The translations under genes were made by a program, and so were the position numbers. This document shows positions 1-64,000 of a DNA stretch of 64,000 nucleotides, piece by piece; positions within the stretch are counted from its first letter, which is position 1; every line of letters begins with the position of its first letter. The notes below the pieces were generated by a model that ran no database searches, had not been told where the DNA came from, and worked only from the letters and a program-made list of their open reading frames with translations. The stretch covers positions 124,001 to 188,000 of the forward strand of contig LSRY02000022.1 of assembly GCA_001643675.2 (NCBI GenBank). Reading direction: 5' to 3'. The stretch is from Monocercomonoides exilis PA203. Its lineage: Eukaryota; Protista; Preaxostyla.

Positions 1-1228
1 AAACGCACTCCTCCCAATCATATCTTCAAACAGCTCAATCCATACCAACTCAACTGTCGTGTTCCTTAATTCCCTCATTTAAAAATGTTCATCTTCTTCC
101 TTTTTCTTCATTTCATGGTGCCAATTGGCTGAAAACATCTAAAGAATAATCCTAATATCTAAATAATAAAACTGAAAAAAAAGTTAAATCCTTTTCAACA
201 ATAGAAAAAGAAAAAAACAAACACCTCTGATTGTTTTTGTCCTTTAGAATTTTTCATTTTCGTCCATTTTCGTCTTAAAAAATATCAAAAATCCTTATAT
301 AAATCCGTCAGCTCCGTTTTACATAATATTCCATTTGTTGTTTCATTACTTCGCATAAATATCTCAAATCGCTCAAAATAGAAATACATCGTTAATAACA
401 TTAATTATTTCATCAAAAAGATAACCACAAAAATTATAAACCTTGCTATTTTACACAAAAATGTAATAAATCAATCAATCATTTATTTTCAGATGTTGTT
501 TAATTCAAATCACAAAAAAAAGTAATAACACTAATTCATACTCAAATTATAATTATTTTCAAACAACAATTGCTCTTGTTGGGTGTTGTAATACTAAATA
601 ATTCATTTATTAAAAATTGCCAAAAAATAAATGTTGTAATGGTATTTTCAAGATTTTCTCAATTTCACTTATTTTTCAATAATTCCTTCACACTTCCTTT
701 TCATTTCACCTATTAACACATATTTGAGCTTTTTATTGCTCATACCACAATTATGAAAAAAAAGATCTTTCTTCGAACAAAGTTACGATATGAAAAATAA
801 TGACCCATATAAATTTTATTTGAAGTTCAAAATTAGGCCTCTGCGACACACTTTTTTTGAGTGCAATTTGTCGGTCGAGAAATTATTCATTTGTCGAAAA
901 TTTTGAAATGATTGTTTTTTCCCTAATTTTGCAATTCTTGAAAATATCTGACTTTCCTCAACTTCGCTGTTCCTATGTTTTTTTTTTTTTTCTTTTCTTT
1001 TTTTTTTCCTCACCATAATAATTATATTTTATGTGTTTTGAAAACAAATGAGAAATTTTTGAAAAAACTGGAGAAGATATATGAAAGGAATCAAACAGAT
1101 TGTTGTGTTCAAAAAAATACAATGATTTGGAATGGAAGTTTTTTAGGATATCATTGCTGCTGATGTGGATTTGATTAATAGAGATAATTTTAACGTTGTT
1201 ATTTTAAATGCTCTAAGAAAATTTTCTC

Positions 1229-2812
<1,584 letters not shown>

Positions 2813-4370
2813 AGAAAATTAACTTTCGCATGCTTAACGATCGTTTTTGAGAAGAATTCTATTTCATCTTCATTATTTTCTTCAAAACAATAAAGAAAAT
2901 GATATTTTTTCTTTTTTTCTTTTTTTCTATTGTTTTCTATGTGAAAGAGGGAGAAGAAGAAAAAACAAAAGTTGAAATTTCTTAAATAAACTTATTCTTA
3001 AACTCCTTTTTCGATTTTTTCATTTATTATTTCATCATCATCTTTTTCCTCTTCTTCTTCTATTTGTTTCTCTTTTTCTCACAGTTGTGCTTATTTCAAG
3101 CAGCTTCAATGTGTCGAAGTGCATTTTTGAATAGCCGAAAAGACATTGTGAGAAGAGGTTAACTCACTTTTTGCTGAAATGACTGATCATGCACTGAAAC
3201 TTCTGCATATTTCCTTTTTAATTCTAAGGCGACAAAAAGTGTGTTGTTATTTTTCTTATTTGATTAATTCGATTTTGAAACAAAAAAGCTGTCATATGGT
3301 TCGCTGCAAGTGTTCTTTGAGCAAACAGATCTAAGCGTTCAACGTTTGTTGTTTTGCTAATTTGCGTCGTTGTTCAAAAAATGACTGTTTCTTTTGTTTT
3401 TTTTAGCCAATCTCCTTCCAATTCAAGAATCAGAACTAACTTTCACATTTGTTTGACGCAAGAAGCTCGCAAAGCTCATCAAGGTTTTGTCTTCATATAC
3501 GATCATCACGAGCGGAATGCATCTTTGTTGCAGGCGTGTGTCATATAGCTAGCTCATTGAGTGATTTTGAAACAGGCGATGAAGAAAGAATTGCTCGAGC
3601 AAAAAGACTTTATTGAAGCAGAGCCAGCAGAACTGGATCCTTCGCGAAAGAAAAAGAAAGAAAAAGATCCAAAAGGAAATGAAAGCGGAGCTGAGAACAT
3701 TGAAGATTCAGAAGAAGACAGAAATCCAAAAGGAAAAAGTGACAAGTTTTCATCAAAAAGTTAAGTGAATGACAAAAGAACTGGGAAAATGAAGACTAGC
3801 CAGTTGAAAGGGCAAAAAACAGAGAAGAAAGAGAAAATACCACGCCAAAGCAAAAACATCTTAAGTTCTGATTTTGGAGCGGACATTGAATCTGACGAAT
3901 TCCGTTCTGATAGAATCAGAAGCATAAGAAATGAAGGAGAAGCAGAAGATAATCGAAATCTTTCCAAATAAAAAGATTCAATAGCAGAAAACAGCAAAAG
4001 GAAATGCAGATAAGAAAGCAACTCAAAAGAAGAAGAAGAAGAAGAGCGGGCAGATGAAAAGAACAAATTCACATTTGAAGCGAAAGAAATCAAAGAGGAA
4101 GAGAGGTTCTGATGAAGGAAGCGACGAAGATGATGAAGACGACATGAACATGACAAAAAAGAAGGTGTAACGAAGAAGAAGAAGAAGTAGAAGAAGAAGA
4201 GGGAAAGGGAAAAGGAGTGGAAGAAGAAGAAGAAGAAGATGTCGACGAAGGATAGGAAGAAGAAGAGGAAGAAGAAGAATTCTTTTCAAATGAGCTTTAA
4301 TTCGATGACTTCCGCGAAAGTTTTCATTTGATTGGCTTGCAAAATGCTTCACAATCGTCATCGTCATCAT

Positions 4371-4568
4371 CACCATCACCATCACCATCACCATCACCAT
4401 CACCATCACCATCACCATCACCATCACCATCACCATCACCATCACCATCACCATCACCATCACCATCACCATCACCATCACCATCACCATCACCATCACC
4501 ATCACCATCACCATCACCATCACCATCACCATCACCATCACCATCACCATCACCATCACCATCACCAT
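4371..4568. repeat. (CACCAT)33 microsatellite
   Basis: Perfect hexamer tandem array. It explains the poly-H, SP and MV ORFs in the track. Confidence 0.95.
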
Positions 4569-6193
4569 CATCATCTTATTCTTATTCTTATTCCACACAA
4601 ACTTATTTCTTTTTCGTCTTTGTTGAAAAAGTCTTATTCTGCTTCAATTTTTTCTGATTTTTTTTGATCAATATTCTGTATCTTTTGTTTATTCTGTTTA
4701 TTCTGTTATTTCTACTAAATCCATCTCTTTGCCTTTTCATCCTTGTTGCTATTTTATACAAAAAACGTTTAACTCTTTTTTAATCAGATTCGCATGAAAA
4801 GCAATCCCCATTTCTTCATTGAGTGAATTTTCATTCAAAGAAACATATTCTGCCACATCATTTTCTTCTCCCCTCCCGTTCATTTATGAAAAACGCCTTC
4901 AGCTGGTAAAGCTCAGCACTCTTCAGTTTATACGATGTCAGGCAAACGAGTGCTTTTGCAGAATCAATCTCACTCTTTCCTCCGGATCTCCTTCAAATTC
5001 GACTCTTCAACACGTGAAGTTATTGTTCCAACATTATTCTCATCGCAGTCAAAATGCATGAATGTTCATTTACAACTGTAATCACTTCACCATCTGCGTT
5101 CATACCAGTTAAAGCAGCCTTATTGCTCACAGATCTATAATATCAAAATAAAACTTTTTTCAAAAACTAATTTGAGAATTATTGAGAATATATATTTTTT
5201 AGCTTTAAGTTTTTCAGAAAGAGATATTCCTATTGAATTGTTTTAACGAATGAGATTTTTTTTGAAAAAGAAGGATTAAGATGAAGATGGTTTTATCGTG
5301 TGAATAAGTTATGAAAAAGGTCTGCTTTGAAAGTGCCTTAGAACTTTTCGATATTTGTTCCATTATGTTTTGAAAATTTGAGATGATGAATAAGGAATAA
5401 GATTTGTAACACTTGCCTGTTTTTCGAGTTATGAGAAAACCGAATAAAACCTACAACTTTCAGAATATGAATTGCTTGTTCTTTGAAAAATGAAAGAATA
5501 CCAATCAACAGAATGAATCAACATTTGAAATGAATAAATAGAAATTGAGCGGATTCATTTTGCTACAAGAAATTGAAACGTGTTTGTTTCTGAATACGTT
5601 GTTAATGAGAACAATTGCTGGATTTTTCATTCAAGTTTGTTTGACAATAAAACATTCTATCTTGCATCAAGATAACAAACAAAACACATTCAATTTTTTA
5701 TAATCAGTTGTGTGTAACTAAATACTGAATAACACTTTGAAATTTGAGTTGATAATATCATTTCTGTTCGTTTGTTTGGACATTTAAATATTGAATCACA
5801 TTTAAAACCTATAAGGTTAATCATATTGTAAACAATAAAATCTCAAGGTCAATCACATTCTAAGCGATTTTAAACCTCAAAAAAATAAAGCAAACATATC
5901 TTTATTTGATGTGAACTTCAATATTCAAAATAAATAAAAGAATTACGAGTTTATCTGTTTCTGAAAAGCCAAAATAATGTGAGATGAGTTTATATAAAAA
6001 AAGCTCTTGGAGATATTGAAATGTTTCAGGTGTTTGTTATCAAAAATCGTTTATCACTCTGGAATTGCTTTGTTGTATTTCCTGTCAATAAATGAAAACA
6101 AAACTGAATCTCGAAAAAGAAAATTATATTTAACAAAAAATAAACAGTTGCAAACATGTTGATTATTCTGTTGTTATTGAAGAAATGACTGAT

Positions 6194-9100
6194 TCACAAC
6201 AGCAACAAATTGTTCAGAGTTTCCAATGACAAAGAATGACGTTTGTCACCAACAATTCTTCTAATTCTGGAGAATGCTCTCTCGCATGATGCCTCGCTGC
6301 AGGGTGAAGCAACTAAGGCAAAACAAATGTTTGAATAAATATGAGTAATGAGACTTGATTTGCCAATCTCGGTGTAATAAACAAATGGATCATCTTGTGT
6401 TATTGCTTGCCTTCTATCCAACAAAAATGAAGTAAATAACGCCTCTATTTGCGTTTGAAGATCACGACTTTTATTTGAAAGCACTTGTTTGACGTAATCT
6501 TCAAATCCGCTCTTCAAACGCAAAAACCAATCGTTAAAAATGACTTTTTGGATATCCTGTAGAATTTGAATTCTTTGTTCATGATCGCTGATGTTTGAGT
6601 GAGAAATTCTAGCATTTGATCCAAGATCTATAACATCTTCGTCTTCACTAAAGATTAACGTTTGATCATTTTCCTTATCCATATCTTCTTCCATATCTTT
6701 TTCATTCAATAAGAGCTTATCCTCTTGATAACTTGCTGAGCGCGTGGTTATCGACTTATCAATAAAGCTTCTTTTTTTTTCGATAAATTCGGAAGTTTTG
6801 AATTCATCATCTTCTTCTAATTCCTCAGCCTCTTTCAATCCAAATGTTTCTTCGAACAAGTCATTTGAATCTTCGTCTTCGCAGTCGTCGTCTTCGTTTT
6901 GATTTGTCACATCAAATTCTTTATGGTCACTCCTTTTCTGCAAATATTCAATGTATTGAAGAATTTGAAAATAGGGCAATGAAGAATCTTTTCTCGAAGA
7001 CAACTCCTCTTGTTCCGAACTTTTTTCTTGAAGCAAAGATGAAACCGTGGATAAAGAGTGCTCATCATTAATTTTTCTTTTTTCATACTGTTTCAGTGCG
7101 TCATGAAATCCTTCGACAGTCAATGAAGAAAAAACTGGAGGTTCTAGGAGATCAAAAAATTTTGATTGTTTATCGGAAAAATAAATATTTTCTTCTCTCC
7201 TTTTTGATTCATTCGGGGAACAGGTACAAGTCGTTTGAAACAGTTTGAAGATAGAATTCGATGAATTATCTTTATGAATTGATAATTCATGTTCACAGAT
7301 TGGAGGAGCAGATGAAGAAGAACATATTGAAGCTGACTGAAAAACAGAATTAACAGATGACAAAGGTGATGATTGATCACAAGAATTTGAGTGTTTTTGG
7401 CTTAATGATGTTGGGTGTGATAAAGAATTTGAAATTTCTTTATTTGATATTTTATTCAATTCAACAAATTCTGATAAATACGAATTAATGAATAAACTCT
7501 GTTGATATTGTTTTGTACCAATCGGAGTGAGTGAAAAAGCCAAGGCAAACATATTTCCTCTTTTTCCTGATAAAGTGTAATTGAACAGATTAATAATAAT
7601 ATTGCACAGGCCTCTTTGCCATTTCTCTTCTGAAAAACAATTCAGATCCAGCATCCAATAGTACTGAGCAAATGTTTTGAGCAGAAGAGGAAAGACATTT
7701 CCAAGTTTTGTTAACTCGTTTTCAAATTGTAGTTGTAATGTTTGAAGAGGAAACAAAAGAAGTTCAAACTTAGATACTTCAATTAACGAGATATCTTTTC
7801 GAATGTCTGAAAAAAAATCGTTGTCTTTGTTTTTAAATATGAAATTGCAAATATTGAAAATGCAAAGTTATCTTGTTTGAACGAACGCTGGACAGATTGG
7901 AATTGACGGGTTCTTAACAGCTACTGCTCTTGATGATCTTGAAAATTGAATTACACTTTCTTTCAGTTGTTCAAAAAATGGATCACTTTCAAGAAAGTGA
8001 GAAAGAACCAAATTGACGATGTGATTGCAACAGCAAATAAAAAATGGGGGTACGAAAACACTTTGGGTTGTTACCTTTCTTGTTGAACAAATATTTGATA
8101 ATTTTTCCATTGCTAACCTCTGAGGAAGTAATCCATCAGTACAAAAACAACGGATTTCTGATGAAACAGCTTTGATCTCCTGCGATAATTCAACTGCCAG
8201 TTCATAATAATCGCTTGTTGTTGAACAAGATTTTTTCAGTGACCAGAACATTGATTTTTCTTTGAAGTCTAAAGGGATAACTGTAACAACTGTGTATTTT
8301 TTCTTTGAAACAACACCTCCATCGATCATTACTCCGACCATCGAATTGGCAATCTTTTCATTTCTTTCCTTCTTTTTCCTTATTCCTTCCTGTTTCATGA
8401 ATGCTGCAAGTTTCCGACATGTTAAATGTGGAAAAATCATATTTGGTGTTAGTGTTGGATTTTGTTGCGATTTTTGAATTTAATTTCTAATGAAGGAATT
8501 GAACTCAACGGAATATGAAGACAAAAATGCGATGTTGCAATGACTGATCAATCTTAAAAATTGCTCTAATAATCCCCCGAATTGATGATGTTGGGTTGAC
8601 ATGATTGAATATGTTGTTTGCTCCGAAGATTGCTGAGCTGTTCGATGATTGATGAAAGAAAGCATTGTTGATTTATTCAGTAATGAACATTTATGATCAG
8701 ATATTTTCTTTGATCCTTTTCTTGCAGAAAAGCCACAGTCAATTCCAGATTTGCTATTGACGCATATATAATGATGATGACCATCTTTTTTCAGAGATCC
8801 ATCTTTTAAAACAGGTGTGTATGCAATCCAAATACTTCCTTCACTTTCCACGAAATGCACCTTTCCAATTTCTTCTCCACTTTTGTTGGGGTGAAGATAA
8901 TCTTTGAATAGGTTAAAATAGAAATAACAGAAATACAAATTATGCATACAATTTCCATTTATTGTGACTTTTGACAAAACAAGATTAACAAAGGAACAAT
9001 TTGCATTTTTTAACTCCTCACATTTCTTCGTAAAAACAGAAGGCTATTTTTCATGAAAATAGAAAAATAAAGAATTCACATTTAAAAAAGAGTTTTAAAT

Positions 9101-9210
9101 GAAAGTGACACATTAATTTTTGTTTTCAAAGAGATTTTCAGATCGATTGGAAGTGTGGAAGTGACTGCTTCTGGATCATCATCTTTCAATGAATCTGAGA
9201 AATTCGACAT
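6194..9210 (-). pseudogene. hAT transposase pseudogene
   Basis: ORFs 8480-8977, 7868-8440 and 6194-7756 share one frame, broken by TAA stops (8480-8482; 7868-7870 replaces the W of the conserved TRW). Motifs: IDGG (D1), CTDG (D2), CCNHIVNL (CxxH), C-terminal SEASCERAFS (catalytic E/dimerisation region). Probable short 5' exon from ATG 9210 followed by an intron (inferred). Confidence 0.9.
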
Positions 9211-9624
9211 AGCGACAACTCGACTGATCTATGTCACTCGACTGATCTCGACAAAGATCTGTCGATGACCCATGAAAAAGTTTTCAAATATCAAATTTTT
9301 GGTAAGAAAAAAAAATTTTTTTTACTAAGAATTGTCTTTTTTAAAAGATATTAATATTATTATAATAATGAGCAACAAATAATTATTTATTCTTTATTTT
9401 ATTCTTTTTATTGAAAAAAAACATAATAATTATTATGTCGGTCGATTTGTCGATATGTTTGAAAAATGTCGGTCTGTCGCAGAGGCCTATTCAAAATCTT
9501 AATTTCATCAATAATCAATTTTTTATTTTTTATAACTTCTTTAATTCAGAAATGTTTGTATTAAAATTTTAAATTTTTTATTGTGCAGATGAAATAATTG
9601 ATAGATATTCAATTTTTTTCGCTA

Positions 9625-12600
9625 ATGAACAGTTTGAAGAGAAGCAAAAGCGGAAGGCCGAATAAGCGAGGGAGAGGAAGACCAAAAGTTAATGAGTATG
9701 CTTTAATCTCAATATGTCCAAAGTAACACTTATTTTTATAATTAAATACACATTTTGTTGTTAATTATTTTAGATCAAAAACACAATTGAAAGTGAAAAA
9801 AAACAAAGAAAAAATAACCAATAATGGCGATGATAATGATGAAACTAATTTCGATGAAGAAGAATATTCAAATGAAAGTTCATCATCTTTGTATTGCGAA
9901 GATGAAACCAAACAAGCATGTTCTTCATTTCAAGCAATGGAAAAAGTCAAAATACGTCGCAAAAATATGTTAATTACAAATAATAATTTTCAAAATGAAA
10001 AATTTTTTGAAAAACACGATATTCATGAAGTGCCCATTACGTGCAGGAGAAAACAAAACGATTATTCCAACATATTATTTTATTTGGGTCCAATGGAATT
10101 TGAATGTTATATATGTGGGGCACTGCATTTCACCTCTGAGATTCAAAGAAAGAGAAATGGAATTCTATATTTTAATGACTGTTGTAGTGGATTACACAAA
10201 CCTCTAATCGATATCGATCATTTTCCAGATATTCTCCGTTCTCTTTTTAATCATGAGCATCCAGAAAGTGACAATTTTTTTGAAAATATCAGAAAAATTA
10301 ACTGTTTACTTGCTTGCGGTTCTTTTTATGCAGAAACACCAGATTATTTCTCTATGCAATTTGCTATAAAAGGAGAAACGAAGAGAAGAGTTTATCAAAT
10401 GAATTCATTAAATAATGATGATCCAAAGTTTGGTAAAGTTTTTATTCTTGACACTGGAGAGGCAACTGGAAAAGTTAAAAGAAACATACATAATAAGCGA
10501 GTTTCTTTTAATCTATTTTCTTCTCTATTTCAATGGTTCCGAAATTCTAATCCCTTTGCAAAAAGCTATAAAATGATGAATGATGTTTACTCAAAGGAGC
10601 GGAAAAAGGCAATGGAAATGGGAAGAAAAATGAAAAAAGTTTGCCTCACCTTTGATCCGGAAGGCAGAAAACTTGGGAAAGAGTTTGCTGCTCCGCAATC
10701 GAACGGAGTTGCTGCAGTATTCGTCAGTGAAGATGGGCTTCCTCCTGTGCAGCGATGAACCATATATGCTGAAGAAGACAAGTTCTCAACTATTGCCATG
10801 AACGATCCTTTGTGTGATCCACTTATTTATCCTTTGTTCTTTCCAAATGGAGAAGTTTTCGAAGACGATAAAAAGGAGGAAGTTAAAAAAGAAGAAAATT
10901 CATCAACTGATGATGAAGTTGGATTTTCAGATGAGAATCAAAGTGATAATAACAAATCGTATTCAGATAATGAATATGAAATGAAAAAAAAAAGAAGATC
11001 ATTCAAAACAAAAAAAAAGAAGATTCAGATCAAATATTAGAACACATGCACTCAACGTTATTGCTATCAGAAATTCATGGTCTCCAATTCATCATGGAGG
11101 GAAAATATTTCAACAATATATTGTGGATTCATTCTGTCGAATAGAAGGAATGAAGACTTTGTACTATCATACACACCAACAGCAAATGTTCGGAGGTTAT
11201 TAAAATCAATTGAATGTCGCGTTAAATAGCAACGATTTCAATGTTGATACTCATTCATCCTCTCCCTCTTCCCCATCTTCCTCATCTTCTTTGAATCAAA
11301 AAATGTTGTTGGGAAGAAGAATAATACTTCCTTCCTCATTTGTTGGAAGTCCCCGATAGTCAAAACAATGCTATATGGACGCCATGAGCATAGTATCAAA
11401 ATATGGAAAGCCAGATATCTTCATGACATTCACGTGCAATCCAAAATGGACTGAAATGATCGAGAACATCGCTTCACCTCACATACACCAAGCGGATAGG
11501 CCAGATCTAATTGCTAGAGTATTCAAACTCAAGCTGGATGAATTAATGAGAGACATAAAGAAGGGAATACCATTTGGTACACTCAAAGCATATGTATATA
11601 AAATTGAGTTTCAGAAAAAAGGACTCCCGCATTGCCATTTGCTTCTCACTTTGAATGATCAAAACAAACAAAGAACATCAGAGGATATTGATAAATGCAC
11701 ATGTGCAGAAATTCCTCCTCTCAGTGAAGATGGATCAAATAATAATTTGAGAGATATAGTATTGAGGCATATGGTTCATGGACCATGCGGGCTCGATAAA
11801 CCAAATGCCCAATGTATGGCTGATGGAAAGTGTCAAAAGCGTTTTCCGAAACAATTTTGTGAAGAAACAACCAAGGATAGACAAGGTTTCATTAAATACA
11901 AAAGAAGAAAAGGTGAAGTGGTTATATAAAACAAAAAAGAAATTGATAATAGATGGATTGTCACATACAATCCCCACCTGCTTTGAAAGTTTAATGCTTA
12001 TATCAACGTTGAAATACGTTCCTCAGTTTTCAGTGTGAAATATTTTTACAAATATGTGTACAAAGGGCCAGATAGAGCATCCATGAAAATTTTGAACAAA
12101 GAAATTTTTTCAGGTTCAGATGGACAAATAACAATCACTTCCTCATCCGCATCTCCATCCGCATCGAATTCATCTTCGACGATCTCTAATTTTGAAAAGA
12201 CAGAAAATGAAAAAGAAAAAAGTGAAACAGAAAAAATTGATGAAATCAGAAACTATATTGATATGAGATATGTTGGATCCCCAGAAGCATGTTGGAGGTT
12301 GTTCGAATATTCAATGCAAAGAATGTCGCACACTGTAGTTCGTTTGGCTGTTCATCTCCCTGACAGGCAGTTTGTTTTCTTTCGTTCGGGAAAAGAATAT
12401 GAAGCCATGGAAAATGCACAACACAGAGATACAACTCTGACTGCCTTCTTTAAATTGAATGCTGACAGTCAAAAGAAATATGGAGAGAACATTTCAGATG
12501 ATCCTCATGATTCAAGATCTTTGACATATTCAGATGTTGGAAGCAAATTCATTTTCGACAAAAAAACTTATTCCTGGAAATATCGAAGTTACAAATTTAA

Positions 12601-14506
12601 AATAGTCACAAGGTTGTAAACTGTCAGTCCAAGATATCAAGAAAGATATTATCTTCGTCTGCTGCTTTTAAATGTTAAAAGTCCAACATCTTATGAGTAT
12701 GAGAAAACATACGACAACCACATTCATAACACTTTCAAGGAAGCCGCAGCATCCAGAGGTTTATTGTCAGAAGATTTAAACTGGGACAAATGTTTGGAAG
12801 AAGTTTCCTCAGTTGGATCGCCAAATCAACTCCGAAAGGTATTAACACAAATTCTGCTGTTCAACAATGTTGTGAATCCAGAGGTATTGTGGAAGAAATT
12901 CAAAAAGAATATGTCCGAAGATTATTTGATGAAAGGAGATGAAGAAAATTCCGCTTATACAAAAGCTTACTACGATATATACTTTAAATTTCGTTCCGAA
13001 AATAATAATCTTGAAGATCTGATATCTGCCCCTCCCAGACCTATACCCATAAAATGCATTGATGATTTATCGCAAGATGATCACATGTTTCTTGCTTCAA
13101 GAAATATTCCTTTGTTAAATGAAAAACAAAAGGAGGCGTTTGAGAGTATCAAAGAAAGCATCCTGAGTTCATCCCGAGGTTCAACAGTATGCAATTGTCA
13201 TTTTTTGGATGGACCCGGTGGAAGCGGAAAAACTTTTCTATATAATGTTATTTACCATTATTTGTCTGCTCATTCAGTTGTATGTCAATGTGTTGCTTGG
13301 ACTGGGATTGCTGCCACTTTGCTTCCAAAAGGGAAAACTGTTCACTCTCTTTTTCGTCTTCCTGTGCCCATTGAGGAACATAATGCAATTTCTCTAATGG
13401 AACTGAATTCAGAAAAAGCCCAATCATTAAGAAAAGTGAAATGTGTTATTTGGGATGAGGCACCAATGGCACCGAAATATGCATTAACTGCTATCAATAT
13501 TCTTCTTCAAGATCTACATGAGAACAAGGATTTTTTTGGAGGAGTTTTGATGGTTTTGGGAGGAGATTTTAGGCAACTTCCACCGGTTGTGAGAGGTGGA
13601 GGAAGGCAAGAAATGATTTCTTGCAGTATCAAAAGTTGTGATCTATGGAGTTCGTTTCAGGTCCATTCCCTATTAACAAACATGCGAACAGGAGCAGATG
13701 CAGCATTTGCTAGCTTTCTCAGAAAAGTTGGTGATGGTGATATATCGATCATGGATGAAAACAAAAAAATTGATGTTCCACGGTGGAGAATAAATGAGGA
13801 TCAACTTATTCAATGCGTGTTCGGAAACAAATTCAACGACATGGAAGAAATAAAAATGATGAAAGATCGTTGTATATTATGCACAAAAAACGATGACACA
13901 TTTGAAGTGAATAGTCAAATACTAGATCTTATTAATACAGAATCAAGAACTTACACCAGTGCAGATTCAGCAGAGTTTGAAGATCCCAATGACGATTACA
14001 CATCATTTAGTATTGAATATCTTAATTCACTGACTCCTTCTGGATTGCCACCGCACCAGCTTCGTTTAAAGGTTGGAGCAATTGTTATTCTTCTCAGAAA
14101 TTTGGACCTCGCAAATGGCCTTTGCAACGGAACAAGGCTAATAGTGGAGCAGCTGGGGAAGCAGTGTATTCGATGCAATTCAATTTCGTATTCATTTGAT
14201 AAAAATTCTTCTGTAATTCTTGCTCCAATACTGACAACAGCCAGAGACAGGACTCCGCCATTTTGTCTCAAACGCCTGCAGATCCAGGTTCGGGTTTCTT
14301 TTGCTATGACCATTAACAAAGCGCAAGGGCAATCTTTTTCGCACGTTGGGTTGTATCTTCCAAACCCAGTTTATTCTCATGGTCAACTGTATGTTTCCAT
14401 GAGCAGATGTCATTACAGCAAAAATTTATTTATTGCTCTCCCTCAGAAGAGAAAATATAAACAAAACAAGGTTGTTAACATTGTATATAATGAATTAATT
14501 CAATAA
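9625..14506 (+). pseudogene. Helitron Rep-helicase (HUH endonuclease + PIF1-like SF1 helicase), decayed
   Basis: N-terminal AT-hooks (GRP, RGRGRP) after ATG 9625, likely intron 9723-9773, Zn motif CYICGALHF…CC. Rep motifs FMTFTCNPKW, GLPHCHLLL (HUH), KYFYKYVYKG. Helicase motifs GPGGSGKT, WDEAPM, GDFRQLPPV, FAMTINKAQGQS, HGQLYVSMSR. In-frame TGA/TAG/TAA stops and frameshifting near 11.0 kb. Confidence 0.95.
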
Positions 14507-16879
14507 CGAACTGTTTATGTAAACGCTATACCGAAATCAGCCATTTTGACAGTTTGTATTATTTTATATTATTTAATGCAAAATAAATATCTTCGCTGTT
14601 TATTTAATTAATAGCATTTTTTTCCACTATTAAATTTCCATATTTCTTTTTTTTTCTTTTTGATCCATGACTTTTTTCATTCAAATATGATAAATATAAG
14701 TTTGATCGATTAAATATATTGTTATTTTGAAGAAAAAAAGCAAAACATTAAAAAATAATCAAATTATTATACATGCAGAAACCAATATCAACTTTTAAAG
14801 AGGAAATATACGTCAATTTGTTTTCACATAAGGAGAAAGAAAGGTTTTTGCATTTATTAATTCAAACGCAGTGACAATTTCTATGTATAATCATGAAAAT
14901 ATTACATCAACGATTTTTTCAGCTCTTTGTTGAAATAGCTGTAGTGTATTTTCAATTATCACAGTTTTGTTCAATTATTGTTTTAACATCATTTATGTTA
15001 TCAGAGAATTATTTCGAAAGAACAATTTTTTCTATAAAATAACACTTCTCTGACAAAAATTTCTTGATGACTAATGTTTTTTTATTGCATTTCTTTTGTT
15101 CATTCATTTTGTGATTAAAAAGTTTTGATTTCATTCGGAAAGAGAAACATTGAATTATTTGTTTTGTGGATGATATCAAATTCGTGTTATAATAAGAATA
15201 ACTTTGTCTAATAATCAAAAAAGTCACTATTTCAAAATAGTCCAATTTTCTGTTGAGTTTTTAATCGGATCGTGGATTATTCAATTTCCCAATTCTTCGA
15301 ATAATATTTTCTAACTTAAAAGAGCAATTTCCAATAACGTAGTTATGAAATTTTCACAAGTTAACTTTGCTATAATTTTTTGGAAAAATCGAAAAAAAAA
15401 GCTGATCTTTTAAAAATAAACAGTTTTTCATTGTGATAATGTGAATTTATAAAAAAATCACAAAATATTAAATGAATATTTAAAGATTATATGAAATTCC
15501 AAAAACAACATAAACATAACATCAAAAAAAATTAATTTTCTTAAAATATTCTAATCTTTCATTAATTACAAAGAAATACAATGAAAACCAACAAATTGAC
15601 ACAACATTCCAATAATTTTATGAAAATCGGTTCAAACATTAGAAAAACAGATTGTAACAGCCAATTCTTTTTAAAATGAATTTAATATTGAAAAAATATA
15701 ATATAGAATGAAAGATACATACATTCACTTCATGCTATTTAATTCCCGAAGTGTGATCACAAGCACTCACCTTTTGGCACCTTCTTCATGCAGCTGAAAA
15801 TTCAATGGATAAAATGTGCGTTTTGATTATCAACAATTGTATCAAAGCAACATACTGCAATTAAAAACATGTAACGTACACACAAATTTCACGAAAAATA
15901 CTTAATTGACAAAATAAACACTTTTGACGTTTTCATAGATAAAATCATATTATTATGGGATGATGTGATCAATTTTTATTTTTTTCAACTTTTTAAAATT
16001 TATCAATTTTGAGTATTAAAAGTTAATTATAATCACATATAAAATAAATTTGACTGTTTAAAATCAAATAAAATCTTAAATTTCAGTATTCTTTATCATC
16101 TTGAAAAGACTTGAAAAGTTTCATAGAGAATTCTATCTTTTTTTTTTCAATAAATAATTAAATAGCTCCAACAAACAAATAAACGTGTCAAGCAATTATT
16201 GAAATGCAAAATGTTATATTTTCTGCTAAGCCTTTGTGACTTAAAATAATTATTATTTCAAGTCAGTCAGTGACTTATTGATAATAGATCAAAATATTAT
16301 GATCATTTCGTTTCCATAATATAGAGTGAAAAAATATAAAGAAAATTACTCTGCGCTAATACGGTGATATAAATTCAAAATTGGAATTATATCATATTCA
16401 ATTTTAACATTTTTGCTTTTTTTACTTTTTCAAAATGTTGATTTCTAGCCATTTTGTGCAAACTGACAATTTGTTTTTATTTCATTGTTTTCATTTCATC
16501 CGTTTGATAATTCATTCTGATTTTTTAAATGCTTTCTTTCTTTTTAACAAACTTCTTTGTTGTGTTTCAAAAAAGATGAATACTGCTTATCTTAGTATAC
16601 TTTTTTTACGAAATTAAAGATTGTGAAAAATTCAACATTTCATTGCTTATTACTATTAAATAACATTCAAAAAGAACATATGGAACAATAAAAGAAATTT
16701 TGATTAAAAAAATAAAACGTTTCATCCATTTTCCCACAAAATTTCTCTTTTATTAACAATGCAAAATAGCACTTTCATCTCTTTCTTGAACCCCAATCAT
16801 CTTTCATGTTCTTCGTTGTTTTTGCTAATTTATCAATTTATATAAAAATATTTTTTCTCGTTTTGTTTTATTATCAAAG

Positions 16880-19438
16880 AAATTCAGCTCCTTCTTGTTC
16901 CAGAACTCAAAAATGATCGGGTTTTTGAGCAAATAGTAATCTTTTTTCAAATGAAAATATTGTCTTTGTACCAGAGAAGGAGCTGACAACTTGTTCGATA
17001 ACTTTTCTCAAAGAAGATTCATTTGGCAGCATCTCTGTTGTAGCTCGGCGGGGGGTTCCATATGGGGGTGTTGTGTGTTCATACGATGTGGCGCTTTCAG
17101 TGATGCTTTCGGTTCATTTGTTTGAAGCTTCTTCCGTTGCATGCAGAGTCTGTGTGAGCGAAGTTGAAGAGATGGATTGTATTTGTGGAGGTGGATGTGA
17201 ATGTTTTTTCCATTGTTCTACGATCTGTTTGTAGGTGACAGCGAGGCTGCATATATGGAGATTGCTGCAGTTCAAATATTTTGTGGTGAAGATGGACGAC
17301 GAAGTTATAAGAGAAGTGATTGGAGTATGTGAAGTTGGAGATATTGTGGGATAGCACTGGATGCTGCGTGGGGTAAGGATGAAGGATGTGGTTCTGTCAC
17401 AAGCAGCGATTGCGCTGGCGGTGCTGGAGGAGCGGGAAGAAGTAGAGGAAGGAGAAAGGGGAGGCAAAGAGGGAGAAGAAAAGGGAGAAGAAGAGGGAGA
17501 AGATGGAAGGAGAGAGGAAGGTGATGTGAATGAGGAGAAAGGAGCGTATCCGACAGCTCACAGAGAGTTTTTGGAAAGAATAAAAGAGAACCAGGTGAAG
17601 CTGGAAGAAGCGATGGCACTGCTGGTTGTGGAGACGTTTGGGTTGAGTCGTCTGAGGTTTGTGAAGGCGGAAGCATGGACAGTGATATTTTCAGAGAGGC
17701 GTCTGCCGCAAATGCTGAACAATGCTCTCACTTTGCGTGCCTGCTGTGTAACATTGGAATACGCGAGAAATTAGAATTGTGCAGCAGGAGAAGCAGATGG
17801 GTGTTTGAGTATTTCTTCAATAAAAATTCGAATTGAAATAACTGGAGAATGTGGAGCAGTCGTAAATATCAGTTGAACGTTTGACAATAATTGAGGAAAA
17901 AGACAAATTCGATGAAGAAGTTGGGCAAGAAAGTTGTTTGTTTTGTGCTGAGTGGAAAGAATAAGAAGAAGGGAAAAAGAAGGGGAAAAGAAGGAAAAAA
18001 AAAAAAAAAGAAGAAGAAGAAGGAGGAGGAGGAGGGAGAGAAAGAGAAGAAGAAACAGGGTTTTGGAGGTTGGAAGCGGTTTGGGAAGAAGAGCTGATTT
18101 GATTGGACAATATTGATTGGGATGCATATGTGTAAATGAAGTTATTATTGCCTCTCTCATTCCCACACTCGTCAAATCTTCCATTTCCTCTTCTTCCTTC
18201 CCATGCTCCTTCAATCTGAAGATCCTTTCTTTATCTCCTCCCTTCTCCTGTTCCCATTCCAATTGTCTTCCCCTCTTCCATCTGCATTGATATTGCTTGT
18301 TTTTCCATCAGAGACGAAGTTATAATGAAGTCAATAAAAATTTCTGCTCCGTCTTCACTGAAAAAAGAGTCACTTTCATTTTTTTATTCATCCACTTCAT
18401 CATCATCTTCCTCTTCTTCTTCTCTCATTTACTTCTCATCTTCGACATCTTCCTTTCTTTTGTTGTGGTGTTTCATTCGATGATTTTTGTTTCTTTTTGA
18501 TTGAGATGTTGCATTTGTTCTCGAATCTTTGGCATTTTTTGATATTTTGATATCCAATTTCACATTCTTCTCTTTTCTCCCTCTTCCTCTTTCTCTTTTG
18601 CATTTTCTTTTCTTCCCCTCTCCTTCAACTTCCATTTCTGTCTTAACATCCGAATCCGAATCCGAGTCCAATTCATGTTCTCTTTCCTTTTCTTTCTTTT
18701 CTTCTTTTTCCTCTTCTCTTCCTTCATCCAAACAAACATCAGATTTCATCCTTATCTTCCAGCCATTTCCTCCAAATGGCGAATGATTTGATTCACCCAG
18801 CACTGCACAGGCTGATGAGCTTCCCTTTGTGTGTACTTCTGAATAGAAATCTGAATGAGAAGAGGAATGAGAAGAAGAATGAGCATGTGAATGGCAACGG
18901 CAATGGCAATGACAAATGGAATGAGAATGAGAACGAGAATGCGCATGTGAATGCGAGTGAAAGTGAGAGTGAGAAAGAGAATGAGAAACTGAATGAGAAA
19001 CGGAATGAGAGAGAGAATCTGTTGTTGAGTGAGTTACAAATTGAGAAATTGAATGAAAAGAAAAAGAAGAAAAAGGAGAAGTAAAAGAAGAAGAAGAAGA
19101 AGAAGAAGAAGTAGAAGAGGAAGAGGAAGAGGAAGAGGAAGAGGAAGAGGAAGAGGAAGAGGAAGAGGAAGAGGAAGAGGAAGAGGAAGAAGAAGAAGAA
19201 GAAGAAGATAAAGAGGAAGAGGAAGAGGAAGAGGAAGAAGAAGAAGAAGAAATACAATTTCTTTTTGGATTGAGGTGGATGAGACTGGAGAATGAAGAAG
19301 CTCTGTTGTGAAGCATTTTTTTCTTTCTGGGAACAGAAGGAGTTTGAGAAGAAGTGGGGAAATCAGAAGAAGAAGAAGAAGAAGAAGAAGAAGAAGAAGA
19401 AGAAGAAGAAGAAGAAGAAGAAGATGATGATGATGATG

Positions 19439-19470
<32 letters not shown>

Positions 19471-21420
19471 ACATCGAGCGACTTTGCGCATACAGAACGG
19501 ACAACATCCTGCTCTTTCTTTGGTGTGCAGCACGAAGATGACTGCGACAGATGCGAATGGGTGTTTTTGGGTAAGGGGAAGATTCAGTTCGTCTTCTGAT
19601 GATGCTATTTGTGAATGTTGCTTTGGTTTTTTCTCTTTCTCCCTCTTCTTCTTCTTCTTCTTGTGTTTTTTTCTCTTTTTCATCATATTCTTCTTTCTCT
19701 GACTCTCTTTCCTCCTCTTCCTCCTCTTCCTCCTCTTCCTCCTCTTCCTCCTCTTCCTCCTCTTCCTCTTCCTGCATTTGCTTCTTCCTCGTCTTCTCTG
19801 CCAGCACATCCACAACTAATTCAATTCCTTCCTCGTTTCCACACAGCACCATTTTCAGCAGCACATTAATCATATTATCCACAGTTGCGCTTTCTAAATT
19901 GCTCTTGTTCTGCTTGAATGTCTGGAGCTGCTTGGAAGAGGAAGAAGAGGAAGAAGAGGAAGAAGAACGAGAATAAGCAAGAGAATGAGAAAGAGAAGGG
20001 GAGAGAGAAAGAGAAGGAGAAAGAGTTGGAGAGAGAGTTTGAGAGAGAGAACGAGAAGGAGAAGGAGAGGAAGAGGAAGAATAAGAAGGAGAAGAAAAAG
20101 AGTTTTCATCTGAAATAAGAGTTAGTGCAGATGGAGAAGCTAATGACAGAAATGCAAGGGAAAAGAAGATGAGATTTTTATGTCGTATTCAACACACTGC
20201 ATCACATTCAAGATACTTCAACCAAATGCGCTGCTTCCTCACTCCATAATGTTTCAGGCGAAGTTCTCCATTTCTCTTCTTCTTCCAGAAGACTTGCTGA
20301 AGCGCAGAAGAATAAAGCGGACAGCTGAAAATGACAACCGAGTATTTTGTTCAAGAAGGCAGCACTCAGGAGGTGATGGAGCTGAGGATAATTGAGAGAA
20401 AGAAGCCGTAGTTGAACAAAGGAGTTCAGATGCTATTTAAATTTGTGGAGCTCCAACAGAGCAGAAGAAGAGGAAGAGGAAGAATAAGAGGAAGAAAAAA
20501 GGGGAGGAGAGGTTGAGCGAAGGCAGAAGAGCTGAGAGCTCATTGTTGTTTAATCTGGTGGAGGGCTGATGATCTGTGTGCAGATCCGAAAGGGGAGCTC
20601 GTGGATAATGAGGCGGTGCATTGCAGATGGGCAGTCGGAGAAGATGCTGGACGAGCTGAACATGCTGCAGACAAGAAGCCAGGAAGCACCATGGGTGGAC
20701 GGGCAGAGATACAGCGGAAAAACATCACCGAAGAGGAATTTGGCCGTGGAGAATTTAAAAAACTTTGCTCAGCATGGGATAAGGAATGGTATTAATAAAA
20801 AGAAGGTCAAAAAGGAGAATTGTGTTATAAGTTCTGAAAGCTTGTCGAAGAGATCGAGGAAAAGCAGAAAAGTGCGACTTTGATTACTTCATATGAATAG
20901 GTCGGAAGGAGCTGATTTGTCATGCGAACACACATATCCCGTTTCATCTTCGGAAGCTGTGCTGTGAAGTGGAAGCGTCGGTAGTAATGGAGCACAGATG
21001 ATTCTGTGAAGATGAAGTCAACAACGGAGTGGGAAATTGATGCGACAAGCAGAGCAGAGAAAAAGTTGAAGCAGGCAATGTGAAAAAGATTCTGACCAAT
21101 TGTGCAGCAATGACATGAGTATATGCGTTTGGGAGTGTGTTTAATGGGGAACCTGATCCGGAGACACTACTGAAGGGTTTTGAAGAGGGGAGACAAACAG
21201 AAGAATGACGAGTGAAGACAGCCAGCCCATTCTTTTTGTCAGACAACAGATCAGACTTGTTAGATGTGATTGCTCAGAGAAGGTGGCAAAATGCTGTGAA
21301 GATGGTGATCAATGAACCTGCGAAACGTTATCGGTCATTACAGAAAGTCTGTGCATTATCAGAGTTTATTCCGATGAGTGTTCCGAAGGCGTTGAAATTA
21401 GCGGTTGAGAATTAATGTAA
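16880..21420. other. Host-like coding fragments and low-complexity tracts (cargo of hAT2)
   Basis: Relatively GC-rich broken ORFs on both strands (17361-17774 +, 19034-19882 -, 20569-21415 +) with no transposase similarity, all inside the TIRs. Confidence 0.5.
19085..19467. repeat. Compound microsatellites (GAA)n/(GAGGAA)n and (GAA)n(GAT)n(AAT)n
   Basis: Seen directly in the sequence. Confidence 0.9.
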
Positions 21421-21702
21421 TGATTCGTTTCTTCTTATTCCTCATTTTCCTCATCTTTCTCTTCTTTCTCTTCTTTCTCTTCTTTAACATTTTCCTCTTC
21501 GGAGATAAAGATTGAAGTGGATTGTTCAACGAAAATATTTTTATCGTTATTTCTTTTTATTGTGTTCATTTCACAATTGTTCTTATGAAAGAGATAATGC
21601 ATTTTTAACCTTTTTTATTGAGATTGATTTGAAAGTTTCATAAAATGAAATGTGTCAAAAAAAACTTAGCTGAACTAAATTGTAAAAATGAATAAAAAAA
21701 AA

Positions 21703-24700
21703 TTACATTAAAAGCAATGCGTTGAGAGTGTTAAATGAAAGAGAGTGTCTGTTGTCTCCAGTTATTCTTTTCATCCTCGAGAAAATTCGTTCACAGCTTG
21801 CTTCGCTGCACGGTGATGAAACAAAAGAAAAACAAATATTCGAATATATGGTGTGATTGAAACTTTTCTTTGATAAGTTCATATAATAGATTTGAGCATT
21901 ATCTTCAATAACAGAACTTGGCGATGCACTCAGCTCACTTTGGTATATCTTCAGACATAATTCTTTCAGCTTATGATCTTCTTTGAATAAAACTGAATTT
22001 ATTAATATTTCAAACCTTCGCTCCATCCTATTGCTCCAATCTGACGTGATGCAAGAAGAAATGTTGAGGCACATTTCGTCTTCTTTGTCAGTCGAATGTG
22101 GTGAGATGATATCGAAAACTTTGCTTGCAAAAAGCAATTCAACTTCATCATCTTCCGATTCAATTGCAACATCTGAAGATTCATTCGTGTCTGAAAATGA
22201 GTCAGATAATCTTGATGATGATGTTAAAAAAGATGATGAACAAGACGAAGATAATGATGGAGATCTTGTGACTGAATCAAAAATATTAGCTGCTTGAAAA
22301 TCAGGATCATTCATATCTTTTTCTGCCAATAAAATTCCAAGAGAATCTTCTTCTAAATCATCCGATTCGTTTTCAAATTCTTCTTTTGTCTTTGGTTCTT
22401 CTGGCTGTGGCGCTTCACCCCTTTCGACAGTATCTGCAATTCGAAGGAGTTTGATGATTTCTGCACAGACGTCATCAAGTTTCTTATCTTTTAACATATC
22501 ATCAAAGCAATTGAGGTTCTGAGACATTGTGAAAAAGCTGACCTGTTCATCTCTAACAGATGAATGAAACCTTTCCAAAGCAAGATTGAAACTATCATTT
22601 GATAAATAGTAATTATGTGTCATAGAAAATGGAGAGAAAGTATTAATTTGAAAAGGAGAAGAAATATCACTAAGTTGATTTTTATCCAAACTGGAAGAAG
22701 AACAATTGGATAAATTTGATTGCAATGAAGATGAAAAAGAAGAATTTGTTGAGTTGAAAAAATCTGAGTGTGATGAAATATCCCTTGGTCCAAAAAACGA
22801 GGAAGATCTCATTTGAACTAGTCTGTTGTCTTCATTTAAATGACCTTGTTGAAGAATTGTTATTTCCGAATTAGAATGCTCACTGATTGAATGGAAAAGA
22901 TTATCTGTTCCTCCTTTTGAATCCAACTTTTCTATCACGTGTTTTGCTTCAATAAATGAATTTGTTAATTTATTTCTAATGAACTTTTGCATTCCAACTA
23001 GTGTTAAAGCGTGTGCCAGTGATATCATTTCACCTGTTTTTCCAAATAAAAAATGGTTATGCATCAGAACAAGAATATTGGTAATTGCATTTTGCCAATT
23101 TGAAGATCTGAATCTTTGGAAGCATTTGATTCCATATAAAATTCCAATTGTTTGAAGGATCATGGGGAAAATTTCACCAAGTTTTGTGTGATCGTTTTCC
23201 AAAAAAAGTTGTAGCCTGTGAATAGGAAATAACAATAATTCCATCAATACAGAATTTAACACTTTATCTGTGGAAAGCAAAGAATGTTTTAAAATTGCCT
23301 CGCTGTTTTTCCTGATAAATGAGCAAATTGGGAACAAACAAAGCCATCTCGTATGAACAAATGAAGGACATTTTTGCTTTAGTAACTTTCTGATTGCCGA
23401 AGAATGGGCATATTTTGCAAAAAATGTTAGATCATTCAATATTTGGGGCAAAATATTTCACTTCAGGCATTTTCATTGAAAAATTATGCATTTTTCATTA
23501 ACTTTTTGAGTTCAAAAAACACAAAAAAATTGGGTACATTTTTTGACATTCGAGAAATGCTGGAAAACATTATGTTTTAATTTCAACGATGCCTGTTTAC
23601 AGATCTGAAAATATAGTTTAATTTGAAATCTGAGAAAGAGAAATAAAGTTATGAGTGAAACAATTTTTCAATGCTATGTGCATAAAATGCTTGAAAGTCA
23701 ATATTTTCCCCCATTTGTCAAAGAAAATCAATTTTTGTGAAAGCTTTTGTAATAACTATATTTAAAAGATGGTAAGAACAATAAATAGAAAATGGAGCAA
23801 CTTTAATTTTGGATAGCAAAGACTCTTCATATTCTTCAAGTGATGTGAAGTTTTCCAGAGCTTTTTTCTGAGGTTTTAAACCATCTGAACAGAAACACCT
23901 AACACTTGCATGTAATGACTCCAATTCTTTTATTATGATCCAGGCTAATTTTCTATAATGACTAGCATTGAAACAAGGAGGATAAACTTTCCAAAAAAAG
24001 TTGTAGTTTCTAGTGACAGAGGAGCAATTGTTACAACGGTGCATTTTTGTCCTCCAACTATTCCGCCATCCATCAAAACGCAAATGCATTTTCCGTATAA
24101 TTCTTTCGCCCTCTTTTCTTTTGCGACTTCACTTTGAGAAATAATCAAGCTGCTTGGTTTTCTACTTGTTAAATATGGGAATATTTTTGTAGGATGTTTG
24201 TCTGGATTATCTTGAGAAATTTTTATTAAGGAAGTTATGAAATTGTTAAATTCTTTCAATGATGCAGAAGCTATGAAAATGTTGCAGTGACTCACAATTT
24301 GCGCAAAAAGAAATTCCAAATTAGTGCTTGTGTTGTTAACTGAATTATCAAATTTTTTGGTTGGATCATCACGATTTTTAATCACAGAAGAGAATTGTTT
24401 GAAACTTGTGATGTTTTGTGTTAATAAAATTGAACAATGATAATTTTTGATTTCAGCATAATTTTTCCTTCAGCTGACACCACAAACTGCATCTCCTCTT
24501 GCATTTGGACAAAGGAATTGTTTGTGATATTCCCTAACTGGCGATCCGCATTCGTTTGATGGGATGAAAGATATCCATAATTTTTCGTGAACAACTTCCA
24601 ATGTAACTTTTGTTAAAAACTCTTTTTCTTTAACAGGATGTTTGTAGACTTTGAATAATTTTTATTGTATATCAAAATAAAAGATATTCACAAGCAAACA

Positions 24701-24923
24701 TGCTCCTTTTTCATTTCGTTCCACCAGAGCGAGATTCAAAAAGGAGCATCCGTATTTTTTTAATTCATCGAGTTTTCTCAAATAACTCATTGCCTAACAA
24801 TAAAAAAAATGTTTTTCAAAAAAATGCAAGAAAAAAAAACAATAAAACAATTTTCGAATCTGTTAGTGCATCTTGAAACTCTTTGATTAGTGAATCCTTG
24901 TTTAAAATGATGGGCCCTGACAT
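21703..24923 (-). pseudogene. hAT transposase pseudogene, paralogous to that of hAT1
   Basis: MDGG, CSDG, CSYHLLNI, HTRW and SEASCERIFS motifs across ORFs 23945-24385, 23718-24089 and 21703-23451. Frameshift near 23995, stops, and a 268-bp insertion. Upstream exon from ATG 24923 is inferred. Confidence 0.9.
23445..23712. mobile_element. 268-bp MITE inserted in the hAT2 transposase (GGGG termini, 4-bp TSD; Sola-like)
   Basis: TSD ATTT (23441-23444, 23713-23716). TIRs GGGGCAAAATATTTCACTTCAGGCATTTT and GGGGGAAAATATTGACTTTCAAGCATTTT match at 23/29 positions. Removing the insertion restores the transposase frame (DFL*QILND). Confidence 0.85.
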
Positions 24924-26187
24924 GACGTTTTTGACTGAGACAAAAAATGATCAACAAGTCACTGACTTGGAAATAACCTAATTGTTGATCTGGTCATTTC
25001 CCATCATTAACAAAATATACAAATTTATTTTTTTCATGAAGTTATGATTTGTTTATTTGGAATTCATTAAAACTATATGATTGAAAAATTTTCTATTTGG
25101 GTGATTATTTTTGATATCATATTTTTTCTTTCAATAATCTCGGTCAGAAAATTTCTGTTGAATGTCAAAAAAAGGAGACTGAAAAATGAAAAGACCAATT
25201 AAAAACGTCTTTATCTTTATTTCAGATATAGCATTTGTTTTGACAGCAGTTGTGATAATTTAACAATTCAAACGCAAAGTCTCTTAACAATGACAAACAA
25301 CGTTTGAAAAATCGATACCCCGAAAAAAGTTATGATTACAAAAATAATCACACATTTGAAAGAAATATATTTCATATCAAAAATAGAAAAAAAAATGCTT
25401 TGACCTGAATAAAAGAAAAAGTCAGTCAGAATGGTAATTTTTATTGTTAAAAGTCAGTAAGTCACAAAGGCTTATTTTCTGCAATTCATCTTCCAAAAAT
25501 TTTTATTTGAAAAAATGTTTGTAAAATTTTATTTTTCACAATATATGTGATTTTTTTTTAAAAAGTCGCAAATGTTTAATTATCAAATAAATCAAAAATT
25601 TCATATATTGTTCAAATTTCGGTTGCCGCTCATGTTACTTCACAGGAATGTGAGAGATATGGTATATCAGCTATGGATCCATCTCGATTAAGATCAATCA
25701 AATATATCGATTTATGAATATCTGATTGTAGTCGTCATCTTGTATAATAAGTTGAATAGGCAATGATAATAAGATAGAGATCGAGAGTTATTGCTGATAT
25801 ACTTAGGTGTTATCATGATTCAATATTCAGTGATGTTCTATAAAGAAGGAGTCATTGATAGGTGTAATCGATATGTATCTATTGCTGATATACAATATCT
25901 CCACGGAGGAGATTAGCTAAAAGATAAACTGGAAGATTAACTAAATTTATGTTGAAGTTGGTATATTAATGGTGAAATTGTGTGAAAATTGGTGTTTTCG
26001 TTGATGAAATACATGAGTTGAACATGAGTTGAACATGTGTCGAACGTTGATGTTATCGTTGATGGAAATAACAGATGGAATTATGTCAAAGATGGTAAAT
26101 TAGTGGTGAATTTGTGTGACAATTGGTGTTATCGTTGGTGTGATCTTAAATAAAAATAATTGATTTTGTTTTTTTGTTTTATCGTAA

Positions 26188-26439
26188 ATGGGTCGGAAGA
26201 AGATATACGCAACTGTGGAGGAAGCGAAAGAGGCTCAACAGAAACAAATTAAACAGTTTCAGGAAAAACGTAAGGAAGAAACTAAGTATTACAACGAACA
26301 TGTAACTGAGAAACAGAAGAAGTTGATAAAGATATTGAGGAGAAAGGTTATCGAAAGTGATGAGTTGTTAGATGAGTTGATGGAAAAAGTTAGTGGTTAT
26401 TGCCTGAACAAGCTTGATTGGGACAAATGTGTTAATTGA
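26188..26439 (+). CDS. Small basic helical protein encoded in the left TIR (83 aa), possibly DNA-binding
   Basis: Intact ATG ORF MGRKKIYATVEEAKEAQQKQIKQFQEKRK… with protein-like composition after an AT-rich leader. Confidence 0.6.
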   Translation: MGRKKIYATVEEAKEAQQKQIKQFQEKRKEETKYYNEHVTEKQKKLIKILRRKVIESDELLDELMEKVSGYCLNKLDWDKCVN

Positions 26440-27369
26440 TGAAACACAACAAGTGGAACACGTTTGTTGTATCGTTGATTGTTAAGAACAGTGTCCACGG
26501 TGGAGTTGTGGTGGATTGCCAACATCTATATTTTTGATTGGAAAAAGTGCCAATCGGTAGTCAGGATACCAAATTGTGGCAATATCGAGATGCTTGGGGA
26601 TGGGAAATGTTGAGTTAAATCTCCGAGCTGGAAGCGTAGTCCGGTAGTCCGGTAGTCCGGATCTTTTAAGTTCATCTGAAAAGAGCTGCCAACATGCCAT
26701 TTCTGCCAACATGAGCAATCAACCCCTAATTTACCATGATTTTGAGGGTTTTTATTTATTTTCGATCATGTTGTCATTCTGCCACATTGCCACATGGAAT
26801 CGTCGGTGGTATATAATAAGTGACACACATCAGTTGTATCGTCAGTTGTTAAGAACAGTTGTCACCTGCACCGGGTTGATGGTGAAGGTCATGTGGGTGA
26901 TGATGTGGCATGGAGATATTAACTAAAATCTCCGAGCTTTTCACCTGCACTGGGTACACCGGGTGCACCGGGTCAAATATATTCTATAAATTATGTGGGC
27001 AAACGGGCAAACGGGGCAAATGGGCAAAATACATTTAATGTGAAAAAATTGATGAAATATAACAGACTACACATCAGTTGTTCCATCAGTGGCACACAAG
27101 TTGTGTATTCAATTCAGGAAGTAATTTTTAACTTTTGATAGCACAAGTTACTTGTTCCAGCTTGTGCCGATATGATTTTCAGGGAAATATCGTTTATTTT
27201 GCATTAAAATCAGTGAAAAATTAGTGAAAATCATGTGAAATTCACCACAAAACCGCAAATTGTCGGCACACGCGGCACAGCACAAGTTACCGTTGGGGTC
27301 ACCGTTACCCAAACCGATTTTTGTCCTGCCTGCTTTTTGTTTATTATAAAAAATATATTTGTTTCAATT

Positions 27370-29835
27370 ATTAGTTTTCGTTGATGTTTGATTCGATGAA
27401 ATTGTCGATGTATATTAAACGTCTCCTCACACCGTCTGAACACATTACGGGGTTAGTGTCAGCGGAGTATTTTGTCTTTAATCTATCGTTGAATGTACCG
27501 ATTTTGTTCATTGATGAAGGAAATTTATTTGTGAGCAATAGAGTGTGTAATTTTTGTATAAATCGATTGCCTTGTAACCAATTTTATCGTCGCATTTTCT
27601 CCTAAATCCTAAGTCAATGTTGTTAGCATCGTTAATGAATTCATCTTACCACGCGTCGAATGAATCTTCGTACGATTGCTGTATCCTGTTAAAGAACTCT
27701 GGCATCTCGAACCTTGTGTATGGCTTGAATGTGGTTTTTTCAGCTATTTTGTCAGACTCCCTGATATATTTGACATAAGAATTAACAAAGTTTTCATCCG
27801 TTAAGTATACATTCCATAATTTGTTCCACATTTCAACAGAATCTTCTCTCGGTGACAGTATTCGTTCGATTGGATATAAACGTCTCTGAACTGCTTTGTC
27901 TGAGCAAATGCCTGCAAATGATGAATTGTTTGTCGAAAAATCACAGTCGAAATACAGGGTGATATTTTCATCGTATCTCGCCATTGATCTTGTTGATAGC
28001 ATGTCATTATCTAGTATTTTGAAGTCTTCGACAATAACTTCACCATCTTTTATTCGTGGAAGTTCGTCGAATTGTATCTGTAATTTGTTCGCTAGCAAAG
28101 ATTTCGTTTGTTCTTTACCCAATTGACTAAACCTAACATTCACGGAGGAGAATTCATTCCCATAAACCTTTGTCCTTAATGTTGTCAGAAATCCTTTTCC
28201 TCCACATCCTTCAGCACAATATCAACCAAGTGAAATCTTCGTTCTCTTGTAGTTGTTTCTGAATTGCCATTGATCGCGATTAAGGTCAAAGATGAATGTT
28301 GTTTCATCTGTGTATGTTGTTTTGAGAAAAACAAACATCTCTTCAACTTCTTGCTTCATGTCAATTTTTGGTTCTCTCATTCGGAATGTTGTGAAAACGT
28401 TTGGTTTATCGATAACAGGTGCAACTTCATCATGAACTTTGAGTTCAAAAAAATGCTCAACAAACAAGCTTTTGAGAGTGACAGTCTCACCACCTGAACC
28501 TTTTCTGATTATATATCGTTTCATTTGTTGTTCAAACCATTCTTCATCTCTGACATAATATTGGTCTTTTCTAACTCACGCAATAACATCTGTTGTCTCA
28601 CTAATTGCTGCAAATTTGTGAAGGATATTAGTGACAAGTTCAGCTTTCGACATGTTTTTCGCATTTTTTACCAGATTATTGTAAGTCTCAGTGCATGATT
28701 CGTAGTCGATAGTCACTTTAAGATACTTCTCTTTATAATTACTAGCAACTGATGCGTCTAACAGTTTCAACAAGCTGAAAAACCATTTGTTTGTCATTTC
28801 TTGTTTGCAATTCCTGCTTATCATGTCAATAACCACATCATCCACACCATTCATGTGGATACCTTTTCTGTACCATTTACAAAAGCATTCTGTCAGAAAT
28901 TCTTCTGAATAAGGACTAAACCTTAGAGGCCCTAACGTGTACATTAGATTATCGAATGTCGGTTCGAAGTTGTCCAGAAATTCGTTCATTTCATCAGACG
29001 TGAACAGAATTAAATCGTGATAATCATTAACTGTCCCGTAATCGTTGACCTGCTCGGTTTTTTGTTTATCTTTCTTCTTATCGTTAATCTCTAACGAAAA
29101 TATCACACTCCATTCACTAGCAGTCACAATTTTCTCATTACCTCTCGTCTGAATTATTTGAGTAGATGGTGGTAAATCGCCCAGTATAACTCCGTGGTTA
29201 AGTTTATTTCTTTCATCATCTTTCTTGTATATTTTATCTGATATAACATGTCTAAACAGTTGTCTGGATGAATATCCCATTTTGCTCGACACCAGTTTGT
29301 ACACTTTTGGATCACACAGCTTATGAACACCTTTCGTCGAATAACCTTTCTTGTCTGTATGTTTCATTATTTTCACCAAATCAATCGTTGATATCCGAGT
29401 AGTGTAGAAAACCACATGCATTGACAAGAAGTGATTACCATCTGGATAATACCTGAAACCATACTGTTCATTCATATGTTCATCGTTTGTGTATCCACCA
29501 ACACTATATTCACCGAAAACAATGCTAACATTCGTCAACCATTTCATAATGTCTTGATATTCAGCTTCATTCGTTATGCTGTCAAAGTCAAAGTACAAAT
29601 GGACATGCTCTTCACTAGTCAAGAATTCGATGAAACCGTCAGTGAAATCATAACTATCTACATCGGCAAATGGAATAGTTAATGGTTTCCAATAATTTGG
29701 CTTCATCATTATAGACCCATATTTAATCAAATTGTTGTCGAACTTTCGGACAATATCATTTAACAAATCATCAACTTCATTATCAACTGCAACACTATCA
29801 ATAACATCATCGTTTTCACTTATGGTTAATGTCAA
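27370..29835 (-). pseudogene. Archaeo-eukaryotic primase (PrimPol-like) fused to a D5-like SF3 helicase
   Basis: ORFs 28576-29835, 28222-28524 and 27646-28143 are in the same frame, separated by TGA at 28576 and 28222. AEP motifs HLYFDFD (DxD), LSMHVVF (SxH), CDPKVY. SF3 motifs AEGCGGKGF (Walker A), QFDEL (Walker B), STNN (motif C), VQRRL (Arg finger). Reading past TAA 27646 gives LYKNYTLYC, like the D5 C-terminal domain, then a frameshift near 27528. Confidence 0.8.
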
Positions 29836-30913
29836 ATTTGCAAACAGCGAATAATTTGGTTGGCTTGTTTTTCAGATTTGTTACTTTAAACAAATTAAAA
29901 AATCAAATTTTTTTTATAAAACAGATTTATTATTGAAACGTTAATTTACGGGGAAGACGAAGGGTGAGGTTAATGTCGAACATTTACGGGGAATAGTTAA
30001 TTTCCACATTAAACAAAAAGCAGGCAGGACAAAAATCGGTTTGGGTAACGGTGACCCCAACGGTAACTTGTGCTGTGCCGCGTGTGCCGACAATTTGCGG
30101 TTTTGTGGTGAATTTCACATGATTTTCACTAATTTTTCACTGATTTTAATGCAAAATAAACGATATTTCCCTGAAAATCATATCGGCACAAGCTGGAACA
30201 AGTAACTTGTGCTATCAAAAGTTAAAAATTACTTCCTGAATTGAATACACAACTTGTGTGCCACTGATGGAACAACTGATGTGTAGTCTGTTATATTTCA
30301 TCAATTTTTTCACATTAAATGTATTTTGCCCATTTGCCCCGTTTGCCCGTTTGCCCACATAATTTATAGAATATATTTGACCCGGTGCACCCGGTGTACC
30401 CAGTGCAGGTGAAAAGCTCGGAGATTTTAGTTAATATCTCCATGCCACATCATCACCCACATGACCTTCACCATCAACCCGGTGCAGGTGACAACTGTTC
30501 TTAACAACTGACGATACAACTGATGTGTGTCACTTATTATATACCACCGACGATTCCATGTGGCAATGTGGCAGAATGACAACATGATCGAAAATAAATA
30601 AAAACCCTCAAAATCATGGTAAATTAGGGGTTGATTGCTCATGTTGGCAGAAATGGCATGTTGGCAGCTCTTTTCAGATGAACTTAAAAGATCCGGACTA
30701 CCGGACTACCGGACTACGCTTCCAGCTCGGAGATTTAACTCAACATTTCCCATCCCCAAGCATCTCGATATTGCCACAATTTGGTATCCTGACTACCGAT
30801 TGGCACTTTTTCCAATCAAAAATATAGATGTTGGCAATCCACCACAACTCCACCGTGGACACTGTTCTTAACAATCAACGATACAACAAACGTGTTCCAC
30901 TTGTTGTGTTTCA

Positions 30914-31165
30914 TCAATTAACACATTTGTCCCAATCAAGCTTGTTCAGGCAATAACCACTAACTTTTTCCATCAACTCATCTAACAACTCATCACTTTC
31001 GATAACCTTTCTCCTCAATATCTTTATCAACTTCTTCTGTTTCTCAGTTACATGTTCGTTGTAATACTTAGTTTCTTCCTTACGTTTTTCCTGAAACTGT
31101 TTAATTTGTTTCTGTTGAGCCTCTTTCGCTTCCTCCACAGTTGCGTATATCTTCTTCCGACCCAT
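30914..31165 (-). CDS. Identical copy of the 83-aa protein in the right TIR
   Basis: Mirror of 26188-26439 with identical translation. Confidence 0.6.
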   Translation of the reverse strand: MGRKKIYATVEEAKEAQQKQIKQFQEKRKEETKYYNEHVTEKQKKLIKILRRKVIESDELLDELMEKVSGYCLNKLDWDKCVN

Positions 31166-33709
31166 TTACGATAAAACAAAAAAACAAAATCAATTATTTT
31201 TATTTAAGATCACACCAACGATAACACCAATTGTCACACAAATTCACCACTAATTTACCATCTTTGACATAATTCCATCTGTTATTTCCATCAACGATAA
31301 CATCAACGTTCGACACATGTTCAACTCATGTTCAACTCATGTATTTCATCAACGAAAACACCAATTTTCACACAATTTCACCATTAATATACCAACTTCA
31401 ACATAAATTTAGTTAATCTTCCAGTTTATCTTTTAGCTAATCTCCTCCGTGGAGATATTGTATATCAGCAATAGATACATATCGATTACACCTATCAATG
31501 ACTCCTTCTTTATAGAACATCACTGAATATTGAATCATGATAACACCTAAGTATATCAGCAATAACTCTCGATCTCTATCTTATTATCATTGCCTATTCA
31601 ACTTATTATACAAGATGACGACTACAATCAGATATTCATAAATCGATATATTTGATTGATCTTAATCGAGATGGATCTGCAGATGATATGCCATATCTTT
31701 CATGATTGCATTATTATTTATTGTTAATCATCACAAATGAAATATTGAAATTCCAAATGTTTCAATATGTTCAATTCATGCTGTCAATAATACAAATTTG
31801 AAACGCAAAAGTTAACACTTTTTGCATAAATAAATTAAAATCAAATATTCATATTCAAGCATATGTTACAGACGAAAATGTTTTTGTCACGTCCGTCAGC
31901 AATTGAAAAATTACGTCAGTATCAGTTATCATAATAATATCATTTCAAGAAATAGTTTCACAATTTCCTTTTTCAAAAATAAAATTTGTTCATGGGAAGA
32001 AAAATGTGTTATAAATTAAAAAAACTTTGATTTAAAAAATGGAATGATGAAAATATATTTAACTTTCTTTTCCTAGCATTCTTCTTTCTTTATATTTAAC
32101 TGGAGGCTTATTAAGAATAAACAATAAAACAAACACATTTTTAGAAATTTTTTTTCTATATTTAAACCACAAGCAAACCCAAAATAATGGATGATCACGT
32201 TTTTGCATGAAGCTTTTTTCTCATAAAAAAAGGGAGAGAGAGAAAGAAAGAGAATGAAAGAAAGAAAGTGGGATAAGGAGTGAATTTTTTATCAAAAAAA
32301 GTCAATTAACAATTAGGAAATATGTGGTATAAAATCATTTAAATTCGTATCTAATGTGGGTGATTTTTTTAGAAATCATAAAAAAAGATCAAAAATTTAA
32401 AAAAGTAATATTTATTGTGGTATTTATTGATCGAAGAGTTTAATTGATTTTCTTCAAGTATTTAGCGTTTATTTCTGTTATATATATTAGTTTTATTTAT
32501 TAAAACAAAAATACATACCTTTTTGATGTTTTTGTGGAAAAGAATTTTTTTGATCAAGTGAAATTAAAATGAACAAAAAATTAATAAATAAAGCTTCAAA
32601 AAGAAAATGTTTATTTTATAACAGAAAAATCAAAACATTGAAAATAAAAAAAAAAATGAAGAAGAACAGAAAAGAAGATAAGAAAACAAAATTATGAAAC
32701 CAATTTATAAATAATAGTTATTTCTCTTTTTTCTTTTCGTCTTTGAATAGCTAACAAATCCCCATTCTATTTATTCCATTCATAGGATTCATCTTACGAA
32801 AACAGATTTAGTGGCACATCAGATAAATCTGGGTTCAACAGCTTTCTCCCCCTCATTGCCCAGAATAACATTGATTTCAGAAGTGGAATTGAAGCTTATG
32901 CCTTTGGTAGACCCCAACAGACCCCATGCGCCACCATCGAGTATGCCCTCACTGGCTTCATTTCCCTCCTCCAAGACGCCTCTCTCACCCTCCTCACCTC
33001 AGCATTTGTTCCTCTTCAAACACTCACTTTCAGCGCTGCTGACACAAACACAACAGGAAATAATGACTTTTTTCTGATTTCTATATTATTCCTTCCATTT
33101 TCTTATTTTCACCATTTTCCATGTCATAGAAAAATATTTGAGATTTCATACCATTTTTAACAAGAACATATATCATCGCCAATTTATTCATAGAGCCTAA
33201 AATCAGCCCAGATAAAGATATTTCTCCGAAATTTCCTTTTAGTTTCTCTTTTTCATCAAATGCAAATTCTGTTGTTGCTTAAAGGAATCATCTATTTCAT
33301 CTCTTCAAAATGAATATATGCAAATAGGAAGGCTTTTCTTAAATATCTGTTTCCTCAGCTTTCCAATACAATTTGTCTATCTGCAGTTCGTTCCATTTTT
33401 TTATGGAATTGCACTTCAAATATTGATTTTCCATAAATAGGTTTACTCCTCATTATTTCATCTTCCGCAACTTTTTGAAGGCGCACGTTGTTGTGAAATC
33501 TCTCTTAAACTATCCCTGCAACTGTTTGTTCAAAGAAAAATTTCCCCGCCTTGTTCTTTCTGTTTCCATAAATTCTTTCAATCTCAAAATGAAAAAGTAA
33601 GAATCGATTTTCTTGTTGATTTCGTGCCTTCTGATCATCTTTTCTTGGTTTAATATAGTTCTCTCATTTTCATATAACTTCAGCTGGCATTCTATGTTAG
33701 AATAAATAA

Positions 33710-36270
33710 TTATCTGTGCTTCCGAAAAGAAATGAAAGATAAGAAACGATATCGAATTTGAGGGGAGTTGAATGAAAGTGAAAACAAAGTAGTTACTGCA
33801 GTAAGTGAGAGTAGAGAAAGAGAGTCAGGAGCTACAGGACTAGCAGAAGATGAAAGTTTAGCGTGGTATTGCTGTGAAGGAGATAGAGATGTTCTCAGAG
33901 AAGGAGAAGATTGCTGTTGAATGTTAATTAACAAGGACGAATTGACAAGTGATGAAGTAAAATGAGAAAGAAGATGAAGAGAAATATTTGTATTTGCAGC
34001 AAGATCAGCATCTGAATCAAAAGGCGCAACCATATTGAGATCAGTGTATTTCTTCATCAAATCCGTCGCAGTTGAATTCTGTAAAGCGGAGAAAGATACC
34101 AATTTTGAGAACGACAGCGCATCTCTTCTCCCAGGCACGTTGTTCTGACTGAATGTTCTTGTTCCTTTCTCTTGAAACAGCAAAGGTGATCCTTTCCCTG
34201 CTCCTTTTCTTCCCTTCCTGTGTGTCACCTCTGCTTCCTCTTTGTACGGCCACCAGCCCCTCCACTTCATCCCTCTCCCTCGTCTCAACTCCGCCGGGCT
34301 CTGCCTCAGCACGCTCTTCAGCGCGCTCATCAGATCCAGTCGCATTCTTGTCTGCCTCGCGTCGACTGCCGCATACACAGGCTCTTTTCGCATTTTCTAC
34401 ACAAATTGCCCATTTTCCTCGCTTTTGATACGCACATATCTACAGGGCACGTCCAGTTCATCGCTCAAATCTTCCAGGTCAGAATTTGCGAGGTCATTCA
34501 GCATGCAGTCCAATTTCCGCTCTCTTGTCAAAATTGGTGTTTGGCTTTCTTTCGCCTCTTGTTGAGCCTCGCTGGCCATTTTGTTCTCTTTCTGGTTGGT
34601 TGGCGTGCCTGTCTCAAGGTGTGGTTGTAGTATTCCTTGGATGCTGCTAAACAGATTCTTGTCTTTTTCCGCGATCTTCTTTTCCATTTTCTCCATTTTC
34701 CTGTGCTCTCACTCTTCTTTCTTCTTTCGCCTCCTCTCTTTCTCTTCTTTCTCCTTTTTCTTCTTCTGTATCTCCTGCAGTTTTATCAGCCGAAGCAGTT
34801 TTTCTCTCTGTTTGCGTCTCATCTCTCTTTGCTGGTCTTCAACGCTGATGATGGAACTGTCAGAAAGGCATTCACTATCTTCATTTTTCTTCGATTCCTT
34901 CACAGCATTTCTTCTAATCATAAAGAAATTCTCGTTTTCTTCTGCATTAATTTCGTTTTCATTTTCGTCATAATTGTTATTTCCATCATTTTCAGGGTTT
35001 TCTACATTCCTCAACTTTATTTGTTTTCTTGTTCTTTTTTCCTCTCTCCTCTCGTTCCTTGCTTCTCTCTCTCTCTCCTTCGCTCTCTCTCTTTCTCTCT
35101 TCCTCTTCTCCAGATTCTCCGCATACCGCTCCACCATCCGAAACTCTGCAAACAGCGGCAGCGCCTCAAATACATCGGGAGGGAGAACAAAATATTGTCT
35201 TTTCCTTCTTCTTCCGAACTGCAATCTCATCCTCCTCATCTGCTGCTCTTCTCCTGTCAGAAATCTGTTTCTTAAAGAACGAAGCAACGAGGAAGAAGAG
35301 GAAGAGGAAGAAGAACGTGAAGCACCAGAAGCAGCAGCCACTTGTGCACAGCGGTTGAGATGGCGTCGGCGGAGGAGAGGATGCATAGCTCTTATGCGGC
35401 GAGCCATTGCAATCTCAGAACGATGAGGTGGCTTTGGATGGAGAAAAAGGTCAGTTTCATCCGGAGAAGATGAGGAAGATGAATATGAGGAGAACAATGA
35501 GATAGACGGTTTGCGTGTGGATAACGCAATCTTTCTAACATTTTTTTACCACTTAGGTGACCAGGATATGAGCGATCAGATGAAAGAGAATGAAGGCTAT
35601 CCTGCAAAAAGAATCTTTGAGGAAGGAGAGACGGAAAATTGATAATTCAGTAATTCCGGTAAGTTACTCCTATTGTCATGCTAAAAATGTGAAGAGGAGG
35701 ATGTATTTCCAGATGCTTGCCTGATGCAGACGACGGTATGAGCAGAAGACGAAACGATGAGCTTGGACAAAGAAATAAATAATGCGATTGAAGAGGCAGC
35801 AGACGATGCACTTGACAGAACATGCGAAGAGAGGAGCTGCACATTTCCCAATAATGAGTGGTTGAAGGAGAACACAAAACTTCTTTATTCCAACTCCCGC
35901 TCACTCCCCCTCCGCTGCCACTTCCTCTTTTGTTCCTCTTCTTTGCAATTGAGTGCATGATATCTCTGTTTCACTTCCGCTCAGACGACATCGAAAACAA
36001 TAGGCAGTCACGTGAAGTTACCACAGGATAATCAGTCCTTGTCATTACATCGCCTTTAATTAATTATTCTTTTTTTCCTGTAAAACTCTCAAACGTCTTC
36101 GCCTTCAATAAGGAAGATGAGGAAGATGAATAACTCAATAAGGTTTCTCCGTATATCTCCAAAGGCGAGAATCTTCTTTTGTCATTCTCATTTCCTATTC
36201 TATTGAAGCCTCCATCTTTCTCTCCTTCTCTCTTTCTCCTTCTTTCTCTAAATAACCTCCATATCATTAA
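33710..36270 (-). pseudogene. Fragmented host-like gene (Arg/Glu/Ser-rich), unknown product
   Basis: Collinear minus-strand ORFs 34709-35497, 34397-34696 and 33710-34393 with coding-like composition but no recognisable domain. Confidence 0.4.
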
Positions 36271-38509
36271 CGAATATCTCGTACAGGAACAATAATTTAT
36301 TCATCGTCTCATCTGAAACTTTCACAGGAGATTGCAGTTATGCAACGCAAATTTCCCCGTTTTCCTGTATGTGGTTTTTTTATAAATGAGTTCCCATATT
36401 TGCATCCAACACGCTCCATAAGAGGAGTTGTCGACTTATAATGCGAGACAAGAAGAGCAGTAGCATTGCCTCTCATCCAACACAAACATCTATTGATGCT
36501 TCAAAGTGGATAATCGTTTGTTCCTCCAGAAGTAGAATTGGTAGCTCCACTTAAGTTAATGTTGACTTCTGCAGGTTACACACATAAAGGGGCAAATCTC
36601 AAATTTGAAGAACACAAGCCCAGCAGCGGTAGTGCAAAGTTTGGAAAGACAGAAAGAGACAACTTTATTTATTTAGGAGCAAGTAACAGACGTGAAAGTG
36701 ATTTATTATGATGGACAGAATAGAGCGATCTGTTTATTGATGTTCCTTCAGCAGGAGGAGAACATGAAAGAAGAAGAAGAACGTTGCGATGATTTGGAAG
36801 ATGTTGAAGATCTGTTATAGAATGTGATGTGCGAACATTTTGCAGCTTTGGTTGTCGTTGCGATGAAGTCCATGAAGGAGATGCCATTAAAAGAGATTGT
36901 TAGATGCAAGAGAGCATTTAGTAAGAGCTAATACGAAGTATCGATACCAAATGGAGCTGTTGAGAGGAAGAGGAGAAGGAGATCTGAAGGTTCATAAAGA
37001 AGAAATATTCTCAAAATATAATTGGCGGTGAAGCAGAAGAGGAGGTCTCTTGTTAGAAATATGAAAGGATGTTTGCTGAGAATGAAGGGCGCTTAATTGA
37101 CTCAATCATGGAAGCATCAAAGCGGGTTGCGGATGACTGATCTCAGAAAGGAGAAGAAGAACAAGGCGATGATGAAGAAGAGAGTTAATTTCGAGTAGCT
37201 TAGGAGGAGATGAAGCCAGTGTGAGCGGGGAGGACGCAGTCAGCTGTGACACTGAAATAGCAGTGGTAGCAGATAGGGTGTGGGAGATAACTCCTTGTTC
37301 AGTCTTTTTTATCTGTTCTGTTTCCAATGGCAATAAAAACGCTGGAAAGAGCATATGGAAAAGACACATCACCCAAACTTAAAAGAATAGGTTGAATGAA
37401 ATAAAAACATGAAAAGGGATGGTTCATATTTTTTTGAATTAATTGATTGAATAAATAAAAATTAGAGTTTGAATCAGTTAAAAAAAGAAAAATAAGAAAT
37501 ATGATTAAAACAATTGTAACAATTATCGAAAAATAGTGCAAACCTTTTCAAATGAAAAATTGCTCTTTCATCACTTCTTGCACGAAACTTTTTGGTTGTT
37601 GATTGAGAGAGTCCAAACAGCTGGAAAGATCAAGCGCATCAATGATTTCAATGCAGATACAGTTCAGACAGGCAATTCGATGCATGTTGCCAATATACAA
37701 ATTCATAAAATGGCCGTTGCGATCAACTCACGAGCAAAAGAGGAAGTTCATAATGAATAATGAAAAAAAAGTTCTAAAAATTACAAAAATGAAAAAAAAA
37801 TATATATATTTAAAAATAAATACACAAAAATTATTTGTAATGATTAAAAGAAAATTTTTACACACTCCATTGCTTCAAATCTTCACCATTGCATAAGACG
37901 ATCTGTTTGAAATTTTTTTCTTTTCTTTAATCAAGCTCAAAATATTTTGCATTTCTTCTTTTCTGTTTTCCTGACCTCCCTCTCCTTCGAGAATCCAGGT
38001 AATCTTGAATGAAAAAAACGGCGAGATATAATCTAGTTGACAGACGAGTTGAGCAAAAATGCAAACAGTATATGAAAAGCTCACTATTTCTAATTATTTT
38101 AAAATTATTCTTATTTGGCGAAACTTCGTCCGTCATGTTCAGTTTTAAAAATGTTAAAAATAAAAAAATAATGGGTGAGATCATTGATTTCATTTGCATC
38201 TTTCTGTTTCTCCACATATAGCTTTCAAATATTGATAAATTCTGCTGTTTGTGTGTTTATTAATGTTGTTTATTTGTTTTTATCAATCTTTATTGAAAAT
38301 ATTTTGTTTTTAGTTGCTTAATTTCGATCGTTCACTTAATCACTTTCACTTTTGCTCGAAACAAAAAGGTGAAGAAATTGGCATCACGGAAGTGTGATAA
38401 CTTATTAAATATTATTAACTTTTATTCATTTTGAAATTTAAATACTCGATATTACGTTTTTTTATTTAAAATTCAATATTTTTAACTTTAGTGTTACGCC
38501 ATATCTAAG

Positions 38510-39265
38510 ATGATGCGAAAATTTGAACAAACGAAAGAATTAATCAAAGAAATGAATAAAAAAGAATTCAAATCTTTTTTTTCATTTGAACTGTTCGACA
38601 AAATTCACAAAATGATTGAAGAAGACAAATTATCGATTGGAAATGCCATTCCACTGCTGAAGCATATGAGATATTGCAATGAGCTGAAAGGAATTTGGAT
38701 CAGGGGCTTTGAAGAATCTTCGTTGAACAAAAGATTTGAGGAAATGATGGCTGAGGAAAATGAGAAAAAAGATGAAAAGAACGAGAAGTTTTTGGTTGAT
38801 TTTTGCGAATGTTTTGCTTTGCTTAATTTCTCCATCTTTTCAGATGAAATGATACCAATTTGTGTGCCTTGCTTTCTGAAAGTGGCATTGAAGAAAGAGG
38901 AAAATGAGGAAATACAAAAAGAAGTTGAAATGGCGTTACTGAGTTTGTGCAATATAGGATGGAAAATGTGAGATTTTTTATTTTATTTTTGAAATTATTA
39001 ATTATTTGCTTCTGAATTTTATTAGAAAGTGCCAAAAGAACTGTACTTGAATGAGATCAAAGAGATAATGCAATATCACCAGGAACATTACAATGTGACG
39101 CATCTTGTTCATCAATCTGTTTGGGAGTTGGTGATAAATGGATTCTATCAAAAAGGAAGCATAGAAGAAGTTACAGTTAATGAGCTGAATTTTGTGAGAA
39201 AAGCATCAAGAAAACATGAAGATCAGTTGAAGTGTGAAAATAGGAATAAGTTAAAAGAGAATTAA
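38510..39265 (+). pseudogene. Fragment of a multicopy helical host gene family within the left Merlin TIR
   Basis: ORFs 38510-38971 and 39029-39265 are separated by a GT…AG intron-like gap. The motif CVPCFLKVALKKEENEEIQKEVEMALL is recalled from an expanded oxymonad family. Confidence 0.6.
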
Positions 39266-39277
39266 CAAAAAATAGTC

Positions 39278-39409
39278 AGGAAGCAGCAGAAGCAGCTGAG
39301 AAGATGAAGGAAGCAGCAGAAGCAGCTGAGAAGATGAAGGAAGCAGCAGAAGCAGCTGAGAAGAAGAAGGAAGCAGCAGAAGCAGCTGAGAAGAAGAAGG
39401 AAGCAGCAG
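39278..39409. repeat. 30-bp tandem repeat (~4.4 copies) at the inner edge of the Merlin left arm
   Basis: Unit AGGAAGCAGCAGAAGCAGCTGAGAAGA(T/A)GA. Only ~1.4 copies occur in the right arm (41052-41092). Confidence 0.9.
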
Positions 39410-39806
39410 TAGTTAAAGTATTATTTAGGAATGATGATTCAGAAATTGCAGCATAAATGATGCAAAATATCATATTTTGTTATAATTTTGATGAATTGTC
39501 AAATTTTAAGCTTCATTTATTTGTTATGACTGTTTCATTATTTAGAGATTGAAAAATTGAGTATGATATTTATTTTATTGTAATTAATATATCCTATTGT
39601 TGATTTGATTTTTTATTGTTAGTGTTAAATGAAAGCTTATTTTATAATATAAAATGAACTTCATATTTGTCAAATCTCATTTTATTAAATAATCAGTGGA
39701 ATGAAAAATATAAATTAAAAACAATTGAGAAAAATATTCACATTCTTTTAAAATCAAAATTTACAAAAATGTGTAAAAACTTAATGAATGAGTTACAAGG
39801 GCTTCT

Positions 39807-40633
39807 TTAAAATGTGAAAACATTTAAATAATCTTGCATATATTTTTGTCTAACACCGTATAAAGGAAGATATTTTCTAAGAAGGCTCCAAGTGCTTTCT
39901 ATTCTTTGTGTATGCGCTTTTGTAATAGGATCCACAAATCTTTTTTTGTGATTGACGGTTAAATGCGTATATCCAGCTCCATTTAAATTATTATATCCCC
40001 TCCAACAATCCGTGTATATTTTGGTTTTTTCCTTCACATTACTTTTGATTGTTCGATGTAATATTTCTCTTGATCTTTTCAAAACAGGAATTAAAAATAG
40101 ATTGGATTTTTGACCCTTTTTTTAGGACGTTCAATTCCTCCAATGATCCAATTTTGCCTTTTTGTTCTTCCTCTATTATATTTTCTTTTTGGAAAAATTG
40201 CTTCATCAATTTCCACTTCAGTTCCTTTTCCTCCAATAATTCGCGGATGATCCATGTAAAATTTTGATATGCACTTTCGGAAAGAATCACAAGCATGCAT
40301 CATAGAAATGTTTGACTTTCCACAAATGAAGCTGCAATGTGTCTGAGAAATGCCGACCCAAAAACATAAAGCCATCAAACAGATATTACAAATTTTGAAT
40401 CTGAATTTTTCAAAATTTGTATTTTTTGAAATTTTAACTTGTTTATGTTTGCAACGAAAGCGACTTGTTTCATTTTCATATACGTAGATTTTCATATTCT
40501 TTTGGCATTTCCAACAATAGCGGTCTTTTTCCAAGATCTTATGATCCAAAAGCCAATCAATTGTTTCTTTTTCTGATCTAAATATTTGAAACAATTTTTT
40601 AAACTGTTTTTGATTTTCTGCTTTGGTTGGCAT
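39807..40633 (-). pseudogene. Merlin/ISXO2-family DDE transposase with one frameshift
   Basis: CWKC Zn ribbon, VEIDE…KRKYNRGR…WIIGGIER, IYTDCWRGY, HLTVNH…HTQRIESTW. One extra T in the T-run at ~40093-40097 would join the two ORFs (IYFLIPVLKRSRE), so this is either a mutation or a homopolymer sequencing error. Confidence 0.9.
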
Positions 40634-41104
40634 GATATTTCAAATAGAGTGTTCAAAATAAATTAATTGAATTATTCAAGTTTAGATCTTCATATTTAAA
40701 AAATTGAGAAATAAAAAGTTTGATCAGTGAAATGAAATCAACAAATAAGATGCTAAAGGCACTTCGATAAAAAATTTTGAGAAATAACGAAAAATTATCT
40801 ATTTCTTGATCAAATAAAGATTAAAAATTATTTGGAATTGAATTTCAAAAATAATTCACAAGTTATGCTTCATAAAGAATAATACACAATGTGCACAACA
40901 AACAACAAATAAAGTTCTAATGAATTTCAACAACATTAACATGATATAAAATTCAACTCAATACATGAATTACACTTTTTAATAATAACAATCATGCTAA
41001 AATTAATAATACACATAAATTCAATGTATTTGTGATGTATCATACAATTTTTGCTGCTTCCTTCATCTTCTCAGCTGCTTCTGCTGCTTCCTGACTATTT
41101 TTTG

Positions 41105-41857
41105 TTAATTCTCTTTTAACTTATTCCTATTTTCACACTTCAACTGATCTTCATGTTTTCTTGATGCTTTTCTCACAAAATTCAGCTCATTAACTGTAAC
41201 TTCTTCTATGCTTCCTTTTTGATAGAATCCATTTATCACCAACTCCCAAACAGATTGATGAACAAGATGCGTCACATTGTAATGTTCCTGGTGATATTGC
41301 ATTATCTCTTTGATCTCATTCAAGTACAGTTCTTTTGGTACTTTCTAATAAAAATCAGAAACAAATAATTAATAATTTCAAAAATAAAATAAAAAATCTC
41401 ACATTTTCCATCCAATATTGCACAAACTCAGCAATGCTATTTCAACTACTGTTTTCTTCTCCTCATTTTCTCCTTTCTTCATAACAACAAACACAACACA
41501 AGGCTCCATTATTAAAAGTAATTTCGAAGAAGTCTCGTTGCTCACCAATCGATGGCATTTGCAAAAATCAAGCAAAAGATTTTCATTCTTTTCTTCTATC
41601 TTCTTATCTTCTTCAATAATAATCTTCTTCAATTTTCTTCACAACAAAAATTCACCAATTTCATCAACACTAATTCCTTTCAGCTCATTGCAATATCCCA
41701 TATGCTTCAGGAGAGGAATGGCATTTCCAATCGATAATTTGTCTTCTTCAATCATTTTGTGAATTTTGTCGAACAGTTCAAATGAAAAAAAAGATTTGAA
41801 TTCTTTTTTATTCATTTCTTTGATTAATTCTTTCGTTTGTTCAAATTTTCGCATCAT
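41105..41857 (-). pseudogene. Mirror copy of the same host-family fragment in the right Merlin TIR
   Basis: ORFs 41639-41857, 41399-41632 and 41105-41323. The ends are near-identical to the left copy and the middle is divergent. Confidence 0.6.
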
Positions 41858-43201
41858 CTTAGATATGGCGTAACACTAAAGTTAAAAATATTGAATTTTA
41901 AATAAAAAAACGTAATATCGAGTATTTAAATTTCAAAATGAATAAAAGTTAATAATATTTAATAAGTTATCACACTTCCGTGATGCCAATTTCTTCACCT
42001 TTTTGTTTCGAGCAAAAGTGAAAGTGATTAAGTGAACGATCGAAATTAAGCAACTAAAAACAAAATATTTTCAATAAAGATTGATAAAAACAAATAAACA
42101 ACATTAATAAACACACAAACAGCAGAATTTATCAATATTTGAAAGCTATATGTGGAGAAACAGAAAGATGCAAATGAAATCAATGATCTCACCCATTATT
42201 TTTTTATTTTTAACATTTTTAAAACTGAACATGACGGACGAAGTTTCGCCAAATAAGAATAATTTTAAAATAATTAGAAATAGTGAGCTTTTCATATACT
42301 GTTTGCATTTTTTCCAACTCGTCTGTCAACTAGATTATATCTCGCCAAAAAAACTAAAATTTACAGAAAATAGCTGTATTCACTTGCTGGTCCACAAAGT
42401 TTGCTGTTCTGGAAGCATCAAGCTTCGCCTCTTCAAATACCTCCTCTTCAAGTGACATGCACTGCGCATGCTCCACAATCACAATCTCATTCGGCCGGAT
42501 GATCTTCTCCTTCTCCAGTGCATCTGCCACACACGATGTCAATTTGAACATATCCAAAGTTGACATGTTTAGCCCTTGGATGAAACCATTGCCTCCTCTT
42601 TCTCCACTGCTTACACCACAATAATCTGAATCAGCAATGTGTGATGGCCTAAATATGACCCCATAAAGCTGCCACATTCTCTTCCATTGTATGTGTATAG
42701 ACTGAAAGGAAAGTGGAACTTGCGAGAGAATTATACAGTGGGGTTTGCATCCGAAAAAGCGTGTCGTTCGTCTCTCGCTTTTCATCCACTAATATTCGTT
42801 AATATTCTCTTCAGAGTTTGTGTTCAACGCATAGAACAAATTGCAATATGTGCCTTGTGCAGCATACGAAATTAATAGCAAGCATTTGACGTTAACGAGT
42901 TGAATCACAAAAAAATACTCATAAAAAAGAATCGCTTTCAGATGCATTTCTGAAAGATGAATTATAATTCTTTCATTTTCACTGATATTCCATCTCGGGC
43001 TGACAAATTATTTATGAAAAAAATCGCATTGGTTGCTATTATTTCAGCTTTTTTAATAAAAATAAAATGAGAATATGGTTCAAATACATTAATTGCTTTG
43101 CGCTTTGCTCACAAAAATATCCACATGAAAATTAATGCATATTTGTTTTTGACACAATAAAATACAAAAAATTATAAATAAATTCCATTTTCCTGAAATT
43201 T

Positions 43202-43569
43202 TGTCAAATTGAACATCTCGATCACAAAAGTGGTCACTAATTTTTCTTCAGATTTTGCGACAAACAGACATAAAAAGATGTGGGGAAGCGGTTTGTGCGG
43301 AAATCTGAGAAAAAATTAGTGACCACTTTTGTGATCGCCAGTCATTTCGAAAAACACTTTTATTAAGGTTCTCATCGGATTTGATCCGTTGAACGATCGG
43401 AACTATTATAAAACTGAAAATTGAAATGACTGGCGATCACAAAAGTGGTCACTAATTTTTTCTCAGATTTCCGCACAAACCGCTTCCCCACATCTTTTTA
43501 TGTCTGTTTGTCGCAAAATCTGAAGAAAAATTAGTGACCACTTTTGTGATCGAGATATTCAATTTGACA
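43202..43569. repeat. 147-bp inverted repeat with 74-bp spacer; each arm holds an inverted pair of a 26-bp motif
   Basis: Arms 43202-43348 and 43423-43569. Motif GATCACAAAAGTGGTCACTAATTTTT at 43220+, 43311-, 43435+, 43526-, 48674+ and 48765-. Confidence 0.9.
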
Positions 43570-44310
43570 TATTTTCATGAAATATTTGCTTTTTGTTGTC
43601 TAATGTGATATTTTTGAAGTTTATTTTGAAATATTATCGATTTTTTTGTTAAATTAATTTTATTGATATTTATATAAGTATATAGCATGTGCATTGATAA
43701 ACTTTTTCGTGAACAAGTGGAAAAATAACAAAGATAAGTGGAAAAATATTCGTTAAAAAATAGCAATCGTTTTGCAGTCAAAATGACATAAATAAACAAA
43801 AAGTACTTCATGATGTCAATCATTAAAAAAATTAAAAACAGTCAGAAATATTCTTATCAGATTCTGCAAATTTCAAGAAAACATAATTCTATCACATAAT
43901 CATATAACTATCACCAAATATCAACAAAACGTCATCAATTTTGAACAATAAAAAATACAAGAAGAAACAGTACTATTTCAACAAATTCGTAGTATCAAAA
44001 ACAATTCCAAACAAAAAAAAATACTAATATTAAAAGTTCAAAAACTAACTTGTCTATTTTCCCTCCGTTTTCCATCCACTCTCCCCTTTCTGATATTTCT
44101 CTAACTTTGACTCAAAAAGATCAAATCCAACAAAGAAAAAAGACAGACACAATGATAAAACATCACTTCACACTCCCAACAACTCTCCCTTCCAAAAACC
44201 TCACCCAAAGATCAATGAATTCCCTCATAACTCTCTCTATTAATGAATCTCGATAAATACAAATATAAGCGGGACAATAACCAATTTAATTATAGGGACA
44301 TTATAGGGAC

Positions 44311-44474
44311 AAAAAGCGCAAGAAAACAATCGGATTCTAACTGTTGTGTACCTGGGAGGCTGTTCGTCGTATCCAGGTCCGGATAAAGCAGCCCGAAGGC
44401 TGCAATATCTAATACGAACAGTCATGTCCAGCACACTTCCGATAGAGTGCTAGCTAAGCATGCACAACAACTAG
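44311..44474 (-). ncRNA. Candidate structured RNA immediately 3' of the USP-transposase gene
   Basis: 12-bp closing stem (44337-44348/44463-44474), 8-bp helix (44360-44367/44414-44421), GCAGCC-UUCG-GGCUGC hairpin (44388-44403), UAUCC/GGAUA hairpin (44370-44385). Loop AUCGGA is complementary to downstream UCCGAU, and a U5 run lies at 44311-44315. Confidence 0.6.
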
Positions 44475-44478
44475 TTTC

Positions 44479-47400
44479 TTAAAAAGGGACGCCATTAATA
44501 CAATTTTGAGATTCATTTAAAGATGAAGAGTCAAGAAGAAGCTCAAATCTTCTGGAAAGAAGATCTTGAGAAGATTGAGAAAGAAGAGAATAGTTAGATG
44601 ATGTGATATCAGAGTGAAATGACTTCCTTGATCTTTGGACTTTTTCTTTCATTGTTGAAGATTCGAGGGCAACCAGAGAGCGTTGAGGAAGATATCCAAC
44701 ATCTGAAGCACAGACAAATGAGCCTTTGCGCTCAAAATACTAATAGTCCTTCACGTGAGGGACTTACAATGACGGCCATGAAATTTGCTGAGATGGTACA
44801 TACTCTTTAAAGTACCTCTCATGCACAGAGTCATTGACAGATGTTGACGATGGTGAAGAGTTTGATGATGATGTTGAGAAAATGTCTTGTTGTGAAGTTG
44901 AAGAAGCTGATGTTGAAACATTCATATTGTTTTCGAAGAAGTTGATCAAGTCATGAAGTGTAGTGATGTGTTCAGTGGATAGATTGTTGTCGATTGCATT
45001 CACTAACGCACCAAATTCACTATCACAGATATTCTTTCCGTGGTGCTCAGCGAAGAAGTTGAGTTGAGTATTTTTCTTTTTCAGAAGTTTTGATTGTTTG
45101 AAGAGGATGAAGAAAAGAAGGAAGCGATTTCGGTTGTGTGGACCAGAATCGCAGAAGAACTTAAAAGTTTGAGTGTCTGAGAAGAAGTGTCTTTTGATCA
45201 CAGATTCCAGACACTCAATAACAAATCTGTGATCATTTGAGAGGCAGTCGGAGAAGAAGTTGAATGTTCGTTTTATTTGTTGATTATTTATTTTTTGAAG
45301 AGAGATGATTGTGAATTGAGAAACTTGTTGATAGTTGAAGAACTCTTGTTTTGGTTGATTTTTTCTGATCGGGAGTTTCCATTTCTCTTTGAAGTCGAAG
45401 ACGAAGACTGCTTCTCCCTCTTTCAGATTATCAACAGTTGATTGATAGTGTTTTCGTTGCATTTCTGCAACTAGTCGATGTTGTCGAAGAAGTTTGAGTG
45501 TGTGAAATTCAGCAGAAGAAAGTCCATTTTTGTTTGGAGATGATTTGAGTTTGTTTTCGAGATAACTCAACTTCTCACACATTCCACAGAGATCCGTTCT
45601 TCTTTTCGCTTTGGAGAAGTTGGTGGTGAGTTTGTAAAAATTAGACAAAGAAACTTTGATATTTGTTTCTTCTGAAAACTCTTTCCATAATCTCGTCTTT
45701 GGCTTGAAGATTAATCTCTTTTCGTTGGGAGAAAAGATGCCAGTTTTCTTTCTTTTTTCTTTCAAAGCTTCCAATCCATAACTTGTTGAAATTGACGAAG
45801 AGAGTGGAGGAATGAAAGTTGTTCGAGGAGGTGGCGTGATGAATGATGATGATGATGACAAAGACGAAGACGATGATGATGATAAGTTATTTGATGTGTT
45901 CAAATTTGATGTTTCTGAAGAAGAAGATGAACCACCAAATTGAATAGTTGAAAACGTTGGTTTTGTTTTTTCCTTGATATAGAATGAAAGTGAAGGTGTG
46001 AAACCCTGAGCGTAAATATCTTTCCATGATGAATTCCAATTATCATTATCAAATTCTGTCATATCAGCGTCATTACAGATTTTCCATCTGCTGTTGTTTC
46101 CACTCTTTCTTTTGATCACAGCGATGTTGTGTCCATTTTGGAGATCCAGACGCTTGAAAAGAATTTGTCCAATAAGATGGTAGATGATCGTTTCCTGATT
46201 ATCTTTTTGAAGATGTTTATAATTTTCTTCTGAAAACCCTTTGCAGAAAGTGTGCTGGTTATCACGATCTGTTTCAATTAGTAATGTTCTTGAAGGTGCA
46301 GAACTAGCATTGTCAGTGCATTCGTGACAGAGGGCTAGCACCTCTGGAAATGCAGTCATTTCCTCCCATCGAGCAGCACAGCATTTCTCTTTGCAATTGT
46401 TGCAATAGACAGCATTTTTTTCCGTTCAATATCTCAGTAGAAAAGAGAGAAGATAGACCTTAATGAGGAGAAGATGAATTAATAACTTCATTGTTGACAA
46501 TTTCATTGAAACGATTTGAAACTTTTTGGCATTGATGGCATTTCAAATGAGTGATCAAAACAGGGTTGAAGCTATCTTATTTTATTAACTCATCTTTTTG
46601 AAGAAGTTGATGAAGATTGTCAAATGCTTCTGTCACATTTTGTTGCTGTCTGCTTTTATATCCACAAAAGTCTTCCCATTTGTTGATCAGTGATGGGACC
46701 CACGAACGCACCGCCATTCCATCTTTAGTTAGTTGTTGACAAACACTCAATGCTCGAGAAGATAAATTGTTTTTTAATGATGTGGTTTTAATTATTGATT
46801 GATTTTGTGAAGTGATTGAAAAAAAACACTGAAGAAGAGAGGCAAGATAACATGTGTTGCCCAAATTGATTAATCCTTTTAAACTGTTGTTTGTTGTGTT
46901 TGTTAAGTTTTGTGAACGTGATGATGGAAATGGAGATGTTATCGGAATAGAAGGATGAAGATTCATTGAGTTGTTATTTGAAATGTTTTGTAAAGATCTA
47001 TTGTTGTTTGATAATTCATCATGATTTGATTGAGGAGCTTGTGATGGAGTTATTGAAATGTCATTATTTTTTGGAAATGTTGAGAGAAGATCTTGAAATG
47101 CCTGTGGAGGAATTAGAGTGGGAGAAGTGACATGTTCAAGCAATTGCTCGCTCACCCACACATTTTCATTTCGAAAATTTGAAGAGGAATTGCCAGTTTA
47201 TGCCGTATCGATTGTTATTTTTTGTTGCTTTTTTGAAGAAGAGGAAGAACATGAAGATGAGGAAGAAGAAGATGAGGAAGATGAGAAAGATGAAAAAGAA
47301 GATGAAAAAGAAGGTGAAGAAAAAGGTGAAGAAAATGGTGAAGAAGAAGAAGATGGAGGAGGAGGAGAAGAAGAAGAAGAAGAAGATGTTGATGGTTTTT

Positions 47401-48391
47401 TTGTTTTGAAAAATTTGTGAATTGGAATTGGAGAAGGAGACGAATAACGTTTATGACCTGATTTGTTTGCTTTTCTTTTTACTGTCGCCCTTTCTCTCCT
47501 TATTGGTGTGTTGATTGGGGCATCAACGGCTTGAGATGGAGAAGAATTTGAAGATGGAGAATTTTTTTCTGAAATGGGATTAGATTTTTTATTTTGTTGA
47601 GACGATGTTGAAGAGGAAGAAGATTGTTTTTTATTTAAAGAAGAGTTTTCCGTAATTATTTCTTCACACAAGCTGCTTCGTCTATAAATCTTGCGTAATC
47701 TGGTTCAGCTCGCTGCTTTTTCTTTGCAGACTGAAGCGAAGTTGAAGCTTCAGTCGAATGGGCTAACATCCAGTTGTTGCCCTTTTCCCAATCCTGTTCA
47801 TTTAAGCCTAAATTTACAGAGAGAATTATTCAAAAAAATAAATATACAAATACAAACCACTTTTGCAAGACGGAATGTGAGGTTTTTGAGGCGGGATGAT
47901 AAATCCTTGGTTTTTTTTTTTAATGTTTGCTTCGCGTAAATAAATTTCCCCTCTGTGACATCATATCCATAGTCCTGTAAATCGGATAATGATGTGTTGC
48001 GGGAAAGCGCTTGCAGCATTGTTGTCTGAGTGTGCAACGGTGCGTTGTTGTACACCACAGACAGGTCTTCCAGCAGCTTTATGTGATATTCTGTTTCAAA
48101 AAAAACAAATAATAAACAAAAAAATAAGAAAATGACAAGGATGACAGTTCATAAATTTTTCTATACAAAAACTCAAAAAATAAAAATCAAACCATTCAAA
48201 GACTTCAGTAAATCATCAATTACAGAAGATGATTGCCTGTAAGTGTAAAACAAATAGGCAAGCAACGAATCCACGTCATCTCCGCCGATGCGCTTTATTT
48301 CATTCCAAATAACTTTGCATCGAGAATAAAGAGTCGATTGAGGTTTGGAAATATTCATTGTTTTTATTTTTCTGAATTTATTATGGAACAA
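44479..48391 (-). pseudogene. USP (peptidase C19) domain fused to a Sola-like DDD transposase, decayed
   Basis: USP motifs: Cys box GLINLGNTCYLASLLQC and QQQNVTEAF (46577-47161), Zn ribbon CHQC/CNNC in the gap, His box GHNIAVIKR…WKICND. The His box is in the same ORF (44764-46359) as RRTDLCGMC, FDFKE, FFCDSGPHNRN and FFAEHHGKNICDSEFG. The frame continues through two stops to TAA 44479-44481. Upstream exon fragments reach 48391. Confidence 0.8.
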
Positions 48392-49299
48392 AAGTCACAT
48401 TTCTTTTTCGGTGAAAAACACTATGTTTCACACAAAAAAATAAATATTAATGTAATTTATATTTATCAAAATGATGAAATGATATTAGAAACTGATATCA
48501 CAATTAATAGTCTTCAAACAATAATCAATGCAAACATGTTTCTTACAAAAACTAATGAAAATAACATAAGAACAACAAAACATAAACAAATATATATATA
48601 AAAATATATTAATAATGAATAAAACCAAGAAAAACATTGCATTTTCATGAAAAAATGTCAAATTGAACATCTCGATCACAAAAGTGGTCACTAATTTTTT
48701 CTCAGATTTCCGCACAAACCGCTTCCCCACATCTATTTATGTCTATTTGTCGCAAAATCTGAAGAAAAATTAGTGACCACTTTTGTGATCGAGATGTTCA
48801 ATTTGACAAAATTTCAGGAAAATGGAATTTATTTATAATTTTTTGTATTTTATTGTGTCAAAAACAAATATGCATTAATTTTCATGTGGATATTTTTGTG
48901 AGCAAAGCGCAAAGCAATTAATGTATTTGAACCATATTCTCATTTTATTTTTATTAAAAAAGCTGAAATAATAGCAACCAATGCGATTTTTTTCATAAAT
49001 AATTTGTCAGCCCGAGATGGAATATCAGTGAAAATGAAAGAATTATAATTCATCTTTCAGAAATGCATCTGAAACTGTATCTTCTTCATCGAATTTTTAT
49101 TTTTTTATTTCGTTATTATTCTAACATCGTTCATTATTTGTTTTTTTGTTTTTGATATTTTTTTTTTGAAGTTCACATATTTTCCAATTTTAATTTCTTT
49201 TTTCATTTTTCGCCAATATGAACATTTTATCACTTTTTGTTATTTGTTAAATAATCAATTCATCTGACAATTGGACATTATCTATCATGGTTTTAAAAC

Positions 49300-52200
49300 A
49301 ATACAAGCAATTTATTATAATACAATGGACACTGTTGAAGGAGAAAAAGAAAAAACAGCAGTTCTGTTGAAAGATGAAAAAAAGTCATTTTATCAAAAAA
49401 TTAAGATACTTGGAGAAAGCTCTGTTTAATTGAAGAAAAGTTTCTTTTTTGTTGAATGAAGAAGAAGAAGAAAAAGAGATGATGTGAAAGAGAAATGTAC
49501 AATAAATCGAATGATATTTCTGAAGAAAATGATGAAAAGGCTTCATGTGATGCTGTCATTGAGTAAAAATATTGTTTATGATAAGTTATCTTCATATTGA
49601 TAAGAAAAACATAATCACAAAAAATTCAACAAACAGATTGATGCATACCAATTGAATTGGATATCCACTGTTCATTGACTGCACTTGAGTGGTCGATTCC
49701 TCTTTCCCCTCAGAAACTGAAAATGTTGATTTCCTCAAATTCCTCTTCTTCATCTTCTTTCAATCACCTCCATCAGGGTTCAATCATTCTCTCCCTTCTC
49801 TCATCCTCTCATCATATTTTCTCTTCCAATCCACATCCTTTCCCATCTCTCCCACTTCTTTTGAATCTTCTCTTCCAAAATCCAAGTCATTCACTCTAAC
49901 TTTCTCCATCTCTGCGCTTCAACAATCTCTTCATCATTTTCTCCAAAACTTATCCATTAACAATTCCCCTTTAATTGCGTTGCTTATGATCGGATCTGAT
50001 GTTTCCTGTTTCTTCCTTCAAACATCACTCGTTGTCTGTCTCTTATTCAAAATAAATACATTTCAAAAAATAAAATATAAAATTGAATAAAATAAGACAC
50101 ACTTGAATGCTGTGTGAAAATGACTCAAGCCAAGCAAACTCATTTCAACTTCTTTTTGAGTCTCCTCCCTTTCCTTCTTTCTCCAACACACCTTTCAGCA
50201 GGCAAGCCGCACAAATCAACAGCAATTCCACTGAAAGGCCTTCATTCAGAATTACGTTCCATTGCAAACATTCCCCCAGAAGTCTTTCATCCTTTTCTTA
50301 TTCGTTCTTCTTTTCATCAAAATTCTTTTTCTTGTATCTTTTCCTCAGTGAAGAACGAAAATAAAAAGTCATTGTCCCTCAAGTCCTTTGGCCCTTTTGA
50401 ATATACCCCCAAAGGCTCCAATACCAAAATCTCAACCCCAACCCCAATCCCTTTTCATCCACCTTTTTCTTGATTATCTTTTCAACAACCCACTCCACAA
50501 ATAGCGCCCGTATCTTCAAATCTCATGTCTTCCCGTATTCCATCCATCCCTTCACTTTTCCCTTTTTGCTCCAGGTCCCTCAAATTGTTCAATCTCCTAA
50601 GCCCCTTTCAAAAGTTAATAAATAATTTCTTTTTTCATAATAATAAAAAAAGAACAGATAAAATCGCATAAGCAGTGATTCAATATGCCCGGAGCACACC
50701 CTGAAGTATTTGCTGCTGGTCCTGCTGCATTCGGAAAAATCAAAGTGAAGCAATATATTGATTCCTTTTCTGAATGTTGGAGGAACATCTGCATCAAAAG
50801 TGTAACAAATATCGATTAAAATACCTGAATATGCACAAGCATTAACTTATTCCTCTGCGTCATTTGTTGTCTTTTGCCTCAAGACAGGCAAGACGAAGGG
50901 CAACAAAACATTCATTTATTGTTTGGTTATTTAATAAGGGTCTGCAACCTATAATTTTATTAGTGAAGATTTTTGATAAATTATTTGCTGCAGCCAGAGC
51001 ATGTTTGAGCTGCTTTGATGCAAGACCAAGGATACATCCATTCGAGTTATAGCATTTCAGAAGAGCAGGGATTTTGCCTATGGAGTGAGGAGCGAGTGGC
51101 TGTTTGCATCGATTGCTTGCGAAAAGTGAGTTAGTGGAGGAAGTTGCATGATATTTGAACTTGGTTATATATAACAAAACATATGATACAACATCAGCTG
51201 TTGTATTTTGAATGAGAAATAACTCAAGCAAGATGCAAAAAAAGCGAGCAGAATATCAGAAAGATTGAATTGAAACGCTTTGTCATTTTGTGGAAATGAA
51301 GTGCACTTGGCATATCTTTTGCACAGGACTTGTTTTTCATGGGCTTATTGGGAGGAAGATTTTATTTGTGGAAAAGGATAGGGAATTGGGGGTTTGAAGA
51401 ATGGAAGAAGCGAACACAGCGAGACACTCAGCAGGCCTTAACAACAAACGCATTGCCATTTACGTGAAACCCTTTGGAAAACTATCAACAAAGGCATGGC
51501 GTTGAATTGGGTTTTGAAAAGGAGTTTATTTGGAGAATATAATCATTCACATGACTTCATCATCGGTTTCATAAAGGATTCTCTGCTTTCGATGATGTTC
51601 CATGCAAGCCTTTATAGTCCAGTTGTCTGTTTTTTATGTGGTAAGAGGCAATTTTGGAGAACAAGAAAGCCAGCTGGGCTGATTATCACCAATCCATTGG
51701 AAATGGGAAAATATTTCAAGGCCAAAAAGATGGTTTGACTTTTTTTATTTGACTCATTATTCTTTAATGGTATTCTTTGAATGAATACAGAATGACTATG
51801 AACAGGAATGCAATTGAAAGAGAAGCCTTCTTTTCATTTCACGAAAGAACCAGAAGTTTTGAGATTATTCTTGTTTGGATTGCATTCAATGATGATATTC
51901 GTGACTTCTGCCATATGTCTTGAATGATGCATAGCCTGACAATGCTTAACATGATCTTGAAAAAGAAGAAGCAGTTTGTTTGGCTTATTTGTGAGAGTGT
52001 ACGGCAGAAGCGACTCTTTTGTCAGAGCACATGAACTTACTGGACAATTCACATTCAGAACACATTCAGTTTTTTTCTATCGCCCAACGTGACTTGGAAA
52101 AACTTCCATCTTCTATTTTTCTTCACCTTCCCCATCATTCTCAACAGTCTCGCTTCAATAAATGATGTTCATTGCCAGAATCGACACATCAATCACATAA

Positions 52201-55200
52201 TCATAAAATTCGTCATTTTCTTCTTTTTAAATTTGAAATTATTGCCATTGAAGTCAACTTCATCAATTGTCAACGCCTTCTTAGATTTCGAATTCTTCTT
52301 TGCCCATACGCTCATCAGATGTTTCGTTCGTTTGAATTATGAACACCAACGGACAAACACAATTTTATTTTTCTGAGGTGCAAAGCAGTTCAACCACTCA
52401 AAGGCAGTCGATGATTTGTGGACTGATTTCTTCATCTGTTTGTATCTCTCTCTCTTTCACATATTTTGTGATGAAGATTGTTTATATCATCTGAAATCAA
52501 CTCAGCGAATGAATTATTTTAATCAATCGATATTCCTCAAGTCATTATCAACATCTTTAAATAAGGATAAAATTCGTTTAACAATTCTCAGTTGCTCCAC
52601 CTTCATAGCTTTCATAATCTTCTGCTTCCTATTCTATCTCTTCTTCCTATTCTTCACTTTCTTCTTCTTCACTCTCTTCGTCGTCTTCGCCTTCTGCTGC
52701 TTCATCTTCGTCTTCTTCACCTTCTTCTTCTTTTTCTTTCTCTTTCCATTGCTATTTAATTCCTTCAGCTTATCGTCATCTTTTTATGAATTCCAAAATA
52801 AGCCAATGAGAACATTCTCATTCGAAGAAATGCAACCCAAAAGCTTCTGTTTCTCCGACAGACACATTCTGCACACAACACTCCTTCTCCTTCTTTTTCA
52901 TTTTCTTCATCTTCGTCGTCTTTATCATCTGATTTATCACCATCAACCTCAAAACAAGCAATACAATCTTCTTCTGCATCATATTTTGACCCTTCCTCCA
53001 ACTTTTTTCTTCTCCACCTTCTTCTTCGACTTCACCTTTATCTTCGTCATCATCATCTTCTTCTTCTTCTTCTTCATTGTATCAATCTTCTATTTGGACT
53101 CCTTCTTCTATTGATCAATCTTCTTCTTCTTCTTCTTCCTCTTCCTCTTCCTCTTCCTCTTCCTCTTCCTCTTCCTCTTCCTCTTCCTCTTCTTCCTCTT
53201 CTTCTTCCTTTTTTTCTTCAAAAACAGAACAATCTCAAATTTCTTCATAGAATATCTAATTCACTCCAGCATCGATATTTTATTCAATCATGTTTGTGGA
53301 GTGAGGTGGGGCAGAGAAATGGACATCTTCTTTGAGTCGCTGGAGGATCTGATCTCAGAAAGAGAGAAGCTGAAGAAGCTGACAGAGAACAAAGATAAAA
53401 CAGCAAAGACAAACATGCGATGGAAGACAATGAATTGACTGAAAATTCATCACCTTGTTCTTCACTGGTATGCCATTCTTCTGTTTCTGCTTCGCGTATT
53501 AAGTGAGAAGGAAGACAAAACGAACTGAGGTATGATGTTTCAGGCACTCGATTCGACATTTTGGACATAGATGACATTGAAGAAAAAAAGAGGAAAAATA
53601 AAAAGAGAGAGAGAAGAGAGAGGAGGTATGATTGTACCCACAATCACGAATCATCCGAATTTTCAGAAAAACAAACATATTTATCAAGCAGCAGATGCTC
53701 AAACTACAACATTTCGAATGACTTAAAATGCATCTTCTTTCTTTTCATCATCGTCAAGTTCTGCTTCTGTTTTTGCAAACACAACAGCAACATCTTTATC
53801 GACTTCTTCTTCAGCTGCCTCTGTGAAAACTTCCTTTGACAGCAGTGAGCCATGCCTCAGTTCAATCACACAAACAATTCCTTATCCTATCTCTTCTTCC
53901 TCTCTGCTTTCCATCTCTCAACTCCACCCTTGTCTTTGCTGCCTCTTTCTCAACTCCCTCACTCATCAAAACGCGCTCCTTCTTTTTATATCACACCCAC
54001 ACACTCACCTATTCACTCTGATGTGTTCTTCTCCTTCGTTAACACAGCTTTTCCATCCATCGTTCTTCTGTTATGCCGATGCCCTTTTGTTTGAGGTGGA
54101 GTTCTTCAGGCAGATGCTGGGAAGAAAAGAAAAAGAGGTCAACAGGAAGAAAATGAAGAATATGAACGAGAATGAACAAATGAATGAAAGAAGAAGAAGA
54201 AGAGGAAAAAGAATTGAACATGAGAAATATTAAAAGATAGAGAAAGATGGAACTTCAAATAGAAAAGTTGATAGAATGATCCATTTGAAGTCATTTGTTG
54301 GAAGTAGAACATCTGTTGTTATTTGTTCTTCAAAGAATGGAAGCCGGCTGGAAAAGTTGTGGCAGAGGAAGAATTTAAATGTTCAATTGTCAAAAAGCAG
54401 GAAGCAGAAACAGCAGGGGAGAATGTAACGAAGTCAAACATAAGAGGAAATGCACAATTTTGTATCGAAGACAAAGAGGAAGAAGAGAGAAGGAAAAGCG
54501 AGCAGAGTGTTTTGAACGGAAGTGAGTCTGAAGTGTCGAAATCAGCTTCGTTGAAAGACAGGCATGCTCGTGACACATATTCAGTGATTTCATCATCATT
54601 TTCTTCTTATTCACAGAGCATCAAAACGTTTTTCAGTGATCCAAAGGAAAAGACAAAAAAAAGGCAGCTTGAAGGAAGAAATGCAGCAAAGATAACATGG
54701 TTCTGCTTCAAGAAGAAGATGATGATTTTTTTGTGTCAAAGAATACAACTGCTAACAAAGCTTTGACCCCATCTGTTTCTCAATCATCATCCTCTGCTTT
54801 GCCTATCCCTCAGATTTCTTTATTGATCCCTCCACAAAGTTCCAACAAATACGCAAAGGATCCACGAAGCAGCATTCATGCAACATTGGAAGAGATGAAG
54901 AGGAGGAAAAAGGAGAAAAAGAATACAGATTTTCTTTCGCTGAATTCGTCGCTGATAAGCGAAAGGATGCAGACTCTGATAATTGTTTGTAACATTGCGC
55001 TTTAAGATGACAAGTTGTTTGAGGAGGAAGTGAAAGATGTGGATGTGGTGAGAGGAGTAGAAGAGGGGGAGAACGAAAGGAAGAAGGAGAGAAAGGAGCA
55101 ATAAACGAAGGCGAGAATGAAATTTGACGAAAGATTGAGGCGAATAAAAGAAAGGAAGCTGAGAGAAGAAAGAGAAAGAGAAGCAGAAAGAATGAAAAAC

Positions 55201-58200
55201 TTGCCTTTTAACCAGCAAAATGCTATTAATACAACGTTAAATGGACCAAATCAGACTCCTCAGTCAATTCCTCAGCCAACTACATCAGCATCCTTCTCTT
55301 CTTCTCCTTCCTCCTCTTCTTTATCATCATCATCTCCTTCTTCACCATCCGCACCAATTTCATCTGATAACAATCAGATTGTCAATGCTTTGCCTTCTTC
55401 GCCATTATCACTTTCGCCTCCTCTTTCAATGTGCTCTTTATCTCCTTTTTACACCAGCACCCCATCTCTTACCCATCAAATGTGGCATCCTGTTCCTTCT
55501 TCCTCTCTTCCCTCTTCGCTAACTTCTGCCTCACAGCATCCGTTCCTACTTCGTCACTGTGCTTTCCTGAGCCAAAATTGTCAGCCATTCCAAGCCGCAT
55601 CGATAGAATTGAGGAAGAGAAAGCGACACAGTGGAAGATAGAGAAGATGCAGAAGAAAGAGGCAGAGAAGGAGACAAAGGAGCAGCTGGAGGAAGAGAAT
55701 GAGTACTTTGAGAAAAAACGTGAAAAGCTCGAAGACTAGCAGAAGAAGGCGCTGGAGCAGGCTGAGAAGAAGAAAGAGATATTTGTTTCGTATCTGAAAA
55801 AGATGAAGATTGAAAGAAGTGAATCGAACTTCAAAAGCGAAGCGAACAAGAGGAATATGTTGATGAAGGAGCATTTCGAATCGCCTCCAGTTGTTTGGAT
55901 AATGAAGGCGCCGTCGATTCGAAAAGATCAATAATTTTTTCTGGCAAGCTGTTCAATATGGAGGCTTTGCAGATGTCATTCAGAATAAAATCACATTTCT
56001 ATCTATAGAAAAAGGAGAAGATAAAATTTCAGAAAACTTGTCCCCTTCAAAAGAACATCAAAAGAAGAATAAAAAGATAAACAAAATGAAAATTATGTTC
56101 CAAAAAAAAAAAAAAAAAAAAAAAGAAAAAGAAAAAGAAAAACATTCGGAGCCAAAGCGAAGTGAAAATGCAAATGTGTTTTTAGATGTTTGATTTCAAA
56201 ACTTATTATTTTTCTTCTTCTGATCCTTATAAGAAAAACTCACTATTTGAAAGTTTTCTTTGTATTTCACAAGATAATCGTCAAACACAGCAAAAAAAGC
56301 ATGAAAGAAGCTTCTTCTTCTTCTCCTTCTTAGGATTCTTCTACTTATAGAAGTGAAGTTGAAGTTCCACATCCTTCTCTGTCGTCTCCAAACACGTTTG
56401 CTTCTTCTTCCTCCTCTTCTTTGCATTTTTTACAAACTCATTCCTCAAAGTCATCTCATTCAAAACCCAGATCATCAGTATCGGCCATATCTCTTCATTC
56501 TAAAGCTATAACAGCTACATCGTCATCATTTATTTTTTCTTCATCTTCTGGTTTATCTTCCTTATCATTCTCTCAAAATGCATCTGTTTTCAAACAATTT
56601 CTTCATTGCCGTCAACCACTCACACACAATCAAAAAAAAAAAAAAAATTAAAAAAAAAAATAAAAAACACAGCAGCAACACCCTCAAACCGATCTCTATG
56701 ACATCCATTCTCAACTCTCACGCAAAATGCAGCTGAATTCAAAAAACAAAAGAGGAAGCCGAAAGCAAGTTAGAAGCGGAACTCGTCTCTATCTCCATCT
56801 TCTTTGATGTCATCTTCTTCCACTGCTTTTCCTATCCATCTTCATCTTCATTGTCCTCTTCTCCATCTTCAAGTCTGCTCTCTTATTCTATTTCTTCAAA
56901 AAAGAAATCTGAGAAAGGAAATGAAAATGAAAAAAAAGCGAAATTGAAGCCAAAATAGCAGAAACTCACGGCTCTTTAACAATAACTCACGATGAAAACG
57001 AAGATGATGCAGTGGATCAGCCAAATGGTATTATAACTTCTCATCAAAATGCCTCTTCGAAACCAGACAGAAAAGTATTTCCATCTTCTTCAGTGTAAAT
57101 TCGACTGACTATTTCGACATCGTCTCCACATTTAGACTCAGTTATATATTCTTCTTCTTCTTCGTTTTCTTCATCTTCCTCTTCTTCTTCTGTTCTTCAA
57201 GAAATACAGTGCTCGCTCCATTTCACACTTCCTTCTCTTCTCCACCACTGGGTCGGATGTGCTGAGATGTGTGTGCGGAAAAGCATAATGGAAGGCAGCG
57301 TGCTGTTGCTTCCTGTTGATGGATGGCATATGAAAAAGCTTGTGTGCTATGAAGAAGAAGTGATTTTGGCCTCATACTGAAATGCCCTCCGGAGCTGAGG
57401 TTAACTGAGAAAGGAATGAAAGCACTGGAAATCAGAGAGTATGAGATCTGGGCAAGGAGGATGAGAGAGAAGGAGATAAGGAAGAAGGAAAGGATGGAAA
57501 GAAAGAGAAAAGAGGAGGGATGCGAAGTGAGAAAAAGATGGAGGAATAACTTTAAGGATGATACAGCCATTGAGTAATGCATCTGCATCCAACTGATAAT
57601 GTTTAAAAGAACAAGAATAAGACTCTACTGTACAAACTCCTATCGGATGTCTGTAAGGGAGGTCAGGGCGTCGAAGAAGGAGCATCACACCCAGAGGATG
57701 TTGCCAATGGAAGGGGTGATGTGGTGGACGGCTGTGGAGAGGGAAGCGCGGAGGAAAGCGGGGAGCCACACTGATGGAAAGAGAAGCCAGTGTGCTGGTT
57801 AACGAATATCTGGTGAGCGCGGTGAAAAGTGATGCAGGCAGAGTCCAAAGCGTAGACTTTTCTGGATCCTGGAGCAGGCAGCCCAGAATCATCGGAGTCA
57901 GCCAGAACAGATGGGCTGATGGGAACACGAGAGGCAGGTCCAACAAGCAAAGAGAAGGTGAATGGAGAGATGCGAGTTCCACGGAAGGGTACGCAGAAGC
58001 GATATGGAGAAAGGGGAACGACAATGAAACCGGGATTGTGATTCTGTGCTTGAGATTCATGCACCATTTTGTCATTCATATCCTTTCATGTGAAACTTGT
58101 TTTTAACCAATCTGTTCTCAAAACGAACAGGCAGACAAAAACAGAGCATCAAAGGAGGCAGATAACTGGATGACATATAATTTATGAGAAGAAGATAGAG

Positions 58201-58260
58201 AGAATCAGTGGAGAAACAAAGAGAGGAAGATAAAATGAAGATGTTCGTGCGATAGAAGCT
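49300..58260. other. Patchwork of degraded host-like coding fragments with low-complexity tracts
   Basis: Many short broken ORFs on both strands, Glu/Ser-rich. No domain that I can support. Confidence 0.35.
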
Positions 58261-60063
58261 TTTTAAGTGGAAAAAAAAATTGACGAGTTTCTTTTCATTT
58301 TTTAATATTTTCTTTATTTATCTTAAACTTTGTTTGATATTTAGATAATAATTAAATATTTCTAAGATTACTTGTTTACAAACAAATTTATCAACAAGCA
58401 GTTGATAACTTGATGAGTGTCTTATGTTTCTATTATATTTTTGCTTAAGTGTTAATGTGAATTGATAAAATTCAACAAATGTTTTAAGATCTTCAAAATT
58501 AATTTAAAAATTTCTTTGCAATAACATCATAAAATTAATTTTTATATAAAAAATTGATTGATTACGTATTGTTATTATTGTTTTTATGTTTTATTAGGTT
58601 AATCGAATTTTGGATTTTTTTTGAAATTATTTTTATTTCTCGATATTTGAAATAAAAACAATTGGAAACTAATTAAAATCAACAAATAATTAATAATTAT
58701 AATATATTGATCTATATTTTCATGCAATTTCAAATAAAATTAATTTTTTCAACCTCACCCTTTATGAAAATTTTTTATGATCAAACTTCGTTATTTTTTA
58801 TGATATCAAAAAAAATCACCCATCTTCTCAAGCTGATTCTATTCTTCTCTCGTAATAACCCTTATATCATCTTTCTTCCTTTCCTTTGCTTTTCAAGGCT
58901 GTTTGATTTTCTTCTGGTATTTGACTCAGCTTTCTTGTTATTTTTGCATGTGCATTGATGAAAGGATAGAACGAAAGCAAGAACGATTACAGTCAAATAA
59001 AGATATAATGATGACCTCATAAATAAGAGATTTTGTTTATTAAGAATAAAGAACTGAAAAAATAAATGAATGATCAAAATGAAAAAAAAATCACAAGAAT
59101 CAGACTTAATAAACAAAAGTGATTTTCAGATTTTATACAACAGCAAGCTTTGTCAATTCCAATGAACACAAACAAGTTTTTTTTCTCACTTGCCAAATGA
59201 AAAATAAAGACTGTGAAAGCCAATAAACTCGACATATTCTTCTGATTGAACAGTTGATTTAAAATTTTTTCAAATGAGAAGTTTCTCACACATGAAAAAA
59301 ATGAAAGTTCAATCTATCAAGCAAATATTGTAATAATTTTAGTATTGTTCAATCTCCAATTTTTTTCCATTTTCATCTGTCTAGTAAATTGATTCTATCT
59401 GTAAACAATTGAAAAGGAATAATTATGAATGATATTATTTTCAATTTGAAAAAAAGAAGGAATTCCACAATATCATGAATAAATAATGAAATATTCAAAA
59501 TGAATTACAAGAAAAAGCATAACTGGTTTCTTGTTTTGCTTTGCTGAGTTTGTTTTAGTAAATAAAACGATAAATTACACCGCCAAGTTTGTTTGAAGTT
59601 AATGTGCTCATTTCTTTGATTAAAAAAATGAAATCTGAAAAATGAAAAGAAAAATTATGGATTATTCTTTATGTGAAATGAAATAAACAACATTTCATAA
59701 GCCAAACCTGTTGTTAAGATCTTCTGTTTGTTTTTCAAACAGTAACGCTTCTTTGACTTTTGGTGACGTCAGTGACAGTCACGACTTCCAGTGGCAAAAA
59801 AAATCCAAGTTTATAAGATCTTGTCACTAAACCATTTTTTTCTTTAGAAATTTTTTAATTTTGAAATTAATATTTTTCTCTTACAAAAGAAGACACTTTC
59901 TTTAAATAAATAACAATTATTTGAAATGAATTTTATTTTTTCTTTTCTAATTTTTATATTTTTTTTTTGAAAATTTATAAATATTGAGAAAAAATATGTT
60001 TTGATCAGAAGAAAATTGGAACATGTCGGTCACTTGTGTCAGTAACTGACAAATATTGCCACA

Positions 60064-60078
60064 TGTCGCACAGGTCTA
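60064..60078. repeat. Orphan hAT-type right TIR
   Basis: TGTCGCACAGGTCTA matches the hAT1 right TIR at 13/15 and is preceded by the same TGTCGGTC subterminal motif (~60024). No partner found in the window. Confidence 0.6.
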
Positions 60079-60473
60079 TTCTAATGTTATATTTCACATA
60101 TTAAAAATGACAAATATTTGGTTGTTTCATATGGTTCAACAAATGCTAACTTTTGATTTTGTTGTTTGATTTTTATTATTTTTTTATCTCTTTGTCATTT
60201 TTAAGTTTTTCAATTAATGTGTCAGATATTGAGTTTTGACAGCATGAATCCCCAGTTTTTGCATATTTGAATTGTAATGCATGCAAAGCACGCATAACAT
60301 ATCCTCTTAACATATATATGATTCTTGATCAAAAAATTCACAAAAAAAATATTTCTATTAATTCAATTCTTACAATTCTGTCCGAAATGAAACCAAATTG
60401 AAAGATAAATTTCACTCAATGCAGACGATGAAGCGAGCGCACGCATGCCGCAAGGCAGGCGCACACAAACTCG

Positions 60474-60926
60474 TTTCACAAGTTTTTGAAATACATTCTT
60501 AAAAACAACTAGAAATTTCCTTTTTATATTCAAAATCTTAAGTTTAACAACTTGTTTTTTCTAGATATTTTCATATTTCAATTTTTTATCGACATGCGAA
60601 TACTATTTTGAAAATTTCTTCGTTATTAAAATGAAGTGTTAAAAATAAAAATATGACATGAAAAATATTTTCTCTGATGCAAAAAGAAAATATTAATGTT
60701 CAATTTTTTTCACACTTCTTTATTAGAGTGTGTAATTTTCATCTCATATTTTTATTTTTAACGCTTCATTTTTATAACAAAGAAATTTTCAAAATAGTAT
60801 TCGCTTGTTGAAAAAAAAATGAAATGTGAAAAAATCAAGAAAAAACAAGTTGTTAAACTTAAGATTATAAATATAAAAAGGATAATGCTAGTAGTTTTAA
60901 AAAATGGATTTCAAAAATATGTGAAA
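60474..60926. mobile_element. Diverged foldback/MITE-like palindrome (~190-bp arms)
   Basis: 60474-~60664 is an imperfect reverse complement of ~60737-60926 (e.g. AATCTTAAGTTTAACAACTTGTTTTTTC vs GAAAAAACAAGTTGTTAAACTTAAGATT). Confidence 0.75.
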
Positions 60927-62272
60927 TGCTTCCTCGGCTGAAAAAAGTCACTTCAAAATAAAAAAAATTGCTGTATCTCTACGAAAAATAAACAAAATTT
61001 AAAAAAACAAACCTGTAATTTAATGTATTTGTTTTATAAACACACTCATCCGAGTGTTGAGGTCCATCTAGCTTTATTGAATGATTGGCATGCAAAAACA
61101 AAAAAAGTTCCAATAAAGAAAAAAGTCCCATTCAAAAGTTGACACTGTGGGAAGCATCGAAAAAGCTATTAGGGCAGCGAATGGGAAAAACAGAGAAATC
61201 AGAAAGCAATGCTTGAATTTTCTTCAAAGTGCAGTGTGTGGAGGAAAGATGAAAAGTGAAGATCTATCAGAAAGCAGAACAGCAGATGCTAGTTTGGAGG
61301 AAATTACCCAATTTGATGTTTCAAAAGAGTGACTTGTAGTTGAATTAAAGCTTTTCATTCTTTGTGAAATGCTGATAATAAATATGGAGAATGAAAGCCT
61401 CAACGAAAAACGAAAAGAGAGGAAAAGAAAGTTATTGAAAAAGATGGAAGAAGAAGGGTTCGAAGGCTGTTTAGAGGAACTGTTCAGTTTCTTTGTCAAT
61501 AGATCGATAGTTCCTGTTTTCACATTTTTTTCACAGAACAAAATTTTTTTGATTGCTGAATTGATGGGATTTTCAATTTTTATTTCATTTGTCATTGAGC
61601 AGAACATTTATTTGACTGAATTATGAAGGGATTCGATTTTTTTTTTTTTTTTTTTTTAAAATTGTGAATTTAAAAGGTGCCACACAAAAAAATACGTCTT
61701 TTCAAGCATTTGACTTTTTCAGAAATTTATTTGAACAACATTTTTTAAAAAACAAGATGTGAAACTTTTCTTATTGAACTTTCAAAAGCGAAAAATGAAT
61801 TCAATCATACAATGAGTCAAAATAAAAGCTTACAAAAAGTTTTATCTTTCGTTTTTGTGAAACATTCCATAGTATCATGCATTTTGTTGGATGAAATATC
61901 ATTGTGACAACAAAGTTAAAACCCACTTTTCCTTATTATTTTTTTAACTGAATTTCTTCCATTTTGTTGAACTTGCGTAAACAGAATTTTGTTTTCTCTG
62001 TGATCAGTCGTTAAGTGCCTAATCGTGGCTTTCCTTCATTAACCGCGAACTTTATGATTGTCCCATAACTTCTTTCATTGAACTCTCAATCTTCTTTTGC
62101 AATATTCCATAAGGGGAAAGCACACAGTTTCATTAAGCGCAATGGCTTCATTTGATGAATAACTTGTCGCTTAAATGCAATCAATGTTTAAGTGGTTCAT
62201 TCCCAAATAACCTGTCACATTCCGCTAAATATCTCCCATTGCTTCTGGCAGTTGTGATTTTCTCTCAAAAAG

Positions 62273-62830
62273 CTAATTCATCCCAATCACACTCACTGCC
62301 TTCCCTTTCCCAACAACTGAAATCTTCTTTTCCCCAACACTGATTGTTGTCCCTTCGCTCACATGCCTTCCACTTAGCAACGTGATTGTCGAGCTCAGCT
62401 GCACCATGCTCGACCCCACTGCATGCCCCACAGTCTTGCACGGTGCTGCCTCACTCATCCCACACAGATTGCTCGTGTCACTTCCACTCACTCCAACATA
62501 TCTATCTTTCATCCCTTCCTTCAACCATTCCTTCTTTTCTGTATGCAGATATGTCCAACTGCCTGAATAATATCTATGGCACACTCTCGTATCATTTGTA
62601 TTCGTTGTGTACGATTCGTAGAATGGGTTGTTCGAAGAAAAGTGATTGTAATAATCTTCAAAATACACATCATGGCCATAAGTCGTGGAAGTTGTTGTGC
62701 AACTGCAATCATGGAAGAAGAAGAAATAGCAATAAATGTTGTTGCTTGGAGCAGCTGATTGAGCTGGATACAACTCCATTCCTCCACCATTCGACACCGC
62801 TGAGCACGAAATGAACTGGAGACTTCTCAT
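62273..62830 (-). pseudogene. Fragment of a Cys-rich beta-helix/surface-protein-like multicopy family
   Basis: SNGGGMEL and YVGVSGSDTSNLCGMSEAAPCKTVGHAV motifs, recalled from expanded oxymonad surface-protein families. Truncated on both sides. Confidence 0.55.
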
Positions 62831-63679
62831 TTTAAAAGCAGATGGAACAGTTTAGCAAAACATCCCTCCACTCCACTTTGTCTTCAACAAACACAAAGTG
62901 AATTTGCTCTTGAACACACAAGCACACTCCCCATTTCCACCTTCTGTTTTAACACAGCTTTTATTATTTTTAATTTTTCAAAAAGAAGTCCTTTTTAGCA
63001 AAGTGCTTAAAATGATGATTTGAACTTAATTCTTTTGTTCTAATAATCGAATAATTTTTAATGTTGTTCTACCAATTATCACTGAAATAACGATTCTTCA
63101 TTCTTTGAGAAACATGCTTCAGTTACAGCGAACAATCATACTCTTCTCATTTTCTGAAAAATTTTCCTTTTTTATTTGTTGTCTTTCTTATCGTTTTATC
63201 CGTTCCACATTCCCTTCATTAATAATTTCAGATATTGTTTTTATTTATTTGAGACCCTAACTGATTGATGGAACATCCAGAATTAATTTTCTTTTTCAAC
63301 ATAACGTTTGTTAATGCTAACATGTTTTAAATTTACGAGAATTCTAATTGATAACAAAGATTCAAAAAAAATAGCAGAGGGATTAACTGAAGTTAATTTT
63401 GTTTTTTCAAATTCAAATTTGGATCTCAATAAATGATCTTATTCTCATAAAATCTGTTGGATTGAAAGAGTTATTTATCATTTCTTCTTTAAGCAATATA
63501 AATCTTGAGTACAAATATTTTTATTAGAATATATTGCTTGTTTAGAAAAATATAAGAATTTATCTAATTAATATAATTGATTGATATTCAAAGATCATGA
63601 ATATAACTTATAAAAATTGAACCATATTTTCAAAATTTTGAATAATAATTAAAGGGTGTTTATTTCGTTTGATTCATTA

Positions 63680-64000
63680 ATGTCTCAACTTCTTCAGTTT
63701 GCAAATGAAACAAAACAACTCCAGAAAAGAAACTTTACTACAAAGGACACCTTTAAAATGATGAGAGATTTTATTAAGGAATGTAAAAAGTGTGTATTTT
63801 GTAAGCATTTGGCTATTTTCCTCGGAAAAAGTGGAACAGGCAAAAGCACAATGATAGATGCTTTATTGGGAATACCACTCAATGAAACATGGGACAAAAA
63901 AATCGTGAAAGTCAACGAATCGTCTGAAGGACCAGATATTGGAGATGGAAAATTAGCGAAAACACCGTTTCCAGAAGCTTATAAGCTGGATGATGGATAT
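63680..64000 (+). CDS. P-loop GTPase (AIG1/septin-like), 5' part; runs off the window
   Basis: Open frame from ATG 63680 to the window edge, absent from the ORF track: …AIFLGKSGTGKSTMIDALLG…IGDGKLAKTPFPEAY…. Confidence 0.7.
   Translation, partial: MSQLLQFANETKQLQKRNFTTKDTFKMMRDFIKECKKCVFCKHLAIFLGKSGTGKSTMIDALLGIPLNETWDKKIVKVNESSEGPDIGDGKLAKTPFPEAYKLDDGY

What the first reader, a model, noticed from the sequence alone, without database searches (positions are those of the whole stretch)
25676..31677. Minimal long-TIR replicon-like element: primase-helicase core, no integrase, PolB or capsid
Seen: two 1668-bp inverted arms enclose a single gene with AEP motifs (FDFD, SMH, DPKVY) fused in frame to SF3 helicase motifs (Walker A GCGGKG, Walker B FDE, TNN, RR). 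Each arm encodes an 83-aa basic protein. Known: AEP-D5 fusions replicate NCLDVs, virophages and some Polinton-like viruses and plasmids. Polintons also carry pPolB, integrase and capsids, while transpovirons and Tlr1 have long TIRs but an SF1 helicase. Inference: this may be an integrated copy of an undescribed small linear plasmid or viral satellite, or a deletion derivative of a larger endogenous virus.
Basis: partly seen in the sequence, partly recalled or inferred. Interest (0 to 1): 0.88.

Follow-up and report, generated by a model that had tools for sequence, protein, structure and literature searches.

The report
Capsid-less primase-helicase mini-Polinton relic
A 6-kb stretch of DNA, likely from a gut protist, has two identical 1.7-kb mirror-image arms around a broken primase-helicase gene, and is likely a dead copy of a stripped-down Polinton-like virus that lost its capsid and integrase genes and would have needed complete viruses to spread.

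Summary
The structure is real: two perfectly complementary 1668-bp arms, each with an 83-aa basic ORF, enclose one AEP-SF3 primase-helicase gene. Corrections: the gene is broken (three stops, one frameshift), the ends lie at 25653 and 31700, there is no target-site duplication, and short-read contigs put this copy at chromosomal depth, so it is integrated and dead, not a free plasmid. Both genes trace to Metamonada-type Maverick/Polinton-like viruses: relatives of the primase lie beside an A32 ATPase and an rve-like integrase, and the 83-aa protein resembles a small basic protein that faces the replication gene in 3 such contigs. The arms belong to a family of tens of copies; about three other cores exist, and short contig joints suggest that they too have arms on both sides. 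Five of seven listed core differences are synonymous. Best reading (0.6): a reduced, helper-dependent, transpoviron-like replicon that spread as a small family; its arms were later homogenised and lengthened by conversion. Main rival (0.25): one-off collapse of a full virus. Stand-alone AEP modules are already hypothesised in a 2026 preprint. New variant of a known kind.

The parts
25653..31700 (.). Whole element, 6048 bp; 5' end AGAG, right end the mirror with one mismatch; no target-site duplication
   Evidence: loose ends at 25653 in 12/12/8 contigs; arm alignment; TSD scan
25653..27343 (+). Left arm (perfectly matched part 25676-27343); family TIR probably ends near 27046
   Evidence: joints to 30307, 9-mer positions
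30010..31700 (-). Right arm (perfectly matched part 30010-31677)
   Evidence: right end bridged by contigs 31649-32203 and 31649-32386
25654..25901 (.). Terminal fold-back: 37-bp inverted pair 25654-25690 / 25865-25901 (86%); candidate origin or end-recognition site (inferred); mirrored in the right arm
   Evidence: single-strand DNA fold z = -3.27, 1 of 200 shuffles as good
26188..26439 (+). 83-aa basic ORF of the GRK..YAT.EE small-protein family, converging on the 3' end of the primase-helicase
30914..31165 (-). Identical second copy of the 83-aa ORF
26440..27100 (.). Short repeated modules that vary in number and order among family copies
   Evidence: direct repeats; skip and go-back joints
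30010..30306 (-). About 300 bp copied from the spacer 27047-27343 into the right arm (inferred arm extension in this copy)
   Evidence: joints 29957->30307 and 29989->30307 in run X2 only, 20 and 25 letters on the short side; CACATTAAA only at 30005, 30311 and mirrored 27034 in the window
28576..29835 (-). AEP primase-polymerase plus helical domain, open for 419 codons from a TTG; 40-52% identical to 26 of 26 relatives tested
27370..28575 (-). SF3 helicase half, broken by stops at 28578, 28224, 27648 and a frameshift near 27520-27530; belongs to another helicase clade than the one fused to the closest AEP relatives
29836..30009 (-). Unique upstream region of the primase-helicase with a twice-repeated 12-mer (29944, 29982)

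Best explanation
This is an integrated, broken copy of what is likely a reduced, capsid-less and integrase-less derivative of a Metamonada-type Polinton-like virus, which kept only its terminal inverted repeats, its primase-helicase and one small basic protein, would have copied its own DNA, and likely spread as a small family with the integrase and capsid of complete viruses. Shown: the arms, the broken AEP-SF3 gene, the fold, the viral neighbourhood of related genes, other arm and core copies in the same sample, chromosomal depth. Inferred: the SF3 hexamer and AEP primase-polymerase would start replication at the terminal fold-back in the arms; the 83-aa protein would bind DNA; an rve integrase supplied in trans would insert the AG-ended linear DNA. 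After insertion this copy decayed (stops, frameshift), lost or never shows its target-site duplication (adjacent rearrangement or recombination between two insertions), and its arms were made identical and about 300 bp longer by conversion between the inverted copies.
For: Origin: primase relatives lie beside a Pox_A32 ATPase above the Pfam cut-off (L010) and an integrase-like ORF (L011) linked to rve-matching proteins; helicase relatives lie beside pPolB (L029) and a capsid-like ORF (L031, 67% to the 535-aa ORF of the near-complete Maverick L048). The 83-aa protein's two best hits among 485 ORFs are small ORFs of L029 and L031 (E 0.006, 0.022); the reverse profile ranks the two arm copies first among 756 window ORFs (E 0.0015); L048 has a third member. 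In 3 of 3 these face the 3' end of the replication gene, as in the left arm. Potential helpers: 6 MCP genes are listed for Monocercomonoides exilis (PMC10120064 Table S4), the species named for the only 83-aa homologue found (89%). Family: depth ratio 3.5-4.4 in the core and 18-76 at four arm sites (rough); other copies join the upstream region to the arm and the downstream spacer to the arm (26809->27116 in 4 of 4 runs); a second core runs 86 bases into that spacer. Selection: 5 of 7 listed core differences are synonymous against 0.20 expected (P 0.005). Conversion: two neighbouring elements also have long arms with 100% tracts and diverged edges; arm extension and copies without matching TSD are described for Galileo (PMC3573991, passages).
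Against: No contig spans another copy, so the shared layout is pieced from joints; the two upstream joints come from 1 of 4 runs with only 20 and 25 letters on the short side, below the tool's 30-letter caution. One X3 contig of the second core has 70 unmatched letters beyond 27258, so that copy may continue differently. The 7 differences are the only core rows shown out of more than 300, and selection could date from life inside a complete virus. None of the fetched relatives shows long inverted arms around a lone primase-helicase (contigs are short and would collapse such arms). The link of the 83-aa protein to the viral family is weak in E-value. The 6 MCP genes have not been tied to these arms. 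No TSD, which an rve-type insertion should leave. The host is inferred, not shown.
Confidence: 0.6

Rival explanations
1. One-off debris: the other cores belong to full-length PLVs; only this copy lost the capsid and integrase block, and its right arm is a later inverted copy of the left.
For: Gene broken, no TSD, left flank is a repeat that does not resume on the right; the left arm plus core alone match the ancestral gene order; primase-helicases next to a TIR are normal in PLVs (PMC11296320, passages and section 9); 6 MCP genes could account for the other cores; decayed primase-helicases also occur in L030 and L033.
Against: Joints place arm sequence both upstream and downstream of the gene in other copies; only 535 bp lie between terminus and the 83-aa ORF, and contigs of other copies show only small skips there, whereas in L031 and L048 the capsid block lies upstream of this gene.
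Confidence: 0.25
2. An independent mobile AEP-SF3 replication module (not a reduced virus) of the kind that is proposed to invade PLVs and replace their replicase.
For: Such modules are proposed in PMC11296320 (section 9) and bioRxiv 10.64898/2026.10.13.758929 (section 13); this protein is a primase/helicase mosaic; L031 and L048 share a gene block but differ in replicase.
Against: The 83-aa protein occurs in viruses with either replicase, so it looks like a virus gene rather than a module gene; the AG end is Polinton-like (recalled); no nuclease or recombinase in the element.
Confidence: 0.1
3. Assembly or polishing artefact: one arm duplicated or homogenised by software.
For: 1668 bp without a difference around a decayed gene; the outer 1.3 kb cannot be phased with short-read contigs; no listed contig bridges the left end.
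Against: Both core ends run into one inner-arm contig at about twice the depth with 0 differences in three runs; the right end with its own terminal letters is bridged; this copy differs from the majority letter of the family at many arm sites, the opposite of what polishing towards the family would give.
Confidence: 0.04

Closest known systems
Metamonada-group Mavericks/Polinton-like viruses (Bellas et al. 2023, PMC10120064; ungrouped in bioRxiv 10.64898/2026.06.19.733378)
   Same: Long TIRs; primase-helicase replicase; small basic gene facing the replicase; host group
   Different: No MCP, penton, A32 ATPase, integrase or pPolB; 6 kb instead of 15-30 kb; no TSD; two copies of the small gene inside the arms
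Transpovirons of mimiviruses (PMC5499653)
   Same: About 6-7 kb, TIRs, no structural genes, proposed to be reduced PLVs
   Different: SF3 helicase fused to an AEP instead of an SF1 (Tlr1-like) helicase fused to a dead pPolB; found in a host chromosome; no free form or giant-virus link shown
[quoted passage not shown]
   Same: Lone AEP-SF3 replicase without integrase, bracketed by repeats; primase/helicase domain shuffling
   Different: Here the repeats are 1.4-1.7 kb TIRs with a defined terminus shared by at least a dozen flanks, carry a virus-type small gene, and the element stands alone in a host chromosome with sister copies
D5/C962R/NrS-1 primase-helicases
   Same: Fold and domain order (Foldseek E 7e-14 to poxvirus E5/D5, 1e-13 to ASFV C962R, 3e-12 to NrS-1)
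   Different: 9-15% identity; the helicase is of a small DUF5906-related clade seen only in unnamed metagenome proteins
Galileo non-autonomous copies with extended TIRs (PMC3573991)
   Same: TIR extension by recruiting internal sequence, variable internal repeats, copies without matching TSD
   Different: Galileo is a P-element transposon; only the arm dynamics are comparable

Membership tests
AEP-SF3 primase-helicase | N-terminal AEP with DxD, SxH and D motifs | tested here: met
   motifs conserved across 34 aligned proteins; model pLDDT 77.8, Foldseek to D5/C962R over the whole chain; no Pfam or PHROGs hit for this half
AEP-SF3 primase-helicase | C-terminal SF3 helicase (Walker A, B, motif C, Arg finger) | tested here: met
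   DUF5906 E 0.016 only, but 20 relatives, aligned motifs and NrS-1 fold match
AEP-SF3 primase-helicase | Intact reading frame | tested here: not met
   three stops and a frameshift, present in contigs with 0 differences
Maverick/Polinton | pPolB and rve integrase | tested here: not met
   no ORF or room for them between the ends
Maverick/Polinton | Long TIRs | tested here: met
Maverick/Polinton | 6-bp target-site duplication (PMC3014272) | tested here: not met
   AATGTG versus CATGAT; no match with shifted ends
Maverick/Polinton | 5'-AG terminus (recalled; the source paper was not held) | tested here: met
   AGAG at 25653; mirror end has one mismatch
Polinton-like virus | MCP, minor capsid protein, A32 ATPase (PMC5499653) | tested here: not met
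   absent from the element; ATPase and capsid-like ORFs present beside relatives
Polinton-like virus | Same termini as capsid-bearing elements of the host | not testable with these tools
   no whole genome held
Transpoviron | About 7 kb, TIRs, no structural genes | tested here: met
   6048 bp
Transpoviron | Tlr1-like SF1 helicase with inactivated pPolB | tested here: not met
   AEP-SF3 instead
Transpoviron | Free linear form carried by a giant virus | tested here: inconclusive
   this copy is at flank depth; contigs of one sample cannot exclude a rare free form
Eukaryotic linear plasmid | Free multicopy linear DNA with pPolB (recalled) | tested here: not met
   no pPolB; core depth 38-47 versus 37.5 flank in X1, 94-96 versus 83 in X2

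The most novel reading that the evidence does not exclude
An oxymonad genome holds a family of transpoviron analogues built on an AEP-SF3 replicase: 6-kb linear replicons (TIR - small basic gene - primase-helicase - TIR) that diversified under selection as self-copying satellites of Metamonada Polinton-like viruses, with tens of shorter arm-bearing dependants. It would be the first host-integrated, multi-copy, end-defined example of the stand-alone AEP-SF3 module so far proposed mostly from gene mosaics.
Probability: 0.35. Interest if true: 0.72.

Novelty: new variant of a known kind. Interest (0 to 1): 0.55.

Why it matters
Polinton-like viruses swap replication modules often, and it has been proposed that AEP-SF3 modules move on their own. 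A family with defined ends, one replicase and no capsid or integrase would make that testable: the terminal fold-back gives a candidate origin, sister copies give a selection test, and the host's capsid-bearing elements give candidate helpers. It would also show that the transpoviron route (virus to capsid-less replicon) was taken twice, with different replicases. If it is one-off debris, it is an ordinary decayed endogenous virus, with a useful reminder that long identical arms need not mean recent activity.

Tried and rejected
Recoded stops or editing: rejected; the stops are of two kinds, face Y/H and L/F/I rather than one residue in relatives, come with a frameshift that a second copy lacks, and neighbouring hAT and Helitron relics have mixed stops too. 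Intron at the first stop: not supported; the sequence after it aligns on with helicase relatives; no RNA holder was listed, so expression is untested. Free high-copy plasmid: not supported by depth. Terminal 250 bp as a separate MITE: no many-flank loose end near 25902 among the rows shown (table is cut). Single-sequence fold failed (pLDDT 29.7); the 42-row alignment worked. Word-based search with the helicase half: 0 of 1970 candidates. IMG/VR scans: nothing for the primase alignment, the L010 ATPase or the L048 capsid-like ORF; one weak hit for the helicase in a 42-kb contig (L052, 29%, E 7e-4), not followed. Terminal 16-mer in G001 and G002: 2 one-mismatch hits, one inside a gene, taken as chance. 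The L011 integrase-like ORF, the penton-like and the capsid-like ORFs have no Pfam or PDB-sequence hit of their own; 'capsid' rests on likeness by eye to the Trichomonas MCP rows printed and 'penton' on recall. A helicase tree was not built (script stopped). The protein atlas gave no answer. Four look-ups in earlier findings were empty. Bacterial promoter scan uninformative.
Full report
Observation. The arms 25676-27343 and 30010-31677 are complementary without a mismatch over 1668 bp. Each has the same 83-aa ORF. The open part begins at a TTG; a lost ATG is my inference from the alignment. No whole genome was held.

Reality and ends. Four runs of one sample hold the stretch; they may be the source of the assembly, so they test the assembly, not the distribution. 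Contigs with no differences cover most of the core, including the stops, at depth 38-47 (X1) and 94-96 (X2), against 37.5 and 83 for the unique right flank: an integrated single copy. Core contigs end 30 bases inside each arm and the inner arm forms one contig at about twice that depth in X1, X3 and X4, as expected for a true inverted repeat. Loose ends with unlike flanks pile up at 25653 in 12, 12 and 8 contigs of X1, X2 and X3, so the family terminus is 25653 (AGAG) and its mirror 31700. The outer 23 bp differ at 6 places between the arms, and there is no TSD. The left flank is a host repeat that continues in other copies but not at the right end here, so the two ends do not bracket one clean empty site. 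The first 250 bp can fold back on a 37-bp inverted pair (z -3.27, 1 of 200 shuffles).

Host. The 377-aa product is held by NCBI, UniRef and EukProt, and the only homologue found for the 83-aa protein (1 of 3 candidates) is a Monocercomonoides exilis protein at 89%. The host is therefore likely that oxymonad or a close relative. The window is a graveyard of Helitron, hAT and other elements.

The replicase. Forty relatives of 454-1068 aa were found among 4334 candidates, mostly matching the N-terminal half; cluster members include Tritrichomonas musculus fragments. A model from a 42-row alignment (pLDDT 77.8) matches poxvirus D5/E5, ASFV C962R and NrS-1. The protein is a mosaic: a profile of 27 relatives scores the primase half at 481 bits and the helicase half at -5; by BLAST the primase half is 40-52% identical to 26 of 26 relatives, the helicase half hits none of them below E 0.4. 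Its own relatives are 20 unnamed or hypothetical proteins, up to 50% identical, some fused to other primases. Such shuffling is described as common (bioRxiv 10.64898/2026.10.13.758929, passages).

Where the genes come from. Scans gave 9 metagenome and 3 genome-bin loci and more contigs in two bins, which I read as mis-binned protist virus DNA. L010 has the full gene with a Pox_A32 ATPase; L011 has it with an integrase-like ORF linked to rve-matching proteins; L005, L007 and L008 have HNH genes. L029 (helicase part only) carries pPolB; L031 (helicase end at a contig edge) carries an ORF 67% identical to the 535-aa ORF of L048, a near-complete Maverick with pPolB, A32 ATPase and rve. That ORF resembles by eye the Trichomonas MCP rows of PMC10120064; I could not fold it. 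The 83-aa protein's best two hits among 485 ORFs from 19 loci are small ORFs in L029 and L031 (E 0.006, 0.022), the reverse search ranks it first among 756 window ORFs (E 0.0015), and L048 has a third (1 of 197 ORFs). All three face the 3' end of the replicase, as the left-arm copy does; in L031 and L048 the capsid block lies upstream of this gene, where the element has only 535 bp to its end. Both genes thus point to Metamonada-type Maverick/PLV. Table S4 of PMC10120064 lists 6 MCP genes for M. exilis.

One copy or a family. Summed contig depth over baseline is 18-76 at four arm sites and 3.5-4.4 at one core site; the tool warns that this is no copy number, so read it as tens of arms and about four cores. 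Other cores are about 87% and 97% identical, and one differs in length by one base at the frameshift. Joints bear on layout: in X2 only, two contigs join the unique upstream region (29957, 29989) to the arm at 30307 with 20 and 25 letters on the short side; that region has no match over 11 bp in the arm, and a 9-mer occurs in the 64 kb only at 30005, 30311 and mirrored 27034. This fits a family TIR of about 1.39 kb, lengthened by 300 bp in this copy. On the other side, 26809->27116 (4 of 4 runs) joins the downstream spacer to the arm, and a second core runs 86 bases into the spacer, though one X3 contig then has 70 unmatched letters. Five of the 7 core differences shown are synonymous (expected 0.20, P 0.005); 3 of 6 in the small ORF (P 0.07); more than 300 rows were not shown. 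None of the fetched relatives shows long arms around a lone replicase.

Why identical arms around a dead gene. The copy differs from the family majority at many arm sites yet its arms match, so they were homogenised after the damage began. Two neighbouring elements show the same pattern of 100% tracts and diverged edges, and Galileo copies with extended TIRs and unmatched TSDs are a precedent (PMC3573991, passages). Arm identity is therefore no sign of recent activity.

Mechanism. Shown: anatomy, fold, decay, kinship of genes, sister sequences. Inferred: self-replication from the arms by the AEP-SF3 protein (the role proposed for IR-adjacent primase-helicases in PMC11296320, passages and section 9 part 1), DNA binding by the basic protein, insertion and packaging by helper viruses. 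I give 0.6 to a reduced helper-dependent family, 0.25 to one-off debris, 0.1 to an independent module, 0.04 to artefact.

Comparison and novelty. It works like a transpoviron but fails the SF1-helicase test; it derives from PLVs but fails the capsid, integrase and TSD tests. Nine full-text searches found no description of such an element in oxymonads; subscription papers are mostly not searched. The idea of stand-alone AEP modules, with one contig example, is in the 2026 preprint (section 13; figures and supplements not seen). Other papers were seen as passages only: PMC10120064 (plus supplement rows), PMC5499653, PMC3014272, PMC6431247, PMC11414722, PMC2836005, bioRxiv 10.64898/2026.06.19.733378 (84), bioRxiv 10.1101/2024.03.23.586382 (92). 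The AG terminus of Polintons and the labels penton and Merlin are recalled. Verdict: new variant of a known kind, interest 0.55.

Noticed in passing
window 38020-42346: Element with GGCGAG termini and the same 8 bp (AAAAAAAC) on both flanks, Merlin-like by recall; its 1.3-kb inverted arms carry host gene-family sequence and are a patchwork of 100% and 60-70% tracts.
   Followed up: partly
window 42909-49102: 430-bp inverted arms (97%, outer ~30 bp diverged) around a 553-aa transposase-like ORF without a clear Pfam family and a UCH protease fragment (E 2e-7).
   Followed up: partly
window 9742-14506: Helitron relic (Helitron_like_N, PIF1) broken by in-frame stops.
   Followed up: no
window 6194-9043 and 21703-24469: Two hAT transposase relics with stops or frameshifts; a high-copy repeat begins at 23444 within the second.
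   Followed up: no
window 25094-25652: Very high-depth host repeats directly left of the element; the element's left end lies inside one of them.
   Followed up: partly
L030 (G002:C22) 1-8316: MULE transposase and a decayed primase-helicase between inverted tandem arrays at both contig ends: a Mutator that seems to carry a PLV gene relic.
   Followed up: no
L010, L011, L029, L031, L046-L051: Two bacterial genome bins (G001, G002) hold many Maverick/PLV-like contigs, probably mis-binned protist virus DNA; one such primase-helicase is named as a Brachyspira protein.
   Followed up: partly
L031 versus L048: Same gene block (capsid-like ORF, two conserved ORFs, small basic ORF) next to a primase-helicase in one and pPolB in the other: a replicase swap within one virus group.
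   Followed up: partly
window 43189-43582 and 60474-60926: Near-perfect hairpins of 190-205 bp arms with 16-43 bp loops.
   Followed up: no
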